In this document: in pieces, positions 1 through 38,492 of the stretch
How positions within the stretch are numbered: position 1 is the first letter of the stretch
Layout: each line of letters opens with the position of its first letter
DNA from: Candidatus Atribacteria bacterium
GTDB lineage: Bacteria > Atribacterota > Phoenicimicrobiia > Phoenicimicrobiales > Stramentimicrobiaceae
DNA: 38,492 bases
Direction of reading: 5' to 3'
Assembly (NCBI GenBank): GCA_016934875.1
Contig: JAFGSC010000277.1
Span: forward strand, 1 to 38,492
Made by a program: the position numbers and the translations under genes
The notes under the pieces: model-generated
What the model saw: only the letters and a program-made list of their open reading frames with translations
The model's database searches: none
Told to the model about the DNA's origin: nothing

Positions 1-44
1 CCTGACCCTTCCCTTATACAATACAGATATGCAAATACCCGTGT

Positions 45-130
45 GCCTTCCCTGTAGGGAAGGAAATGTAGCAGGGGGATGCGGATTGCTGAAAAGAGTT
101 TAACCACTAAGCACACAAAGCACACACAAA
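45..130. repeat. Direct repeat copy A (~85 nt): small stem-loop, then ...TGCGGATTGC..., then the start of a CACAAAG-type arm
   Basis: Hand alignment with 366-446: GCCTTCCCTGTAGGGAAGGAAATGTAGCAGGGGGATGCGGATTGC versus GCTTTCCCTGCAGGAAAGAAAATGGAGCAGAAGGCTGCGGATTGC. Stem CCTTCCCT/AGGGAAGG. Confidence 0.6.
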
Positions 131-187
131 GATAAAGATTGATCAGCCTGATCCCCTTTGTGTAACCTCCGTGTACCCTGTGGTAAA
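99..187. repeat. Imperfect hairpin element, CACAAAG type (two ~32-nt arms, ~22-nt spacer)
   Basis: Left arm is TTTAACCACTAAGCACACAAAGCACACACAAAG. Right arm is CCTTTGTGTAACCTCCGTGTACCCTGTGGTAAAA, an imperfect reverse complement. Same family as 8821-8907 and 10433-10519. Confidence 0.6.
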
Positions 188-365
188 AAATCAAGCTCCG
201 TTAGGAGCGAAAGTATGGTAGCATGAATCATGATTGATGCCAACAGCTCTGTAAGAGCGACAGAAAAATGTGAAGAAAGTTTTAAGTGTTAGGAAGCCTT
301 TCGGGGAAGACTAAAATCCTCACATTCCTCCTCTTGCCCCTTGCTCAAACTCCATACTGATTCTT

Positions 366-446
366 GCTTTCCCTGCAGGAAAGAAAATGGAGCAGAAGGC
401 TGCGGATTGCACCAAATACATTTTTACCACAAAGTACACAAATAGG
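366..446. repeat. Direct repeat copy B of 45-130
   Basis: See 45-130. Stem CTTTCC/GGAAAG, then TGCGGATTGC, then TTTTTACCACAAAGTACACAAA. Confidence 0.6.
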
Positions 447-539
447 TTATCAAAGCATGCGTTACGCTAACGCTAATTACGCGCTATTGGGGAGATTTAA
501 GCAAAGCAAGTGGTGAGTAATGATTGGAAGAGAAAACAA

Positions 540-573
540 GGATTATTTGCAGAATTTTTCCGGATTGTTCATT
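540..573 (-). repeat. Relic 3' end of a four-helix-bundle (23S rRNA IVS protein family) gene
   Basis: The minus strand reads ATGAACAATCCGGAAAAATTCTGCAAATAA = MNNPEKFCK*. The same tail ends the longer relic at 7030-7213. The core GGATTATTTGCAGAATTTTTC recurs at five sites, with three more diverged tail copies. Confidence 0.5.
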
Positions 574-686
574 ATAAAGATGAGAATATGGGATGATCTT
601 ATTATCGCATATTCTCCAATTCTCACAAATCATTTCTCATCTCTCACAACTCAACTTGGGTTAGTTGGTTCATAGTTCATTAATTT

Positions 687-1949
687 TCATTTTAGTAACC
701 ATTTCCAGCAAGGTATAATATTTATCTTGTATCCTTTATAATTAATTTCCTGTTCATCATCATTGGTAATAATTATGCCTTCTTTTATATTTAAATAATT
801 TAAAGCTTCAACCAAACCTTTAATTTCCCTTTCTCTGTTTAAATCGGAAAATTCAAAAGCAATCTGATATACTTCATAGCTTTGATTGTTTTTAACAATA
901 AAATCACAAGCATATTTCTCATTATAATAAAACAATTCACCATATTTTGATAGCTCATTAGCGACAAGGTTTTCTAATAGCCATCCTTTATTACCTGAAA
1001 ATTGAAAAGATATTTTTTGAAAAAAAGCATTATCTATTATATATATTTTTTTTTTATTTGCTAATTGTTTTTTTAGACTAAAATCAAATTTACCTACTTG
1101 TGTTATAAAAAATGTTTGTTCGAGGTAATGGATATAATTTTTTATTGTAACAGAACTTTCAATATCAGTAATGCGTGTTAATGTTCGATAGCTAAAAAGA
1201 TTACAAATATTTGAAATAAGATAATGATATAGCTCCCGCATTGGTTTAACCATTGTAATACCATATCTTATTGCTATATCTTTTAATATTATATCTTCAT
1301 AAATCCGGTATATTATTTCATCAACCTGAAAATTTAAATATTCAGGCATGCCCCCATTCATTAGATATATTTCAAATTCATTTTTTATTATGGCTTTACC
1401 TTTTGGAAGGTATAAACTTTCATTCGCAATATCTATTTCTTTAAACTTAAGATATTCATTAAAAGAAAAAGGATACAAGCTAATATCTACATGCCTGCCA
1501 GTTAATTTTGTTGATATTTCGCTGCTTAATAAATTCGCATTTGAGCCGGTTATAAAAAATTTATATCCTTCATCATTTAAACGCCTTACATAAGTTTCAA
1601 AGTTTTTATTTTGTTGTATCTCATCTAAAAAAATTGTTTTCTTTTCACCAAATAATTCCATCTGGGTTTCAAGAATTACAGAAAATGATTCAGCAGGAAA
1701 ATTAATTAATCGCTCATCCTCAAAATTAATATAGTAAAATTCAGTGTCATTATAGTATTTTTGAATAATTTGCCTAAGCAAAGTTGACTTACCACATCTT
1801 CTTAAGCCTTTTATTACAACTACATGCGGAATTGAAATTATACTACTTATTTGTTCAAGTGCGGTACGGGTTATACCTGGTTTTTTTAATAGTATACTTT
1901 GCCTTTGCTCAATAATAATTTGTTTCAGAAATTCCTTAGAAATATTCAT
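687..1949 (-). CDS. AAA+ ATPase, AAA_14/DUF4143-like (COG1373-type), function unknown
   Basis: 420-aa ORF. Walker A is GLRRCGKST and Walker B-like is IFLDEIQ. The C-terminal ...CDFIV...YQIAFEFSDLNREREIKGL is typical of this family. Confidence 0.8.
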   Translation of the reverse strand: MNISKEFLKQIIIEQRQSILLKKPGITRTALEQISSIISIPHVVVIKGLRRCGKSTLLRQIIQKYYNDTEFYYINFEDERLINFPAESFSVILETQMELFGEKKTIFLDEIQQNKNFETYVRRLNDEGYKFFITGSNANLLSSEISTKLTGRHVDISLYPFSFNEYLKFKEIDIANESLYLPKGKAIIKNEFEIYLMNGGMPEYLNFQVDEIIYRIYEDIILKDIAIRYGITMVKPMRELYHYLISNICNLFSYRTLTRITDIESSVTIKNYIHYLEQTFFITQVGKFDFSLKKQLANKKKIYIIDNAFFQKISFQFSGNKGWLLENLVANELSKYGELFYYNEKYACDFIVKNNQSYEVYQIAFEFSDLNREREIKGLVEALNYLNIKEGIIITNDDEQEINYKGYKINIIPCWKWLLK

Positions 1950-1968
1950 TTTGTTTTATTATAATAAA

Positions 1969-1976
1969 CAAAAATA
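1969..1976 (-). promoter_or_regulatory. Candidate Bacteroidota -7 box (TAnnTTTG)
   Basis: The minus strand reads TATTTTTG, about 20 nt upstream of the ATG at 1949. Confidence 0.35.
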
Positions 1977-2030
1977 CATAAATTGTTTAATCTAATTAAA
2001 CAAAATCTAATTTGTTTTAAAATAAGGGGA

Positions 2031-2130
2031 TAGATGAGTGGAAGAGAAAGAAGGATTATTTGCAGAATTTTTCCTTTGGGTTTTACCACAAAGCACACAA
2101 TGAAGCACAAAGATAATGATTGAACTAACC
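2031..2130. repeat. Composite repeat: GAGTGA-rich tract, four-helix-bundle tail motif and a solo CACAAAG arm
   Basis: GATGAGTGGAAGAGAAAGAAGGATTATTTGCAGAATTTTTC, then TTTTACCACAAAGCACACAATGAAGCACAAAG. It matches 8771-8850 and 10385-10465 in the same order. Confidence 0.6.
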
Positions 2131-2211
2131 CACCTACATCAAAATTACGGTGGACAAGCCTGGCTTTCCCGCCTTAAGCTTGACAAGCTCTTTAATAAGG
2201 GATTAAAACAA

Positions 2212-2243
2212 CCCCCCCGCCCCTCCCGCCAAAGGCGGGACAG
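2212..2243. repeat. GC-rich palindromic (REP-like) unit, diverged relative of the units inside fnlC
   Basis: CCCCCCCGCCCCTCCCGCCAAAGGCGGGACAG with stem CCCGCC/GGCGGG. The minus-strand peptide is CPAFGGRGGG, compared with CPPLAGAGGG in fnlC. Confidence 0.55.
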
Positions 2244-2350
2244 GCTTTTTTATAAGGGGGAATGCCAACTACCAGGATGAAGCATTTATTTTTACTATTA
2301 AAACAATAAGCTAAAATTAAATCCAAAGTTACTTTTACACACGAAAGTAT

Positions 2351-2507
2351 GAGGCTGTCTAAAAAGTCTTTTTCTAACATGATTTGTCATGTTGAACGAT
2401 AGTTAAACATCTCTTATTCAGATATATAGATTACTTCCTTCGGTCATGAGAAAAGGTTCTTCACTACCATTCAGAATGACAAGAAAAGCGACCTTTTAGA
2501 CAGCCTC
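2351..2507. repeat. Nested inverted-repeat element (~157 bp)
   Basis: Outer arms GAGGCTGTCTAAAAAG (2351-2366) and CTTTTAGACAGCCTC (2493-2507) are near-perfect complements. Inner arms 2386-2408 and 2455-2480 pair at about 16 of 23 positions. Confidence 0.6.
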
Positions 2508-2602
2508 TAGGGGGTTATACTTTTTAGGGAACGAAATGCAAGCAAGGTTTGCAGGCCATTTAAAATAGTTCACGATATTGTAAAAAACAAAAATCTAAAA
2601 AC

Positions 2603-2714
2603 CTCCCATTTTCTCACTCTCCCAATACTCATCTCTCACTTTCTCAATTTCCCTCTCACCCTCTCATATTCCCACTTTCTCACAATCCCATCTTCTCACC
2701 CTCTCCCCTCTCAC
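2603..2714. repeat. CTCAC/CTCTC low-complexity tract directly 3' of the DUF354 paralog
   Basis: Runs of TCTCAC, CTCTCAC and CCTCTC. A similar tract lies at 10787-10880 behind the other DUF354 gene. Its reverse complement, GAGTGA-rich tracts, occurs at about 490-530, 2031-2050, 6871-7020, 8745-8790 and 10355-10400. Confidence 0.55.
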
Positions 2715-3830
2715 CTAAAACTTTCCTGGTAATCGGGGTTTTCCCCTGTTCACTGAAGCCTTTGGCGAAGGTGAATTCATTTTCTCATAACTTCCGGGAT
2801 AATTTTCGATGAACCAGACGAGAAATTCAGTTACATTTATCGAATCCTCAAGCATGATTTTTCTTTTGGTTTTAGAATCTCCGATTACATTTTTATCGTC
2901 TGCCAGTGACAAAGCTTTTGAAACAGCCATTTCCTGACCTGCTTCAGAAAGGTCGAATTTGTATAGCAAACCATAGGTTTCTGAAAGCTCTTCCAGGTAA
3001 CCAAGCTGCATATGGGTAGCACACACCGACGGCACACCCAAAACTGCCGCCTCTGCAGCCATCGTAGGGCTTTCACCTATGAACAACGATGCAAAGGCCA
3101 GTGCATGGTGCATCTTTTCCGGTGGCAAAAAAGTACGGTAAGGCTGAAGCTCTTTAATTAAAGGTCCTTCTGAGGAAATATACACCTTTAGATTTTTTGA
3201 TAGTGTTCTAACCAACTTTATCTTATGCTTTTCTGAAAAGCCCGAATAACCTTTATCGTGTAAAGCATTAAAGGCAACAAACCTGATGATGCAATACGGT
3301 TCTTCAGGATTTAAGCCGTTTTCAGATACAATCTTTTTATCAGGTTGAAATACGGCAGGGTGCAGATACGCAAGCTCTTTGAAGCCTTTAAGACTTACCT
3401 GTGACAAAGAAAGCTTTTTTTGAAAACAGGAAGGGACAAGGATCGCGGAACTAAGGTTGCCGGTGATTTTGTGAATCCGGGTTGCTGCTTCGGTATCTGC
3501 GCAGGTAATGGTTTTTTTACGGCATAACCAGCCTGCCAGCACCGCATAAGGTGACTCAAAGCTGAGTATTAATTCTATCCTGTTCTTACGGATAATATTC
3601 AGCAGGATAAAGACTTTTTTGAAAATTCTGAAAACCGCTTTTACACGATTACCAGCCGGAGACCTGCCGGTTGATATAAAGGGAATGGAATATGCCTTAA
3701 GCAATACATGGGTAATATCTTTATCAGTGGCAGTTACAAAAATTTTGTGCCCTTTCTCTTTCAACTGAGCGATAACATGTTTGAATGCATGTGCATACGA
3801 AGGGTGGTTGATGTCGAAGAGTATGGTCAT
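2715..3830 (-). CDS. DUF354 family protein (GT-B-like), diverged paralog of 10898-11959; 3' end frame-shifted by a 31-nt insertion
   Basis: 371-aa ORF. The N-terminus ILFDINHPSYAHAFKHVIAQLKEKGHKIFVTATDKDIT matches the DUF354 pattern and the paralog FDVGHPGQVHQFKHVYWELEKIGWECIFVAKDKDIT. See the finding at 2748-2778. Confidence 0.75.
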   Translation of the reverse strand: MTILFDINHPSYAHAFKHVIAQLKEKGHKIFVTATDKDITHVLLKAYSIPFISTGRSPAGNRVKAVFRIFKKVFILLNIIRKNRIELILSFESPYAVLAGWLCRKKTITCADTEAATRIHKITGNLSSAILVPSCFQKKLSLSQVSLKGFKELAYLHPAVFQPDKKIVSENGLNPEEPYCIIRFVAFNALHDKGYSGFSEKHKIKLVRTLSKNLKVYISSEGPLIKELQPYRTFLPPEKMHHALAFASLFIGESPTMAAEAAVLGVPSVCATHMQLGYLEELSETYGLLYKFDLSEAGQEMAVSKALSLADDKNVIGDSKTKRKIMLEDSINVTEFLVWFIENYPGSYEKMNSPSPKASVNRGKPRLPGKF

Positions 3831-3901
3831 GATTTTGGGAAATATCTGAATAAAATGAGAGAAGGATATGGAGAAGTAAACAGTGAGTGAAAGGGTAAAG
3901 A

Positions 3902-3937
3902 AAATTATTTGAAGAATTTATCGGGATTTTTCATCAT
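3902..3937 (-). repeat. Relic 3' end of a four-helix-bundle gene
   Basis: The minus strand reads ATGATGAAAAATCCCGATAAATTCTTCAAATAA = MMKNPDKFFK*. Confidence 0.45.
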
Positions 3938-4025
3938 TAAGATTAATTGACCACAATTCAAAACCATCTCAACGGAGTAACTAAATATTTAACTATCAAT
4001 CTTTAAACGAAATTTAATTCAAATT

Positions 4026-5153
4026 TCATGTTAAATTTCGGCGGCACCAAAACTCGAAAAAAGGATCAATAAATTCGGGTTTTTTTTCGAAAAAATCAAT
4101 AATTTCCTTCATCTCAAGCGATTGTTTTAGTCGCTGCACATTTCCTGTTGTCCCGAGATTATATTTTTTTATTACTTCTTTAGATGTCAGCGCTATTTCT
4201 CCTGCTAATATCGCACGCAATAAATTTAATTGAAGGGAGGTAAGGTTTTCAATATCGCGGACATACATAATCCCATTGTAAAGAAATATTTCCTCTATTG
4301 CATTTTCAATTGTTTCATCATTCACTTCTTTATCGGTATTAATAAATACCTGATGTGCGAGTTGTTGTATATAATATGGTTGATTTTGTGCAATTTCGAT
4401 TATTTTCTTTATTAAATCAACCGAAATAATCCGGTCAGATTTTTCAAATGAAGTTTTAATATGGTCAATCCAATGTGATTCTTTTATTTTTGTCAGATAC
4501 AGCATATCGCCGAAACGATAAAACGGCAACGATTGGCTTTGAAAGAGCTCGTTTATTAAATGTCTTTTACTCCCGTAAAGGCAATAACTTACATTTGTAT
4601 GATATTGCCAAACCGAACGAAGTTTTTGCTGAAAAGATATTCCTTCTGATATTTGACTTATTTTTTGAAATTCATCTACACATATTACCATTCTTATTTG
4701 CTTTTTTAAAGCTACTTTTTCGGGAAGGTTCAAAATTTCAGCAAAAGGGACTTCATTATTTTGATATTCGAATTTTATTTTAAAATCATTTACCGGATCT
4801 ACCCCAAAAGAAATTATTGGAATAACCCCTTTTATAAAATTCTTTGCAATATTTGCCCATTCTTCAATTTTACCAGATGATTTTTTTATTACCCGGGTTG
4901 CCAATGCTTCATAAAACTCTTTTTCACTATTAATTGCAAACATATCTATAGAGCAGACTTTTATTTTCTTGTTTTGCTTTTCAGTAACTTCAGCTGCTTT
5001 CTTTACCAATGAACTTTTGCCCCATCTGCGGGGAGAAACAATCATGGTATTGAGCCCCGAAGCAAAATTTGATGATAACCTTTTCACTTCATCCGTCCGG
5101 TTAATAAAAAATGACCCCGAAACAATTTTGCCAAATGAAAATGGAGTTTCCAT
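4026..5153 (-). CDS. P-loop ATPase (Arch_ATPase/AAA-like ATP-binding protein), function unknown
   Basis: 375-aa ORF. Walker A is SPRRWGKSSLV and Walker B is MVICVDEFQKI. Confidence 0.75.
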   Translation of the reverse strand: METPFSFGKIVSGSFFINRTDEVKRLSSNFASGLNTMIVSPRRWGKSSLVKKAAEVTEKQNKKIKVCSIDMFAINSEKEFYEALATRVIKKSSGKIEEWANIAKNFIKGVIPIISFGVDPVNDFKIKFEYQNNEVPFAEILNLPEKVALKKQIRMVICVDEFQKISQISEGISFQQKLRSVWQYHTNVSYCLYGSKRHLINELFQSQSLPFYRFGDMLYLTKIKESHWIDHIKTSFEKSDRIISVDLIKKIIEIAQNQPYYIQQLAHQVFINTDKEVNDETIENAIEEIFLYNGIMYVRDIENLTSLQLNLLRAILAGEIALTSKEVIKKYNLGTTGNVQRLKQSLEMKEIIDFFEKKPEFIDPFFEFWCRRNLT

Positions 5154-5167
5154 AATATTTTATTCAA

Positions 5168-5185
5168 TTATGCATATTCGCATAA
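5168..5185. promoter_or_regulatory. Palindrome TTATGC-ATATTC-GCATAA between the candidate -7 box and the ATG; possible operator
   Basis: 6-bp arms are perfectly complementary. It lies 15 nt upstream of the ATG at 5153 and just downstream of the -7 box. Confidence 0.25.
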
Positions 5186-5187
5186 TG

Positions 5188-5195
5188 CAAATATA
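5188..5195 (-). promoter_or_regulatory. Candidate -7 box (TAnnTTTG)
   Basis: The minus strand reads TATATTTG, about 35 nt upstream of the ATG at 5153. Confidence 0.4.
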
Positions 5196-5627
5196 GATAA
5201 AATAGCAAAGAAGTCACAAAAATAATGAAATACAATACCCCGTATCGCCTAACACCTAAAGTCTTTCATTATCCTACCCGATACCTAGGCTGCTTTTTGC
5301 CTGGTAGCGGACTGCAACAAAAACAATTTCACCACAGGGCACACTAAAAGAGACAAAGCCTTCAGCATAATACCAAAAAATCTAAAATTATATAAACCAA
5401 CTGCCAGTTGACTTCTGCATATTGACAGGCATGCCTGTGATTTCTCCGTATAGCGCGCGTTTAACGCAGTGTAAAGCGTGCCTGATGTTGTTAACTTTGT
5501 TATATTAACTGCAACTGACTGAAATATATACAAATGAGTTGACAGAAAAGAAACTACCCGTCCGTTCAGGAGGGTAACCAACAAAAACCGGTCTATCTGT
5601 TATGTTGAAAAGGATAAATTTAGTGAT

Positions 5628-6788
5628 TTAATAACCCAAGTCAGCATTTAATAAATACTTCCAACCTGATATTTCGATACCATCTGATCTTTTTTGTTCA
5701 ATTTCACCGGCATATAATATTTTTCCCTGCTTCAGCCCTGATATTTTTTGCCAAAAATGCAATCCTTTGAAATATTCAGGCGTAATTGTTTTACCTGCCT
5801 TTATTTCAACCGGAATCAAACCTTCCGGTTTTTCAATGATGAGATCAACTTCATGGCCTGTATTATCTCTCCAGAAATAAAAATTTTGATTTATTCCCAG
5901 ATTATAACTCCTTTTTAAAAAATCACTTATTATGAAATTTTCGAACATACTACCCGCCAACGGGTGTAATTTTAATTGTTCAATGGTGTGTATGCCCAGT
6001 AAATTACATACTAAACCAGTATCGTAAAAATATATTTTTGGCATTTTAACAATCCGTTTGTTAAAATTTTTATAATGCGGTTGCAGCCTAAATATAATGA
6101 AACTGCTTTCCAGTATTCCAATCCATGATGCTATAGTTTTATTGTCAACACCTGTTTCTATGGCAAGACTATTCATATTTAATAACTGGCCTGTCCTGCC
6201 GGCACAAAGTTTTACAAACCGGTCAAAAACATTTAAATCTGAAATATTCTTTATTTGCCTGACATCTCTTCCAATATATGTCCGTATATAATTAGTTTGC
6301 CAGGTATATGGATCAACGGGCTGGTCGTAAATAGCAGGATAAAATCCTTTTATCATCAGATGATATAAATCCATTTCTGAAATATCAGAAATTTCTGAAA
6401 TTGAAAATGGAAGCAGGTATAAATAAGCAATTCTTCCGGCAAGACTTTGTGATATATTTTCCTGCAGCAGAAAATTGTTTGAACCGGTAATAATAAATCT
6501 CCCCGGGGTATTCACTTCATCAAGTACCTGCTGTATATAGGAAAAAATTTCAGGTACCCTTTGGGCTTCATCAATTATTGCCCCATTTGAATATTGTGCC
6601 AGAAACCCTCTTGGATCATCGATTGCAAATCTTCTGGAATCGGGATTTTCAAGATTTACATACGACAGATTCCGGAAAACATGCCTGGCAAGAGTGGTTT
6701 TCCCAGATTGACGAGGCCCAACTAATGCGACAGCTTTAAATTGCTTTGATAAACTTATTAATCTTTTTTCAGCTTCTCTTTTTATCAT
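5628..6788 (-). CDS. AAA+ ATPase, AAA_14/DUF4143-like, with a C-terminal PD-(D/E)xK-like motif
   Basis: 386-aa ORF. Walker A is GPRQSGKTT and Walker B-like is AIIDEAQ. The C-terminus is GHEVDLIIEK...PVEIKAGKT (D...E-x-K). Confidence 0.8.
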   Translation of the reverse strand: MIKREAEKRLISLSKQFKAVALVGPRQSGKTTLARHVFRNLSYVNLENPDSRRFAIDDPRGFLAQYSNGAIIDEAQRVPEIFSYIQQVLDEVNTPGRFIITGSNNFLLQENISQSLAGRIAYLYLLPFSISEISDISEMDLYHLMIKGFYPAIYDQPVDPYTWQTNYIRTYIGRDVRQIKNISDLNVFDRFVKLCAGRTGQLLNMNSLAIETGVDNKTIASWIGILESSFIIFRLQPHYKNFNKRIVKMPKIYFYDTGLVCNLLGIHTIEQLKLHPLAGSMFENFIISDFLKRSYNLGINQNFYFWRDNTGHEVDLIIEKPEGLIPVEIKAGKTITPEYFKGLHFWQKISGLKQGKILYAGEIEQKRSDGIEISGWKYLLNADLGY

Positions 6789-6870
6789 AAAGCAAATTTA
6801 CAATAATGGAATTAGATTCCAAAATTGTAATAGATTTAAACCTTTATTGCTTATTTGCGCCAGAAACTGA

Positions 6871-7054
6871 AGGGTGATAGGTGGGTAGTGAGCAATGAGA
6901 GGTGAGTGTTGAAGAAAAAGAAGGAATTTATCCGGATTGTTCATTTTGAAGATGGGAAAAGGGGAAGATGAGCGATGAGCGGTGAGTAGTGAGTGATAAG
7001 AGTTGAGTGGAAGTGTAAGAAGGGTTTGCAGAATTTATCCAGATTGTTCATTAT
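6871..7054. repeat. Two tandem units of GAGTGA-rich tract plus four-helix-bundle tail motif
   Basis: Unit 1 ends ...GGAATTTATCCGGATTGTTCATTTTGAAGATGG (6923-6955). Unit 2 ends ...GGGTTTGCAGAATTTATCCAGATTGTTCATTATGG (7022-7056). Confidence 0.6.
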
Positions 7055-7213
7055 GGAAATAAGCATTTTACGGACTTCATTGTATTCGTTCACTATTTCT
7101 TCATACGTATTGATATCCAAATAATTACAATTTTTTGAATAATCCAGCCAAACCTCTGTTTCGTATTCTTCACCAAGGGCATCGCTAAGTTTGCTTACAA
7201 AAGATTTAATACC
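7030..7213 (-). pseudogene. C-terminal fragment (~60 codons) of a four-helix-bundle protein gene (23S rRNA intervening sequence protein family, PF05635-like)
   Basis: The minus-strand frame reads GIKSFVSKLSDALGEEYETEVWLDYSKNCNYLDINTYEEIVNEYNEVRKMLISIMNNLDKFCK. The E-x-E-T-x-x-WL and KML motifs are typical of the family. There is no N-terminal half and no start codon. It begins right after the stop of the upstream gene. Confidence 0.6.
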
Positions 7214-7227
7214 TTAAAAAGATGCAT

Positions 7228-8610
7228 TTATTTTACATCACCGGATGAATTAATCACCTGCTCAGGAGTAAAAACAATAATATCATTTTTAATTTTTGTT
7301 GGTAATTCTTTTAAAAATAATACTTTATGAACTTTTTTTACTTTTCCTGATACCTGAAAGCCTTCAACTTTTTTCTCTAAATTCTGGATCAAAGCATTTA
7401 CATTAATGTTAGATGACCATTTAGCCTCTGCAATTATCAGTTCTGTTCCATCATTTGATGAAGCAATTATATCAATTTCTGATTGCTGTTTGTGGATATT
7501 CGTTCCCCAGCATCTTTTACCCGGATTAAATAGTTTTTCAGGAAATAAAAATGGAATGGAATTCCGGCACAACTCTTCCCAATTTGAACCATAATGCATG
7601 GGAAGCTGTGGAGCGACAATCTCTTCAAAAATCCGGCTTCCAATACCAATCTCAATTGCTGACTTATTTGGTACAACAAATTTGTAATAGAAACTTATAA
7701 AAGGATCGTTTATTTTGTATAATGTTTTCTTAGCGTTTTTATCGTTAAGGCCAAAAGGGATTTCTCTTTTTAAATACCCTAATTCTATTAACTTGTTTAA
7801 CGGGCGGTTTAAATGTGTTGATGGTTTAGCAATTCTTGATGCAACTTCTGATAAGCGGTTTGCCCCTGAAGCTATAATAGAAATTATGGTTGACATCTGG
7901 ACAATATCATTCGTATCATCAAGAAATAAACGGAAAGGCTCTTCATATAATAATCCATTTACATCGAACAGTTGATTTATTACAGCCTCTTTAAGCGATT
8001 GCTCTTTTTCCCGTATTTCCCAGTAGCGCGGAACGCCACCCCATACGCTAAACTCTTCAACAGCTTCAATATATGAACATTGCAGGGCTTCTTTAATCCA
8101 AAAAATATTCATCGGGCCAATTTTCAATATTATATCAGCCCTACCATAAAGAGGCGCAGTATAATCCATAACCAGTTTATGCATCATTTGTTGCGATGAT
8201 CCGCATACAACCAAATGATATTTTAGATTATCGCGCGAATCAAATATTTTCTGAAACAAGCTCGGCAACTCAGGTGCATTTTTTACCAGGTAAGGAAACT
8301 CATCAATGATTAAAACAAACTTTTCATCAGAATGCTGGTTTAGCATATAAAATACACTTTCCCAATCGGGGTATTTTACAGAATCAAAACCCGAAAACCG
8401 CGATGAAAGGGTTTTTACAAAACTTTCAATTTGCATGGTTTTTTCGCGCTGGTCGGCAACAAAATAAAGGGTTTTATTTCCTTTTATTTGCTGTAGCAGC
8501 CTGGTTTTCCCAAGCCTCCTCCTGCCATAAACAACAATAAGCCTTGCTTCATCAAAAGAAAGCGATTTGTTAATTCCTGCTATTTCTTTTTTCCTGTTTA
8601 AGAATTTCAT
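7228..8610 (-). CDS. ATPase with DUF234-like C-terminal nuclease-fold domain (Arch_ATPase + DUF234 architecture)
   Basis: 460-aa ORF. Walker A is GRRRLGKTRLL and Walker B is LIIDEFPYL. The C-terminus is SEIDIIASSNDGTELIIAEAKWS (D...E-A-K). Confidence 0.8.
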   Translation of the reverse strand: MKFLNRKKEIAGINKSLSFDEARLIVVYGRRRLGKTRLLQQIKGNKTLYFVADQREKTMQIESFVKTLSSRFSGFDSVKYPDWESVFYMLNQHSDEKFVLIIDEFPYLVKNAPELPSLFQKIFDSRDNLKYHLVVCGSSQQMMHKLVMDYTAPLYGRADIILKIGPMNIFWIKEALQCSYIEAVEEFSVWGGVPRYWEIREKEQSLKEAVINQLFDVNGLLYEEPFRLFLDDTNDIVQMSTIISIIASGANRLSEVASRIAKPSTHLNRPLNKLIELGYLKREIPFGLNDKNAKKTLYKINDPFISFYYKFVVPNKSAIEIGIGSRIFEEIVAPQLPMHYGSNWEELCRNSIPFLFPEKLFNPGKRCWGTNIHKQQSEIDIIASSNDGTELIIAEAKWSSNINVNALIQNLEKKVEGFQVSGKVKKVHKVLFLKELPTKIKNDIIVFTPEQVINSSGDVK

Positions 8611-8628
8611 TTAATTTATCATGTTTTG

Positions 8629-8636
8629 CAAACATA
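8629..8636 (-). promoter_or_regulatory. Candidate -7 box (TAnnTTTG)
   Basis: The minus strand reads TATGTTTG, 19 nt upstream of the ATG at 8610. Confidence 0.4.
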
Positions 8637-8757
8637 ATGTTTTTATTGCATAATATAATACATTAAAGTGAAAATACAGGGAAATAGTATGGTGAGGAGA
8701 TGGAAATAATTATATAGACCAACTGTCCGGTAATTTCGGCAAAGCAAGCGATGAGTG

Positions 8758-8992
8758 AAATGAGCGGTGAGAGATGAGTGGAAGAGAAAGGAGGATTATT
8801 TACAGAATTTTTCAGGGGGGTTTTACCGTAAAACACACAAAAAACAAACACAGATATATTATTAGTTACCAAACCCTTTGTGTGAACTCTGTGAACTTTG
8901 TGGTTAAAAAAAAAGAAAATACACCTACAGACCGGGCATAAAACCTAACGCCTAATACCTAAAAGCCTAACACCAAAACCGCATTTTGGTGT
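8758..8992. repeat. Direct repeat copy 1 (~230 bp) on the 3' side of the AbiE pair
   Basis: Aligns along its length with 10378-10598. Shared order is TGAGCGGTGAGAG..GGATTATTTRCAGAATTTTTCAGGGG..TTTTACCGTAAAACACACAAA..hairpin..GACCGGGYATAAAACCTAACGCCTAATACCTAAARGCCTAACACCAAAACCG. It contains hairpin 8821-8907. Confidence 0.8.
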
Positions 8993-9014
8993 GTTTTAAA
9001 CTGCATGAAAAAAA

Positions 9015-9713
9015 TTAACTAAGGATTGGAAATTCAAAATACATTTTTAATAACAGAATAGTTTCCTGTTTCAACTTATGCTTTACAAAGTTTTTGAGAT
9101 CAGGATCAACCAATTCACCTAATCCACCTAAAAGCGCAGAGGGTTTTACTTTTTCAATTTTTGAAATACATTGCAGCAGGTATTCTTTAAACTCTTTATT
9201 CATTCTCTGTTCAACAATGGCTTTATTTACAGGGGTTTTTTGCTGCATAAAATAATAAATATCAAAAATATCGCGGTTTGTGAAAACATTTCTGTCTAAC
9301 AAAGCGCATAATTTGTGAGCAAACATATCCGGTTTTTTCATCACATTCATGATAATACCCAGATAATTCTTAGATTCATAACTATCCGGAAACACTCTGT
9401 TTGAAACTTCAATTTTAAGATTACGCTCATGTGCCCCATAATCCAACACCAGCACCAGACCAAAGTATTTCATAGCTTCGTCTCTGATGGCACCATAATT
9501 CTTAAGAATTGACCTGATTTTATCGAATACATACTCACTTCTTTCTTTATCTAAAAGATTAAAGTCAAGGTCAACAGAAAAACGGGGAAGCCCATAAAAA
9601 AGCATTTGCGCAGTGCCGCCCTTAAATCCTAAAGCAGTAGAAAGTTCAATATCTGAAAAAATCTCCTTTAGTATTGATACCAGAAAGAATTTATGTTTAT
9701 TGATGTCAAGCAT
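9015..9713 (-). CDS. abiEii: Nucleotidyltransferase AbiEii/AbiGii-family toxin (DUF1814)
   Basis: 232-aa ORF. The motif GGTAQMLFYGLPRFSVDLDF is characteristic. It overlaps the upstream antitoxin-like gene by 8 nt (ATGCTTGA). Confidence 0.8.
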   Translation of the reverse strand: MLDINKHKFFLVSILKEIFSDIELSTALGFKGGTAQMLFYGLPRFSVDLDFNLLDKERSEYVFDKIRSILKNYGAIRDEAMKYFGLVLVLDYGAHERNLKIEVSNRVFPDSYESKNYLGIIMNVMKKPDMFAHKLCALLDRNVFTNRDIFDIYYFMQQKTPVNKAIVEQRMNKEFKEYLLQCISKIEKVKPSALLGGLGELVDPDLKNFVKHKLKQETILLLKMYFEFPILS

Positions 9714-10275
9714 TTTTAAACATTTTTAATACCCTTTTTTCCAATTCCTTTGATTGGTATAAAACCAGCATTTTCATTATTGATTCTCTGTTCAGGCCAA
9801 GCAAAGAATCAAAATGAAAATTTTTATTAAGATAATTAGTATCCAGGAAGGCCCTCTCGGGAGAGGCAATATTTATCCCGTTCTTTCCACGGTTTATGCC
9901 AACAGCATTGTATAAAACAGGATTTTTTATCTTGCGGTAAACAAGAAAATGCCCGTCAATATCAATGGTACGGCTTAAATAACTTACCAGGGTTATGTTC
10001 GTACTGTATTGAAATATTATTCCGGCTTTTTGTAAAACATATTCGAGAGAAATATACGATGGTGAGTTAACTTTACATGCCAGCTCTTCCGATAAATAGT
10101 CTTCTTTGACATATATTCCCTTTCTTGGATTTCTCAATTTATTTGTTTGCACATAATAATGAATTCTTTGCTTAAGCCGCTTCAATTCGGGAACATTTAA
10201 TAAAAGGGCAATCTCCTTTAATGTGAAAACAGTCCTGCTATCTTTATAAATTTCAAAAATGAAATTTGAACTCAT
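9706..10275 (-). CDS. abiEi: AbiEi-family antitoxin-like protein (type IV TA)
   Basis: 189-aa ORF immediately upstream of, and overlapping, abiEii. The call rests on size and position; the N-terminal region is HTH-like. No search was possible. Confidence 0.6.
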   Translation of the reverse strand: MSSNFIFEIYKDSRTVFTLKEIALLLNVPELKRLKQRIHYYVQTNKLRNPRKGIYVKEDYLSEELACKVNSPSYISLEYVLQKAGIIFQYSTNITLVSYLSRTIDIDGHFLVYRKIKNPVLYNAVGINRGKNGINIASPERAFLDTNYLNKNFHFDSLLGLNRESIMKMLVLYQSKELEKRVLKMFKNA

Positions 10276-10324
10276 GTTGAATTAATTTAAACCAAAGGTT
10301 AGCTTTTTTCAAACCTTTAGTTTA

Positions 10325-10332
10325 CAAATATA
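10325..10332 (-). promoter_or_regulatory. Candidate -7 box (TAnnTTTG) for the abiEi-abiEii operon
   Basis: The minus strand reads TATATTTG, 50 nt upstream of the ATG at 10275. Confidence 0.4.
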
Positions 10333-10377
10333 CTTATTTATTTTGAAGATGGAAAAATGACAGGAGAGAGATGAGAG

Positions 10378-10598
10378 GTGAGCGGTGAGAGTTGAAGAGA
10401 AAAGAGGATTATTTGCAGAATTTTTCAGGGGAGTTTTACCGTAAAACACACAAAGAACAAACAAGGATATACCATTAATTACCCCAAACTCTTTGTGTAA
10501 ACTCTGTGAACTTTGTAACTAAAATAAAAAGAAAATACACCTTCAGACCGGGTATAAAACCTAACGCCTAATACCTAAAGGCCTAACACCAAAACCGT
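10378..10598. repeat. Direct repeat copy 2 (~220 bp) on the 5' side of the AbiE pair
   Basis: See 8758-8992. It contains hairpin 10433-10519 and tail motif 10405-10425. Confidence 0.8.
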
Positions 10599-10599
10599 T

Positions 10600-10776
10600 T
10601 TTTGCCCATGCTTCTGAAATAATTGATGTTACTGACCTTGACGAAAGTTGTAATTAATGGGTTAAAGAATATTTCTCTTCCTTAGGAAAGCTTTTTGTTA
10701 TCTCAAATATCTTCATGGCAAGCTTATATGCCTTTTGATAGACGATCAAATCCCTGAAACCATTAATCTGAGCCAT
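10600..10776 (-). pseudogene. N-terminal fragment of a four-helix-bundle protein gene with an in-frame stop, truncated by inserted repeat DNA
   Basis: The minus strand from the ATG at 10776 reads MAQINGFRDLIVYQKAYKLAMKIFEITKSFPKEEKYSLTH*LQLSSRSVTSIISEAWAKNGF. The F-x-DL-x-V(W/Y)QKA...FPKEE-x-YSLT..SSRSV...AEAW pattern is typical of PF05635. TAA sits where Gln is expected. Similarity stops near 10600. Confidence 0.65.
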
Positions 10777-10786
10777 AACCTGACAA

Positions 10787-10880
10787 CCACTCACCTCTCA
10801 CCTCTCCACTCCCTTCTTTAAGCTTTATGCTTTACGCTCTTCTCCTCCCCCACCTTTCTCCGCCCACTTTCCCCTTTTAT
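10787..10880. repeat. CTCAC/CTCC low-complexity tract between DUF354 and the four-helix-bundle relic
   Basis: CCACTCACCTCTCACCTCTCCACTCCC...CTCCTCCCCCACCTTTCTCC. It is an approximate reverse complement of GAGAGAGATGAGAGGTGAGCGGTGAGAG at 10355-10390. Confidence 0.5.
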
Positions 10881-10897
10881 TTTTTATCTTTTGTCTT

Positions 10898-11959
10898 TCA
10901 CCTAAACCTATCCTGGTAATCCGGGTTTTCTTTTATTATCCTCAAGCTATCGGGATAGTTTTCGATGAACCAGACAATGAATTTAACAGGATTAATTTTC
11001 TGACTAATATATTTGGAATGATTTCTTGTTTTGTCAGAAAAACCTGAAATGATTAGTTTTTGAATTTCATTCAAGTTTGTAGTCTGAAATAATAATCCAA
11101 AATCAGATTGTTCTTTTAAATAGCCCATAATCGGTAAAGGATTTATATAAATCACTGGCGTATTAAGGCAGGCTGCCTCAGATGCCATTGTGCCTCCTTC
11201 TCCAATATAAAATGAAGCTTCCTTTAGAATAGAATGAATATGAATTGGATTTATTTGTATCTTGTGATCATGTAATTCTTTAGGCAAAGGACCTTCAGAT
11301 GAAATAAAAACTTTATATTGACTTTTCATAATTTCAACAAGACGAATTTTTTCATCCCATGACATATGTCTTATACCAACATCATGGTGAGCTTTCCATG
11401 AAACAAATCTAATAAGGCAATATTTAGAATTTGCCGGAATTTCTAATAAAGCATAAGGATCAATACTTGGTTTAAAAATATCTGGGTGCAAATAAAACAA
11501 TTCAATATTGCTATCATATTTTATGTGATTCTTACCCAGATTATTATAATATGTTTTTCCGGTAAACTTAATGTCCACGAATGGTATGGTCAATTTATGA
11601 AGTTTTACTGCATGTTCTGTATCTGAAAATCCTATATTAATAATTTTTAGAAGTTTAGAAATATGTCCACTATGAATTGAAAAGCGGTTAAGTATAAAGT
11701 CTGGTTTAAAGTTTTTTACGATTAAATAAAAATTCCAATCATTTCGTGGAACTTGAATAATCTTATTTAACAAACCTTTTCTGGACTCAGATAGTCTGAA
11801 ATAATCTAATTTATACTCTTTTAGTAAATCAATCGTAATATCTTTATCTTTAGCAACAAAAATGCACTCCCACCCTATTTTTTCCAATTCCCAGTAAACA
11901 TGTTTAAATTGGTGAACCTGGCCAGGATGACCAACATCAAAAACAATTCGATTTTTCAT
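10898..11959 (-). CDS. DUF354 family protein (GT-B-like), last gene of the polysaccharide operon
   Basis: 353-aa ORF. The N-terminal DUF354 pattern is FDVGHPGQVHQFKHVYWELEKIGWECIFVAKDKDIT. Its start abuts the stop of the upstream gene. Confidence 0.75.
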   Translation of the reverse strand: MKNRIVFDVGHPGQVHQFKHVYWELEKIGWECIFVAKDKDITIDLLKEYKLDYFRLSESRKGLLNKIIQVPRNDWNFYLIVKNFKPDFILNRFSIHSGHISKLLKIINIGFSDTEHAVKLHKLTIPFVDIKFTGKTYYNNLGKNHIKYDSNIELFYLHPDIFKPSIDPYALLEIPANSKYCLIRFVSWKAHHDVGIRHMSWDEKIRLVEIMKSQYKVFISSEGPLPKELHDHKIQINPIHIHSILKEASFYIGEGGTMASEAACLNTPVIYINPLPIMGYLKEQSDFGLLFQTTNLNEIQKLIISGFSDKTRNHSKYISQKINPVKFIVWFIENYPDSLRIIKENPDYQDRFR

Positions 11960-13099
11960 TTATCTTGTTCTGATAAGATTTAATAAATATAGTTTTTCAT
12001 ATAACCAGGGTTTCATGTCATCATGCGCATATACTGCGTTTTCGCAAGGCTTGATTTTCCTGTTCCAATGCTTATGGCCCTTTAAAAGAAGTTGTAACCT
12101 AACTGGTATATCGGTAAGAACATGTAAAAATGAAGCTTTGGTGAAACCTTTCACCGAATTAATTGTCTTGCCGTTAAGCATATCGTAATAGCTTTTCAGA
12201 AAAGGGGTTCCGGCTTTATTGGCAATAGCGTGCCATTTCCAGGTACGGGTATTTACTTCTAAAAATTTGAATACGCCGTCTCTTATATCCCTTTTGAATT
12301 CTACTTCACAAAGTCCGTTATATTTTGCAGTACCTAAAAGCTTTTCAGCGTATACCAATATTTCGGGAACTTCAACAACTTCGGCATATGTTGTAGCATT
12401 ACCAAAATCAATAGGGTGCTGACGCATACGACATGCCGTTAATGAAACAAATGATTTGCCATTTAAAAATAAAAAGCAGGCAGAATATTGATTTACCCCT
12501 GAACCGGGGATGATTTCCTGAATAATGATTTCCTCGGCAGGGATAATTTTTAAAGCTTTCCGGTAATTATTCAGCAATTCATTATAATTTCGGCATAAAA
12601 AGACTTTTTTACGTACTTTCCTGTAAAATTCATGCATTACCGCAGGCTTTACAATACACGGGAAAGTGAGTTCATCAGGCGATATGTCTTGCTCAGAGGA
12701 AGGATACCATGTTTTTGGAAAAGGTATATTAATTTCCTGAGCCAGTTTATACGCATTACATTTATTGTAGAAAGTATTAACCACATCCCATTTGTCAGTA
12801 CTTACTATGAAATATTTTTCTAATTCAGGCTTATTGATGCTCAATAATTTCACATGGTAATCGTTGGTGGGGAAAATTATCCATCCAGCGTATTTTTTAT
12901 CCACTCCCAACTTTAAAAGAAGCGTGATGATTTCAGCATCGGCCGACTTTATAAATGCAATACAGTATTTAGAATGCCGTGCAATGTTTTTGGTAGTATT
13001 GTCAATGACTAAAGCATTAATTCCGTGCCTGCCGAGTATACGGACAATGCCCAGGGCCTGAATATGGCCTCCCAGTACTATTATGCCTTTAGTTGACAT
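11960..13099 (-). CDS. ATP-grasp domain protein (carboxylate-amine ligase-like)
   Basis: 379-aa ORF. The N-terminal Rossmann-like segment is IIVLGGHIQALGIVRILGRHG. The central part FPCIVKPA...IIQEIIPG...EVEFKRD...FLEVNTR is ATP-grasp-like. Confidence 0.7.
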   Translation of the reverse strand: MSTKGIIVLGGHIQALGIVRILGRHGINALVIDNTTKNIARHSKYCIAFIKSADAEIITLLLKLGVDKKYAGWIIFPTNDYHVKLLSINKPELEKYFIVSTDKWDVVNTFYNKCNAYKLAQEINIPFPKTWYPSSEQDISPDELTFPCIVKPAVMHEFYRKVRKKVFLCRNYNELLNNYRKALKIIPAEEIIIQEIIPGSGVNQYSACFLFLNGKSFVSLTACRMRQHPIDFGNATTYAEVVEVPEILVYAEKLLGTAKYNGLCEVEFKRDIRDGVFKFLEVNTRTWKWHAIANKAGTPFLKSYYDMLNGKTINSVKGFTKASFLHVLTDIPVRLQLLLKGHKHWNRKIKPCENAVYAHDDMKPWLYEKLYLLNLIRTR

Positions 13100-14048
13100 T
13101 ACCCATCACCTGTTTGTAAATTGCAATAATCTTTTCTGCTACAGTCTCTGAATCAAGCCCAAGTTCCAATATCCTGTCCCTACCGTTTAAATTGCCTTTA
13201 TATTTTAATGCTTCTGAAATGCCTTCTGCCAAAGCAGCAGGATTTGAATCACAAACATAGTAACCCGGCAAATTCTTAATATTCTCTTTAACATCACCCA
13301 CATCTGTGCTCACAACCGGCAGATTGCACGCCATTGCTTCCTTTACCACATTAACGCTGCCTTCGCGTTTTGATGTTAACAGTAATACATCAGCAGCATT
13401 CATATAATACGGTATTTTTTCATTCGTGATATTAAAAACGGGCATCAATTCTATATTCTTATCTTCAAGGTGCTCAATAGCCTGCAGCGCTAAACTGAAG
13501 TTTTTTTCATGCCGTGCCGGGTTAGCTACAAATATCACCAGTTTTTTTCCCTGGTTGAATTGTATTACATTTCGGGCTTCAGCTTTTGGTATAGGTTTAA
13601 ACCTGGATATATCCACACCGTTTGGTATCACCTCTGCATTTTTTAATGCAAGTCTTTCTTTCATTGTTTTCGTTTTTACGATAGTAACTTGCCAACAATA
13701 CAAAGAAAATAAACGTGTAATACAATGCAGGTAAAACGGTTTATAAGCATCTGAACCCAATAAAGAAACAACCATAGGAAACCTGCCAGCCAGGGTTGCT
13801 GCAAAAGCACTCAGGCTATAATGGGCATGAAGTAAATCATATTTTTCTTTTTTTATTTTCTCTCGAATTAAGAAAATCCCTTTCAGATAACCAGAAAAGC
13901 CAGTATCTAAAGTAAAATATTGAATTTCTATCCCTTGTTTGGTAATGGATTTGCCCTGATTTTTTATCAGTTCGCTTATATCGCCATTTCGACCGCTTGA
14001 AATAAATAAGATTTTCAAGATTTGTTTATTAAATATTTTGAATACCAA
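13089..14048 (-). CDS. Glycosyltransferase family 4 (GT-B, Glycos_transf_1)
   Basis: 319-aa ORF. The E-x7-E region is LLTSKREGSVNVVKEAMACNLPVVSTDVGD. Confidence 0.8.
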   Translation of the reverse strand: MVFKIFNKQILKILFISSGRNGDISELIKNQGKSITKQGIEIQYFTLDTGFSGYLKGIFLIREKIKKEKYDLLHAHYSLSAFAATLAGRFPMVVSLLGSDAYKPFYLHCITRLFSLYCWQVTIVKTKTMKERLALKNAEVIPNGVDISRFKPIPKAEARNVIQFNQGKKLVIFVANPARHEKNFSLALQAIEHLEDKNIELMPVFNITNEKIPYYMNAADVLLLTSKREGSVNVVKEAMACNLPVVSTDVGDVKENIKNLPGYYVCDSNPAALAEGISEALKYKGNLNGRDRILELGLDSETVAEKIIAIYKQVMGNVN

Positions 14049-15808
14049 TTACTCCAACTAAGTGCGTTTATTAATGTATCATTTATTTTTTGATTCTCAT
14101 TATTTATAAAAAATTCATCTGCCAGGCAATATGAATTATTTAGTTTATTTAAAGCTTTTACATGATTAAAAGGATCAGGATCGAACCCTTTCTTGGATAT
14201 AGTATTCATCTTTTTAATTAAGAGCCCTGCAACACGACCTAATGGATTTAGAAACCAGCTAATAGGGAATCCTCTATCTGAAGTAAAACGAGCAAGTTCA
14301 CTATTATTTATAACCATTATTTCAGCATAGAGTTTTATTAGCTGAATTCTTACAAAAGGATTTTTCTCTAAAAAAGTATAATGACCACCATAAAATGGGG
14401 TATTTATGATAGTTTCAATAAACTCAGCATCAATAAATGGCGAGTAATTATATATATAAGAAGAATATGAGGCAGTTTCAGATCCAAAATATTTCCGTTC
14501 AATATTTGTAAGAAGATAATGATAAAACCTATAAGCCAATGAAACTGATTTATCATGAATGATTTCATTATTATACAATGAATCGCAAAAATGATCAAAT
14601 GATATAAAACGCTTTACCCAGGGATTTTTGCTAAAAAAATCAAAATATATTTTTTTTAAAGCATCTTCAAAATATAAATCACCTTTAAAAAGATTTAGAA
14701 CATGTTCATTATATACTGAACTACTTCCCTGAATAATTTTTAATATATTGCTGCCACAATTACCAGATATAACCATTCGGGTTTTTTGTGACAAAATCTT
14801 TGCCATTAGTATATAATGACCTCTGTTTGCAGCGCGCGTTGCACCAGATAAATATGATGTTTCAGTTGCCAGTTCACCGTATGAATTTATAAACTCTTGA
14901 TCAAGCAAAACAGGAATATGTTTAAAACCAAATTTAGTTTTAAGTTTTCTGGCAATATTCATATCCAGGTTATTATCTTTACCATAGGTATAGAGGAAAT
15001 AATCCAATTTTTTGTTTTTTGTTAAATATGATAAAACCAAACGGCCATCCCAGCCCCCGGTAATTGAACAACCAAATGGTTTATCAATTGAAGTTATTCT
15101 AATAATTGCTCTTTCAAGCGCGTCACTAACGAGCTTTTTACCTTTTTTTAAGTCAAGGGTTGGGCTATTTAATAACCATAAATGATTATTATATTTATTT
15201 AATTTCCAACGACCATTTTCTGTCTTAATTATTGATGCTGCCGGAAGCAACTTTACATCTTTAAGATAAGTGCTGTCATTTATAGAATAATTAAAAATTA
15301 AATATTGCAAAAGGCTGCTTTTATCTATTTCTGAAACAAAAGAATTTAAATCAATAAATGATTGAATACGTGATGAGAAGTAAAGAAGACTACCCTTCAA
15401 AGAGTAATATATTGGCATCATTCCGAATAAACTATTAAAAAGATAATAGCCTCTTTTTTTATCAAAAATAAAAATTACAAAATTCCCTGTAATATTATCA
15501 ACGAATTTTTCTTGCTGTTTATCCCATTTTTCAAATAGTATCTCTGATTTAGATGATTCACATTCAAGTGAATTTCTAAAAAAAAGCTCACCCCAGACAA
15601 AAATCTTTATCATTTCGTTTTTTGAACATAATACTTTTGGAGTTTTTCCGGCTAATTCACCTAAACCAACAAAACCGGAAGTATTTATTCTGGTTACAAC
15701 CTTTTCTGTACAATTATTCACCAGGATGCAACCAAAAAAAGTATTAAATTCTTTTTCTGAGATATCAATATTTCCATCCGTTTTAATAATTCCAGCAATA
15801 CCAGACAT
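14015..15808 (-). CDS. Asparagine synthetase B-like protein with a non-canonical N-terminal nucleophile (Ser) and a divergent PP-loop
   Basis: 597-aa ORF. The N-terminus is MSGIAGI, where canonical proteins have MCGI. The PP-loop position reads SITGGWDGR, where SGGLDSS is expected. Confidence 0.65.
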   Translation of the reverse strand: MSGIAGIIKTDGNIDISEKEFNTFFGCILVNNCTEKVVTRINTSGFVGLGELAGKTPKVLCSKNEMIKIFVWGELFFRNSLECESSKSEILFEKWDKQQEKFVDNITGNFVIFIFDKKRGYYLFNSLFGMMPIYYSLKGSLLYFSSRIQSFIDLNSFVSEIDKSSLLQYLIFNYSINDSTYLKDVKLLPAASIIKTENGRWKLNKYNNHLWLLNSPTLDLKKGKKLVSDALERAIIRITSIDKPFGCSITGGWDGRLVLSYLTKNKKLDYFLYTYGKDNNLDMNIARKLKTKFGFKHIPVLLDQEFINSYGELATETSYLSGATRAANRGHYILMAKILSQKTRMVISGNCGSNILKIIQGSSSVYNEHVLNLFKGDLYFEDALKKIYFDFFSKNPWVKRFISFDHFCDSLYNNEIIHDKSVSLAYRFYHYLLTNIERKYFGSETASYSSYIYNYSPFIDAEFIETIINTPFYGGHYTFLEKNPFVRIQLIKLYAEIMVINNSELARFTSDRGFPISWFLNPLGRVAGLLIKKMNTISKKGFDPDPFNHVKALNKLNNSYCLADEFFINNENQKINDTLINALSWSNWYSKYLINKS

Positions 15809-15811
15809 AGC

Positions 15812-16873
15812 TCACAATTTATTGTTAAATACTTCAGATATAATGTAATCAAGGCGTAAATCGTAACAAGCATTCCGGGCAAAATCCCCGGCTTCAAATA
15901 CCCATTTATTATAAAGCCATTTATATCTGCCCGGTTTACCGTCCACCAGCATCTGATATGGGTCGCTTTGTCCGAAGATACATTGCATTTCGTTAACCAG
16001 ATAACCGCGTTGCTTGTCCTCGAAAATATCAACAGCCTGGCTGTAAAACTTATGCTTATTGGTAATCTCTCTAACAAAATCCAAAAGTTTTAAGGGTGGA
16101 TTTTCATAACCTTTGATAAGTGATCCACTGGTTTTTTCTCCTTTTTTCAATTTTTTATGTGCAAAAAATGACTCACCGATACGTACTACCCGCCATTCAA
16201 AATCATGAGGGATATATTCCTGCAAAATAACAAACCCTTTTTGAAGATTTGATCTTTTGGTTTTATATATTAAAAGTTTTTTCCTTATGTCGCCCGGATA
16301 TAGTATATAATGGAATCCACGCCGGATAAGCCCTCCTTTTCCCAGGTTAGGCCCCGAGCGCTGAATAGCTCCCCTGCCACTAAAGACATTATGAATATAT
16401 TCAAGTGCAGTGTCTTTTGATTTTAAAATAGTTACCCCGCTACCAGAAGCCCCGATATTTACTTTAGCGACAACCGGATATCCGGTTGTCTTCAAAAAAT
16501 CTTCAGCCTCGTGCTTAGAATAAAAAACATGAGTAGCCGGATGCGGAACATCATGGGCCTTAAGCCAAAAAGACAAAAAACGCTTGTTCTCATAAATAAA
16601 AATCTCCTCTGCCGAAGGATATAATTTATACCCTAACTTATCGAGAATATAAATTCTTTCATCATAGAGTTGCTTGAAATGTGATGTTAATCCACTAGGT
16701 TTAGTAAGTATGAGATCGCATGGAGTTGAAATAATTCTATCAAACCAATTATCTTTTGTTATATCTACTAGTAAAAAATCAATTTTTTGATTAATTGCCT
16801 TGCACGCATTGACCCAAGGAAGATGATCTTCATCAAGTTCATTTTTTGCAATTATAATCGATATTTTGTTCAT
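15812..16873 (-). CDS. ATP-grasp domain protein (RimK-like fold)
   Basis: 353-aa ORF with GYPVVAKVNIGASGSGV, ILQEYIPHDFEWRV and LVNEMQ. Confidence 0.7.
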   Translation of the reverse strand: MNKISIIIAKNELDEDHLPWVNACKAINQKIDFLLVDITKDNWFDRIISTPCDLILTKPSGLTSHFKQLYDERIYILDKLGYKLYPSAEEIFIYENKRFLSFWLKAHDVPHPATHVFYSKHEAEDFLKTTGYPVVAKVNIGASGSGVTILKSKDTALEYIHNVFSGRGAIQRSGPNLGKGGLIRRGFHYILYPGDIRKKLLIYKTKRSNLQKGFVILQEYIPHDFEWRVVRIGESFFAHKKLKKGEKTSGSLIKGYENPPLKLLDFVREITNKHKFYSQAVDIFEDKQRGYLVNEMQCIFGQSDPYQMLVDGKPGRYKWLYNKWVFEAGDFARNACYDLRLDYIISEVFNNKL

Positions 16874-17907
16874 AATATATTGGTATTATTTAAGAAGTTT
16901 GTTTTGCTTATAACTTTATCTGTCAATTGATTCATTGTTAATACTTCTATTTTACCTGAAACTTTATATCTGTCAACCATTCTGATAAGACCTGGCAAAA
17001 CATTTGTTAGATACCAATAATCCATAGAAGGATGAAACCAGAAATGACATACTAATTTGTATTCACTTACCTTTTTAAGATATTTTTGCAACAAATAAAG
17101 ATGATAATCTGATGACCAACCATAATTATCTTTTTCAAGGCTCAAAGAACTGGGAATAGCAACCAAACCGCAATTATCAATATAAGGCAAATCAATATGA
17201 TATTTCATTGGTTTTCTATAACAGGTAAACCCTTTTTGTTTTAATGCTTCGAAATTGCCTGCTGTGCCGCCAGGGAATACCATACTTCTTAATTCAATTC
17301 CCTTAGCTTTTGCATGATTTATACATGCATCAAGCTCAGAAATTGCCAATTCAGGAGGACAGTTATTATATGTAAAATCAGTATGTGAAAAAGTATGGCA
17401 TCCTATCTCGTGTTTGGTTTTAGAGTTTAGAATATCATCAATCAGGTCCTCTGCATACCATGCCGGATCAACTTTCAAATTTGTACAGGGATCATGCTGA
17501 TACCAGTCTCCTGAATTAAAAATCCAGTTTTTATTAGTAAAATATCCCGGTCTTTTCATTTCGGGATGAGCAAGACCATTAACATCTTTTTCACAATTAT
17601 TAAGAAAAAGATGACCAACAGTTGCCCAGGTAACAGGTATATTATATTTATCGAAAAGTGAAAGTATTTTCGGAAAATTAGCCCGTTCCTTTAAACCCAT
17701 TTCTACTGCTTTATCCGATCTTTTTTTTGAATAACGGAATGCCCAGGCCATTTCAAAATCGGCTGAGAATACCACGATGCCCTTTTGAAAAGGAGAAACA
17801 ACATTTTTGTTTACGCGTGGTTTAAATCCAGACCATATCAGAAAACGAGTTAAACGACCTTTGTTTTTTTTTGACAGCAAAGACCTTATTTTTAAATAAC
17901 TACTCAT
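16870..17907 (-). CDS. Polysaccharide deacetylase (CE4/NodB-homology) family protein
   Basis: 345-aa ORF. VVFSADFEMAW is an Asp-containing motif 1-like segment. GCHTFSHTDF carries the H-x-x-x-H metal motif. Confidence 0.65.
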   Translation of the reverse strand: MSSYLKIRSLLSKKNKGRLTRFLIWSGFKPRVNKNVVSPFQKGIVVFSADFEMAWAFRYSKKRSDKAVEMGLKERANFPKILSLFDKYNIPVTWATVGHLFLNNCEKDVNGLAHPEMKRPGYFTNKNWIFNSGDWYQHDPCTNLKVDPAWYAEDLIDDILNSKTKHEIGCHTFSHTDFTYNNCPPELAISELDACINHAKAKGIELRSMVFPGGTAGNFEALKQKGFTCYRKPMKYHIDLPYIDNCGLVAIPSSLSLEKDNYGWSSDYHLYLLQKYLKKVSEYKLVCHFWFHPSMDYWYLTNVLPGLIRMVDRYKVSGKIEVLTMNQLTDKVISKTNFLNNTNIL

Positions 17908-17937
17908 TTCAATAAGCGATAGCTTTATTTATAATAT

Positions 17938-19119
17938 TTATTCGTCATTAATTACTTGCTCAATAATTTCCTCAAACCTTTGAACCATGGTTTCTACAGA
18001 AAACTTTGCCAGGTGCTTTTTATAGGCTTCAGAATTTTTATCAAAACCTGTAAATTTTTCAGGTATCTTTAATAAACAATCTACCAGTGCATTTACATCT
18101 TTATAAGGAAAAAGCATGGATGATTCAGGATAAACTGTCTCTGGAATGCCTCCAACATTGGTGGCAATTACCGGTAATCCTGCATACATGCCTTCCAGAA
18201 TCGCATTCGATATTCCTTCTCCGCGCGAAGAATGAATCATGATATCTGAAATGAAAAGATATTCACTTACATTTTCGACCCTGCCGGCTAAAAACACCCT
18301 GTTTTCAAGGCCATAGTCTTTTATAACCTGAGTAATTTTATGACGTAACGGACCATCGCCAATAATAATATAATAGTATGATAATTTATCGGCTATCTGT
18401 TTCAGCGCTTTTAATACTGTATCATAGTCTTTGTAGGGAACAAGATTGGCAACAGTTATAAATACATATGTTTTTTCAAAACGATATCCAGGTATCAGTT
18501 GAGATCTTTTTTTAATAACGTCACTGGCAGTAAGAAAATTCAGGAACTTATTATCAACACCGTTGTACAGCACAAAGCGGTTTTTTCGGGGCTTTAAGTT
18601 ATTTGCATATAATCCGGCATACGAATTTGCAACAACGTAACGGCATAGGTGCACTATTAATGTCCTGATATAATGTGACACTTTTTTTGCCCTGATGCCA
18701 TGCCTGATAGAACCATTGATAAATTTAAAACAGTGCAGTGGTTTAATTAAAAATAACATAATTGATTCAAGCCTGCCCCAGGTGTAAACAATGACAGGAT
18801 TGTTCTTTTTTAAAATTATATTTAGTTCCTGCAATCGTTTAAAAAATCCCCTGGAATGAATTTTCAGCAGATTCTTTTCAAGACCGTATTCAGTGATATA
18901 GCTATCCTTTGAATGGTTCAAATATAATATCTGATGCTTATATTTTGAATCGGAGCATGCTGATACGATGGCAGCAAGCTGGCGCTCCCGGCCTCCCCTG
19001 CGAAGCGAAGAAATAAAATGTACTATAATAATTTTATCCGACAAAGGTGTTACTTTTTTAGTTGTGATTAACCTGAGCCTGTTCATCAAAATAAAGAATA
19101 CATCTTTTTTGCTACACAA
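17938..19119 (-). CDS. Glycosyltransferase family 4
   Basis: 393-aa ORF with HSSRGEGISNAILEGMYAGLPVIATNVGGIPE. Confidence 0.85.
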   Translation of the reverse strand: MCSKKDVFFILMNRLRLITTKKVTPLSDKIIIVHFISSLRRGGRERQLAAIVSACSDSKYKHQILYLNHSKDSYITEYGLEKNLLKIHSRGFFKRLQELNIILKKNNPVIVYTWGRLESIMLFLIKPLHCFKFINGSIRHGIRAKKVSHYIRTLIVHLCRYVVANSYAGLYANNLKPRKNRFVLYNGVDNKFLNFLTASDVIKKRSQLIPGYRFEKTYVFITVANLVPYKDYDTVLKALKQIADKLSYYYIIIGDGPLRHKITQVIKDYGLENRVFLAGRVENVSEYLFISDIMIHSSRGEGISNAILEGMYAGLPVIATNVGGIPETVYPESSMLFPYKDVNALVDCLLKIPEKFTGFDKNSEAYKKHLAKFSVETMVQRFEEIIEQVINDE

Positions 19120-19158
19120 ACCATTAAAATTTTTTGACTAACAATCATTGAATATGCT

Positions 19159-20382
19159 TTATGCAAAAATTTCCCGTAATGATATAGCATGATTTTCAAT
19201 ATCGAAGTACTTTTTAGCGGTTTCTCGTGCTTCAATTTTCATCCTGATTAGCTGTTGGCGATTCTGTAAGATATAACCTAACTTAAGTTTTACTTGTTCT
19301 AATGAAAGTTCTGAAACCAAGAACGAATCTACCTCATCTCTCAGATAAAGCATATTATCACTTACATTGCTGGTCAACACAGGTAACCCGGCAGCCAAAT
19401 ATTCACCAAGCTTTGTCGAAAATCCATACCTGGTTTGAATGTTAGTTTCCCTTAAAAGCAATGCAACATCATATTTTCTTAACTCCTGCGGAACACTGGC
19501 ATATGGTATTGGTTTACCTATTTTTATCAGTTGATCTAAGGAATGATGCCTAATATACTTTTCTAACTGTTGCTTAATCGTTCTGGTTCCGTTACCAATA
19601 AAGTAAAATTCTGCTTCGTTAAGAATTATTTCCTTTATTTCCTTTATTGCTTTAAACATTAGAAATATAGAATCCTTTTTCTTTGTAAATGTACCCATGT
19701 AAACAAATTTTACCAAAGGATTTGGTTTGTTAGTTGACTGTTCAAATTTTTGAAAATCTACAACTACGGGGATCTTATAGATATTTGGATGAAATCTGTA
19801 AATTTTAAATAATCCGGAAGAGATTACTATTATTGCCGAACCTAAAAATGCTGAAAGATCTATTAAAAAAGCAAAAAGTAATTTCACTGGAAATAAAAAA
19901 ATAAACAGTAACAGGTAATATCCTTTTGGTAAAGGTACATTTAATTGCTTTCCTGTATCAAGTTCGTTTTTTTCAATTATTACCCTGTAACCATATAAAA
20001 ATTTAAGATATATGATGGTAATAATAAATAGCAGGAAATTATGGGTATATAATAAAATGATTGTGTTCTTTTTATTAAATCGTTGATTTACAAATTTTAC
20101 AAGTTTCGAAGGCCTTAAAAAATCAAATAAATTGATAAAATTTCTATAAAGGTAACTATCAGTTTTATCCTGAATATTTAAAAAATTCAATGAACTATTA
20201 TCGCATCGGTTAAAACCGGTTGTTCGGTTTGAAATATAAAATTGATTGAGATCGAGTGAATAGAACTCACAGGAATCTCCCAGCGCTTTTTTATAACAAC
20301 TTATTCTTGAGTAGGCTGCCCCAACTCTTTGGTATAGATGTGAGTCTGTAATAATCAGAATGTTTTTGTTAACTTGATTCAT
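19159..20382 (-). CDS. Glycosyltransferase (GT-B/GT4-like C-terminal domain) with internal hydrophobic segments
   Basis: 407-aa ORF with FSTKLGEYLAAGLPVLTSNVSD. The central segment is strongly hydrophobic. Confidence 0.6.
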   Translation of the reverse strand: MNQVNKNILIITDSHLYQRVGAAYSRISCYKKALGDSCEFYSLDLNQFYISNRTTGFNRCDNSSLNFLNIQDKTDSYLYRNFINLFDFLRPSKLVKFVNQRFNKKNTIILLYTHNFLLFIITIIYLKFLYGYRVIIEKNELDTGKQLNVPLPKGYYLLLFIFLFPVKLLFAFLIDLSAFLGSAIIVISSGLFKIYRFHPNIYKIPVVVDFQKFEQSTNKPNPLVKFVYMGTFTKKKDSIFLMFKAIKEIKEIILNEAEFYFIGNGTRTIKQQLEKYIRHHSLDQLIKIGKPIPYASVPQELRKYDVALLLRETNIQTRYGFSTKLGEYLAAGLPVLTSNVSDNMLYLRDEVDSFLVSELSLEQVKLKLGYILQNRQQLIRMKIEARETAKKYFDIENHAISLREIFA

Positions 20383-21635
20383 GGAATTTGTTTAACTTCA
20401 TTTTTCAATTTTTTTGTTAAATGCTTGTCATAAAAATATTTATCAAATATAAGCGCAAAGATCAATCCATAGAAAAATAATGAATAATTAACCAATGTAA
20501 ACTGAACCCAAAAGTAAATTAGAAATGCAAAAAAAGATCCCCAGTAATTAGTTGCTCTGGCATTTTTATACAATTTCCATGCTAAAAGAAACCAAAAACT
20601 AAATAATAAAAAGCTACCGGCCAAACCATAAGAAACAAGATGTGATAGATAACCAACATGTATCTGTGAGCTTCCAATAGCCTTAGAGGCTTCTTCAATT
20701 TCAGGAGTGAGGTGTACCCCTGTGCCAAAATACATATTTTTTGGGAAAAAAAGGGCAAATGTTTTAAAAGCTCCATACCTGGTGGTCTCCTTAATAGATC
20801 CTTCACTAAATAACCTCATATCTATCCATTTATCAATATCATATCCCAGAAACAATATTCCGCGGTAAAGAACCAGAAAAATAATTACCGACAGTAAAGC
20901 ATACTTAATGACCCCAACAAATTTTAATTTGTTTACAACAGCAACTTGTAAAGTAAGGATGACAAATCCTATCATCAAGTGCCTTCCATTCGACAGGATC
21001 GCAATCATACCGCCAAAAAGCAGGAACAATACATAGTTTCTATCCTTCTTGTAAAGCATATAACCTGTTAAAACCGACAACAGCGGTAAAAATGACAGGC
21101 CGATTTCATTCCGGTCAGCAAATCCAAATATGGATAACCTCCTTAATTGATAAATATTTACATCCAGTACATTTACATTCTCGCTGAAAACTCTTGGTGA
21201 AAAAAAGTCTTGGTCAAAAAACTGAATTATTGAAACAATTACAGCCACGACTACTGTAATTTTTATTATGCGAATGCTGGTTCTTATAAATATTTCACTG
21301 AAATAAGAGTTGCTAATAATTAAAATGACACATAGAGCAGCAATTTCTGAACTGTTCAACAGAAAAGAAATAATCCCCTTTTGCTCTATTAATCCATTGA
21401 AAAAAGCCCATATAAACAAATAAAAGATGTACAGTACAAGGTAAAAAAGAAATCCCGGGCGGTTGGCTATTTTTTTTTTGGTAAGGTAAATAAATGTAAC
21501 CATATAGGTGAGCATTTTAAAATACATGATATGCGAGTACTTTACCATACCGTTAACTACCAGGTAATAAGCAATAACCGGTATAAACAGCATTAAAAAA
21601 AACAGCACGTATGAAAGAATTCTTGGCTTAAGCAT
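20379..21635 (-). CDS. wzy: O-antigen polymerase/ligase-like polytopic membrane protein (Wzy-type)
   Basis: 418-aa ORF with about 10 or more hydrophobic spans and a larger loop (...SEGSIKETTRYGAFK...). It sits among glycosyltransferases in a Wzx-containing locus. Confidence 0.6.
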   Translation of the reverse strand: MLKPRILSYVLFFLMLFIPVIAYYLVVNGMVKYSHIMYFKMLTYMVTFIYLTKKKIANRPGFLFYLVLYIFYLFIWAFFNGLIEQKGIISFLLNSSEIAALCVILIISNSYFSEIFIRTSIRIIKITVVVAVIVSIIQFFDQDFFSPRVFSENVNVLDVNIYQLRRLSIFGFADRNEIGLSFLPLLSVLTGYMLYKKDRNYVLFLLFGGMIAILSNGRHLMIGFVILTLQVAVVNKLKFVGVIKYALLSVIIFLVLYRGILFLGYDIDKWIDMRLFSEGSIKETTRYGAFKTFALFFPKNMYFGTGVHLTPEIEEASKAIGSSQIHVGYLSHLVSYGLAGSFLLFSFWFLLAWKLYKNARATNYWGSFFAFLIYFWVQFTLVNYSLFFYGLIFALIFDKYFYDKHLTKKLKNEVKQIP

Positions 21636-21745
21636 TTCTACATGTTCTATATGTACTTAATTTATTTTAAAATATTTATAGTTATAAGTGTCTTTGAAAT
21701 CTTAATCTTAAGTATAAAAATTCAGAATAATTTTTAAAATTCATT

Positions 21746-22572
21746 TTATTTTTTAGTAAAATACCTGCAGGCCCAACTCGAATAGTTTAGAAAAACTGAA
21801 ATATTTCGTTCAACGAAAAATTCTTTAACAGCTTTCTGGCAACCACTATATACACCATAATCATCAATTATTATGAAACCATTCGGAACAACTTTGTCAT
21901 ATAAATAATTTAAACAGATTTTTGTAGATTCATAATAATCACCATCCAGCCTTAAAATGGCTATCTTGTTTATTTGCCCTGAAGCCTGCGGCACAGTATC
22001 CTGAAACCAGCCTTTGTGATAATTTACCAATTCTTTATCATATCCAATTACCTGTTCGATCAGATGTTTACATTCATTTATATCACCGGGGCCGCCAAAT
22101 CTGTCATAGATACCTTTTAAGGGTACCAGTTCTCCCTTTACAGGGGCATTATTCCCCATAGACTGTTTTACTTCTTCAATGGCCCTTTCTCCATCCAGTT
22201 CTTCATTAGGGGCACAAATCTCTTCAAATGCATCAAAGAGATGCAATTTTCTTCTCCCAGCACCATATTTAAGATTCGCCAGCGCCATTAAACCAACAGC
22301 CCCGTCTTTCCAAACGCCACATTCTACATAGTCGCCTTCAATTTTGTTTTTCTCGCAAAACACAACCTGCTCATACAGGGTAACCAGATTTTGATACGGG
22401 AGCATGGTATTTTTTTGTACAACTTTAATGGCTTCGTTTGCATCCTGTTAAAATTCGTAACCCAAATTGCGATCTACATCATGATAAAAAGAAATATCCC
22501 CGTCTTTTTTGTATTTTACCAAATCGACACCAAAATATCTTAAAGCCTTCTTATTTTATTTTTCATACTCAT
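21746..22572 (-). pseudogene. TylF/MycF-type O-methyltransferase; 5' region broken by one frameshift and one in-frame TAA, catalytic part intact as ORF 21746-22405
   Basis: The ORF has ECGVWKDGA, LHLFDAFEE and LRLDGDYYEST. Upstream in the same frame is KKALRYFGVDLVKYKKDGDISFYHDVDRNLGYEF*QDANEAIKVVQKNT-MLPYQ, with TAA at 22448-22450. The ATG at 22572 (MSMKNKIRRL*) is in a different frame, 3 nt after the upstream stop. Confidence 0.55.
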
Positions 22573-22575
22573 GTT

Positions 22576-23925
22576 TTATTCAGGTTTATCTGACTTTATT
22601 TGAATTTTTTCAATATCGTGATTAAAAATATGAATCAAACTTTTAGCCTGATTCCCAGGCAAAAGTTGTTTTTGTCCCAGTTCTGCACAATTTCTGGTCA
22701 TTGCCAGGTACTCACTATCGCCCAAATTCACCACATAATTAATTCCTGTGGCTAAATCCCGGCAGTCTTTCAGTTTTGCCCTGTATCCTGTTTTACCTGT
22801 TATAACGAGGTCAAGCGCCACGCCCATTTCAAAAGCCACCACCGGAGTACCGCACATAATTGCCTGGTTTATCATCATGGGGCCCGAATCTTCAACAGAA
22901 GGGCTCAGAAACAAATCTGCAGCCTGAAAAGCAAGAGCAAGCTCAGTATGCGCCAGGTAACCTAAAAACGAATGATCAAATGGCATATTTCCCCTTAACT
23001 CTTCGCTCACACGACCGGCAATGGCCAGGTAAACATCCTGCCAACCGGTCATTTCATTTTTCAGTATTTCCAGTGATTTAATGAGTTCAATGTAACCTTT
23101 ACGACCGGAGTTAACACTCATTGCCCCAAAAAAAATAATCTTCCTGTTAACCGGCAAATGAAAATATTGCCTGGCCTGTTTCTTATTACCCGGCCTGTAA
23201 ATTTCATTATCTATGCCCAGTAAAATTTTATACCTGGATTTTTCTTTAAACATGCTGCCCTGTTGCAGTTGCCGGTATTGATATTCTGTTGCGGCAACAG
23301 CCGTAATATTTGTCTTTAAAATCCGTTCTTTTTTAAACAACCAGTTCATACGCGATTGATCGTTCGCCTTAACAGAGTACATTGCAGGACAATTACCACA
23401 ACTGTTTAAATAGCCTTTACAATCCCATGCATAATGGCACCCTCCGGTCATAGGGGCCATATCCATCATATAAATATATACAGGGGCATTGGTTATTTCA
23501 TTCAGTTCGTAAATATTTTTGAAAGAAAGAAAATTCTGCATAAAAGTCACGATAATGGCATCCGGTTTAAATCTGGTTTTGTTTAGTATCTTTTTTGTTG
23601 AACTGTATGTAACCGTCTGATCATAATCCTGTACACTATAATTTGAATCGGTTTTTGGTGATTTCCTGGTTAAAACTCCCAGAATCAGCAGTCTATTCTG
23701 CAATTTATTGAAAAGTCTTTTCCTGAAATGGGCAAAACAACTTTCATACGGTATGATATTTTTGTCGGGATAACGTGCCCAGGGTTTCACTACAACTTTC
23801 GCATCAATTTCTGCAAAAGAGCTCAATCCTTTATATAAATCCAATACAACTATACCTGCTGTCTTATAAGGATTTGAGGCAGATAAAATTAAAATACGTG
23901 TTCTTTTATTTCGCCCAGATACCAT
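22576..23925 (-). CDS. Glycosyltransferase family 4 with a Cys-rich insert
   Basis: 449-aa ORF with TGGCHYAWDCKGYLNSCGNCP and SPSVEDSGPMMINQAIMCGTPVVAF. Confidence 0.75.
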   Translation of the reverse strand: MVSGRNKRTRILILSASNPYKTAGIVVLDLYKGLSSFAEIDAKVVVKPWARYPDKNIIPYESCFAHFRKRLFNKLQNRLLILGVLTRKSPKTDSNYSVQDYDQTVTYSSTKKILNKTRFKPDAIIVTFMQNFLSFKNIYELNEITNAPVYIYMMDMAPMTGGCHYAWDCKGYLNSCGNCPAMYSVKANDQSRMNWLFKKERILKTNITAVAATEYQYRQLQQGSMFKEKSRYKILLGIDNEIYRPGNKKQARQYFHLPVNRKIIFFGAMSVNSGRKGYIELIKSLEILKNEMTGWQDVYLAIAGRVSEELRGNMPFDHSFLGYLAHTELALAFQAADLFLSPSVEDSGPMMINQAIMCGTPVVAFEMGVALDLVITGKTGYRAKLKDCRDLATGINYVVNLGDSEYLAMTRNCAELGQKQLLPGNQAKSLIHIFNHDIEKIQIKSDKPE

Positions 23926-25270
23926 AATCCCTGAAATTTATAATCTTTCGATACTGCACGTAGCAAAAAGATAAACTTAAAATTTGCGCTATAATGGTAG
24001 CAGCTATTACACCGGTAATACCAAAACCCATATACTTAGCCAGGAAAATTGACAGGGGAATATTTAAAACCGCGCCTGTTAATGCCAGAATCATCTGCAA
24101 TTTTATTTTTCCTATTCCGTTGATAAAGTGTGTAAGTAGGGTATTTAAAGATTGCAGGGCGATAAACAGCGCCCATGCTGCAGAAAGGATAAAGGGTATA
24201 ATCACTTTATCACCCACCCATAAATAATAAACGTATTTTGAAAGTAAAAGCATGATAACAATTAAAACCACCGCGAGCAACCATAATTGCAACAGTTTTT
24301 TTATTGATCGGGTGATCCATTGGATATCCTTTTTAATATAAGCCTCGGTTATGGCAGACCAGAACGGGGTAACAATTATCAGGAACCCCATGAGCACCAG
24401 GCCAAAATAGCGGTGTGCAATCTGATAAGGGGTAACTTCGGCCGGCGAAAACAGTTGTGTTATAATCATATTATCTGTTGTGTACAGCACTACCGAAGAA
24501 ATCTGGATAATGAAGAATTTACCCCCGAGATTTACAACATCTTTCAGCAAGCGGAAATCGAACAATCTGAAAGAAGGTTTATATTTTCTATATTGCTTTT
24601 TAAACAGAATAAGGGTGAAAACAAACAGCATGATAACCGGCGCTGCGCTGTATGAAACGCCAAGATAAAGCAGTGAATCTTTAGTGGTTTTGATAAGAAT
24701 ATAGAGAACCACCAGGTTTAATAACTTTCCACTTGTAGTGATTAAATCTTTATAGGCCGGCCTTTGATCGGCAAACAGGATATTATTGATTAACTGTATT
24801 ACCAACCGGATGAAGAAAAAACCGAATGTGATCAGAACCAGCGAATTTAATTCGTTAACGGGTATTTCAGTCGTGTTTAAAATAACCTGCCAGTTAAGAA
24901 AATTATTGACAATAAAAAACAATAGAAACAGTACTAATGATATAAGACCTAAACTACTATATGCAGTGGAAATATATTTAGTCGCCATTTCGTCATTTTT
25001 TTCTGAAAATGCTTCTGCCAGTTTATTTCTAAGCCCATGGCCCAGGCCTACATCAAAGAATCCGAACCACATGATTATGGAGCTTAGTGTAAGCCAGATA
25101 CCGTACCTTGTTGCATCGAGGTAAGAAAGCGCTAGCGGCACAATAAGAATGCCTGTAAAAATATCAATACCTTTTAAGATAAACGAATAAAAAATATTCT
25201 TTTTTGCTTTTACAGTACGTGGCTGTCCTTTTGTAAAGTATGATATAACTAACTGATATGGCCTTTTCAA
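23906..25270 (-). CDS. wzx: Oligosaccharide flippase (Wzx, MOP superfamily)
   Basis: 454-aa polytopic membrane ORF with about 12 or more hydrophobic spans, in a polysaccharide locus. Confidence 0.7.
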   Translation of the reverse strand: MKRPYQLVISYFTKGQPRTVKAKKNIFYSFILKGIDIFTGILIVPLALSYLDATRYGIWLTLSSIIMWFGFFDVGLGHGLRNKLAEAFSEKNDEMATKYISTAYSSLGLISLVLFLLFFIVNNFLNWQVILNTTEIPVNELNSLVLITFGFFFIRLVIQLINNILFADQRPAYKDLITTSGKLLNLVVLYILIKTTKDSLLYLGVSYSAAPVIMLFVFTLILFKKQYRKYKPSFRLFDFRLLKDVVNLGGKFFIIQISSVVLYTTDNMIITQLFSPAEVTPYQIAHRYFGLVLMGFLIIVTPFWSAITEAYIKKDIQWITRSIKKLLQLWLLAVVLIVIMLLLSKYVYYLWVGDKVIIPFILSAAWALFIALQSLNTLLTHFINGIGKIKLQMILALTGAVLNIPLSIFLAKYMGFGITGVIAATIIAQILSLSFCYVQYRKIINFRDYGIWAK

Positions 25271-25395
25271 CGCAATAAATTATTAATAAATAATCGCATG
25301 TTTTACAAACACAAACATGAATAAATAATTAGATTCTGTATATTTTATAATATTCCAGTGAGAAAACAGCATAGAGTTTATAAATGACTTTCTCA

Positions 25396-26211
25396 TTACT
25401 CTTTTTTTGCCTCAACAAATAATGATTTCGGGTCAAAAATGATCCCCTCTTTTACATCCAATTCATATTTGGGCCAATCAGGGATATCGCTGTCAAAAGG
25501 ATTTTTTATAGATACTATCTGAAAACCGCTCTGCTTTAACAATCGTATCAGTGAAAATCTGTCGTACATCCACAAATGATTTTCTCCACTCAGCCTGAAT
25601 TTTCCTACTTTAGCAGCTTCGCCTGGAATTGAATCCCGAATGCCAGACAACACTTTTTTTATTACTCTTTTTATGGTAGTTCTTATTTTTGTCTTCTTAT
25701 CAGAATTTTTAAAAACAACATAATCATTCCTGTTTTTAAGTCCCACATAGCCTATTCGTTCAATCACATAATCGTCATTAATAATTTCCGGTTGTCTCAA
25801 ATACTCTCCCATCTGACCCCCGGAGTAATTGCGAACTACCTGATCATATAATTCAAGCATAATCCAATCATAATCAGCTTCAGAACGTTTATTTGTATTT
25901 TCAATATTTTCTTTGAGCAACCTTTTGTATTCATCAATAATATTTTCCAGATCGGGGACTACAACACGCATAATTCCATTAGGCCTTAATACCCGGTAAC
26001 ACTCTTTTACAAATTCATTTGCTTTCTCTTTAGGTATATGTTCCAAGACCTGCGAATGATAAACAACCTGAAAATAATTATCGGGGAAAGGAATACCCTT
26101 CAGCAAATTTACAGCTACAACATCAGGGGAATTTGATTTTAAATCCAGGTTGATCCAATCCGGATGATATTTTTTTCCGCAACCAACATTAAGGTAATTG
26201 ATTTTATTCAC
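25396..26211 (-). CDS. Class I SAM-dependent methyltransferase
   Basis: 271-aa ORF. Motif I is LNVGCGKKY and the post-I region is VLRPNGIMRVVVPDLE. Confidence 0.75.
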   Translation of the reverse strand: MNKINYLNVGCGKKYHPDWINLDLKSNSPDVVAVNLLKGIPFPDNYFQVVYHSQVLEHIPKEKANEFVKECYRVLRPNGIMRVVVPDLENIIDEYKRLLKENIENTNKRSEADYDWIMLELYDQVVRNYSGGQMGEYLRQPEIINDDYVIERIGYVGLKNRNDYVVFKNSDKKTKIRTTIKRVIKKVLSGIRDSIPGEAAKVGKFRLSGENHLWMYDRFSLIRLLKQSGFQIVSIKNPFDSDIPDWPKYELDVKEGIIFDPKSLFVEAKKE

Positions 26212-26621
26212 TTGAATATTAAATAATAATTAATTTTATTAGTGTAACTTATCATTAAATTTTTTTGCATTTCCTTTTAAGAAATTTTTGAATAAAATTT
26301 TAATGAACGTTTTATTTGTTTAATAATTATTTTTTTAGTATTATTCACTATGTCTTCCATTGTTTCTTATGGGATGACACACAAACCATACCCTGATAAA
26401 TATTATAGTATAATGTTTTTATGTAATACAAGTTGCTTTTGATGCACTGATTTTGCTCCCAGTTGAATCTATGCAACAAACTGATTACAAAATTTTTTAT
26501 TTATAATTAACATGAATAAATGATTGTCTTTAATGGTTATCTTTAAATTCAAAAACAAGAATTATTATGGTCTTTGTAAAAATAATAGATTTAAATCAAT
26601 GATATCTTACGGAGCTATAAT

Positions 26622-27881
26622 TTAAATTTTTCTGGGAATTATCATTTTTTCAATTAAATAATATATAGCAATTAATATAATAATAAAATTAACAGGAACC
26701 CGATACCGTTCCAATGGCCAAACCATAAATGCATGTAATAGACTGTGCACTAATGGTATGGACAATAACCATATTAATATAATATTTCTTTCTCTGAATA
26801 TCCTTACAGCACCTAATATAAAAAAAGGCAAAAATATTCCATAAAACAATAACCCGGCAAGATTATGAGTGAGTGACCATTTTTGAAAACGATAACCATA
26901 TTGAATGTAAGTGGGTTTGAAATAAGTAGGTTGCCAATAATTAACAAAAGCCCTTATTTTACTTTCGGTCTTATTATATAATCTTGGGGTTATGCCATAT
27001 TTCTTTCCCTGTTTTAAAGAATTTTCAAGATATCTTTCTTTATGCTTTATTTGCCCTTCTTCACCTTCAAAGGCTAAACTACTAATATTTGTTCCCCATA
27101 TTTTTGAAGTAAATGCAGTTGTGCGAGGTGATAATATTACAATTTCGTTATATGCTTTATAGTTTCTTAGAGTCCATGGTATCATTAGAAGTAAAATTAA
27201 ACCCACCAGCATTGCGACACTAATAAGGCTGTTTCTGTTAAATACAAACTTATTAACCCGCAAAAATGGAATTACAATTAAGAATGGAATAAGAAAAATA
27301 TATCTCTCATCGGTATGAATTAAAAGAATAAATACAATTCCGCACAATAATAAATAATAAATATTTTGTTTATTATAATACTTAAGAATGAGATAAATTA
27401 AAAGAATAATTAAAAAACAGATCGTTGGTTCTTTCAGAATGTGAGGTAAGTATTTATAATAATCAATATACAGTATTCCCCAGAGAGAGATGAAAGCACC
27501 TAAATACTTATTTAGTAATATTTTACCTATCCAAAATAAAAATACTATCGAAATAGAAGAAACAAACACATTATAGATAAAAAAAGGCCAATAGGTATCA
27601 CCAAATATTAGGTTAAACAAAGCTATAAAAATTGGAATCAGAGGCCCGACAATAAAATGCGGCCTATCTTCACTATATACAGGATAAAAATTTCCTGCAG
27701 CAATTGACTTACCATAAAACAAATACTCCCAGTCATCAGCCCATTTTTCGGTTCCGGAATTTTCCCATGTATATATTACATATATAGTTCTAAGAATAAA
27801 AGTTAGAATGAATAAAAAAAAATATATATATTTTTCTTTTATTGTTAGGTAGTTCTGAATTCTTTCAATAAAACTTTTCAT
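26622..27881 (-). CDS. GT-C fold glycosyltransferase (ArnT/PMT family 39-like)
   Basis: 419-aa polytopic membrane ORF. The first loop carries the acidic motif EKWADDWEY. Confidence 0.6.
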   Translation of the reverse strand: MKSFIERIQNYLTIKEKYIYFFLFILTFILRTIYVIYTWENSGTEKWADDWEYLFYGKSIAAGNFYPVYSEDRPHFIVGPLIPIFIALFNLIFGDTYWPFFIYNVFVSSISIVFLFWIGKILLNKYLGAFISLWGILYIDYYKYLPHILKEPTICFLIILLIYLILKYYNKQNIYYLLLCGIVFILLIHTDERYIFLIPFLIVIPFLRVNKFVFNRNSLISVAMLVGLILLLMIPWTLRNYKAYNEIVILSPRTTAFTSKIWGTNISSLAFEGEEGQIKHKERYLENSLKQGKKYGITPRLYNKTESKIRAFVNYWQPTYFKPTYIQYGYRFQKWSLTHNLAGLLFYGIFLPFFILGAVRIFRERNIILIWLLSIPLVHSLLHAFMVWPLERYRVPVNFIIILIAIYYLIEKMIIPRKI

Positions 27882-27923
27882 ATAAGATATACTTAGTATA
27901 TGACAGATTTCAAAATTAAAAAT

Positions 27924-28481
27924 TTATCGAGTTCTTACAACTTTACATGGTATTCCATAAGCTACTGAATATGGAGGTATATTTCTGGTCACAATTGAAC
28001 CAGAACCAATAACAGAACCTTTGCCAATCCTAACGCCCTTATTTATTACAACATTTGCTCCAATCCAAACATCGTTTTCAATAATAATCCTACCTGCAAT
28101 ATATGCTTGTTTTCTTATTGGAATTTCTTTTTTTGAATATTCATGATCAACAGTATTAAAAATGACATATGGGGCAATTCGGACATCATTCCCAATGCTA
28201 ATTCCTCCACTTCCATCAATAATACAATTCTGATTTATTGTTGTGTTTTTTCCAATTTCAATTTTCCAAGGAAACCAAAAAGTTACACCTTCTGAAATGG
28301 ATTTACTTCGAATTTTTTTTACAAAAAAAACAAGGACGGCATAACGTATATAATTCATCAATGGGAAAGAAAAATATTTAACAAATGAATATAAAGCCTG
28401 AAAAATACCCTGTAAAACATAATTTTTCAAACTATACATTTCTTTTCTACTAATAGTAAAAAAATCTTTTGAGTCATCCAT
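27924..28481 (-). CDS. Hexapeptide-repeat (left-handed beta-helix) O-acetyltransferase, WcaF/LacA-like
   Basis: 185-aa ORF with IGNDVRIAPYVIF...IENDVWIGANVVINKGVRIGKGSVIGSGSIV. Confidence 0.85.
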   Translation of the reverse strand: MDDSKDFFTISRKEMYSLKNYVLQGIFQALYSFVKYFSFPLMNYIRYAVLVFFVKKIRSKSISEGVTFWFPWKIEIGKNTTINQNCIIDGSGGISIGNDVRIAPYVIFNTVDHEYSKKEIPIRKQAYIAGRIIIENDVWIGANVVINKGVRIGKGSVIGSGSIVTRNIPPYSVAYGIPCKVVRTR

Positions 28482-28482
28482 T

Positions 28483-29775
28483 TTAAATATTGATGTTTAT
28501 TGTATTAAATGTAAATTTTTTAAGTAAAAACATCTGAACTACAAAGGTAAGTGAAGTAGCCAAAGCAGAACCAATAATACCAAGTACAGGAATCAAGACT
28601 AGATTTAAGATAAGATTTGTTATGAAAACAATTAATAAAAAAATTGATTGCATTCTTGGTTTACCAACCTGATTGAATATCATCTGAAAAGGAATATATC
28701 CCGAACTCAAAATACAACCTATAGTAAGTATCGAAAAAACCAGATAATTAAGCCAAAAGAAATCAAAAATCTTAAATACATAGAGAAAAACCGGATATAT
28801 TAAAATTGCAATTATACCAATAACAATAAAAAATTTGTAAAAATTCTTTAAATATCTTTTTATAAGTATTTCTAAATCAATTGAGCTTTTATTATAAAAA
28901 GCATCTGTAATTAAAGGATTTATATTGGTGCGAAATACATAAAACAGTTGTAGTAATCCATCAACTATAAATGCAGCAAAACTATAAATGCCCACGATTT
29001 TATCATGTAAAAAAATCCCTAAAATAATAACATCAACTTTAGAGTTTAAGTCTAAAACAATATGACCTAAAGCTGCATTACTTCCAAAACGAAAATGTAT
29101 TTTGCAAAAAAGAAAAAAACGTTTTAATGTTGAAAATCCAAAACTTTTGTAAGTTTTAATTAAAAGTAACCCAAATAAGAGTAATTCTGGAATAGAGAAA
29201 ATGGAAGTGATAAATTTTGGTTGCAGTTCAACTATTATAATCGTTATTAAAAGTAATAGCATAAATAAAAACCTCAGAAAATTAAAAATTGCATAAGCAA
29301 TCATTTTCCGCATTCCATTTAAATATGACAATAATAACTTATTTAAAGAGAAAAGAAATAACCCCGGAACAGCATAAATAAAACCCTCAGAAACGGATTC
29401 ACTATTAAAAATTCTTCCAGGGATTTTATTAAAAAAAAAGACAACAACAGTGATAAAAAAAGAAAAAATAAATGTTGTGGTAAAAGCAGATGTAAGAATT
29501 AATTTTGTATGCTTGCTGATATTTGAAAATTGTGGTATAAACTTTTGAACAGATAAATGCAGTCCCCATGTTGAAATCTGTGAAAGAAAAATAAACACTG
29601 CATATACCTGATTAAAAAAGCCCAATGTTGCTGAGTCATAAAAATTAATAATTATTATATTAAAGAGTACACCAATAATGCCACAAAGTGAAAAACTCCC
29701 TAAATTCCATAATAAATCAACATTAAATTTGCTGCCGAAAAGAATTTCTTTATATTTATTTATTAATGAATTCAA
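28483..29775 (-). CDS. Second oligosaccharide flippase-like protein (Wzx/MOP)
   Basis: 430-aa polytopic membrane ORF. It overlaps the upstream gene by 4 nt. Confidence 0.65.
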   Translation of the reverse strand: MNSLINKYKEILFGSKFNVDLLWNLGSFSLCGIIGVLFNIIIINFYDSATLGFFNQVYAVFIFLSQISTWGLHLSVQKFIPQFSNISKHTKLILTSAFTTTFIFSFFITVVVFFFNKIPGRIFNSESVSEGFIYAVPGLFLFSLNKLLLSYLNGMRKMIAYAIFNFLRFLFMLLLLITIIIVELQPKFITSIFSIPELLLFGLLLIKTYKSFGFSTLKRFFLFCKIHFRFGSNAALGHIVLDLNSKVDVIILGIFLHDKIVGIYSFAAFIVDGLLQLFYVFRTNINPLITDAFYNKSSIDLEILIKRYLKNFYKFFIVIGIIAILIYPVFLYVFKIFDFFWLNYLVFSILTIGCILSSGYIPFQMIFNQVGKPRMQSIFLLIVFITNLILNLVLIPVLGIIGSALATSLTFVVQMFLLKKFTFNTININI

Positions 29776-31766
29776 TCTATTAGATATATTTTTTTTATGG
29801 AATTAATGATATTGATCGCGAAATCAAAATCTACTCCAATTGTATTACAATACCAATGAATCGAATCCCACCTTGGTTTATTCTCATTAATTGAAAGTAA
29901 TAGAGCGGTTTCTCTTGTCATATCTCCTTCACGAATTTGGTTACTTCTAAAAGTATCGTTTTCGGTAAAACCGGCAACCATATAATAAATATAATTGTAA
30001 AAAGCAGCTGTCCCATCACCAATACGCCAAGTGGTTTTTGTACCTGGATCGGTTTCCCAATCATAATTTTTAAATAATGTATCGGTAATAATATTTTCAT
30101 CCCACTTAATGTAATCGTAAATATTTAAGTTATTGTGTTTAATAAGGTAATACGATTTAAATGCGTCAAGTGTATCAAAAAGTGAAGAATTCAAATAGGC
30201 AGGATTTTTAATATATTGGCTCCCATAAAAAATCATCATTTTTATTTTATTAATTGCGGAAAGGGTATAGGTATGCCCTTTTTCAAAAATGGGTGATAAT
30301 CCGCAGAATCCTGATTTGAAATTAGTTGTTTCCAGTAGATTTTCACCTAAAATGGACAATGAAAGATTGTTTTGTTTCATTAACAGGTTTGCATAATAAA
30401 AATATTGTTTATCCCCTGCCATAAAAAGCGGTATGGTACCTAAATTTGGATTTTTAAGCCAGGCTAACACATTCTTTCGAATATTTTTTCTTTTTTTCCT
30501 GATATCTGCTGAAATAAGTATATGTTCAACTCCCAAACTACCACACATTCTTGCCTGGTTTCTTCTTGCTAGATCGGTAATCATTCCCCAATCGTATGAA
30601 AAAGCAATGGGTTTTAATCCCAGTTCTTTTACGACATAATGTAAGGCATAACTACTATCACGCCCTCCGCTAAATGGCATTAAACATTCCGGTTCGCCAT
30701 TACTTTTTCTGTATTTGTCAATACTTTTAACTAATGAATCTTTGCCTCTGAAATTAATTTTGTGGTAATTGTTACAATAATTGCATACACCGTTATCATC
30801 AAATTCAATAAAAGGAAAACTCTCCGGTAAAATGCATTTTGTACACTTTTTAATATTATTAATTTCTGCTTTTCTTTTTTCATATTCATCAATATATAAT
30901 GAATCTACTTTTTCGGTAAAGTAATCCAAGGAAGTATTTAAATAAGGTTTATTATTGATCTTTTTGTCTTTTAAGTTTACTATTTCATTTTTTATAGGAT
31001 ATGTTTCAATATTTGATAAAGGAGTTCCAATTTCACCTAATTGAGCTTGAAATAGATTTAGATTAATACTTAAAAGACTATCAGGTTTTAATTGTACTAT
31101 TTCATTTATTAAATAAGCTTTTTTATGCTTTTGTAAAAGCTTTTTTAATATAAAATTTTCTGATGCAAAAACAAAAAAATCATTATTCAAATCATTTACA
31201 TAATATATTGAACCATTATTAGTAGCTAATATTAGATTATTATATTTTTCTGATATTAAGGCAATGTTTGTCATTCCATAAATTTCATTAAAAAGAAACT
31301 TAATAGCATCGCCTAAACTATTTCCTTCTGAAATTTTATTATCTAATATAGTTGGTATTAATTCAGTATCAAGCTCAGATATTCTATTTGCAATGCTGTA
31401 TTTTTTCCATAATTCATGATAATTAACAATTATTCCATTATGAATTACTATCATTCCGTGTTTAATAATTGGCTGGTTATTAATGTCGTATTGTTCATAT
31501 CCGTTAGTAACTAAACGGGAATGACCAATTCCAAAAAACTGTTTTTCAAATTTATTTTTTAAATTAAGTACCTCATTTTTAAATATATCATTTCTTACTA
31601 AATTACTTGCAGGGTAGGGTGTTTTATATACTTTAATCACATCTTGATCCCTAATGGCAAATCCCGCAGCCTCTTTACCCCGTGATTCTGATAATAAAAA
31701 AAGTGAACGAAATATTTTACCCGAATTCTCAGCGTTATTATTTATTAATCCAAATATACCACACAT
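29772..31766 (-). CDS. Fusion protein: class-II (Ntn) glutamine amidotransferase domain plus Zn-ribbon/PP-loop N-acetyl-sugar amidotransferase domain (WbuX/LfnA/PseA-like)
   Basis: 664-aa ORF. The N-terminus has MCGIFG, GHSRLVTNG, NNQP and HNGIIVN. The middle has CTKCILPESFPFIEFDDNGVCNYCNNY followed by the PP-loop LMPFSGGRDSSYALHY. Confidence 0.7.
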   Translation of the reverse strand: MCGIFGLINNNAENSGKIFRSLFLLSESRGKEAAGFAIRDQDVIKVYKTPYPASNLVRNDIFKNEVLNLKNKFEKQFFGIGHSRLVTNGYEQYDINNQPIIKHGMIVIHNGIIVNYHELWKKYSIANRISELDTELIPTILDNKISEGNSLGDAIKFLFNEIYGMTNIALISEKYNNLILATNNGSIYYVNDLNNDFFVFASENFILKKLLQKHKKAYLINEIVQLKPDSLLSINLNLFQAQLGEIGTPLSNIETYPIKNEIVNLKDKKINNKPYLNTSLDYFTEKVDSLYIDEYEKRKAEINNIKKCTKCILPESFPFIEFDDNGVCNYCNNYHKINFRGKDSLVKSIDKYRKSNGEPECLMPFSGGRDSSYALHYVVKELGLKPIAFSYDWGMITDLARRNQARMCGSLGVEHILISADIRKKRKNIRKNVLAWLKNPNLGTIPLFMAGDKQYFYYANLLMKQNNLSLSILGENLLETTNFKSGFCGLSPIFEKGHTYTLSAINKIKMMIFYGSQYIKNPAYLNSSLFDTLDAFKSYYLIKHNNLNIYDYIKWDENIITDTLFKNYDWETDPGTKTTWRIGDGTAAFYNYIYYMVAGFTENDTFRSNQIREGDMTRETALLLSINENKPRWDSIHWYCNTIGVDFDFAINIINSIKKIYLID

Positions 31767-31771
31767 AGATT

Positions 31772-32719
31772 TTAACTTTTTCTTTTATTATAATCCATAT
31801 CCATCCATATTGCAAATAATACTGATTGAAAAGTGATTAAGGTAGTAAAAACTAAAATTATAAGGGTAGTTTTTGGAGCTTCGCCCTCACTTTTATATAA
31901 AACAAAAAATCTAACGATCAACGGAATAATTATTGCAATTATGTTAAAAATAGAGAAGAGATAAAACAATATTAGAGGGTGAAAATCAAGTATTACATAT
32001 CTCCGCCATAGTCTTCTAAAAAACAAACGTATTAATAAGAAAGTAGATTTAAATATATACTTTAAAAGCTTAATTTTACTTTTTTCATCTCCATAAACAG
32101 GCCGTATTTCCTGGTCAGTAACTTTAAACCCTTGTATATTAAGCATACATAAAATATCGGCATTATACCCATACCCTTTTGTCATTTTTTCGATTGGAAT
32201 CTTTTTTAAAACTGAATTTTTTATAGCTGTATATCCACTTTGAGGATCCATAAGAAAAAAGTAGCCAGTCGCAAATTTGGTAAGAATAGTAAGAATGGCA
32301 TTTCCAATTAATCTATAACGAGGCATCGAAGTTTTTACCTCTGAATGTAATAATCTGTTTCCCTTTACATAGTCAAATCCTTCATCAATTATCCTATCTA
32401 ATAAATTTGGTAGATCATTTGGGTCCATTTGATTATCCCCTGCCATTATAACAGTTATATCTGCATCACTTTCTTTACTTGTTAAATACCCATCAATGAG
32501 TGATTGTCCAAGTCCTTTATTAGTTTCATGGTTTATAACTATTATCCTTTTTTGAATTCCCTGCAATTTTAAAATTCTTTCATAAGTATCATCAGTGCTC
32601 CCATCGTGAACCACAAAGACAATATCCACGAATTCTGGAATTCCATTCAAGGTTAACTCAATAAGTTTTCCTTCATTATAAGCCGGGATTACTACTGCTA
32701 TTTTGTTTTCTTTATACAT
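31772..32719 (-). CDS. GT2 polyprenyl-phosphate glycosyltransferase (GtrB/ArnC-like) with C-terminal TM helices
   Basis: VVIPAYNEG, HDGSTDDT, AGDNQMDP and two C-terminal hydrophobic spans. The preferred start is the ATG at 32719 (MYKENKIAVVIPAYNE), which overlaps the upstream stop by 8 nt. The longest ORF would start at 32755. Confidence 0.8.
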   Translation of the reverse strand: MYKENKIAVVIPAYNEGKLIELTLNGIPEFVDIVFVVHDGSTDDTYERILKLQGIQKRIIVINHETNKGLGQSLIDGYLTSKESDADITVIMAGDNQMDPNDLPNLLDRIIDEGFDYVKGNRLLHSEVKTSMPRYRLIGNAILTILTKFATGYFFLMDPQSGYTAIKNSVLKKIPIEKMTKGYGYNADILCMLNIQGFKVTDQEIRPVYGDEKSKIKLLKYIFKSTFLLIRLFFRRLWRRYVILDFHPLILFYLFSIFNIIAIIIPLIVRFFVLYKSEGEAPKTTLIILVFTTLITFQSVLFAIWMDMDYNKRKS

Positions 32720-33692
32720 TTTTCGTGTATGTAAAATAATTTTTTGCCCATTCAATAGTTTTCTCCAAACCCAATTTAAAATCTGTAATGAAATCTAAAT
32801 TTAATTCATTTATAATTTTGGTGTTATCAATATCAAATATCTTAATATCACCGGGCATCCAATCTTTATATATGATTTCAGGGTCATTAACATTCAATAA
32901 TTCAGCAATGTTGTCAACCAATTCCCTAATTGTAACTTTAATACCTGATGCACAATTATAAACTTGACCATTTGATTTTTCATTTGAAGCGGCTTGGATA
33001 TTAGCTTTAACAACATCTTTAACATAGGTAAAAGAACGCTGTTGTGTACCATCACCAAAGATGGTTAAGGGCTCTTTTTCGAGTAATTTTCTTGTAAAAA
33101 TAGACACAACACCTCCAACGTCACTCGATTCCTGTCTGGGACCATATACATGAAAGTATCTTATTACAGTTGTGTTCAGCCCATAGAGATGGTTAAATGC
33201 TTTAACATATTTTTCCCCTGCAAGTTTACTTACTCCATAATAGGAGGTTGGAATCAAAGGATGATTTTCATCTTGTGGAAAATAAAGCGCTTCGCCATAC
33301 ACTGAACCGGTTGATGCATGTACAAATTTCTTTATTTTATGTTTAACAGCTAATTCTAAAAGATTAAATGTACCTTTTGCGTTAATATCTAAATCTAATC
33401 TTGGATTATTCAAACATATAGTTTTTTTCGATGCAGCTTGATGAAAAACTACATCAACATCTTTGAATAGCTCATCTAAACATTCATAATCTAAAACATC
33501 ACATTTTATCTCAGTAAAATTAGGATATGTTTTTAAATGTGCCAGATTCTCTTTTTTCCCTGCAAAATAATTATCAACACTAATTGTATCTACACCTATT
33601 TTTACAAGTTCTTCAGTAATATGACTACCAATAAATCCTGCACCTCCAGTAACTATTGCCTTTTTATAAGGCAGTTTTTCATTATTACTCAT
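32712..33692 (-). CDS. NAD-dependent epimerase/dehydratase (extended SDR)
   Basis: 326-aa ORF with TGGAGFIGSH and YGVSK (YxxxK). Confidence 0.8.
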   Translation of the reverse strand: MSNNEKLPYKKAIVTGGAGFIGSHITEELVKIGVDTISVDNYFAGKKENLAHLKTYPNFTEIKCDVLDYECLDELFKDVDVVFHQAASKKTICLNNPRLDLDINAKGTFNLLELAVKHKIKKFVHASTGSVYGEALYFPQDENHPLIPTSYYGVSKLAGEKYVKAFNHLYGLNTTVIRYFHVYGPRQESSDVGGVVSIFTRKLLEKEPLTIFGDGTQQRSFTYVKDVVKANIQAASNEKSNGQVYNCASGIKVTIRELVDNIAELLNVNDPEIIYKDWMPGDIKIFDIDNTKIINELNLDFITDFKLGLEKTIEWAKNYFTYTKNV

Positions 33693-34071
33693 TTGATTTT
33701 TTAATGTTAGTATTATAAAATTTTACATTTATAGTTTCAAGTACCCAGTTTTTAAAATCACCATTTAAAAAATATCAATAATCGCTCAATTGCTCTCCAC
33801 CTTTAAAAAATACCTGTTATAAACAAGTAAAATATTGTTGCAGTATCTAGCTGTATGCTCAAAAATTGATGTTTTCAAAAAAACTTATAACAATATATTT
33901 CTAAAAGTCTATAAATTTTAGACCTGGCATCCTGTGCTTTGGTTTGTTCAAAACTTCATAACTATATGACAGCCGTAGTCAGAATGGCTGACAGAATACC
34001 TAATAGACAAAATGTCTTATTCTTGATTATTTTTAGCGAATTTAGTCAAAAAATCTTCAATTATTAAAAAC

Positions 34072-35310
34072 TCATGTTATCCCATGCCACCTGTTCGATA
34101 AACCTGCCAGTCCCTGTATCAGTTTCAAAACCCTCCACGATGTATCGTTAATTGAATAATCTGCCACATTGTTATTGTATTTTCGTGACCTGTGTTCAGC
34201 AATGGCTGTTTCAATACTGTTTAAAACTACATCTTTGTTAAACCCTGTAAGAATAATAGTTCCGGCATCCTGTGCTTCGGGGCGTTCCATGGAGTTACGC
34301 AGCGAAATTGCCGGGAAGCTCAGAATAGCCGATTCCTCGCTGATGGTGCCGCTGTCGCTGATGGTGCAGGCAGCATGCATTTGGAGGGCTACGTAGTCGG
34401 TGAAGCCAAACGGTTTTAAGAACTGTATCATATGCTGTTGACTGCCGGGTTGTCCACCCCCTGCCCCCGCCAGCGGGGGACATTGTTCAGATTTGGCAGA
34501 CTGCTGACTACTATTTAGTTCTTCGATGCGTTTTAGGGTACGAGGATGGGTGGAGACAATTACCGGGTAATTATATTTTTCCACCAGTGATTCGAGTATA
34601 GCAAGTATGTTTTTCAGGTTCTCGGGATTGTCTACGTTTTCTTCGCGGTGGACGGAAACGATGAAATATTTACCGGGTATAAGTCCACCCCCTGCCCCCG
34701 CCAGCGGGGGACAGTTTTCAGCAAGATTAATATCTTTAAGGATAGTAGAGGTATCGATTTTGGGACGGTAATAATCCAATACTTCCTTCATGGGTGAACC
34801 GGTGAGGTAAATTCTTCTGTGGGGCAAGCCTTCGCTTAATAAGTGCCGGCGGGCATGCTCGGTATATACCAGGTTGAAATCGGCAATATGGTCTATAATA
34901 CGCCGGTTTATTTCTTCGGGTACATTAAAATCGAAACAGCGGTTACCTGCCTCCATATGAAAAATAGGTATATGCAATCTTTTGGCCATATATGCAGCCA
35001 GGCATGAATTTGTGTCACCCAGCACCAGCACAGCATCGGGCTTTTCTTTTTTAAGCACCTCTTCAGATTTGCGTATGATGTCGCCTACTGCGGCACCCAG
35101 CGATGAGGTGTCCACATTCAGAAAATAATCGGGTTTGCGTATTTCAAGATCCTTAAAAAAAATCTCGTTTAACTCGTAATCGTAGTTTTGCCCGGTATGT
35201 ACCAGAATATGGTTTGTATATTCATCCAGCCGCGCCATTACGCGCGAAAGACGTATGATTTCGGGGCGCGTGCCGAGGATTGTAAGGATTTTGAGTTTAT
35301 TTGTTTTCAT
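34072..35310 (-). CDS. fnlC: UDP-2-acetamido-2,6-dideoxy-L-talose 2-epimerase (FnlC/Cap5G/WbjD type, non-hydrolysing UDP-GlcNAc 2-epimerase family) carrying two in-frame repeat insertions
   Basis: 412-aa ORF with ILGTRPEIIRLS, LVLGDTNS, MEAGNRCFD..VPEEINRR, HREEN, STHPRT and ISDSGTISEE. It lies in context with fnlA and fnlB. Confidence 0.8.
   Translation of the reverse strand: MKTNKLKILTILGTRPEIIRLSRVMARLDEYTNHILVHTGQNYDYELNEIFFKDLEIRKPDYFLNVDTSSLGAAVGDIIRKSEEVLKKEKPDAVLVLGDTNSCLAAYMAKRLHIPIFHMEAGNRCFDFNVPEEINRRIIDHIADFNLVYTEHARRHLLSEGLPHRRIYLTGSPMKEVLDYYRPKIDTSTILKDINLAENCPPLAGAGGGLIPGKYFIVSVHREENVDNPENLKNILAILESLVEKYNYPVIVSTHPRTLKRIEELNSSQQSAKSEQCPPLAGAGGGQPGSQQHMIQFLKPFGFTDYVALQMHAACTISDSGTISEESAILSFPAISLRNSMERPEAQDAGTIILTGFNKDVVLNSIETAIAEHRSRKYNNNVADYSINDTSWRVLKLIQGLAGLSNRWHGIT
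34452..34482. repeat. 31-nt GC-rich palindromic unit inside the fnlC coding sequence (copy 1)
   Basis: GTCCACCCCCTGCCCCCGCCAGCGGGGGACA, identical to 34683-34713. It is translated as CPPLAGAGGG. Confidence 0.9.
34683..34713. repeat. 31-nt GC-rich palindromic unit inside the fnlC coding sequence (copy 2)
   Basis: Identical to 34452-34482. It is translated as CPPLAGAGGG. Confidence 0.9.
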
Positions 35311-35320
35311 AATTATGGTT

Positions 35321-35362
35321 CTCGCGGAGTCGCGCAGAGTTTGACGCAGAGTTCCACAGATT
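35321..35362. repeat. Inverted-repeat flank R of the GxxExxY cassette
   Basis: CTCGCGGAGTCGCGCAGAGTTTGACGCAGAGTTCCACAGATT is an imperfect reverse complement of 35769-35809. A paralogous copy lies at 35865-35898. Confidence 0.65.
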
Positions 35363-35383
35363 TAAATGCAAAGTAGTGCAAAT

Positions 35384-35761
35384 TTATAATTTATTCACGA
35401 TACGAACTATTCCATCTTTCATAGAGGAAACATTAAAATTCATAAGTAACCCAAGTTTTTTATCTGCCAGTTTTAAATAAGTAAGCAATTGTTTATGATG
35501 TACATCTAACAAAGTTTCAACGGATTTAATTTCAACAATTACCAAATCATTTATTAATAAATCTATGCGATAACCAATATCCATTTTAATGGTATCATAT
35601 ATCATAGGCAGTCCCACTTGTGTTTGAACTACCAAACCTTCCTTTTTAAGTTCATGTGCAAGCGCAACTTCATACGAAGATTCGAGTAAACCAGGTCCCA
35701 ACACAGTGTGGACTTTAAATGCGGCTCCTCTAATGGTATATGATAATTGATTTTCCTTCAT
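35384..35761 (-). CDS. GxxExxY protein (PD-(D/E)xK, PDDEXK_3/TIGR04256-like)
   Basis: 125-aa ORF with the GLLESSYEVAL (G-x-x-E-x-x-Y) and DLLINDLVIVEIKSV (D...E-x-K) motifs. Confidence 0.85.
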   Translation of the reverse strand: MKENQLSYTIRGAAFKVHTVLGPGLLESSYEVALAHELKKEGLVVQTQVGLPMIYDTIKMDIGYRIDLLINDLVIVEIKSVETLLDVHHKQLLTYLKLADKKLGLLMNFNVSSMKDGIVRIVNKL

Positions 35762-35768
35762 CTGTTTT

Positions 35769-35809
35769 CTGCGTCACTCAGCGGTTAACTCTCCGTGCCT
35801 CTGCGAGAG
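35769..35809. repeat. Inverted-repeat flank L of the GxxExxY cassette
   Basis: The sequence is CTGCGTCACTCAGCGGTTAACTCTCCGTGCCTCTGCGAGAG. Its reverse complement matches 35320-35353 at about 25 of 34 positions. Confidence 0.65.
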
Positions 35810-35819
35810 CTGCAAGGCA

Positions 35820-36000
35820 TGAATTGTGAGCATTTTGAGTTTATTTGTTTTCATAATTATGGTTCTCGCAGAGTTGCGCAAAGTTTAACGCAGAGTACCG
35901 CTGTTTATTTATTTATAAATTATTTACCATTCGAATGATACCATCTTACATTTATATTTTCTGCGAAACTCAGCGGTTAACTCTGTATAACTCCGCGAGA
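35820..36000 (-). pseudogene. Decayed tandem copy: fnlC 5' relic, flank R, 12-codon GxxExxY relic and flank L
   Basis: 35832-35869 is identical to 35288-35325 (38 nt, including ATGAAAACAAATAAACTCAAAAT). The relic M*DGIIRMVNNL* corresponds to MKDGIVRIVNKL*. Flank L copy 35961-36000 corresponds to 35769-35809. Confidence 0.75.
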
Positions 36001-36004
36001 CATC

Positions 36005-37123
36005 TTATACCTCTTCATAATAAGTATCCTGATCATCAGGGTTGAAAAACTCATTTATCCAGAAAATAGTGTACAGTTCTTCGTTTCCGGTGTTAGTTAT
36101 ATTATGAGTGTACCAGATAGGCATATCAACATAAGATGGCTCATTTCCATCCAGGTCAAAATTTAAAACTTCAGATGTTCCGATCCTTCTTAATTGAATT
36201 CTTGCTTTACCTTTAATTACAGCAAACCTTTCAATTTTTCGTGTATGAAAATGGTTGCCACGTGTAATACCCGGTTTGGTTGTTGAAAAAGATATTTGCC
36301 CGCCCAGTTGTGTCTTAATGGTTTCAACAAAAGTGCCCCTGTCATCGGTGTTTAGTTTTAGTCTTACAGGGTAATGGTTTCCAATGTCTATATAACACCT
36401 GAAAGTATTGAACAGGTTGGTATCAAAACGATCGTTTAATTCAGGGAACATTCCATTATCAAAATACTGTTCCTTGTAAGCACTGAGCTTTCCCAGGATG
36501 TCAGTAACTTTTATTTCCGAGGTATGATTTATCCTGCACTCTGCGAGTGAAAACTGATAATGAATTGCTTTCCAGATTTCCTGTACGAGTTCTCCTACGT
36601 AAATAAGTTTTAGCTGCCCGTCAATTTCAATTTTAGGTTCTTCGTTATGGGTAAGCTGGTGGCAAAATGTAGCAACCACCGAATTATAATACGGGTTGCC
36701 AAAAGGGCCGAAGACATTGGGTATGATAAACCCTGTAAAGAGAGTCTGGTTTTTATTGGCCCATTCAGTAAGCATCTTTCTTCCTTCAAGTTTCGATTTT
36801 CCATACAGGTTATCCCTTTCTTCCTGTGTAGACGAGGCAAACAATATATGCGGTTTTGAGCCGGTATCATCAAGCGCCTGTAAGAGTTGCCTGACCAGCC
36901 TGATGTTGGTATCATAAATAGCCTGAGGGTCATTATGCCTGTTCATTGCTGCCAGGTGGACAATTACATCGCATTGTTTTACAAATTCCTTAAGCTTTTC
37001 ATGGTCAGAAAAAAATTCATCACGAAAAGGTATCCGTGTAACTTCGTCTTTCTTAAGTCCAAGAAAATTATACAGATGGGTGCCTATAAACCCGGACTGA
37101 CCGGTGATGCCGATAGTTATCAT
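36005..37123 (-). CDS. fnlB: Bifunctional reductase/epimerase of the UDP-L-FucNAc pathway (FnlB/CapF/WbjC type: N-terminal SDR plus C-terminal cupin)
   Basis: 372-aa ORF with GITGQSGFIGTHL at the N-terminus and a cupin-like RGNHFH...NTGNEE at the C-terminus. It lies between fnlA and fnlC. Confidence 0.8.
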   Translation of the reverse strand: MITIGITGQSGFIGTHLYNFLGLKKDEVTRIPFRDEFFSDHEKLKEFVKQCDVIVHLAAMNRHNDPQAIYDTNIRLVRQLLQALDDTGSKPHILFASSTQEERDNLYGKSKLEGRKMLTEWANKNQTLFTGFIIPNVFGPFGNPYYNSVVATFCHQLTHNEEPKIEIDGQLKLIYVGELVQEIWKAIHYQFSLAECRINHTSEIKVTDILGKLSAYKEQYFDNGMFPELNDRFDTNLFNTFRCYIDIGNHYPVRLKLNTDDRGTFVETIKTQLGGQISFSTTKPGITRGNHFHTRKIERFAVIKGKARIQLRRIGTSEVLNFDLDGNEPSYVDMPIWYTHNITNTGNEELYTIFWINEFFNPDDQDTYYEEV

Positions 37124-37171
37124 TTACAGTGGTATATTCACAAGTTAATGGCAATAAAATTAAAGATATTT

Positions 37172-38212
37172 TTAAGGTTCGTAGGTAAGTGCTGATTCTT
37201 GTTTCAGGACATCTTCCCTTATAAAATTAAGTTTTAACAGCAATTGTTTTGTTTCATCAACATTTAGCCGCTGGGTATTGTGTGAAGTGTATTCGTTGGC
37301 TGAAGACACCTCAGATTCCCCTTCAGAGACAAATTTATTGTAATTCAGGTCGCGGGTATCGGCAGGTATCCTGTAATAGTTTTTCAATTCGGTTGCTTTA
37401 GCCATCTCTTCCCTGTTAACAAGTGTTTCGTATAGTTTCTCACCATGCCGGGTGCCGATAATTTTTACCGGTACATCTGACTTATAAAGCTCTTTGAGCG
37501 CCTGTGCCAAGTCAGCAATGGTTGATGCAGGTGATTTTTGAACAAAGATGTCTCCATTAGCGCCATTTTTAAATGCGAAAATAACCAGTTCAACCGCATC
37601 ATCTAATGTCATCATAAAACGGGTCATATTGGGATCGGTAATGGTTATGGCTTCGCTTTTTTTAATCTGGTCAACAAAAAGCGGTATTACCGAACCCCGT
37701 GAAGCCATGACATTACCATATCTTGTCCCACAGAATACCATTCCTTTGCTGTTAAGGTGCCTTGATTTTGCCACCATTACTTTTTCGCTGAGCGCTTTTG
37801 ACATCCCCATAGCATTAATAGGGTACACTGCCTTATCGGTACTAAGTACTATCACTTTTTTCACACTATGTTGTAAGGCAGCATCCAATACATTTTCACA
37901 CCCCAAAACATTGGTCCTTACAGCTTCTGCCGGAAAGAATTCACATGAAGGGACCTGTTTCAGGGCTGCCGCATGAAAAACATAATCTACCCCTGCCATT
38001 GCATAATCAATACTGTTGCGGTCTCTTACATCACCGATATAATATTTAATCTTCGGGTTTTTATAGAACTGCCGCATATCGTCCTGTTTCTTTTCATCGC
38101 GGCTGAAAATTCGTATTTCCCCGATTTCGGTGTCAAGGTACCTTCTCAAAACAGCATTGCCAAAAGAACCTGTACCACCTGTTATTAACAATATTTTGTT
38201 CTTAAATTCCAT
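37172..38212 (-). CDS. fnlA: UDP-N-acetylglucosamine 4,6-dehydratase/5-epimerase (FnlA/CapE/WbjB type)
   Basis: 346-aa ORF with ILLITGGTGSFGNAVLRRYLDT, IRIFSRDEKKQDDMR, HAAALKQVPSCEF and LSTDKAVYPINAMGMSKA (S-M-K triad region). Confidence 0.9.
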   Translation of the reverse strand: MEFKNKILLITGGTGSFGNAVLRRYLDTEIGEIRIFSRDEKKQDDMRQFYKNPKIKYYIGDVRDRNSIDYAMAGVDYVFHAAALKQVPSCEFFPAEAVRTNVLGCENVLDAALQHSVKKVIVLSTDKAVYPINAMGMSKALSEKVMVAKSRHLNSKGMVFCGTRYGNVMASRGSVIPLFVDQIKKSEAITITDPNMTRFMMTLDDAVELVIFAFKNGANGDIFVQKSPASTIADLAQALKELYKSDVPVKIIGTRHGEKLYETLVNREEMAKATELKNYYRIPADTRDLNYNKFVSEGESEVSSANEYTSHNTQRLNVDETKQLLLKLNFIREDVLKQESALTYEP

Positions 38213-38290
38213 ACCTAAATATTTATTTGATTAACCATAATTTTTAGCAATAATATATCATTTTTAAATATAACCGGGCAAAGGTGTTTT

Positions 38291-38370
38291 GGTGATTAGT
38301 AATTAGTTATTAGTGATTTCCGCCTTCGCCGAAGCTCCGGTGGACAGGGGTTATTAGTGATTGATTACTA
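38291..38370. repeat. ATTAGTGA-type low-complexity direct repeats flanking a GC-rich near-palindrome
   Basis: GGTGATTAGTAATTAGTTATTAGTGATT-TCCGCCTTCGCCGAAGCTCCGGTGGACAGGGG-TTATTAGTGATTGATTAC. A related GC-rich piece, ACGGTGGACAAGCCTGGCTTTCCCGCC, lies at 2147-2173. Confidence 0.45.
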
Positions 38371-38492
38371 AAGATTTTATTAATCCCTGTATCATTCTTG
38401 AAATTATATCACTACTGTCCGACTAAAATATTTTTCAAATTATAAACCCTCTGAAATAAAAAGGTTTAATGATATTACGCCACCTACGGGGC

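Follow-up and report, generated by a model that had tools for sequence, protein, structure and literature searches.

The candidate defence families PDC-S01 and PDC-S27, both described as an ATPase fused to PD-(D/E)xK, were found through guilt-by-embedding in BREX, DISARM and type I restriction-modification (RM) systems, and the DUF234 and DUF4143 domains were both assigned to the PD-(D/E)XK superfamily in 2012. S01 was reported to rank fourth in frequency among prokaryotic "defences", and in a published test with E. coli B, challenged with T4, T5 and T7, four candidates were protective, one S01 and one S27 representative not being among these. Both families are very common and are unvalidated as anti-phage systems. 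Three of the four ATPases encoded in the 38,492-nt stretch of DNA analysed in this work (the window), which comes from an uncultured bacterium resembling Bacteroidales, are PADLOC candidates of these families, and the original prediction that they represent an undescribed module is not supported, because the families had already been catalogued. The only experimentally established defence family in the island is AbiE.

The island adjoins a co-directional polysaccharide locus of about 27 kb (12-38 kb of the window), in which GT1/GT2/GT4, flippase, epimerase, ATP-grasp and AsnB-like genes are localized upstream of DUF354a, the final gene of the locus and the island's proximal border; the distal border is beyond the contig end, and the island is at least 11 kb long. 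ORF and profile checks placed all island genes named in the original prediction on the minus strand at the coordinates it gave (Table 1), and its motifs and promoter boxes were also present where it had put them, S01b sitting beyond its interval 3831-10897. The GC content is mosaic (0.25-0.27 in S01b, 0.39-0.42 in DUF354b and 0.31-0.36 elsewhere; genome value 0.354). The region is probably a mosaic toxin-antitoxin/defence-type accessory island of independent cassettes at the polysaccharide-locus end. The accessory cluster proposed earlier is supported: it is a mosaic of self-promoted units, the AbiE pair and ATPase-nuclease genes are among them, and it is not conserved beside the DUF354 genes of other genomes.

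Table 1. Features of the island and its borders (window coordinates).
Feature	Position	Strand	Evidence and remarks
DUF354a	10898-11959	-	Pfam PF04007, 65 bits
GTGAG-type heptad tract (CTCAC on + strand)	10780-10897	-	sequence
Four-helix-bundle (23S_rRNA_IVP) pseudogene, N-terminal half	10597-10779	-	PF05635, 8.7e-14
Repeat copy A	10364-10604	-	87.5% identical to copy B
abiEi + abiEii operon	9015-10332	-	PADLOC + Pfam; span includes promoter box
Repeat copy B	8753-8988	-	elements as in copy A
S27 (ATPase_2 + wHTH + DUF234)	7228-8636	-	Pfam + PADLOC; gene 7228-8610
Four-helix-bundle gene, C-terminal half	7058-7207	-	PF05635, 6.2e-10, profile 56-105
S01a (AAA_14 + DUF4143)	5628-6830	-	Pfam + PADLOC; gene 5628-6788
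Spacer, 474 nt	5154-5627	.	includes third ATPase promoter region
Third ATPase (AAA+ + winged helix)	4026-5204	-	Pfam, AF2, Foldseek; gene 4026-5153
Junction	3831-4025	-	four-helix-bundle 3'-end relic (..MKNPDKFFK-stop) + CTCAC tract
DUF354b	2715-3830	-	Pfam DUF354, 30 bits
Junction	2020-2714	-	repeats, hairpins, relic
S01b (AAA_14 + DUF4143)	687-2006	-	Pfam + PADLOC; gene 687-1949
Contig-end stretch	1-686	.	further four-helix-bundle-relic, heptad and hairpin repeats

The abiEi (9706-10275) and abiEii (9015-9713) genes, recognised from the outset, are a bona fide pair: they overlap by 8 nt with the antitoxin gene first, give full-length PADLOC matches (AbiEi 3.9e-69, AbiEii 8e-100) and a Pfam PF08843 match (75 bits), and the translation of the operon contains the NTase motif KGGTA...SVDLDF. 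By homology, they would form a type IV toxin-antitoxin/abortive-infection pair, with AbiEii as the DUF1814 nucleotidyltransferase toxin and AbiEi as the winged-helix antitoxin. As its NCBIfam equivalog score is far under the cut-off (32.7 versus 150 bits), AbiEi is a distant subtype. The promoter has a TATATTTG box (10325-10332) and an operator-like inverted repeat (10288-10300 / 10312-10324, 92% complementary), and AbiEi most likely represses its own promoter via this repeat (10288-10324).

S27 (460 aa; Pfam 77 and 52 bits; PADLOC PDLC04984, 6.9e-48) was assigned to PDC-S27, and S01a (386 aa; Pfam 100 and 173 bits; PADLOC PDLC04790, 6.9e-103) to PDC-S01. The residues G34, K35, D103, E104, E345, D380, E395 and K397 of S27 are invariant in 35 homologs, and the "D...EAK" motif noticed earlier is D380...E395-A-K397. 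As modelled by AF2 (pLDDT 92.4), S27 shows an Orc1/Cdc6-like AAA+ module (the N-terminal ~350 aa gave Foldseek matches to 2qen, 2fna and Orc1-Cdc6), a winged helix and, at the C-terminus, a PD-(D/E)xK nuclease with an alpha-beta-beta-beta-alpha-beta core, whose helix carries E345, while D380 is located on the second strand and E395-x-K397 on the third. S01a shows the same layout, the nuclease with its catalytic residues included: K30, D73, E74, E283, D315, E328 and K330 are invariant in 34 homologs, and its "D...EIK" motif is D315...E328-I-K330. In both proteins, a nucleotide-dependent DNA-binding switch would license the nuclease against invading DNA, and self-repression at promoter palindromes is possible.

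The ATPase plus PD-(D/E)xK architecture predicted for the whole set is thus clean in S27 and S01a, with invariant canonical nuclease residues, but not in the other two proteins. S01b (420 aa; PADLOC PDLC04787, 2.6e-105; 9708 representatives at E<=1e-3), also a PDC-S01 member, has the non-canonical E..D..Q motif E326..D349..Q362..R374-E375 in an alignment of 51 sequences, ExK being replaced by Qx[C/S/T/A] subfamily-wide with the downstream R-E conserved; it is the same kind of protein as S27 and S01a, with a putatively remodelled active site. The third ATPase (375 aa; AF2 pLDDT 88.4), which has over 6000 homologs with a length of ~375 aa, combines an AAA+ module of the PF01637-type "archaeal ATPase" (Walker A G45-K46, Walker B D160-E161; Pfam ATPase_2 31.7 bits, under the cut-off of 33.2) with a winged helix, and Foldseek matched it to 2fna_A along its full length (TM 0.70); it gave no PADLOC match, and no nuclease domain was seen in the AF2 model or by Foldseek. 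This nuclease-less AAA+/winged-helix relative would more likely act as a DNA-binding regulator or sensor than as an effector.

All five transcription units have a TAnnTTTG box 4-50 nt upstream of the ATG, and promoter inverted repeats of 13-24 nt accompany four of them. The four boxes listed in the original prediction (1969, 5188, 8629 and 10325, minus strand) are real, and a fifth is present at 6793; within the whole window the motif is not enriched (57 found versus 65 expected). S27 has its own TATGTTTG box (8629-8636), S01a a TAAATTTG box (6793-6800) with a 15-nt-arm palindrome (6798-6830), the third ATPase a TATATTTG box (5188-5195) with an imperfect palindrome (5156-5204), and S01b a TATTTTTG box (1969-1976) with a 24-nt-arm palindrome (1948-2006, 88% complementary); a TAnnTTTG search revealed no such box for DUF354b.

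These self-promoted, independent cassettes appear to be set in an array of decayed four-helix-bundle (4HB) gene units. The tract at 10780-10897 is the upstream arm of inverted low-complexity tracts flanking one such unit (inverted repeat I1, 10353-10389 / 10790-10826), whose pseudogene half (match 10597-10755, profile positions 1-53, one TAA) translates as MAQINGFRDLIVYQKAYKLAMKIFEITKSFPKEEKYSLTH followed by a stop. Copies A and B, direct repeats of ~240 nt that each contain a stretch rich in GTTAGG, a CACAAAG hairpin, the relic of a 4HB 3' end (EKFCK-stop) and a CTCAC tract, bracket the abiE cassette, and partial copies are located at 2026-2100 and 509-563. Behind the C-terminal 4HB half come 3'-end relics in tandem, together with CTCAC tracts (6865-7057, direct-repeat families D2/D3). 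The junction at 2020-2714 combines a GTGAG tract (2580-2714) with an inverted-repeat element of 157 bp (2351-2507), one GC-rich hairpin (2215-2240) and one solo hairpin arm, and it also contains an EKFCK-stop relic and a CTCAC tract (2020-2112). A CTCAC-rich tract does follow each DUF354 gene (2580-2714 and 10790-10897), as noted previously. The view that every junction is relic or repeat DNA holds for the junctions generally, but not for the 474-nt gap 5154-5627, with only an ORF without a Pfam match, no Rfam match and no recognised relic.

DUF354a and DUF354b share 32% identity over 346 aa (E 4e-55), the latter being a diverged orphan paralog (terminal tree branch 1.21 versus a median of 0.59) with the conserved ENPDYQESFR-stop tail present but out of frame. 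The interval between them, viewed originally as an insertion, is not conserved elsewhere: AbiE was found near DUF354 in 0 of 117 loci, and an S01/S27-like gene within ~7 kb of it only in L025, L037, L040, L057 and L127, L092 having only a weak match resembling the third ATPase ~8 kb upstream of DUF354. Insertion of the island between former DUF354 neighbours is plausible, because adjacent or near-adjacent DUF354 pairs exist in 7 of the 117 loci, including the metagenome contig L078, where an a-type and a b-type gene (a grouping with weak tree support, 87/54) are 1.1 kb apart with a glycosyltransferase as the sole gene between them; the island probably accreted in this way at the far end of the polysaccharide locus. 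The label of a defence-like accessory island is supported, because the interval is non-syntenic and relatives hold similar islands beside polysaccharide genes, e.g., L133 and L135, with S01 genes, MazF, RelB, HicB and MNT toxin-antitoxin genes, 4HB and polysaccharide genes. A second cluster in the same genome (contig C151) contains PDC-S04 (Fic/Bro-N, 2.7e-162) and two PDC-S01. The DUF4143 copy numbers in relatives and the occurrence of S01a homologs on plasmids and in phage records, given below, also speak for an island of this type. The predicted clustering with known defence genes was not observed for the closest homologs: those of S01a (83% and 74% identical) have DUF354 or epimerase genes as neighbours and lack known defence genes in their vicinity, and those of the third ATPase (63% and 58%) are solitary, amid housekeeping genes.

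Such scattered single homologs would also be compatible with a rather unlikely alternative, in which the free-standing ATPase(-nuclease) genes would be cargo of a selfish or addictive kind, self-regulated, spread by recombination and plasmids, and persisting by drift or because losing them is costly, with no anti-phage benefit to the host, the cluster being a junkyard plus a TA pair. In agreement with it are the own promoter and palindrome of each, the patchy copy number of DUF4143 genes in 61 relatives (0-7 per genome, present in 37, often clustered), truncated DUF4143 relics among them, the frequency of plasmid homologs (for S01a, 388 plasmids in many phyla, and in phage records only 8 of 50,697, all unannotated faecal contigs), the S01a homologs of 82-83% identity in other metagenomes versus none above 48% for the flanking DUF354a (best relative 48% identical), and the outcome for the S01 and S27 representatives in the published phage test. 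However, no integrase, transposase or tRNA explaining mobility and no target-site duplication were identified, the catalytic residues are strongly conserved, the families are repeatedly embedded in BREX/DISARM/RM-I operons, and other defence candidates are co-located in the same genome.

It is improbable that the ATPases are instead tied to surface-polysaccharide loci, e.g., by regulating or switching capsule expression through DNA binding, and have no immune function. S01-type genes recur beside polysaccharide genes (on the P0245 contig, a DUF354 is followed by three, two flank an epimerase in L011, one is beside Wzz in L133, and others are beside MBOAT/DltD-like genes in L135) or downstream of DUF354 (L037, L040, L057 and L127), and all the ATPases have winged-helix domains; however, among the 81 DUF354 loci whose contig extends at least 2 kb downstream, only 4 carry one, many copies are distant from any sugar locus, variable polysaccharide-locus ends are plausible general insertion hotspots, and a regulator is not expected to keep a nuclease active site. 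That a chimeric MAG contig was joined via repeats is very hard to credit, even for a fragmented MAG (354 contigs, 68% complete) with repeat-rich junctions, because the Logan assembly of SRR13394437, which may share reads with the MAG contig and is not a strain comparison, reproduces the same order over 2366-16788 of the window (1 mismatch in 14,423 nt), and the repeats, just 83-88% identical, are too diverged for collapse.

Regarded as an accessory island of independent cassettes, the locus can be compared with several known systems. Its AbiE pair shares with the Lactococcus and Streptococcus agalactiae prototypes the overlapping genes, antitoxin first, the promoter inverted repeat, the pol-beta-type G[GS]...DxD motif and the PADLOC AbiEi/AbiEii and PF08843 matches, but includes a distant AbiEi subtype. 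S27 has the full-length HMM match and the AAA+/winged helix/PD-(D/E)xK layout with invariant E, D and ExK of PDC-S27 (PF01637 + PF03008; COG1672), whereas here it is a solitary gene within an array of cassettes, outside any RM/BREX/DISARM operon; PDC-S01 (PF13173 + PF13635; COG1373), likewise an unvalidated candidate family, has two full-length members here, S01a with canonical nuclease residues and S01b of the subfamily departing from them. The third ATPase superposes along its full length on the archaeal AAA+ and C-terminal winged-helix proteins SSO1545 (2fna, TM 0.70) and PAB2304 (2qen, TM 0.66), structural-genomics proteins without assigned function, and the first ~350 aa of S27 can likewise be superposed on these and on Orc1/Cdc6, but sequence identity is only 14-20%, and nothing here points to a replication role. 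Integron cassette arrays are similar in their head-to-tail single-gene cassettes of one orientation, separated by recurrent hairpin-bearing sequences, but here an integrase was not detected, every cassette carries a promoter of its own, and the sequences at the junctions derive from gene relics (4HB 3' ends) instead of attC sites. Finally, although a polysaccharide locus forms one border here and the contig end the other, and only one system is a validated one, the locus shares with defence islands and hotspots between core genes the clustering of independent defence-type and TA units in a variable region, the mosaic GC content and the junction relics.

Annotation of the window bore out the gene inventory of the original prediction, i.e., two DUF354 genes, abiEi/abiEii, a DUF234 ATPase, a DUF4143 ATPase, a third P-loop ATPase, and a fourth ATPase. 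The abiE pair, the ATPase_2+DUF234 gene (S27), the AAA_14+DUF4143 gene (S01a), and the third ATPase are localized between the two DUF354 genes (DUF354a and DUF354b), and a second AAA_14+DUF4143 gene (S01b) lies past DUF354b. Every sizeable ORF, from position 687 to 38212, is encoded on the minus strand. The adjacent polysaccharide locus comprises GT1/GT2/GT4 glycosyltransferases, two flippase-type proteins, epimerases/dehydratases, methyltransferases, and ATP-grasp and AsnB-like proteins. The source MAG is fragmented (1.97 Mb in 354 contigs, 68% complete, GC content 35.4%), and the best homologs of the window proteins carry Bacteroidales, Bacteroidia, or Bacteroidota names. The same gene order, with one mismatch over positions 2366-16788, was found in the Logan assembly of run SRR13394437, whose contig is the sole near-identical one (99.993% identity) and may derive from the same reads. 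The GC content is 0.25-0.27 for S01b, 0.39-0.42 for DUF354b, and 0.31-0.36 elsewhere.

Coordinates of the island features (genes on the minus strand)
Feature	Position (nt)	Size	Description
Polysaccharide locus	12-38 kb		
DUF354a	10898-11959		PF04007
4HB relic, N-terminal half	10597-10755		PF05635 profile positions 1-53, one stop (HMM search)
Repeat A	10364-10604		
abiEi	9706-10275		
abiEii	9015-9713		
Repeat B	8753-8988		
S27	7228-8610	460 aa	ATPase_2+DUF234
4HB relic, C-terminal half	7058-7207		PF05635 profile positions 56-105 (HMM search)
Fifth TAnnTTTG box	6793		
S01a	5628-6788	386 aa	AAA_14+DUF4143
Spacer	5154-5627	474 nt	
Third ATPase	4026-5153	375 aa	
DUF354b	2715-3830		PF04007
DUF354b tail ENPDYQESFR*	2715-2780		Out of frame with the ORF
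MITE-like element	2351-2507	157 bp	23-nt terminal inverted repeats, 87% complementary
S01b	687-1949	420 aa	AAA_14+DUF4143

The four predicted TAnnTTTG promoter boxes were confirmed and a fifth was identified, and such a box is placed 4-50 nt 5' of the ATG in all five transcription units, DUF354b having none. With 57 occurrences in the window vs. 65 expected, the motif is not over-represented. Overlapping or adjoining the box, there are inverted repeats of 13-24 nt in S01b (1948-2006), the third ATPase (5156-5204), S01a (6798-6830), and abiE (10288-10324); such palindromes are readily met in AT-rich DNA. Because of the winged-helix domains, it is reasonable to infer that the cassettes may repress themselves at these promoter palindromes. 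The spacer between S01a and the third ATPase contains no convincing ORF and gave no Pfam or Rfam match; the Rfam search for structured RNAs in the junctions and in this gap likewise gave no match at E ≤ 0.1.

AbiEii proteins are nucleotidyltransferase toxins, and AbiEi proteins are winged-helix antitoxins and autorepressors. The AbiEii of the island, a DUF1814 nucleotidyltransferase, matches PF08843 with 75 bits (cut-off 22.5) and PADLOC model PDLC02324 with an e-value of 8e-100 (229 of 231 positions covered), and it retains the pol-beta-type G[GS]...DxD nucleotidyltransferase motif in the form KGGTA...SVDLDF. Its partner matches PDLC02255 (3.9e-69, 185 of 186 positions) and scores 32.7 bits against the NCBIfam equivalog, under the 150-bit cut-off. 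The genes are bicistronic, with abiEi directly 5' of abiEii and an 8-nt overlap at 9706-9713; two hallmarks of AbiE, the nucleotidyltransferase motif and the upstream antitoxin gene, are present. Between the promoter box and the ATG of this operon there is a 13-nt inverted repeat (92% complementary). On either side of the cassette, there is a 240-nt direct repeat (A and B, 87.5% identical), and recombination between the two could mediate loss of the cassette.

The single polypeptide of S27 matches ATPase_2 with 77.3 bits and DUF234 with 51.9 bits, and PADLOC model PDLC04984 (the phage-defence candidate PDC-S27) aligns with it practically over the full length (6.9e-48, positions 3-449 of 474). 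The Walker A/B residues as well as E345, D380, E395, and K397 are invariant among 35 homologs of 45-58% identity; D380, E395, and K397 belong to the C-terminal D...EAK motif of the original prediction. In the AlphaFold model (pLDDT 92.4), the C-terminal part forms an alpha-beta-beta-beta-alpha-beta unit with the catalytic residues placed on the helix, strand 2, and strand 3 of the core, and the DUF234 domain is accordingly predicted to have the canonical PD-(D/E)xK fold and catalytic arrangement. Structural counterparts of the N-terminal ~350 residues, on which these superpose, are the archaeal AAA+ proteins 2qen and 2fna as well as Orc1/Cdc6, the full-length fold-search matches being dominated by the AAA+ module; by sequence, only a weak match to 2qen was found among solved structures.

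S01a matches its two Pfam domains with 100 and 173 bits and PDLC04790 (PDC-S01) over the full length with an e-value of 6.9e-103; no solved structure was matched by sequence. Across 34 sequences, some of them only 24-43% identical, its residues E283, D315, E328, and K330 do not vary. The predicted D...EIK motif aligns with these nuclease residues, and S01a carries the canonical PD-(D/E)xK set. S01b is also a full-length match to PDC-S01 (PDLC04787, 2.6e-105; Pfam 133 and 61 bits). Its subfamily was aligned using 48 library representatives, one metagenome homolog, and S01a. E326 and D349 are kept, Q362 stands at the position of the Glu of ExK in S01a, there is no Lys at +2, and an R-E pair (R374-E375) is conserved about 12 residues further on. 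Nearly all 50 aligned members show this motif, and the canonical PD-(D/E)xK residues are lacking subfamily-wide in the alignment. Because of these substitutions, the active site of S01b is considered remodelled, and it may or may not be active.

The third ATPase scored 31.7 bits against ATPase_2 in hmmscan, just under the 33.2-bit cut-off, and 33.1-33.8 bits in the genome-wide search. Its family is large (more than 6000 matches, proteins of about 375 aa), and PF01637 is present in all the homologs among the matches listed. PADLOC gave no match and no solved structure was found by sequence. The model (pLDDT 88.4) consists of an AAA+ module, a lid, and a winged helix, and superposes full length on 2fna_A with a TM-score of 0.70 (Foldseek); the protein was counted as a PF01637 'archaeal ATPase' with the 2fna/2qen-type fold. 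A C-terminal nuclease is absent from the model, which ends in winged-helix helices and a beta-hairpin and has neither an alpha-beta-beta-beta-alpha-beta unit nor a conserved D..ExK. The proposed combination of an ATPase with a PD-(D/E)xK domain thus holds cleanly for S27 and S01a and with a variant site for S01b, and does not extend to the third ATPase.

The original prediction regarded these genes as candidates for an undescribed module. DUF234 (COG1672) and DUF4143 (COG1373) were placed in the PD-(D/E)XK superfamily in 2012 (PMC3424549), and PDC-S01 and PDC-S27 were nominated on the basis of their embedding in or adjacency to known defence systems, without an activity assay in that work (bioRxiv 10.1101/2024.01.29.577857). 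A 2026 survey describes S01 and S27 as ATPases fused to PD-(D/E)xK domains and ranks S01 fourth among the commonest defences of prokaryotes (PMC12988326). In a cold-seep study, one S01 and one S27 representative were cloned in Escherichia coli B and challenged with T7, T5, and T4; the four candidates reported as protective included neither of them (10.1101/2024.09.26.614923). Because of this prior PDC and COG literature, the S01/S27 families should be considered described, though unvalidated; the claim of novelty is not supported and no new kind of system was revealed.

The island status was assessed by comparison with other genomes and metagenomes. No close relative was found in the collections searched. 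An exact look-up of DUF354a gave no match, its homolog occurs in one of 60 other GTDB-related genomes (39% identity), and the best match in the scans of genome and metagenome contigs was 48% identical. A comparison of 117 DUF354 loci, drawn from genomes and metagenomes, revealed no AbiE in the vicinity of any of them. An S01- or S27-like gene is found within about 7 kb in only five (L025, L037, L040, L057, and L127), and in L092 there is no more than a weak match to the third ATPase, about 8 kb upstream. The interval between the DUF354 genes is not a conserved syntenic block. Within 61 relatives, DUF4143 genes are present in 37 (0-7 per genome), frequently in clusters, frequently on short contigs, and in some cases truncated. 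The window's own genome has two S01 genes besides S01a and S01b, localized on contig C151 (L130:1180-4513) behind a Fic/Bro-N protein (PDC-S04, 2.7e-162), the last one being cut by the contig end. On another contig of this genome (C347, L131), there are four consecutive P-loop ATPases of STAND/AAA_35 type, including a double-ATPase STAND-like protein of 960 aa and two AAA_35/ATPase_2 proteins; PADLOC gave almost no signal for them.

Locus L133, from a member of the same family, combines one S01 gene with RHH-MazF, another MazF, an MNT nucleotidyltransferase, Wzz, and two genes for four-helix-bundle proteins (4HB, 23S_rRNA_IVP, PF05635). Locus L135, from a member of the same order, has three S01 genes together with RelB, HicB, one 4HB gene, and MBOAT/DltD-like genes. 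These two loci (L133:4747-8434 and L135:4030-6786) share the order 4HB gene or relic, winged-helix protein (about 210-230 aa, HTH_24/MarR-like), AAA_14/DUF4143 ATPase.

Composition, synteny, and distribution in relatives fit a toxin-antitoxin (TA)/defence-type accessory island, and gene content, architecture, and comparative context lend support to its predicted defence-like character. We consider it probable that this is such an island and that its ATPase-nucleases act on foreign DNA. S01 and S27 adjoin AbiE in the window and S01 adjoins PDC-S04 on contig C151; close homologs elsewhere lack defence neighbours. No recognised defence gene was found near the S01a homologs of 83% and 74% identity, and the homologs of the third ATPase (63% and 58% identity) are solitary genes amid housekeeping genes; both points speak against the TA/defence-type reading. 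S01a homologs were found in 388 plasmids of many phyla and hardly any in phage records. That the ATPases are essentially selfish cargo seems unlikely to us. It is highly improbable that they serve the sugar locus. The 74% homolog of S01a adjoins an epimerase gene, and the 83% homolog (JGI 3300075153) belongs to a run of three AAA_14/DUF4143 genes directly behind the DUF354 gene in which a polysaccharide locus ends, i.e., a second case of S01 genes accumulating behind DUF354.

DUF354a and DUF354b are 32% identical, and adjacent or near-adjacent DUF354 pairs were found in seven of the 117 loci. In the maximum-likelihood tree, DUF354a groups with L050 (99/94), and DUF354b, the longest terminal branch (1.21 vs. 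a median of 0.59), groups weakly (87/54) with L083 and copy 2 of L078. In the latter locus, a distance of 1.1 kb, occupied by a GT4-like gene alone, separates an a-clade copy from the b-like copy, and the two follow each other as in the window. Unlike DUF354b, in which the conserved C-terminal tail is out of frame, the genome's other three DUF354 paralogs have this tail in frame. The most economical reading would be that the sugar locus formerly continued into DUF354b and that cassettes then built up between the two genes, which would have left DUF354b stranded and drifting.

All copies of the junction repeat share the core GAAAAATTCTGCAAATAA, which encodes ..EKFCK*, the last codons of a 4HB gene; on the minus strand, a CTCAC-rich heptad tract invariably comes next. 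Complementary 4HB halves flank a 3.4-kb block of repeat A, abiE, repeat B, and S27. The chances that a single 4HB gene was split here by a 3.4-kb insertion are about even. The two halves may alternatively represent separately damaged copies: repeat A has a 4HB 3' end of its own, and relics in relatives likewise break near mid-gene. The 240-nt repeat is restricted to this contig within the fragmented MAG, and an 11-kb part of the window contains at least eight 4HB relics. Duplicated 4HB 3'-end relics are strewn around both in the window and in L127. The 157-bp element is considered MITE-like because of a partial copy (about 75-84% identical) on contig C159.

In 60 relatives, about 150 PF05635 matches were identified, and many of the relics break near profile positions 50-70. 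Intact arrays of 4HB gene, other gene, 4HB gene, and S01 occur in L127, L133, and L134/G015; the order in L127 is DUF354, 4HB 3' relic, 4HB gene, small membrane protein, second 4HB gene, and S01b-like ATPase (37% identity). The heptads flanking 4HB genes or relics differ by genome (CTCACC in the window, 1-10900; CTCAACT in L127:1760-3745; CTAAACC in L051:5540-6500). In relatives, the distance to a 4HB gene is 3.2 kb or less for eight of 89 DUF4143 genes vs. about 0.85 expected under uniform placement, a null that is naive because accessory genes cluster anyway. One might speculate, and we regard this as rather doubtful, that heptad-flanked 4HB (23S_rRNA_IVP/Avd-like) units constitute a recombination scaffold, with a preferred mid-gene point of breakage or insertion, for inserting and swapping self-promoted TA/defence cassettes in Bacteroidota-type genomes. 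Plain clustering of accessory genes may explain the association of 4HB genes with the cassettes, and recurrent frameshifts at a mid-gene A-run may explain the 4HB breaks.

An integron or other mobile element was rejected as an explanation, there being no Pfam match to a recombinase in the large ORFs of the window and no tRNA gene found in the window. The integron-defining combination of an IntI tyrosine recombinase and attC sites was not seen among these ORFs and the junctions, which consist of 4HB relics and hairpins. The island also hints that such cassettes accumulate at sites marked by 4HB gene arrays. The four related ATPases, placed side by side, form a compact test set of the canonical, remodelled, and nuclease-less types. 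The island is one more well-resolved case of a catalogued pattern, in which very abundant, unvalidated PDC-S01/PDC-S27 single-gene, self-promoted cassettes are localized next to toxin-antitoxin modules, at the margins of surface-polysaccharide loci.

Follow-up and report, generated by a model that had tools for sequence, protein, structure and literature searches.

The window, by which we mean the whole stretch of 38,492 nucleotides that was analysed, contains an FnlA-like gene, the gene of an FnlB/CapF-like reductase and that of an FnlC-like epimerase. The initial annotation read this group as an fnlA-fnlB-fnlC operon; FnlA and FnlB are here termed "-like", because their scores lie under the NCBIfam equivalog cut-offs. 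The last two genes are the hosts of an insert, which contains an intact gene of the GxxExxY family, a relic of such a gene, four repeated arms and a second copy of the fnlC translation start (Table 1). All the elements that had been listed in this interval were found at their positions.

The cassette is a compact small open reading frame, here that of a predicted Cas4/RecB-type PD-(D/E)xK nuclease, between two inverted arms. Our main reading, to which we give a probability of roughly 60%, is that the insert consists of two copies of this cassette in tandem, one intact and the other internally deleted, and that the cassette is a promoter-less element bounded by a hairpin and lodged in the short fnlB|fnlC spacer.

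Table 1. Features of the fnl locus and of the second cassette, by increasing position within the locus
Feature	Positions	Strand	Evidence
FnlC-like UDP-GlcNAc 2-epimerase (WecB/FnlC-type), host gene downstream of the insert	34072-35310	-	TIGR00236, 230 bits, above cut-off
Arm R1, 3' arm of the intact cassette, ending 9 nt short of the real fnlC ATG (35310)	35320-35362	-	Repeat alignment, folding
GxxExxY gene, intact, 125 aa	35384-35761	-	HMM matches to PF13366 and TIGR04256
Arm L1, 5' arm of the intact cassette, ending 5 nt short of the GxxExxY ATG	35765-35808	-	Repeat alignment, folding
26-codon ORF from the duplicated fnlC ATG (MKTNKLKMLTIHALQLSQRHGELTAE*)	35774-35854	-	Translation
Duplicated fnlC translation start: 9-nt spacer (35863-35855) and first 32 nt of fnlC	35823-35863	-	Repeat alignment
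Arm R2, 3' arm of the decayed copy	35864-35906	-	Within 84-nt direct repeat, 88% identity
Relic of a GxxExxY gene, final 12 codons (M*DGIIRMVNNL*)	35911-35951	-	80% identity to 35382-35422; translation
Arm L2, outer 5' arm: TCTCGCGGAG..CAGAG..CGCTGAG..CGCAGAAAA	35957-36000	-	82% identity to L1 (35765-35808)
FnlB/CapF-like reductase, host gene upstream of the insert	36005-37123	-	HMM matches
FnlA-like gene, neighbour	37172-38212		HMM matches
Second cassette of the same class, decayed	10353-10826	-	PF05635, E 8.4e-9; fold z = -3.2

Arms, relic and duplicated start

The arms are made of three to four tandem units of about 11 nucleotides, of the type CGCAGAG, in inverted orientation. Cassette arms measure 40-50 nucleotides and end with TTCTCGC or, on the opposite side, with GCGAGAA. 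No match to the arm patterns is expected in shuffled sequences. No further arms of the CGCAGAG type were found in the 38-kb window, a point against our main reading. Left and right arms are complementary at 74-76% of positions across 38-41 nucleotides, in agreement with the imperfect reverse complementarity that had been counted by hand. The outermost arm, L2, begins 4 nucleotides past the fnlB stop.

The right arm and the start of fnlC together form a direct repeat: positions 35279-35362 align with 35823-35906, that is, 84 nucleotides at 88% identity with an offset of 544. Direct comparison confirms the identity of 38 nucleotides between 35288-35325 and 35832-35869 that the initial annotation had noted, and a mismatch-free run of this length inside the alignment has p ~0.016. 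The same repeat confirms that the decayed tandem copy carries an fnlC start, with its ATG at 35854; likeness to the real fnlC stops at about nucleotide +32. The relic is also as described, its translation reading *M*DGIIRMVNNL*. With a divergence of 12-20% between the copies, faulty assembly is ruled out as the source of the duplication. The open reading frame that begins at the duplicated ATG runs through arm L1 and stops 12 nucleotides ahead of the GxxExxY ATG; we infer for it a possible role in translational coupling.

The whole 680-nt insert folds as a single closed domain. Compared with shuffled controls, the cassette RNA reaches a fold z-score of -3.3 and the relic hairpin, at 35855-36004, one of -5.6, each being closed by an L:R stem: the arms do fold better than chance, as had been proposed. 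Arm L2 pairs with R2 at -43.1 kcal/mol and with R1 at -55.6 kcal/mol, the strongest of the four arm combinations. We tried to derive the order of events from these combinations, but the position-by-position differences are contradictory and no conclusion is drawn from them.

Scans of 34900-36300 for sigma-70 promoters, a class taken here to the exclusion of Bacteroidota-type promoters, and for intrinsic terminators give no excess over shuffles, and an Rfam search of 35000-36300 yields nothing above noise and no rRNA match. The cassette has no transposase inside and no recombinase is encoded, the latter counting against the reading as a mobile cassette. Outside the arms, no target-site duplication was noticed by eye (GATG at 36001-36004 against ACCATAATT at 35311-35319).

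The second cassette in the window has arms at 10786-10826 and 10353-10389, built of tandem units of type GAGAGGTGA. It encloses a truncated fragment of a 23S_rRNA_IVP gene (approximately 10654-10775), together with an inner solo hairpin of CACAGAG units.

The GxxExxY protein

The protein matches both families under which the initial annotation proposed to search for it, well above the curated cut-offs: TIGR04256 with 138.2 bits against 35 (E 1.4e-40), and PF13366, or PDDEXK_3, with 135.2 bits against 22 (E 1.7e-39). Across 63 homologues, there is no variation at G24-L-L-E27-S-S-Y30, D67, E77-x-K79 or Q91-xxx-Y95. The AlphaFold model has a pLDDT of 93.5, and its top Foldseek matches in the PDB, though weak (best E 1.8e-3, TM 0.5-0.6), are all PD-(D/E)xK nucleases, the best being Cas4 SSO0001 and lambda/alkaline exonucleases. 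The protein is thus, by motifs and predicted structure, a minimal PD-(D/E)xK nuclease of the Cas4/RecB/lambda-exonuclease type. It shares with these domains the predicted fold and the motifs E, D, ExK and QxxxY, but has only 125 amino acids and no CRISPR context; since it has no cysteines, it has no Fe-S cluster.

A sequence search of the PDB found no relative and a search of PHROGs no match. PADLOC returned weak Cas4 matches alone (E ~0.006), so that membership in a known defence system is unsupported. An exact-sequence look-up gave no record for the protein, which is also entry P0001 of our homologue set. We know of no function for GxxExxY proteins, nor for the four-helix-bundle proteins of 23S rRNA intervening sequences. 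The GxxExxY family is large, with 17,628 clusters at 50% identity matching at E <=0.001; PF13366 is given as a family of unknown function (PMC3424549). The reading frame is under strong purifying selection, with pN at 0.10 and pS at 0.65-0.69. With pS at 0.60-0.69, the cassette gene has also diverged less at synonymous sites than fnlB and fnlC (0.78-0.87), a difference that is only suggestive, because dS of the flanking genes is saturated.

Gain and loss of cassettes

The lengths of 65 fnlB|fnlC junctions are bimodal: 24 of them are empty, with spacers of 5-31 nucleotides, and 18 have at least 216. Among relatives, the junction may be empty or be occupied by a hairpin alone, by a GxxExxY cassette, or by a cassette of the 23S_rRNA_IVP four-helix-bundle type. 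These PF05635 cassettes have the same arm architecture as the GxxExxY ones; arms are missing, by contrast, around ordinary genes inserted at such junctions (z ~0). A single clade, with fnlB nucleotide identities of 78-84%, includes a GxxExxY cassette (locus L088), solo hairpins (L090 and L092) and an IVP cassette (L093/L094), and the difference between L088 and L092 is exactly one unit of 531 nucleotides, comprising hairpin and gene. Because relatives show empty sites, the cassette is not simply a vertically inherited gene of the operon; and because relics lie inside hairpin loops, solo hairpins arise via gene loss. In distant hosts that have the same junction, the cassette proteins are 83-85% identical, against 65-66% for FnlB and FnlC. 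The cassette is thus a gain-and-loss element, prone to tandem amplification and internal deletion. The early suggestion of a mobile or selfish cassette with a nuclease as cargo stands, given the many relatives with empty sites and the turnover at orthologous junctions.

About 80 loci from several phyla have such arms around a GxxExxY gene. Most are from Bacteroidota (many of them MAGs), and the others from Balneolaceae/Rhodohalobacter and from single MAGs with the labels Chlorobiota and Armatimonadota; cultured carriers include Algoriphagus halophilus SOCE003 (L038), Hymenobacter duratus BT646 (L009) and Rhodohalobacter halophilus (L034). Over 607 kb of loci, clusters of units occur at 1.19 per kb within 500 nucleotides of a GxxExxY gene and at 0.033 per kb elsewhere, a 36-fold enrichment. 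The core of the unit follows the clade of the cargo across phyla, and other cargo comes with other units. We dropped an argument on helical phase, drawn from the 11-nucleotide unit, as other cassettes use units of 8 to 13 nucleotides. A preference for polysaccharide loci is ruled out as a rule by the variety of the neighbours, such as GH3/beta-lactamase, AMP-ligase and amidohydrolase genes; further neighbours include Hdr-like Fe-S proteins, an M28 peptidase and LutB.

In 40 of 69 loci, the cassette gene points the same way as its two neighbours; in about 13 it is antisense to both, so that dependence on read-through from an operon is not universal. Tandem arrays and copy-number polymorphism recur, as with the four copies of L005 and the two of L006, at 99.7% identity, and relics are present in L001 and L038, from independent assemblies. 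In Hymenobacter, the flanks beyond the arms are complementary and are not direct repeats. Among about 100 copies, no pair with at least 85% nucleotide identity was found in different contexts, which would have pointed to recent transposition, and in nine hairpin-rich loci no Rfam family reaches its gathering score.

Along the arms, 40 pairs of positions are paired in 96% of cases, 19 of them having changed on both sides, and none of 500 shuffles does as well; when the structure is slid along the sequences, pairing falls to 40-56%. The mismatches divide into 40 of the sense-wobble type and 47 of the antisense-wobble type. The sense strand thus shows no G·U bias, which speaks against an upkeep of complementarity solely through selection on the polycistronic RNA; complementarity looks maintained at the DNA level. 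Flanks of the same locus have a mean duplex energy of -60.8, compared with -42.4 when flanks are paired across loci and -36.3 after shuffling. The window cassette, at -49.8, is close to its cross-locus control of -40.6, and its arms are only 74-76% complementary: it may therefore be decaying.

Since two unrelated families of cargo share one architecture, the enzyme that mobilises the cassette may be something other than its cargo. Cassettes of this kind, bounded by hairpins and subject to gain and loss, form a widespread class that is apparently undescribed.

Known elements and rival explanations

The closest parallel is with the intervening sequences of 23S rRNA in Coxiella, Leptospira, Xanthomonas and Brucella. 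The initial annotation drew it through the cargo, GxxExxY proteins being thought best known from such sequences; the cargo named in PMC4990558 is instead the four-helix-bundle protein S23p, PF05635, and in a search over about 8 million papers only 3 name GxxExxY at all, none of them in this role. The parallel is regained by way of the PF05635 cassettes, which have arms of the same design and occur at fnl junctions and in the window. In both systems, a small reading frame that is prone to decay sits in the loop of a long inverted-repeat stem, for the window cassette by predicted folding, and short tandem repeats adjoin it, as do the GACAGAT heptamers, in variable number, beside the Coxiella frame (PMC4990558); the intervening sequences are, moreover, regarded as selfish elements. 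The window cassette differs in lying between protein-coding genes of an mRNA operon and not in a 23S helix, in having as cargo a predicted PD-(D/E)xK nuclease of PF13366 and not S23p/PF05635, and in its arms, whose co-evolution looks strand-symmetric and at the level of DNA. Our literature search returned no description of such an architecture, with hairpin arms and GxxExxY or IVP proteins, outside rRNA.

There is also the possibility of a free-standing homing endonuclease. The nuclease would cut an fnlB|fnlC allele that has no cassette, or, more generally, spacers without a hairpin; after horizontal transfer of DNA, recombinational repair would then copy the cassette in from an occupied allele, the arms serving mainly as a translational lock that silences the nuclease. 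In T4-like phages, the seg and mob genes are such nuclease genes wedged between conserved genes, polymorphic for presence and at times more conserved than their flanks. The same polymorphism is seen here, along with cassette proteins more alike than FnlB and FnlC in distant hosts, a synonymous divergence below that of the flanking genes, intact catalytic motifs, and arms that adjoin the start codon. However, a site-specific enzyme is not expected to have one protein clade at many unrelated junctions, the four-helix-bundle cassettes share the architecture without a nuclease, and this explanation accounts neither for the strand-symmetric upkeep of the arms, which the phage genes are not known to possess, nor for their construction from tandem units; we consider it unlikely. 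The odds are slimmer still that the insert is an RNA-processing module that serves the host, in which a cut by RNase III in the stem would set the stability or translation of the fnlAB message relative to that of fnlC, the reading frame being incidental. The long interrupted duplex that closes the insert, the co-orientation of the cassette with the operon, and the precedent of RNase III excision in rRNA intervening sequences (PMC4990558) would suit such a module, but many relatives manage with a spacer of 5-31 nucleotides, the junction changes its content among members of one clade that share about 80% of their nucleotides, and the element is also found in unrelated operons, at times antisense to its neighbours. 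Nor would one expect the sense strand to lack a bias of G·U over A·C, or an incidental frame to be under strong purifying selection.

The hairpins could also be independent repeats, of the REP or MITE kind, that gather in spacers and happen to adjoin a GxxExxY gene. In REP/BIME elements with RAYT, a gene likewise lies between inverted hairpin-forming repeats, and gene-less hairpins occupy intergenic spacers within operons, as do our solo hairpins; the cargo of the cassettes is, however, not a Y1 (IS200-like) transposase, and their arms are arrays of tandem units 40-50 nucleotides long. Gene-less hairpins and arrays do exist (L039, L092, L012, L058, L086), yet a chance association is highly improbable in view of the enrichment beside GxxExxY genes, of units that track the clade of the cargo and change with it, of relics in the loops, which trace solo hairpins to gene loss, and of ordinary genes without arms at the same junctions. 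Barely credible, finally, are two further readings, in which the insert would be a gene cassette of the integron type, its hairpin site resembling attC, or the tandem copy an artefact of assembly. Promoter-less frames with hairpin units do form co-oriented tandem arrays, as in L005, but the arm ends TTCTCGC/GCGAGAA and the periodic units look unlike the R- and L-box ends of attC, and the cassettes are scattered singly in many operons instead of being arrayed at one attI; an artefact would explain neither the divergence between the copies nor the recurrence of the tandem-plus-relic pattern in independent assemblies.

If the insert is indeed a tandem of hairpin-bounded cassettes, a strand-symmetric process would keep the arms complementary, for instance template switching, or conversion of one arm by the other, on single-stranded DNA that forms hairpins. 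Duplications would be driven by the repeated arms, as would the deletions from which solo hairpins result. Transcription of the cassette would come from the host operon by read-through. Once transcribed, the arms would close the whole insert as a fold-out domain, bringing together the fnlB stop and the fnlC start, and this domain would occlude the start site of the cargo, thus limiting expression of the nuclease; RNase III could plausibly cut the stem, by analogy with rRNA intervening sequences. Here, the second fnlC start may have been recruited to drive translation into arm L1 and the nuclease gene. We infer all of these RNA-level steps: read-through, a stem in vivo, cleavage by RNase III, the translational lock and coupling by the leader frame.

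It is possible, and we put it forward tentatively, that GxxExxY genes and the Avd-like four-helix-bundle genes of the 23S_rRNA_IVP family are two types of cargo of one unrecognised class of mobile elements. Such an element would be a compact reading frame in the loop of a long hairpin with arms of tandem units, settling wherever a fold-out RNA domain is tolerated, at the tips of rRNA helices or in short intercistronic spacers. Strand-symmetric copying of DNA would keep its arms complementary, loss of the gene would leave solo hairpins, and the nuclease would drive gain, loss and tandem amplification by acting on DNA in hairpin or cruciform form, or else on empty sites. The analysis shows in any case that the two protein families have one architecture in common and compete for the same spacers between cistrons. 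This makes a single testable class of what were two families of hypothetical proteins, and extends the concept of the rRNA intervening sequence to ordinary operons. Within operons for polysaccharides or other functions, cassettes, solo hairpins and relics can affect operon expression, the typing of loci and their annotation.

Anatomy, folding and history of the insert

The layout of the insert between fnlB and fnlC is given in the table below. Its coordinates, its repeats and its 38-nt identity confirm the initial annotation, which had described a GxxExxY gene bounded by inverted repeats and accompanied by a decayed tandem copy. We call cassette a small ORF enclosed by two complementary arms, here L1 and R1 for the intact cassette, and L2 and R2 for the decayed upstream copy. 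Its neighbours are FnlA-, FnlB/CapF- and WecB/FnlC-like, the window FnlA and FnlB scores being below the NCBIfam equivalog cut-offs.

Features of the insert and other elements of the window
Feature	Position	Strand	Remark
fnlB-like stop	36005	minus	
Arm L2	35957-36000	minus	4 nt from fnlB stop
12-codon relic	35911-35951	minus	
Arm R2	35864-35906	minus	
fnlC start copy	35823-35863	minus	ATG at 35854, similarity as far as 35823
Arm L1	35765-35808	minus	
Intact 125-aa gene	35384-35761	minus	
Arm R1	35320-35362	minus	9 nt from fnlC start
Real fnlC ATG	35310	minus	
TGTCCCCCGCTGGCGGGGGCAGGGGGTGGAC, two copies	34452-34482, 34683-34713	minus	in fnlC
Second decayed cassette	10353-10826	minus	between DUF354-like gene (10898-11959) and 189-aa ORF (9706-10275)
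Inner solo hairpin of second cassette	about 10430-10520		CACAGAG/CACAAAG units

Each arm is built of three to four tandem units of about 11 nt, of type CGCAGAG(T), and the L and R arms have a complementarity of 74-76% across 38-41 nt. The insert also contains direct repeats: the longest, of 84 nt, is 88% identical with an offset of 544; the other two measure 44 nt (82%) and 41 nt (80%). The two copies of the 38-nt block are exactly identical, a mismatch-free run that has p ~0.016 within the 84-nt alignment.

Compared with shuffled controls, the RNA of the intact cassette does fold as had been proposed (z = -3.3), and so does that of the relic (z = -5.6), both structures being closed by the L:R stem. 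The energies of the arm duplexes are -55.6 kcal/mol for L2:R1, -47.6 for L1:R1, -44.3 for R2:L1 and -43.1 for L2:R2. When the 711 nt are folded as a whole, the minimum-free-energy structure has L2:R1 as outer pair and R2:L1 as inner pair, so that the entire insert forms one closed domain, whose base, in this predicted fold, joins the fnlB stop and the fnlC start, 4 and 9 nt away.

The simplest history of the insert has two steps, a duplication and then a deletion. A unit made of L, the gene, R and the first ~32 nt of fnlC would have been duplicated in tandem, its left breakpoint coinciding exactly with the outer limit of L; the upstream gene copy would then have been deleted except for its last 12 codons. 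From the duplicated fnlC start, a 26-codon ORF extends across L1 and terminates 12 nt short of the nuclease ATG. It is exactly the initiation region of this start that the 38-nt identical block spans; the region may serve to open L1 and to couple translation into the nuclease gene.

The second decayed cassette of the window (fold z = -3.2) has arms of GAGAGGTGA-type tandem units, which enclose a truncated pseudogene of the 23S_rRNA_IVP type, or IVP (PF05635, E 8.4e-9). The 31-nt G+C-rich element TGTCCCCCGCTGGCGGGGGCAGGGGGTGGAC is present in two exact copies, both in frame, that add 'CPPLAGAGGG' peptides to FnlC; the orthologue in L001, one of the comparison loci from other contigs, is without them, and its alignment has gaps of 14 aa and 17 aa. 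The element resembles a short repeat that is tolerated within coding sequence.

Gain, loss and copy number of cassettes

Among the 80 loci of an FnlB-based metagenome scan, the lengths of the fnlB-fnlC junctions are bimodal (n = 65): 24 junctions are 5-31 nt long, A/T-rich and without hairpins, and are thus the empty sites that were to be looked for in relatives; 18 measure at least 216 nt. The cassette gene is not a vertically inherited operon gene. GxxExxY genes occupy the junctions of L088, L113, L126 and L133, as well as L001-L004 and L007, and IVP genes those of L093/L094 (E 5e-39), L120, L140, L141 and L151 (representative E 6e-15 for the last four); some occupied junctions are filled by ordinary sugar genes. 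At L122, the fnlB-fnlC junction (3161-3915) contains a small ORF followed by a gene for a PIN-domain toxin (PF01850, E 3e-16), and a further small ORF, which matches no family, lies in the fnlA-fnlB junction (1278-2041): fnl junctions thus also gather toxin-antitoxin-like genes.

Elsewhere a solo hairpin stands alone, of the same TTCTCGCAGAG...GCGAGAA type at L092, with CACAGAG units at L090 and L130, and also at L106. In one clade whose fnlB genes share 78-84% nucleotide identity, some members have a GxxExxY cassette at the junction, some an IVP cassette, and others a solo hairpin, of which there are two types. The difference between L088 and L092 is precisely one unit of 531 nt, hairpin plus gene, bounded by two hairpin copies, a pattern that would be expected if the solo hairpin is a scar of gene loss. 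The flanks of GxxExxY and IVP cassettes pair significantly (z -2.6 to -7.9), with only z = -1.8 for L113, a probable pseudogene; ordinary genes at these junctions have no flank pairing (z ~0). Downstream of the IVP cassette of L093, whose arms are made of TGGTGACT units, lies a leftover 3' arm of CGCAGAG/GCGAGAA type (4290-4346), which suggests that different cassettes occupied one junction in succession.

Tandem amplification and internal deletion are recurrent among cassette loci, the relic of the window included. Four tandem GxxExxY units with a 526-nt period lie between wza-like and wzc-like genes in L005 (1423-3378); L006 (1106-2009) has two units, with gene copies 99.7% identical to those of L005 and similar flanks, and the difference is a recent copy-number polymorphism. 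There is a relic comprising N-terminal plus C-terminal parts in L001, two C-terminal relics in L038, and hairpin arrays in L012, L058 and L086. No copy pair with at least 85% identity was found in different contexts, so that recent transposition is not observed. For the window, L001 and L007, the pS of the cassette gene (0.60-0.69) is lower than that of fnlB/fnlC (0.78-0.87, saturated), which suggests that the cassette copies share a more recent common ancestor.

The cargo and the cassette class

The 125-aa gene matches, as anticipated, both TIGR04256 (E 1.4e-40) and PF13366 (E 1.7e-39), the latter listed as "function unknown" (PMC3424549). Residues E27 and Y30 of the GxxExxY motif, and D67, E77, K79, Q91 and Y95, are invariant in 63 homologues. 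The AlphaFold model is confident (pLDDT 93.5), and its best PDB fold neighbours are Cas4 SSO0001, alkaline and lambda exonucleases, and tRNA-splicing endonucleases, all weak matches (E 2e-3 or higher, TM 0.5-0.6). Given these motifs, model and neighbours, the cargo is a minimal predicted nuclease of the Cas4/RecB type, free of cysteines and with its catalytic motifs intact. It has no relative in the PDB by sequence and none in a PHROG search, and PADLOC returns only weak Cas4 matches. The GxxExxY family is very large, with 17,628 representatives when clustered at 50% identity (E ≤ 0.001). Some members have two GxxExxY domains (P0121-P0127, and further representatives 266-295 aa long) and may have arisen by fusion of tandem cassette copies.

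A one-genome-per-species scan yields 80 additional GxxExxY loci, most of them in Bacteroidota (isolates of Hymenobacter, Algoriphagus, Runella, Chryseobacterium and Terrimonas, and many MAGs), the rest in Balneolaceae/Rhodohalobacter and in single MAGs labelled Chlorobiota and Armatimonadota. Arms of this type are found at nearly all 80. Clusters of units are concentrated near the gene, with 1.19 clusters per kb within 500 nt of it versus 0.033 per kb over the other 483 kb, and the mean flank duplex energy is -60.8 within a locus, -42.4 across loci and -36.3 for shuffles. The unit core CGCAGA(G/T) and its variants CGCAAAG, CGCAGGG, CACAGAG and CGCCAAG follow the protein clade of the window's GxxExxY across phyla, and other units, of 8-13 nt, go with distant paralogues and IVP cassettes: since units track the cargo clade and differ for other cargo, the arms belong to the element, not to the host site. 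Genomic contexts are varied, polysaccharide loci not being the sole setting; at 40 of 69 loci the cassette gene runs in the same direction as both of its neighbours, and at about 13 it is opposed to both.

Many Hymenobacter copies have near-perfect inverted repeats of 40-50 bp, whose distance from the gene is 0-6 nt on the start-codon side and 0-7 nt on the stop-codon side. At loci such as L009, the inner end of the 5' arm holds AAAGGAGG a few nt before the ATG (3985-4000), and pairs with CCTCCCTTT just past the stop codon (4379-4395); a Shine-Dalgarno-like motif would thus be sequestered in the closed stem. The closest relatives of the fnl genes, cassette and arms of the window are Bacteroidota-type contigs, and its source MAG is labelled Candidatus Atribacteria; the bin assignment may be wrong.

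Known systems and the upkeep of the arms

The closest known thing to the window cassette is the 23S rRNA intervening sequence (IVS), a small stem-bounded ORF, adjoined by tandem heptamers of variable number, that is considered selfish and is excised by RNase III; its cargo is the four-helix-bundle S23p, not GxxExxY (PMC4990558), which corrects the initial annotation on this point. The architectures are alike, and the PF05635 cassettes at the same fnl junctions provide a link. The window element lies outside rRNA, the defining location of an IVS, and has a different cargo, and is thus not filed as one. It is partially similar to REP/RAYT arrangements and to free-standing homing-endonuclease genes; on the features compared, it appears unlike integron cassettes and TIR transposons. 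No Rfam family covers the hairpins, and a literature search found no description of a hairpin-cassette architecture outside rRNA. The reading as a selfish hairpin-bounded nuclease cassette, first put forward for this site only, is supported by the empty sites, and is generalised by the arms at nearly all 80 further loci.

In 11 Hymenobacter-type cassettes, a 40-pair stem is 96% paired, with changes on both sides at 19 pairs (58 cells); none of 500 shuffles does as well, and slid controls are 40-56% paired. Transversions make up roughly half of the double changes by our count from the per-pair table; G·U pairs are rare. Between L013 and L015, taken as orthologous from their similar flanks, the gene is 85% identical and, in our reading of the sequences, most differences in one arm are mirrored in the other. 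Arm mismatches at 34 loci comprise 40 of G·U type in sense RNA versus 47 of A·C type (p = 0.52), that is, no excess of G·U. Since covariation is strong and G·U bias absent, we consider that arm pairing is actively maintained, strand-symmetrically. This strand-symmetric upkeep is the unexpected result: it speaks against an explanation by selection on the sense transcript only, and points to a DNA-level process, for which template switching or arm-to-arm conversion would be candidates, or to a role of the arms as hairpin or cruciform DNA.

Follow-up and report, generated by a model that had tools for sequence, protein, structure and literature searches.

A dispersed REP-like hairpin repeat in two tolerant loops of an FnlC epimerase, with a probable link to DUF559 endonuclease cassettes

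Introduction

Small palindromic repeats, among them the REP, RPE, SDR and dRS3 elements, are abundant in bacteria. We know of only one class for which an enzyme has been proposed, namely the GTAG REPs with their RAYT transposases. Rickettsia palindromic elements of the RPE-1 type measure ~100-150 bp and are restricted to Rickettsia. The SDR4-6 repeats of Nostoc/Anabaena, reportedly described by Elhai and colleagues in 2008, are said to be mobile hairpins of 21-27 nt that insert into one another and adjoin the heptamer STRR; to our knowledge, no gene has been identified as associated with SDRs. Nor do we know of any description that links DUF559 to the CGTC families considered below, or of any demonstration of transposase or homing activity of DUF559 on such sites.

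The CGTC-tagged REP superfamily includes Neisseria dRS3 and Rickettsia RPE-4 and RPE-6 (Di Nocera et al. 2013, PMC3733652). According to that work, the largest survey, the tag has TGTC and CCTC variants and is 'changed to TGTC ... in many repeats', and the CGTC/TGTC repeats 'apparently lack a dedicated transposase' (PMC3733652). Among genes with inverted repeats on their flanks, those for DUF559 are overrepresented 14-fold (PMC9881135).

The locus described here lies in a window of 38,492 nt, by which we mean the whole stretch of DNA that was analysed. In it, two identical GC-rich palindromes lie in frame within fnlC. We consider it probable that they are solo copies of a dispersed, REP-like family of 30-bp hairpins, which settled in tolerant FnlC loops and is linked to DUF559 cassettes.

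Results

A 30-nt hairpin unit with sharp edges

On the + strand the 31-mer GTCCACCCCCTGCCCCCGCCAGCGGGGGACA has two exact copies, 34452-34482 and 34683-34713, and a window scan allowing up to 3 mismatches finds no others; its chance expectation in 100 dinucleotide shuffles of the window is 0. Both copies are where the original prediction had placed them, and both are in phase 0 of the minus-strand gene ((35310-34713)/3 = 199; (35310-34482)/3 = 276), where the codons TGT CCC CCG CTG GCG GGG GCA GGG GGT GGA give the expected peptide CPPLAGAGGG. The proposed size of 31 nt required correction. Over 131 copies, conservation spans 30 nt, which read TCCACCCCCTGCCCCCGCCAGCGGGGGACA on the + strand, and the leading G of the 31-mer falls outside this block. 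Its edges are sharp: at -2, T occurs in 110 copies and A in 20, C fills -1 in 131/131, and A fills +1 in 130/131; these positions are conserved even though the search pattern excluded them. The ends read TCC... and ...ACA (TGT on the opposite strand).

On the coding strand the unit is laid out as TGT-CCCCCGC-TG-GCGGGGG-CA-GGGGGTGGA. The stem CCCCCGC/GCGGGGG is entirely G/C and 6-7 bp long, with a loop of 2-4 nt and the tail CAGGGGGTGGA; pairing is perfect in each of the stem variants CCCCCGC, CCCCCTC and CCTCCGC, and the + strand hairpin has a stability of -15.9 kcal/mol (z = -2.5). Since the unit is exactly 10 codons long and all six of its frames are free of stop codons, copies arriving in tolerant parts of genes survive as 10-residue loops rich in Gly, Pro and Ala. 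The unit also creates a spurious 62-aa ORF, MSPAGGGRGW..., at 34295-34483. An Rfam E-value search over 33500-36200 returned no match at the units, and a literature search with the exact hairpin string returned solely a Klebsiella type I-E CRISPR repeat variant, in which 18 nt are shared by chance. A prefix of the form GAA-MAN precedes all four coding copies of the window and of a related genome, L121 (GAAAAC, GAACAA, GAAAAG and GAACAA on the coding strand), and may be either part of the unit or a target preference.

The diverged intergenic relative proposed earlier is real in its architecture, with TGT-CCCGCC-TTT-GGCGGG and then a G-run on the minus strand, and a T-run follows it on the + strand. 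With this element included, the window contains three TGT + GC-hairpin elements, compared with a shuffle mean of 0.26, the maximum of 50 shuffles also being three. Its CCCGCC/GGCGGG stem variant recurs upstream of a DUF559 gene in locus L144.

Table 1. Coordinates of fnlC, its expanded loops and the hairpin elements in the window
Feature	Position	Strand	Details
fnlC	34072..35310	-	FnlC/CapG/WecB-type UDP-GlcNAc 2-epimerase, 412 aa, intact (profile, PDB, model)
Expanded loop 1	34669..34740	-	aa 191-214, 24 aa vs basal 10; before strand YFIVSVHREEN; holds unit copy 1
Hairpin unit copy 1, 30 nt	34684..34713	+	TCCACCCCCTGCCCCCGCCAGCGGGGGACA; - strand = fnlC codons 200-209, CPPLAGAGGG
Lineage-specific 6-nt segment beside copy 1	34714..34719	+	GTTTTC; coding strand GAAAAC (E-N)
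Expanded loop 2	34423..34521	-	aa 264-296, 33 aa vs basal 12; holds unit copy 2
Hairpin unit copy 2, 30 nt	34453..34482	+	Identical to copy 1; - strand = fnlC codons 277-286
Lineage-specific 6-nt segment beside copy 2	34483..34488	+	TTGTTC; coding strand GAACAA (E-Q)
Intergenic relative	2212..2242	-	TGT-CCCGCC-TTT-GGCGGG-AGGGGCGGGGGGG, same architecture as unit

Both copies lie in variable loops of an intact enzyme

The host protein scores 230 bits against TIGR00236 (cutoff 210) and matches PDB 4hwg and 7ya2 at E ~1e-117, and its gene is neighboured by FnlA-like and FnlB-like genes. HMMER alignments to 4hwg/7ya2 are interrupted twice, by a gap of 14 aa at the first site and a break of ~25 aa at the second, which falls between helix STHPRT..KRIEEL and strand IQFLKPFGF. 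In loop 2, CAGCAGT-type heptamer remnants flank the unit. Comparison with 117 orthologues bears out the proposal that these are variable loops, each preceding a beta-strand: the basal lengths of 10 aa (48 sequences) and 12 aa (64 sequences) contrast with ranges of 9-58 aa and 11-56 aa, respectively. Both loops generally serve as landing sites for heptamer arrays and for palindromes of other kinds. The inserts themselves are lineage-specific, CPPL(A/E)GAGGG being found in this set only in the present FnlC and in a 76%-identical orthologue (P0002).

The gene does not look like a pseudogene, a fate raised in the original prediction, as the ORF is intact and every column invariant in the 117 orthologues is present, including HREEN and STHPR. 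An AlphaFold model (pTM 0.81) has a TM of ~0.8 to CapG, 4hwg and 7ya2, and in it both inserts are low-confidence loops leading into beta-strands E216-220 and E295-298, with pLDDT < 50 for aa 276-289. The enzyme is most likely still functional with its inserts.

The unit belongs to a family dispersed over several phyla

An exact-match search of public genomes with the 27-nt core of the unit yielded at least 120 loci, in ~69 assemblies of several phyla and with unrelated flanks, so that we are dealing with a repeat family and not with a local duplication. The cross-phylum identity of this core is partly imposed, because the search demanded exact matches. Hosts among the matches listed are Syntrophia/Smithella, Planctomycetota/Brocadia, Bacteroidota (including Ignavibacteria and Kapaibacteria), Nitrospirota and Desantisbacteria, with chromosome-level records and one cultured Bacteroides isolate among the assemblies. 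Rickettsia is absent from the hosts of these matches (at least 120 loci), and a viral collection gave only 3 matches.

Most copies are intergenic, in short open stretches, and some lie in frame in real proteins, in agreement with the earlier claim that one repeat occupies both coding and non-coding DNA. They are seen in all reading frames and, inside unrelated coding sequences, in both orientations. In-frame copies were found in an Rhs/TcdB toxin, an ASPIC/UnbV FG-GAP protein, an SBBP propeller protein and in T9SS Por_Secre_tail domains, in four different frames, and these hosts were confirmed by Pfam. Spacings between units are irregular (110-860 nt), and no convincing signal of a target-site duplication was detected around solo units (k = 2-5, 16 boundary offsets).

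Inverted units bracket a DUF559 endonuclease gene

Among the 2117 ORFs of the motif loci (at least 120), the only recurrent small gene encodes a DUF559 (Vsr-like PD-(D/E)xK) endonuclease. It is the sole gene of a ~0.47-kb cassette that is bracketed by inverted copies of the unit in at least 10 loci and at least 6 lineages of this motif-side search; one copy of the cassette is internally deleted (L088). The cassette gene scores 105.7 bits against PF04480, and its core matches PDB 3hrl (7e-23) and the homing endonuclease I-Bth0305I (3r3p, 0.0017). Histidine-kinase and TPR/kinase ORF clusters also recur at motif loci; they were rejected as partners because they are common multi-copy families without a fixed position relative to the unit.

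The same association emerged from the protein side. When 61 DUF559 loci were selected solely on a protein pattern, TGT + hairpin lay upstream in 37 and hairpin + ACA downstream in 41, against backgrounds per 250 nt of 0.014 for the upstream and 0 for the downstream pattern. The median outer-to-outer length is 466 nt, and cassettes that are ~90% identical occupy unrelated flanks. What is constant in this sample is TGT + hairpin; linkers differ from cassette to cassette, and the inner GGGGGTGGA arm, though common, is replaced in several. In some cassettes the distance from GGGGGTGGA to the DUF559 start codon downstream is 5-9 nt. We also considered concerted evolution of the two cassette ends, and did not adopt it: own ends are modestly more alike than cross ends, with at most 3 mismatches in 7/35 own pairs vs 4.6% of cross pairs, a signal that is weak since linker lengths differ. 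Inverted hairpin units also stand on either side of a DUF559 gene that Neisseria carries between carA and carB.

No DUF559 gene is present in the window, L121, L202 or L203, and most solo units have none within 8 kb. On one Kapaibacterium chromosome, none of ~10 unit loci has a DUF559 gene.

Gain, loss and uniformity in a related genome

The related genome L121 carries a compensatory stem variant of the unit both in FnlC, at the site orthologous to window copy 2, and in FnlB, where a heptamer array plus unit (IEQCPPLEGAGGGHQT) stands opposite a 30-aa gap in the window FnlB. At FnlC site 1 the situation is reversed, with a unit in the window vs heptamers only in L121. A 42-nt palindrome is nested inside the L121 insert. 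The two window copies are identical to each other, as are the two of L121, whereas between the genomes the units differ at 5/30 nt, including a compensatory G-C to T-A change. Since the two fnlC genes share only 72% DNA identity, the site-2 insertion that they have in common may be old; if so, its identity to copy 1 would call for a putative homogenisation or re-insertion. We obtained no clean empty/filled pair at the nucleotide level and no transposition intermediate.

Discussion

The 31-mers of the window are probably solo copies of a 30-bp GC-rich stem-loop belonging to a REP-like miniature family. The refuting conditions named in the original prediction were each tested, directly or by approximation, and none of them went against it. 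In this FnlC clade, two loops before strands of the C-terminal Rossmann-like domain tolerate almost any insertion, and have picked up tandem arrays of heptamers, small palindromes of other kinds and the hairpin unit. Inverted units form the two ends of the ~0.47-kb cassette, and by analogy with REP elements and RAYT genes we infer that the DUF559 nuclease might recognise the hairpin. It could then either mobilise solo units in trans or keep the units uniform, through nick-directed repair or gene conversion.

Four other explanations deserve consideration. Local duplication or gene conversion would have copied an ancestral site-2 insert to a place 231 nt away in fnlC by template switching, the unit not being generally mobile. 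The 100% identity of the two copies over so short a distance, their similar 6-nt prefixes (GAAAAC, GAACAA) and the two identical copies in the neighbouring fnlB and fnlC of L121 would all fit, and site 2 does predate site 1, since it is shared with the L121 orthologue. However, likeness beyond the unit is at most 4/6 nt, and the sharp-edged 30-mer occurs at at least 120 unrelated loci of many phyla, so a local origin cannot explain the family but only how copy 1 arose; as an account of the whole we find it unlikely. Somewhat less credit still is due to the idea, proposed for many REPs, that the unit is a host cis-acting element under selection (an RNA stabiliser, terminator or protein-binding site), its position beside DUF559 being regulatory, with a 5' UTR containing the SD-like GGTGGA and a 3' hairpin. 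The stable + strand hairpin, the compensatory stem variants, the placing of GGGGGTGGA just before some DUF559 start codons and the T-run behind the 2212-2242 relative are all in keeping with such a role. But the unit has no U-tract, it sits in both orientations and all frames inside unrelated coding sequences, the same sequence serves phyla with different transcription and translation signals, and it is present or absent between close relatives. A terminator in particular is ruled out by the missing T-run and by the copies in both orientations within ORFs.

To the two remaining explanations we attach next to no probability. An assembly or binning artefact, in which chimeric or technical sequence was spliced into a MAG contig, might be suspected because the contig is labelled Candidatus Atribacteria and its FnlC relatives look like those of Bacteroidales or Ignavibacteria. 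It is hard to reconcile with a reading frame kept at both sites, with a unit variant at the orthologous site of an independent assembly, or with ~69 assemblies from many laboratories and platforms, among them the chromosome-level and cultured-isolate records. Degenerate or solitary CRISPR-type repeats are brought to mind by the stem CCCCGC..GCGGGG, which resembles type I-E repeats, by the Klebsiella variant sharing 18 nt and by two L111 copies 59 nt apart; yet the units form no arrays, are irregularly spaced, have no CRISPR-DR match in Rfam and occur within coding sequences, and no cas gene recurs among the at least 120 loci. With neither arrays nor recurrent cas genes at these loci, we reject a CRISPR repeat identity.

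Returning to a mobile hairpin family with a DUF559 partner, a wider reading can be entertained, tentatively and with considerable doubt: DUF559 endonucleases might be the dedicated partners of the TGTC/CGTC-type hairpin superfamily, and so form a second REP-nuclease system independent of HUH transposases. The nuclease would nick the extruded hairpin and then copy solo units to new sites, coding loops included; alternatively, a directed repair resembling very-short-patch repair might keep all copies identical. If correct, this would explain identity within genomes, compensatory changes between genomes and near-identity across phyla, and would supply the 'missing transposase' of the CGTC REPs.

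Quite apart from mechanism, a 30-bp TGTC-type unit is tied in two independent ways, from the motif side and from the protein side, to DUF559, a specific and very widespread gene of unassigned function, and this tie provides a testable hypothesis for repeat and protein family alike. The unit also shows, with unusual clarity, how non-coding DNA turns into protein sequence, its 10 codons recurring in epimerases, toxins, propeller proteins and secretion-signal domains across different phyla. In the annotation of MAGs, the units and their adjoining heptamer arrays inflate protein lengths and create spurious small ORFs, and may mislead orthology and domain calls.

Among described systems, the REP/REPIN elements with their RAYT (TnpA_REP) genes (Nunvar 2010; Bertels & Rainey 2011, PMC3116915) provide the obvious comparison. 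Both are GC-rich stem-loops of 20-40 bp that carry a short unpaired tag, recur many times in a genome, are mostly intergenic and show no target-site duplication, and both include a single nuclease gene bracketed by inverted units. In size and palindromic form the unit resembles a REP, with 30 bp, a 6-7-bp stem and at least 120 loci, most of them intergenic. Its tag, however, is TGT(C) instead of GTAG, and the nuclease found among the 2117 ORFs is a DUF559 PD-(D/E)xK (Vsr-like) endonuclease and not a RAYT, which is an HUH/Y1 transposase. REPs form inverted doublets and are usually lineage-specific, whereas our units are mostly single or in direct arrays and near-identical across phyla. The DUF559 partnership suggests an arrangement resembling REP-RAYT with a different nuclease, of which we found no description in the literature.

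The CGTC superfamily shares with the unit a small stem-loop followed by an unpaired tail, an occurrence inside ORFs, and Bacteroidetes and Chlorobi among its hosts (PMC3733652). CGTC families have an 8-9-bp stem starting with A/T pairs, a 4-5-nt loop and a CCA tail (PMC3733652), whereas the unit pairs 6-7 bp, all of them G/C, around a loop of 2-4 nt, and its tail of 11 nt (CA-GGGGGTGGA) is a repeat of the 3' arm. The unit does start 5'-TGTC on the coding strand, but here the C is the first stem base, while the CGTC tag itself is unpaired.

MITE-like traits of the cassette are the inverted units that terminate it on either side and the existence of a copy with an internal deletion, but around solo units no target-site duplication was found, a solo unit corresponds to one end and not to an end pair, and DUF559 is no known transposase. 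The free-standing Vsr-like (EDxHD) homing endonucleases of the I-Bth0305I type are homologous to the DUF559 core and are likewise small, selfish-looking nuclease genes in varied contexts; the cassette gene differs in lying outside any intron or intein and between full inverted hairpin units, not split target-site halves. With the SDR4-6 repeats, as these are said to behave, the unit has in common its heptamer neighbours and the nested palindrome of L121, whereas sequences and hosts differ. From RPE-1 it differs in its 30-bp length, unrelated sequence, nuclease cassette and hosts, which are free-living anaerobes of several phyla. The original likening to Rickettsia elements stands for behaviour and probably not for membership, the unit being set apart from the RPE families by description. 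That its behaviour is REP/RPE-like is supported by the data: as with RPEs, a palindrome enters genes in frame and is tolerated, in FnlC and in the Pfam-confirmed proteins, as an extra surface peptide.

Two identical hairpin units interrupt FnlC in frame

The original prediction of two identical palindromic 31-mers in frame within fnlC was confirmed in position, in phase (0 for both copies) and in the integrity of the ORF. Each copy reads TGT CCC CCG CTG GCG GGG GCA GGG GGT GGA (CPPLAGAGGG; codons 200-209 and 277-286), and no further match at up to three mismatches occurs elsewhere in the window, where none is expected by chance. The host ORF scores 230 bits against TIGR00236 (non-hydrolysing UDP-GlcNAc 2-epimerase; curated cutoff 210), its product matches the CapG/FnlC-type structures 7ya2 and 4hwg (E about 1e-117), and the ORF lies next to FnlB/WbcJ-like and SDR-type genes. 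Alignment with these two PDB entries breaks exactly at the two units, leaving a gap of 14 aa at the first and about 25 additional residues at the second. As a side observation, hairpin units have probably seeded many false 'hypothetical protein' calls.

Coordinates of the features discussed (L-numbers, comparison loci)
Locus	Feature	Positions	Strand	Remark
Window	31-mer GTCCACCCCCTGCCCCCGCCAGCGGGGGACA	34452-34482; 34683-34713		exact matches
Window	fnlC	34072..35310	minus	412 aa; contains both 31-mers
Window	spurious 62-aa ORF (MSPAGGGRGWTT...)	34295-34483	minus	begins within unit copy 2, different frame
Window	fnlB-fnlC spacer	35279-35906
Window	GxxExxY / PDDEXK_3 gene	35384-35761	minus	in fnlB-fnlC spacer; likewise in L121
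Window	84-nt direct repeat	35279-35362; 35823-35906		88% identical; brackets GxxExxY gene
Window	inverted repeats	35771-35808; 35864-35901		also around GxxExxY gene
Window	AAA_14 / DUF4143 / ATPase_2-type ATPase genes	687-1949; 4026-5153; 5628-6788; 7228-8610		within 1-11000
Window	AbiEii toxin gene	9015-9713		within 1-11000
Window	mosaic repeat pair	8776-8893; 10389-10506		83%
Window	heptamer arrays	10358-10395; 8939-8980; 10555-10596; 2651-2715
L121	heptamer arrays	8589-8649; 10563-10671; 10933-10961
L121	loop content			TCAGCAG, CACTAGT, TGTCACT arrays; nested 42-nt palindrome
L121	42-nt palindromic element CCTTCGCCTGCCGAAGCTTTAGCGAAGGCAGGGGTCAGCGAT	10839-10880		fnlC site 2; peptide PSPAEALAKAGVSD
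L121	fnlB-fnlC spacer	9369-9755
L202	fnlB-fnlC spacer	1886-2245
L203	fnlB-fnlC spacer	3042-3392
L203	heptamer array			fnlC site 2; (TCACCAA)x6
L002	Rhs/TcdB toxin ORF (Brocadiaceae)	2-6445		unit host (Pfam)
L015	ASPIC/UnbV FG-GAP protein			unit host (Pfam)
L086 and Brocadia orthologues	SBBP propeller / DUF7948 protein			unit host (Pfam)
L091, L093	T9SS Por_Secre_tail domains			unit within domain (Pfam)
L204	Neisseria/Kingella hairpin units	1264-1306; 1443-1480; 2028-2070; 2135-2166		also in L206, L207

Both units occupy variable loops, as had been proposed. FnlC orthologues with 70-84% identity (117 sequences) vary at both: the loop that precedes YF.VS.HREEN has 10 aa in 48 of them and up to 58 aa in others, and that preceding (I/L)xF.KPFGF has 12 aa in 64 and up to 56 aa in others. 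CPPL(A/E)GAGGG is limited to the window FnlC and the orthologue P0002, showing these inserts to be lineage-specific; the remaining orthologues carry unrelated low-complexity inserts in both loops. At the DNA level, the loop inserts of L203 and of L121, which encodes P0002, are repeat-derived. The 42-nt palindromic element of L121 is unrelated to the hairpin unit, and peptides akin to its product (PLPAEASAKAG, RRSFSEGGS, PKLQRRRES) occur in loops of P0004, P0027, P0036 and P0003, which points to at least one additional repeat family colonising FnlC loops.

In an AlphaFold model (pTM 0.81; TM about 0.8 to 7ya2 and 4hwg), insert 1 forms coil preceding strand E216-220 and insert 2 forms coil linking helix 256-273 to strand E295-298, with pLDDT <50 for aa 276-289. 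Loops leading from helix to strand in Rossmann-type domains occupy the side away from the substrate cleft, and we infer from this topology that both inserts do so. All family-invariant columns of the 117-sequence alignment are kept. No sign of a pseudogene is apparent, and we conclude that fnlC is intact and probably functional.

Units are gained and lost between related loci

L121 shares the synteny of the window (fnlA-fnlB-GxxExxY-fnlC). Its fnlC site 2 carries, between conserved flanks, an orthologous unit, TGTCCCCCTTTGGAGGGGGCTGGGGGAGGA, which differs from that of the window at 5/30 positions; among these differences is a compensatory change from G-C to T-A. A second, identical TGTCCCCCTTTGGAGGGGGCTGGGGGAGGA copy adjoins an AATCACC x8.7 array in fnlB, where window FnlB has a clean 30-aa gap, whereas site 1 holds a unit in the window and heptamers only in L121. 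Despite a gene identity of about 72% at the DNA level, the copies are identical within each genome, implying that they either entered preferred sites recently and independently or underwent gene conversion with one another. On the coding strand, GAA-MAN precedes 4/4 coding copies in the two loci, and could be a short extension specific to the lineage or else reflect a preferred target.

The unit belongs to a dispersed family

Scanning one genome per species for the unit core, with three positions left free, identified at least 120 loci. The matches listed represent roughly 69 assemblies, including chromosome-level records and a cultured Bacteroides, labelled as Smithella/Syntrophaceae, Brocadiaceae and other Planctomycetota, Bacteroidales, Pedobacter, Chitinophaga, Fulvivirga, Saprospirales, Ignavibacteria, Kapaibacterium, Nitrospirota and Desantisbacteria. 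Flanks are unlike between lineages, although a longer local repeat often surrounds the unit within one genome; this spread over several phyla argues for a repeat family rather than a local duplication. Among the matches listed, position -1 is C in 131/131 copies, +1 is A in 130/131 and -2 is T or A. Since these positions lie outside the search pattern and no conservation extends past -2 and +1 in these copies, the unit is 30 nt long with sharp boundaries. No target-site duplication was found around the 131 copies.

Scanning these loci by Hamming distance revealed numerous near-copies and subfamilies. Perfect hairpins followed by ACA have stems CCCCCGC (the majority), CCCCCTC or CCTCCGC, in which compensatory changes maintain the pairing. 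For the hairpin of the + strand, the folding energy is -15.9 kcal/mol (z = -2.5); the G-run downstream is an alternative partner for the C-run on the mRNA-sense strand.

The unit is open in all six reading frames. Among the matches listed, copies lie mostly in short open stretches and some within long ORFs, where four combinations of frame and orientation occur. Pfam verified unit-bearing ORFs of other loci as real proteins (see table), and with coding copies in several such proteins, in-frame insertion resembling that of Rickettsia palindromic elements (RPEs) is a general property of the family. The L002 toxin ORF has two oppositely oriented units (VHPLPPPAGD, SPAGGGRGW) and, in a low-complexity stretch, the further hairpin-derived peptides SPFIKGD, SPLEKGDQGG and PLSKGGEGG.

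We also noted that the window contig was deposited as 'Candidatus Atribacteria bacterium', that the named close FnlC relatives come from Bacteroidales or Ignavibacteriales MAGs, and that the unit family is typical of these groups; the contig may have been placed in the wrong bin.

Inverted units bracket a DUF559 gene

Clustering of every ORF of ≥70 aa in the unit loci yielded, alongside widespread multi-copy families (histidine kinases, for example), one small gene that recurred in at least 10 loci and at least 6 lineages. This gene encodes DUF559 (PF04480, 105.7 bits) and is bracketed by inverted units, with TGTCCCCCGCTGGCGGGGG-linker-GGGGGTGGA 20-120 nt upstream and TCCACCCCC-linker-CCCCCGCCAGCGGGGGACA at or directly past the stop codon; L088 is a derivative of this cassette with an internal deletion. 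At the left ends in L011, L087 and L041, the inner arm GGGGGTGGA lies 5-25 nt upstream of the start codon and could double as a Shine-Dalgarno-like sequence.

The reciprocal sample comprised 80 metagenomic DUF559 loci picked by protein patterns only. Under a loose criterion (≤9/30 mismatches), units in the expected orientations were present upstream in 51/69 loci and downstream in 59/69, against 11 and 7 of 69 in the wrong orientations. A strict regular expression found them in 37/61 and 41/61, over a background of 0.014 (upstream) and 0 (downstream) per 250 nt of distal DNA. In these loci the outer-to-outer length has a median of 466 nt, and the ends combine a constant TGT and hairpin with a variable linker. 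Most ends then have GGGGGTGG(A), and several have other sequences instead, with CCGGATGTACA, AAGTACTTCGA and an additional GTCAC hairpin among them. Certain cassettes, about 90% identical, occur in unrelated flanks.

The DUF559 core aligns with 3hrl, the N. gonorrhoeae DUF559 structure (7e-23), and with 3r3p, the homing endonuclease I-Bth0305I (0.0017); D51, E62, D64, H68 and D77 are invariant in eight cross-phylum sequences. Published classification places Vsr, DUF559 and the I-Bth0305I-type homing endonuclease in one PD-(D/E)xK clade (PMC3424549). A large inversion survey reported, and offered no explanation for, a 14-fold enrichment of DUF559 genes among inverted-repeat-flanked genes (PMC9881135), which is consistent with the cassette architecture. 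No prior description of a DUF559-hairpin cassette was found in the literature searched.

In Neisseria/Kingella, the DUF559 gene (3hrl family) lies in the carA-carB spacer with inverted hairpin units on either side. These differ in sequence (TGCCCTCTC...CTCTCCCGTGGGAGAG...GAGAGGGCA) and follow the same plan of stem-loop, linker and repeated 3' arm, which suggests that the DUF559-hairpin association is wider than the 30-nt family.

Other repeats and small genes

Heptamer tandem arrays (AATCACC, TCAGCAG, CACTAGT, TGTCACT, TCACCAA, TGAGAGG, TAAAACC) occur between genes and in frame in variable loops of fnlB and fnlC, where they adjoin hairpin units; at many unit loci, other arrays (GTCACCC, CGTAAAT, TGTTCAT, AGTCAGG, GAGCTAT, CTCCTTA) abut the unit. 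They are reminiscent of cyanobacterial STRR repeats. The fnlB-fnlC spacer is a hotspot of small, selfish-looking genes: in three orthologous loci, a 23S_rRNA_IVP four-helix-bundle gene replaces the GxxExxY gene, and the 84-nt direct repeat of the window duplicates the fnlC 5' end and start region. The spacers between the ATPase and AbiEii genes share mosaic repeats (families D1-D11).

Relationship to known systems

The 30-bp hairpin unit is scattered over many loci, comes and goes between related ones, is tolerated in frame and, when inverted, brackets a nuclease gene. The original observation stands and its reading as an RPE-like repeat in coding DNA is supported; beyond it, the unit crosses phyla and its inverted copies delimit a DUF559 endonuclease cassette, a finding that provides a testable hypothesis for DUF559. 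Because this arrangement parallels that of REP units around RAYT genes (PMC3116915; PMC3733652), the DUF559 nuclease is the best candidate for an enzyme recognising the hairpin. It might mobilise units in trans; alternatively, a Vsr-like DUF559 would direct short-patch repair, keeping unit copies uniform. Against a DUF559 role stand the many solo units without a nearby cassette, the lack of any DUF559 gene in the window, the absence of target-site duplications around units and the failure to obtain an intermediate.

Of the classes described, the CGTC/TGTC-tagged REP superfamily comes closest. It includes dRS3 and RPE-4/-6, is documented within genes and is reported to 'apparently lack a dedicated transposase' (PMC3733652). 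The hairpin unit shares its TGTC start and stem-loop-tail plan, but departs from the published definitions of stem, loop and tail, and we therefore leave it outside the superfamily. Assignment as a GTAG REP, RPE-1 or CRISPR repeat was rejected. In behaviour, the unit has an analogue in the cyanobacterial SDRs.
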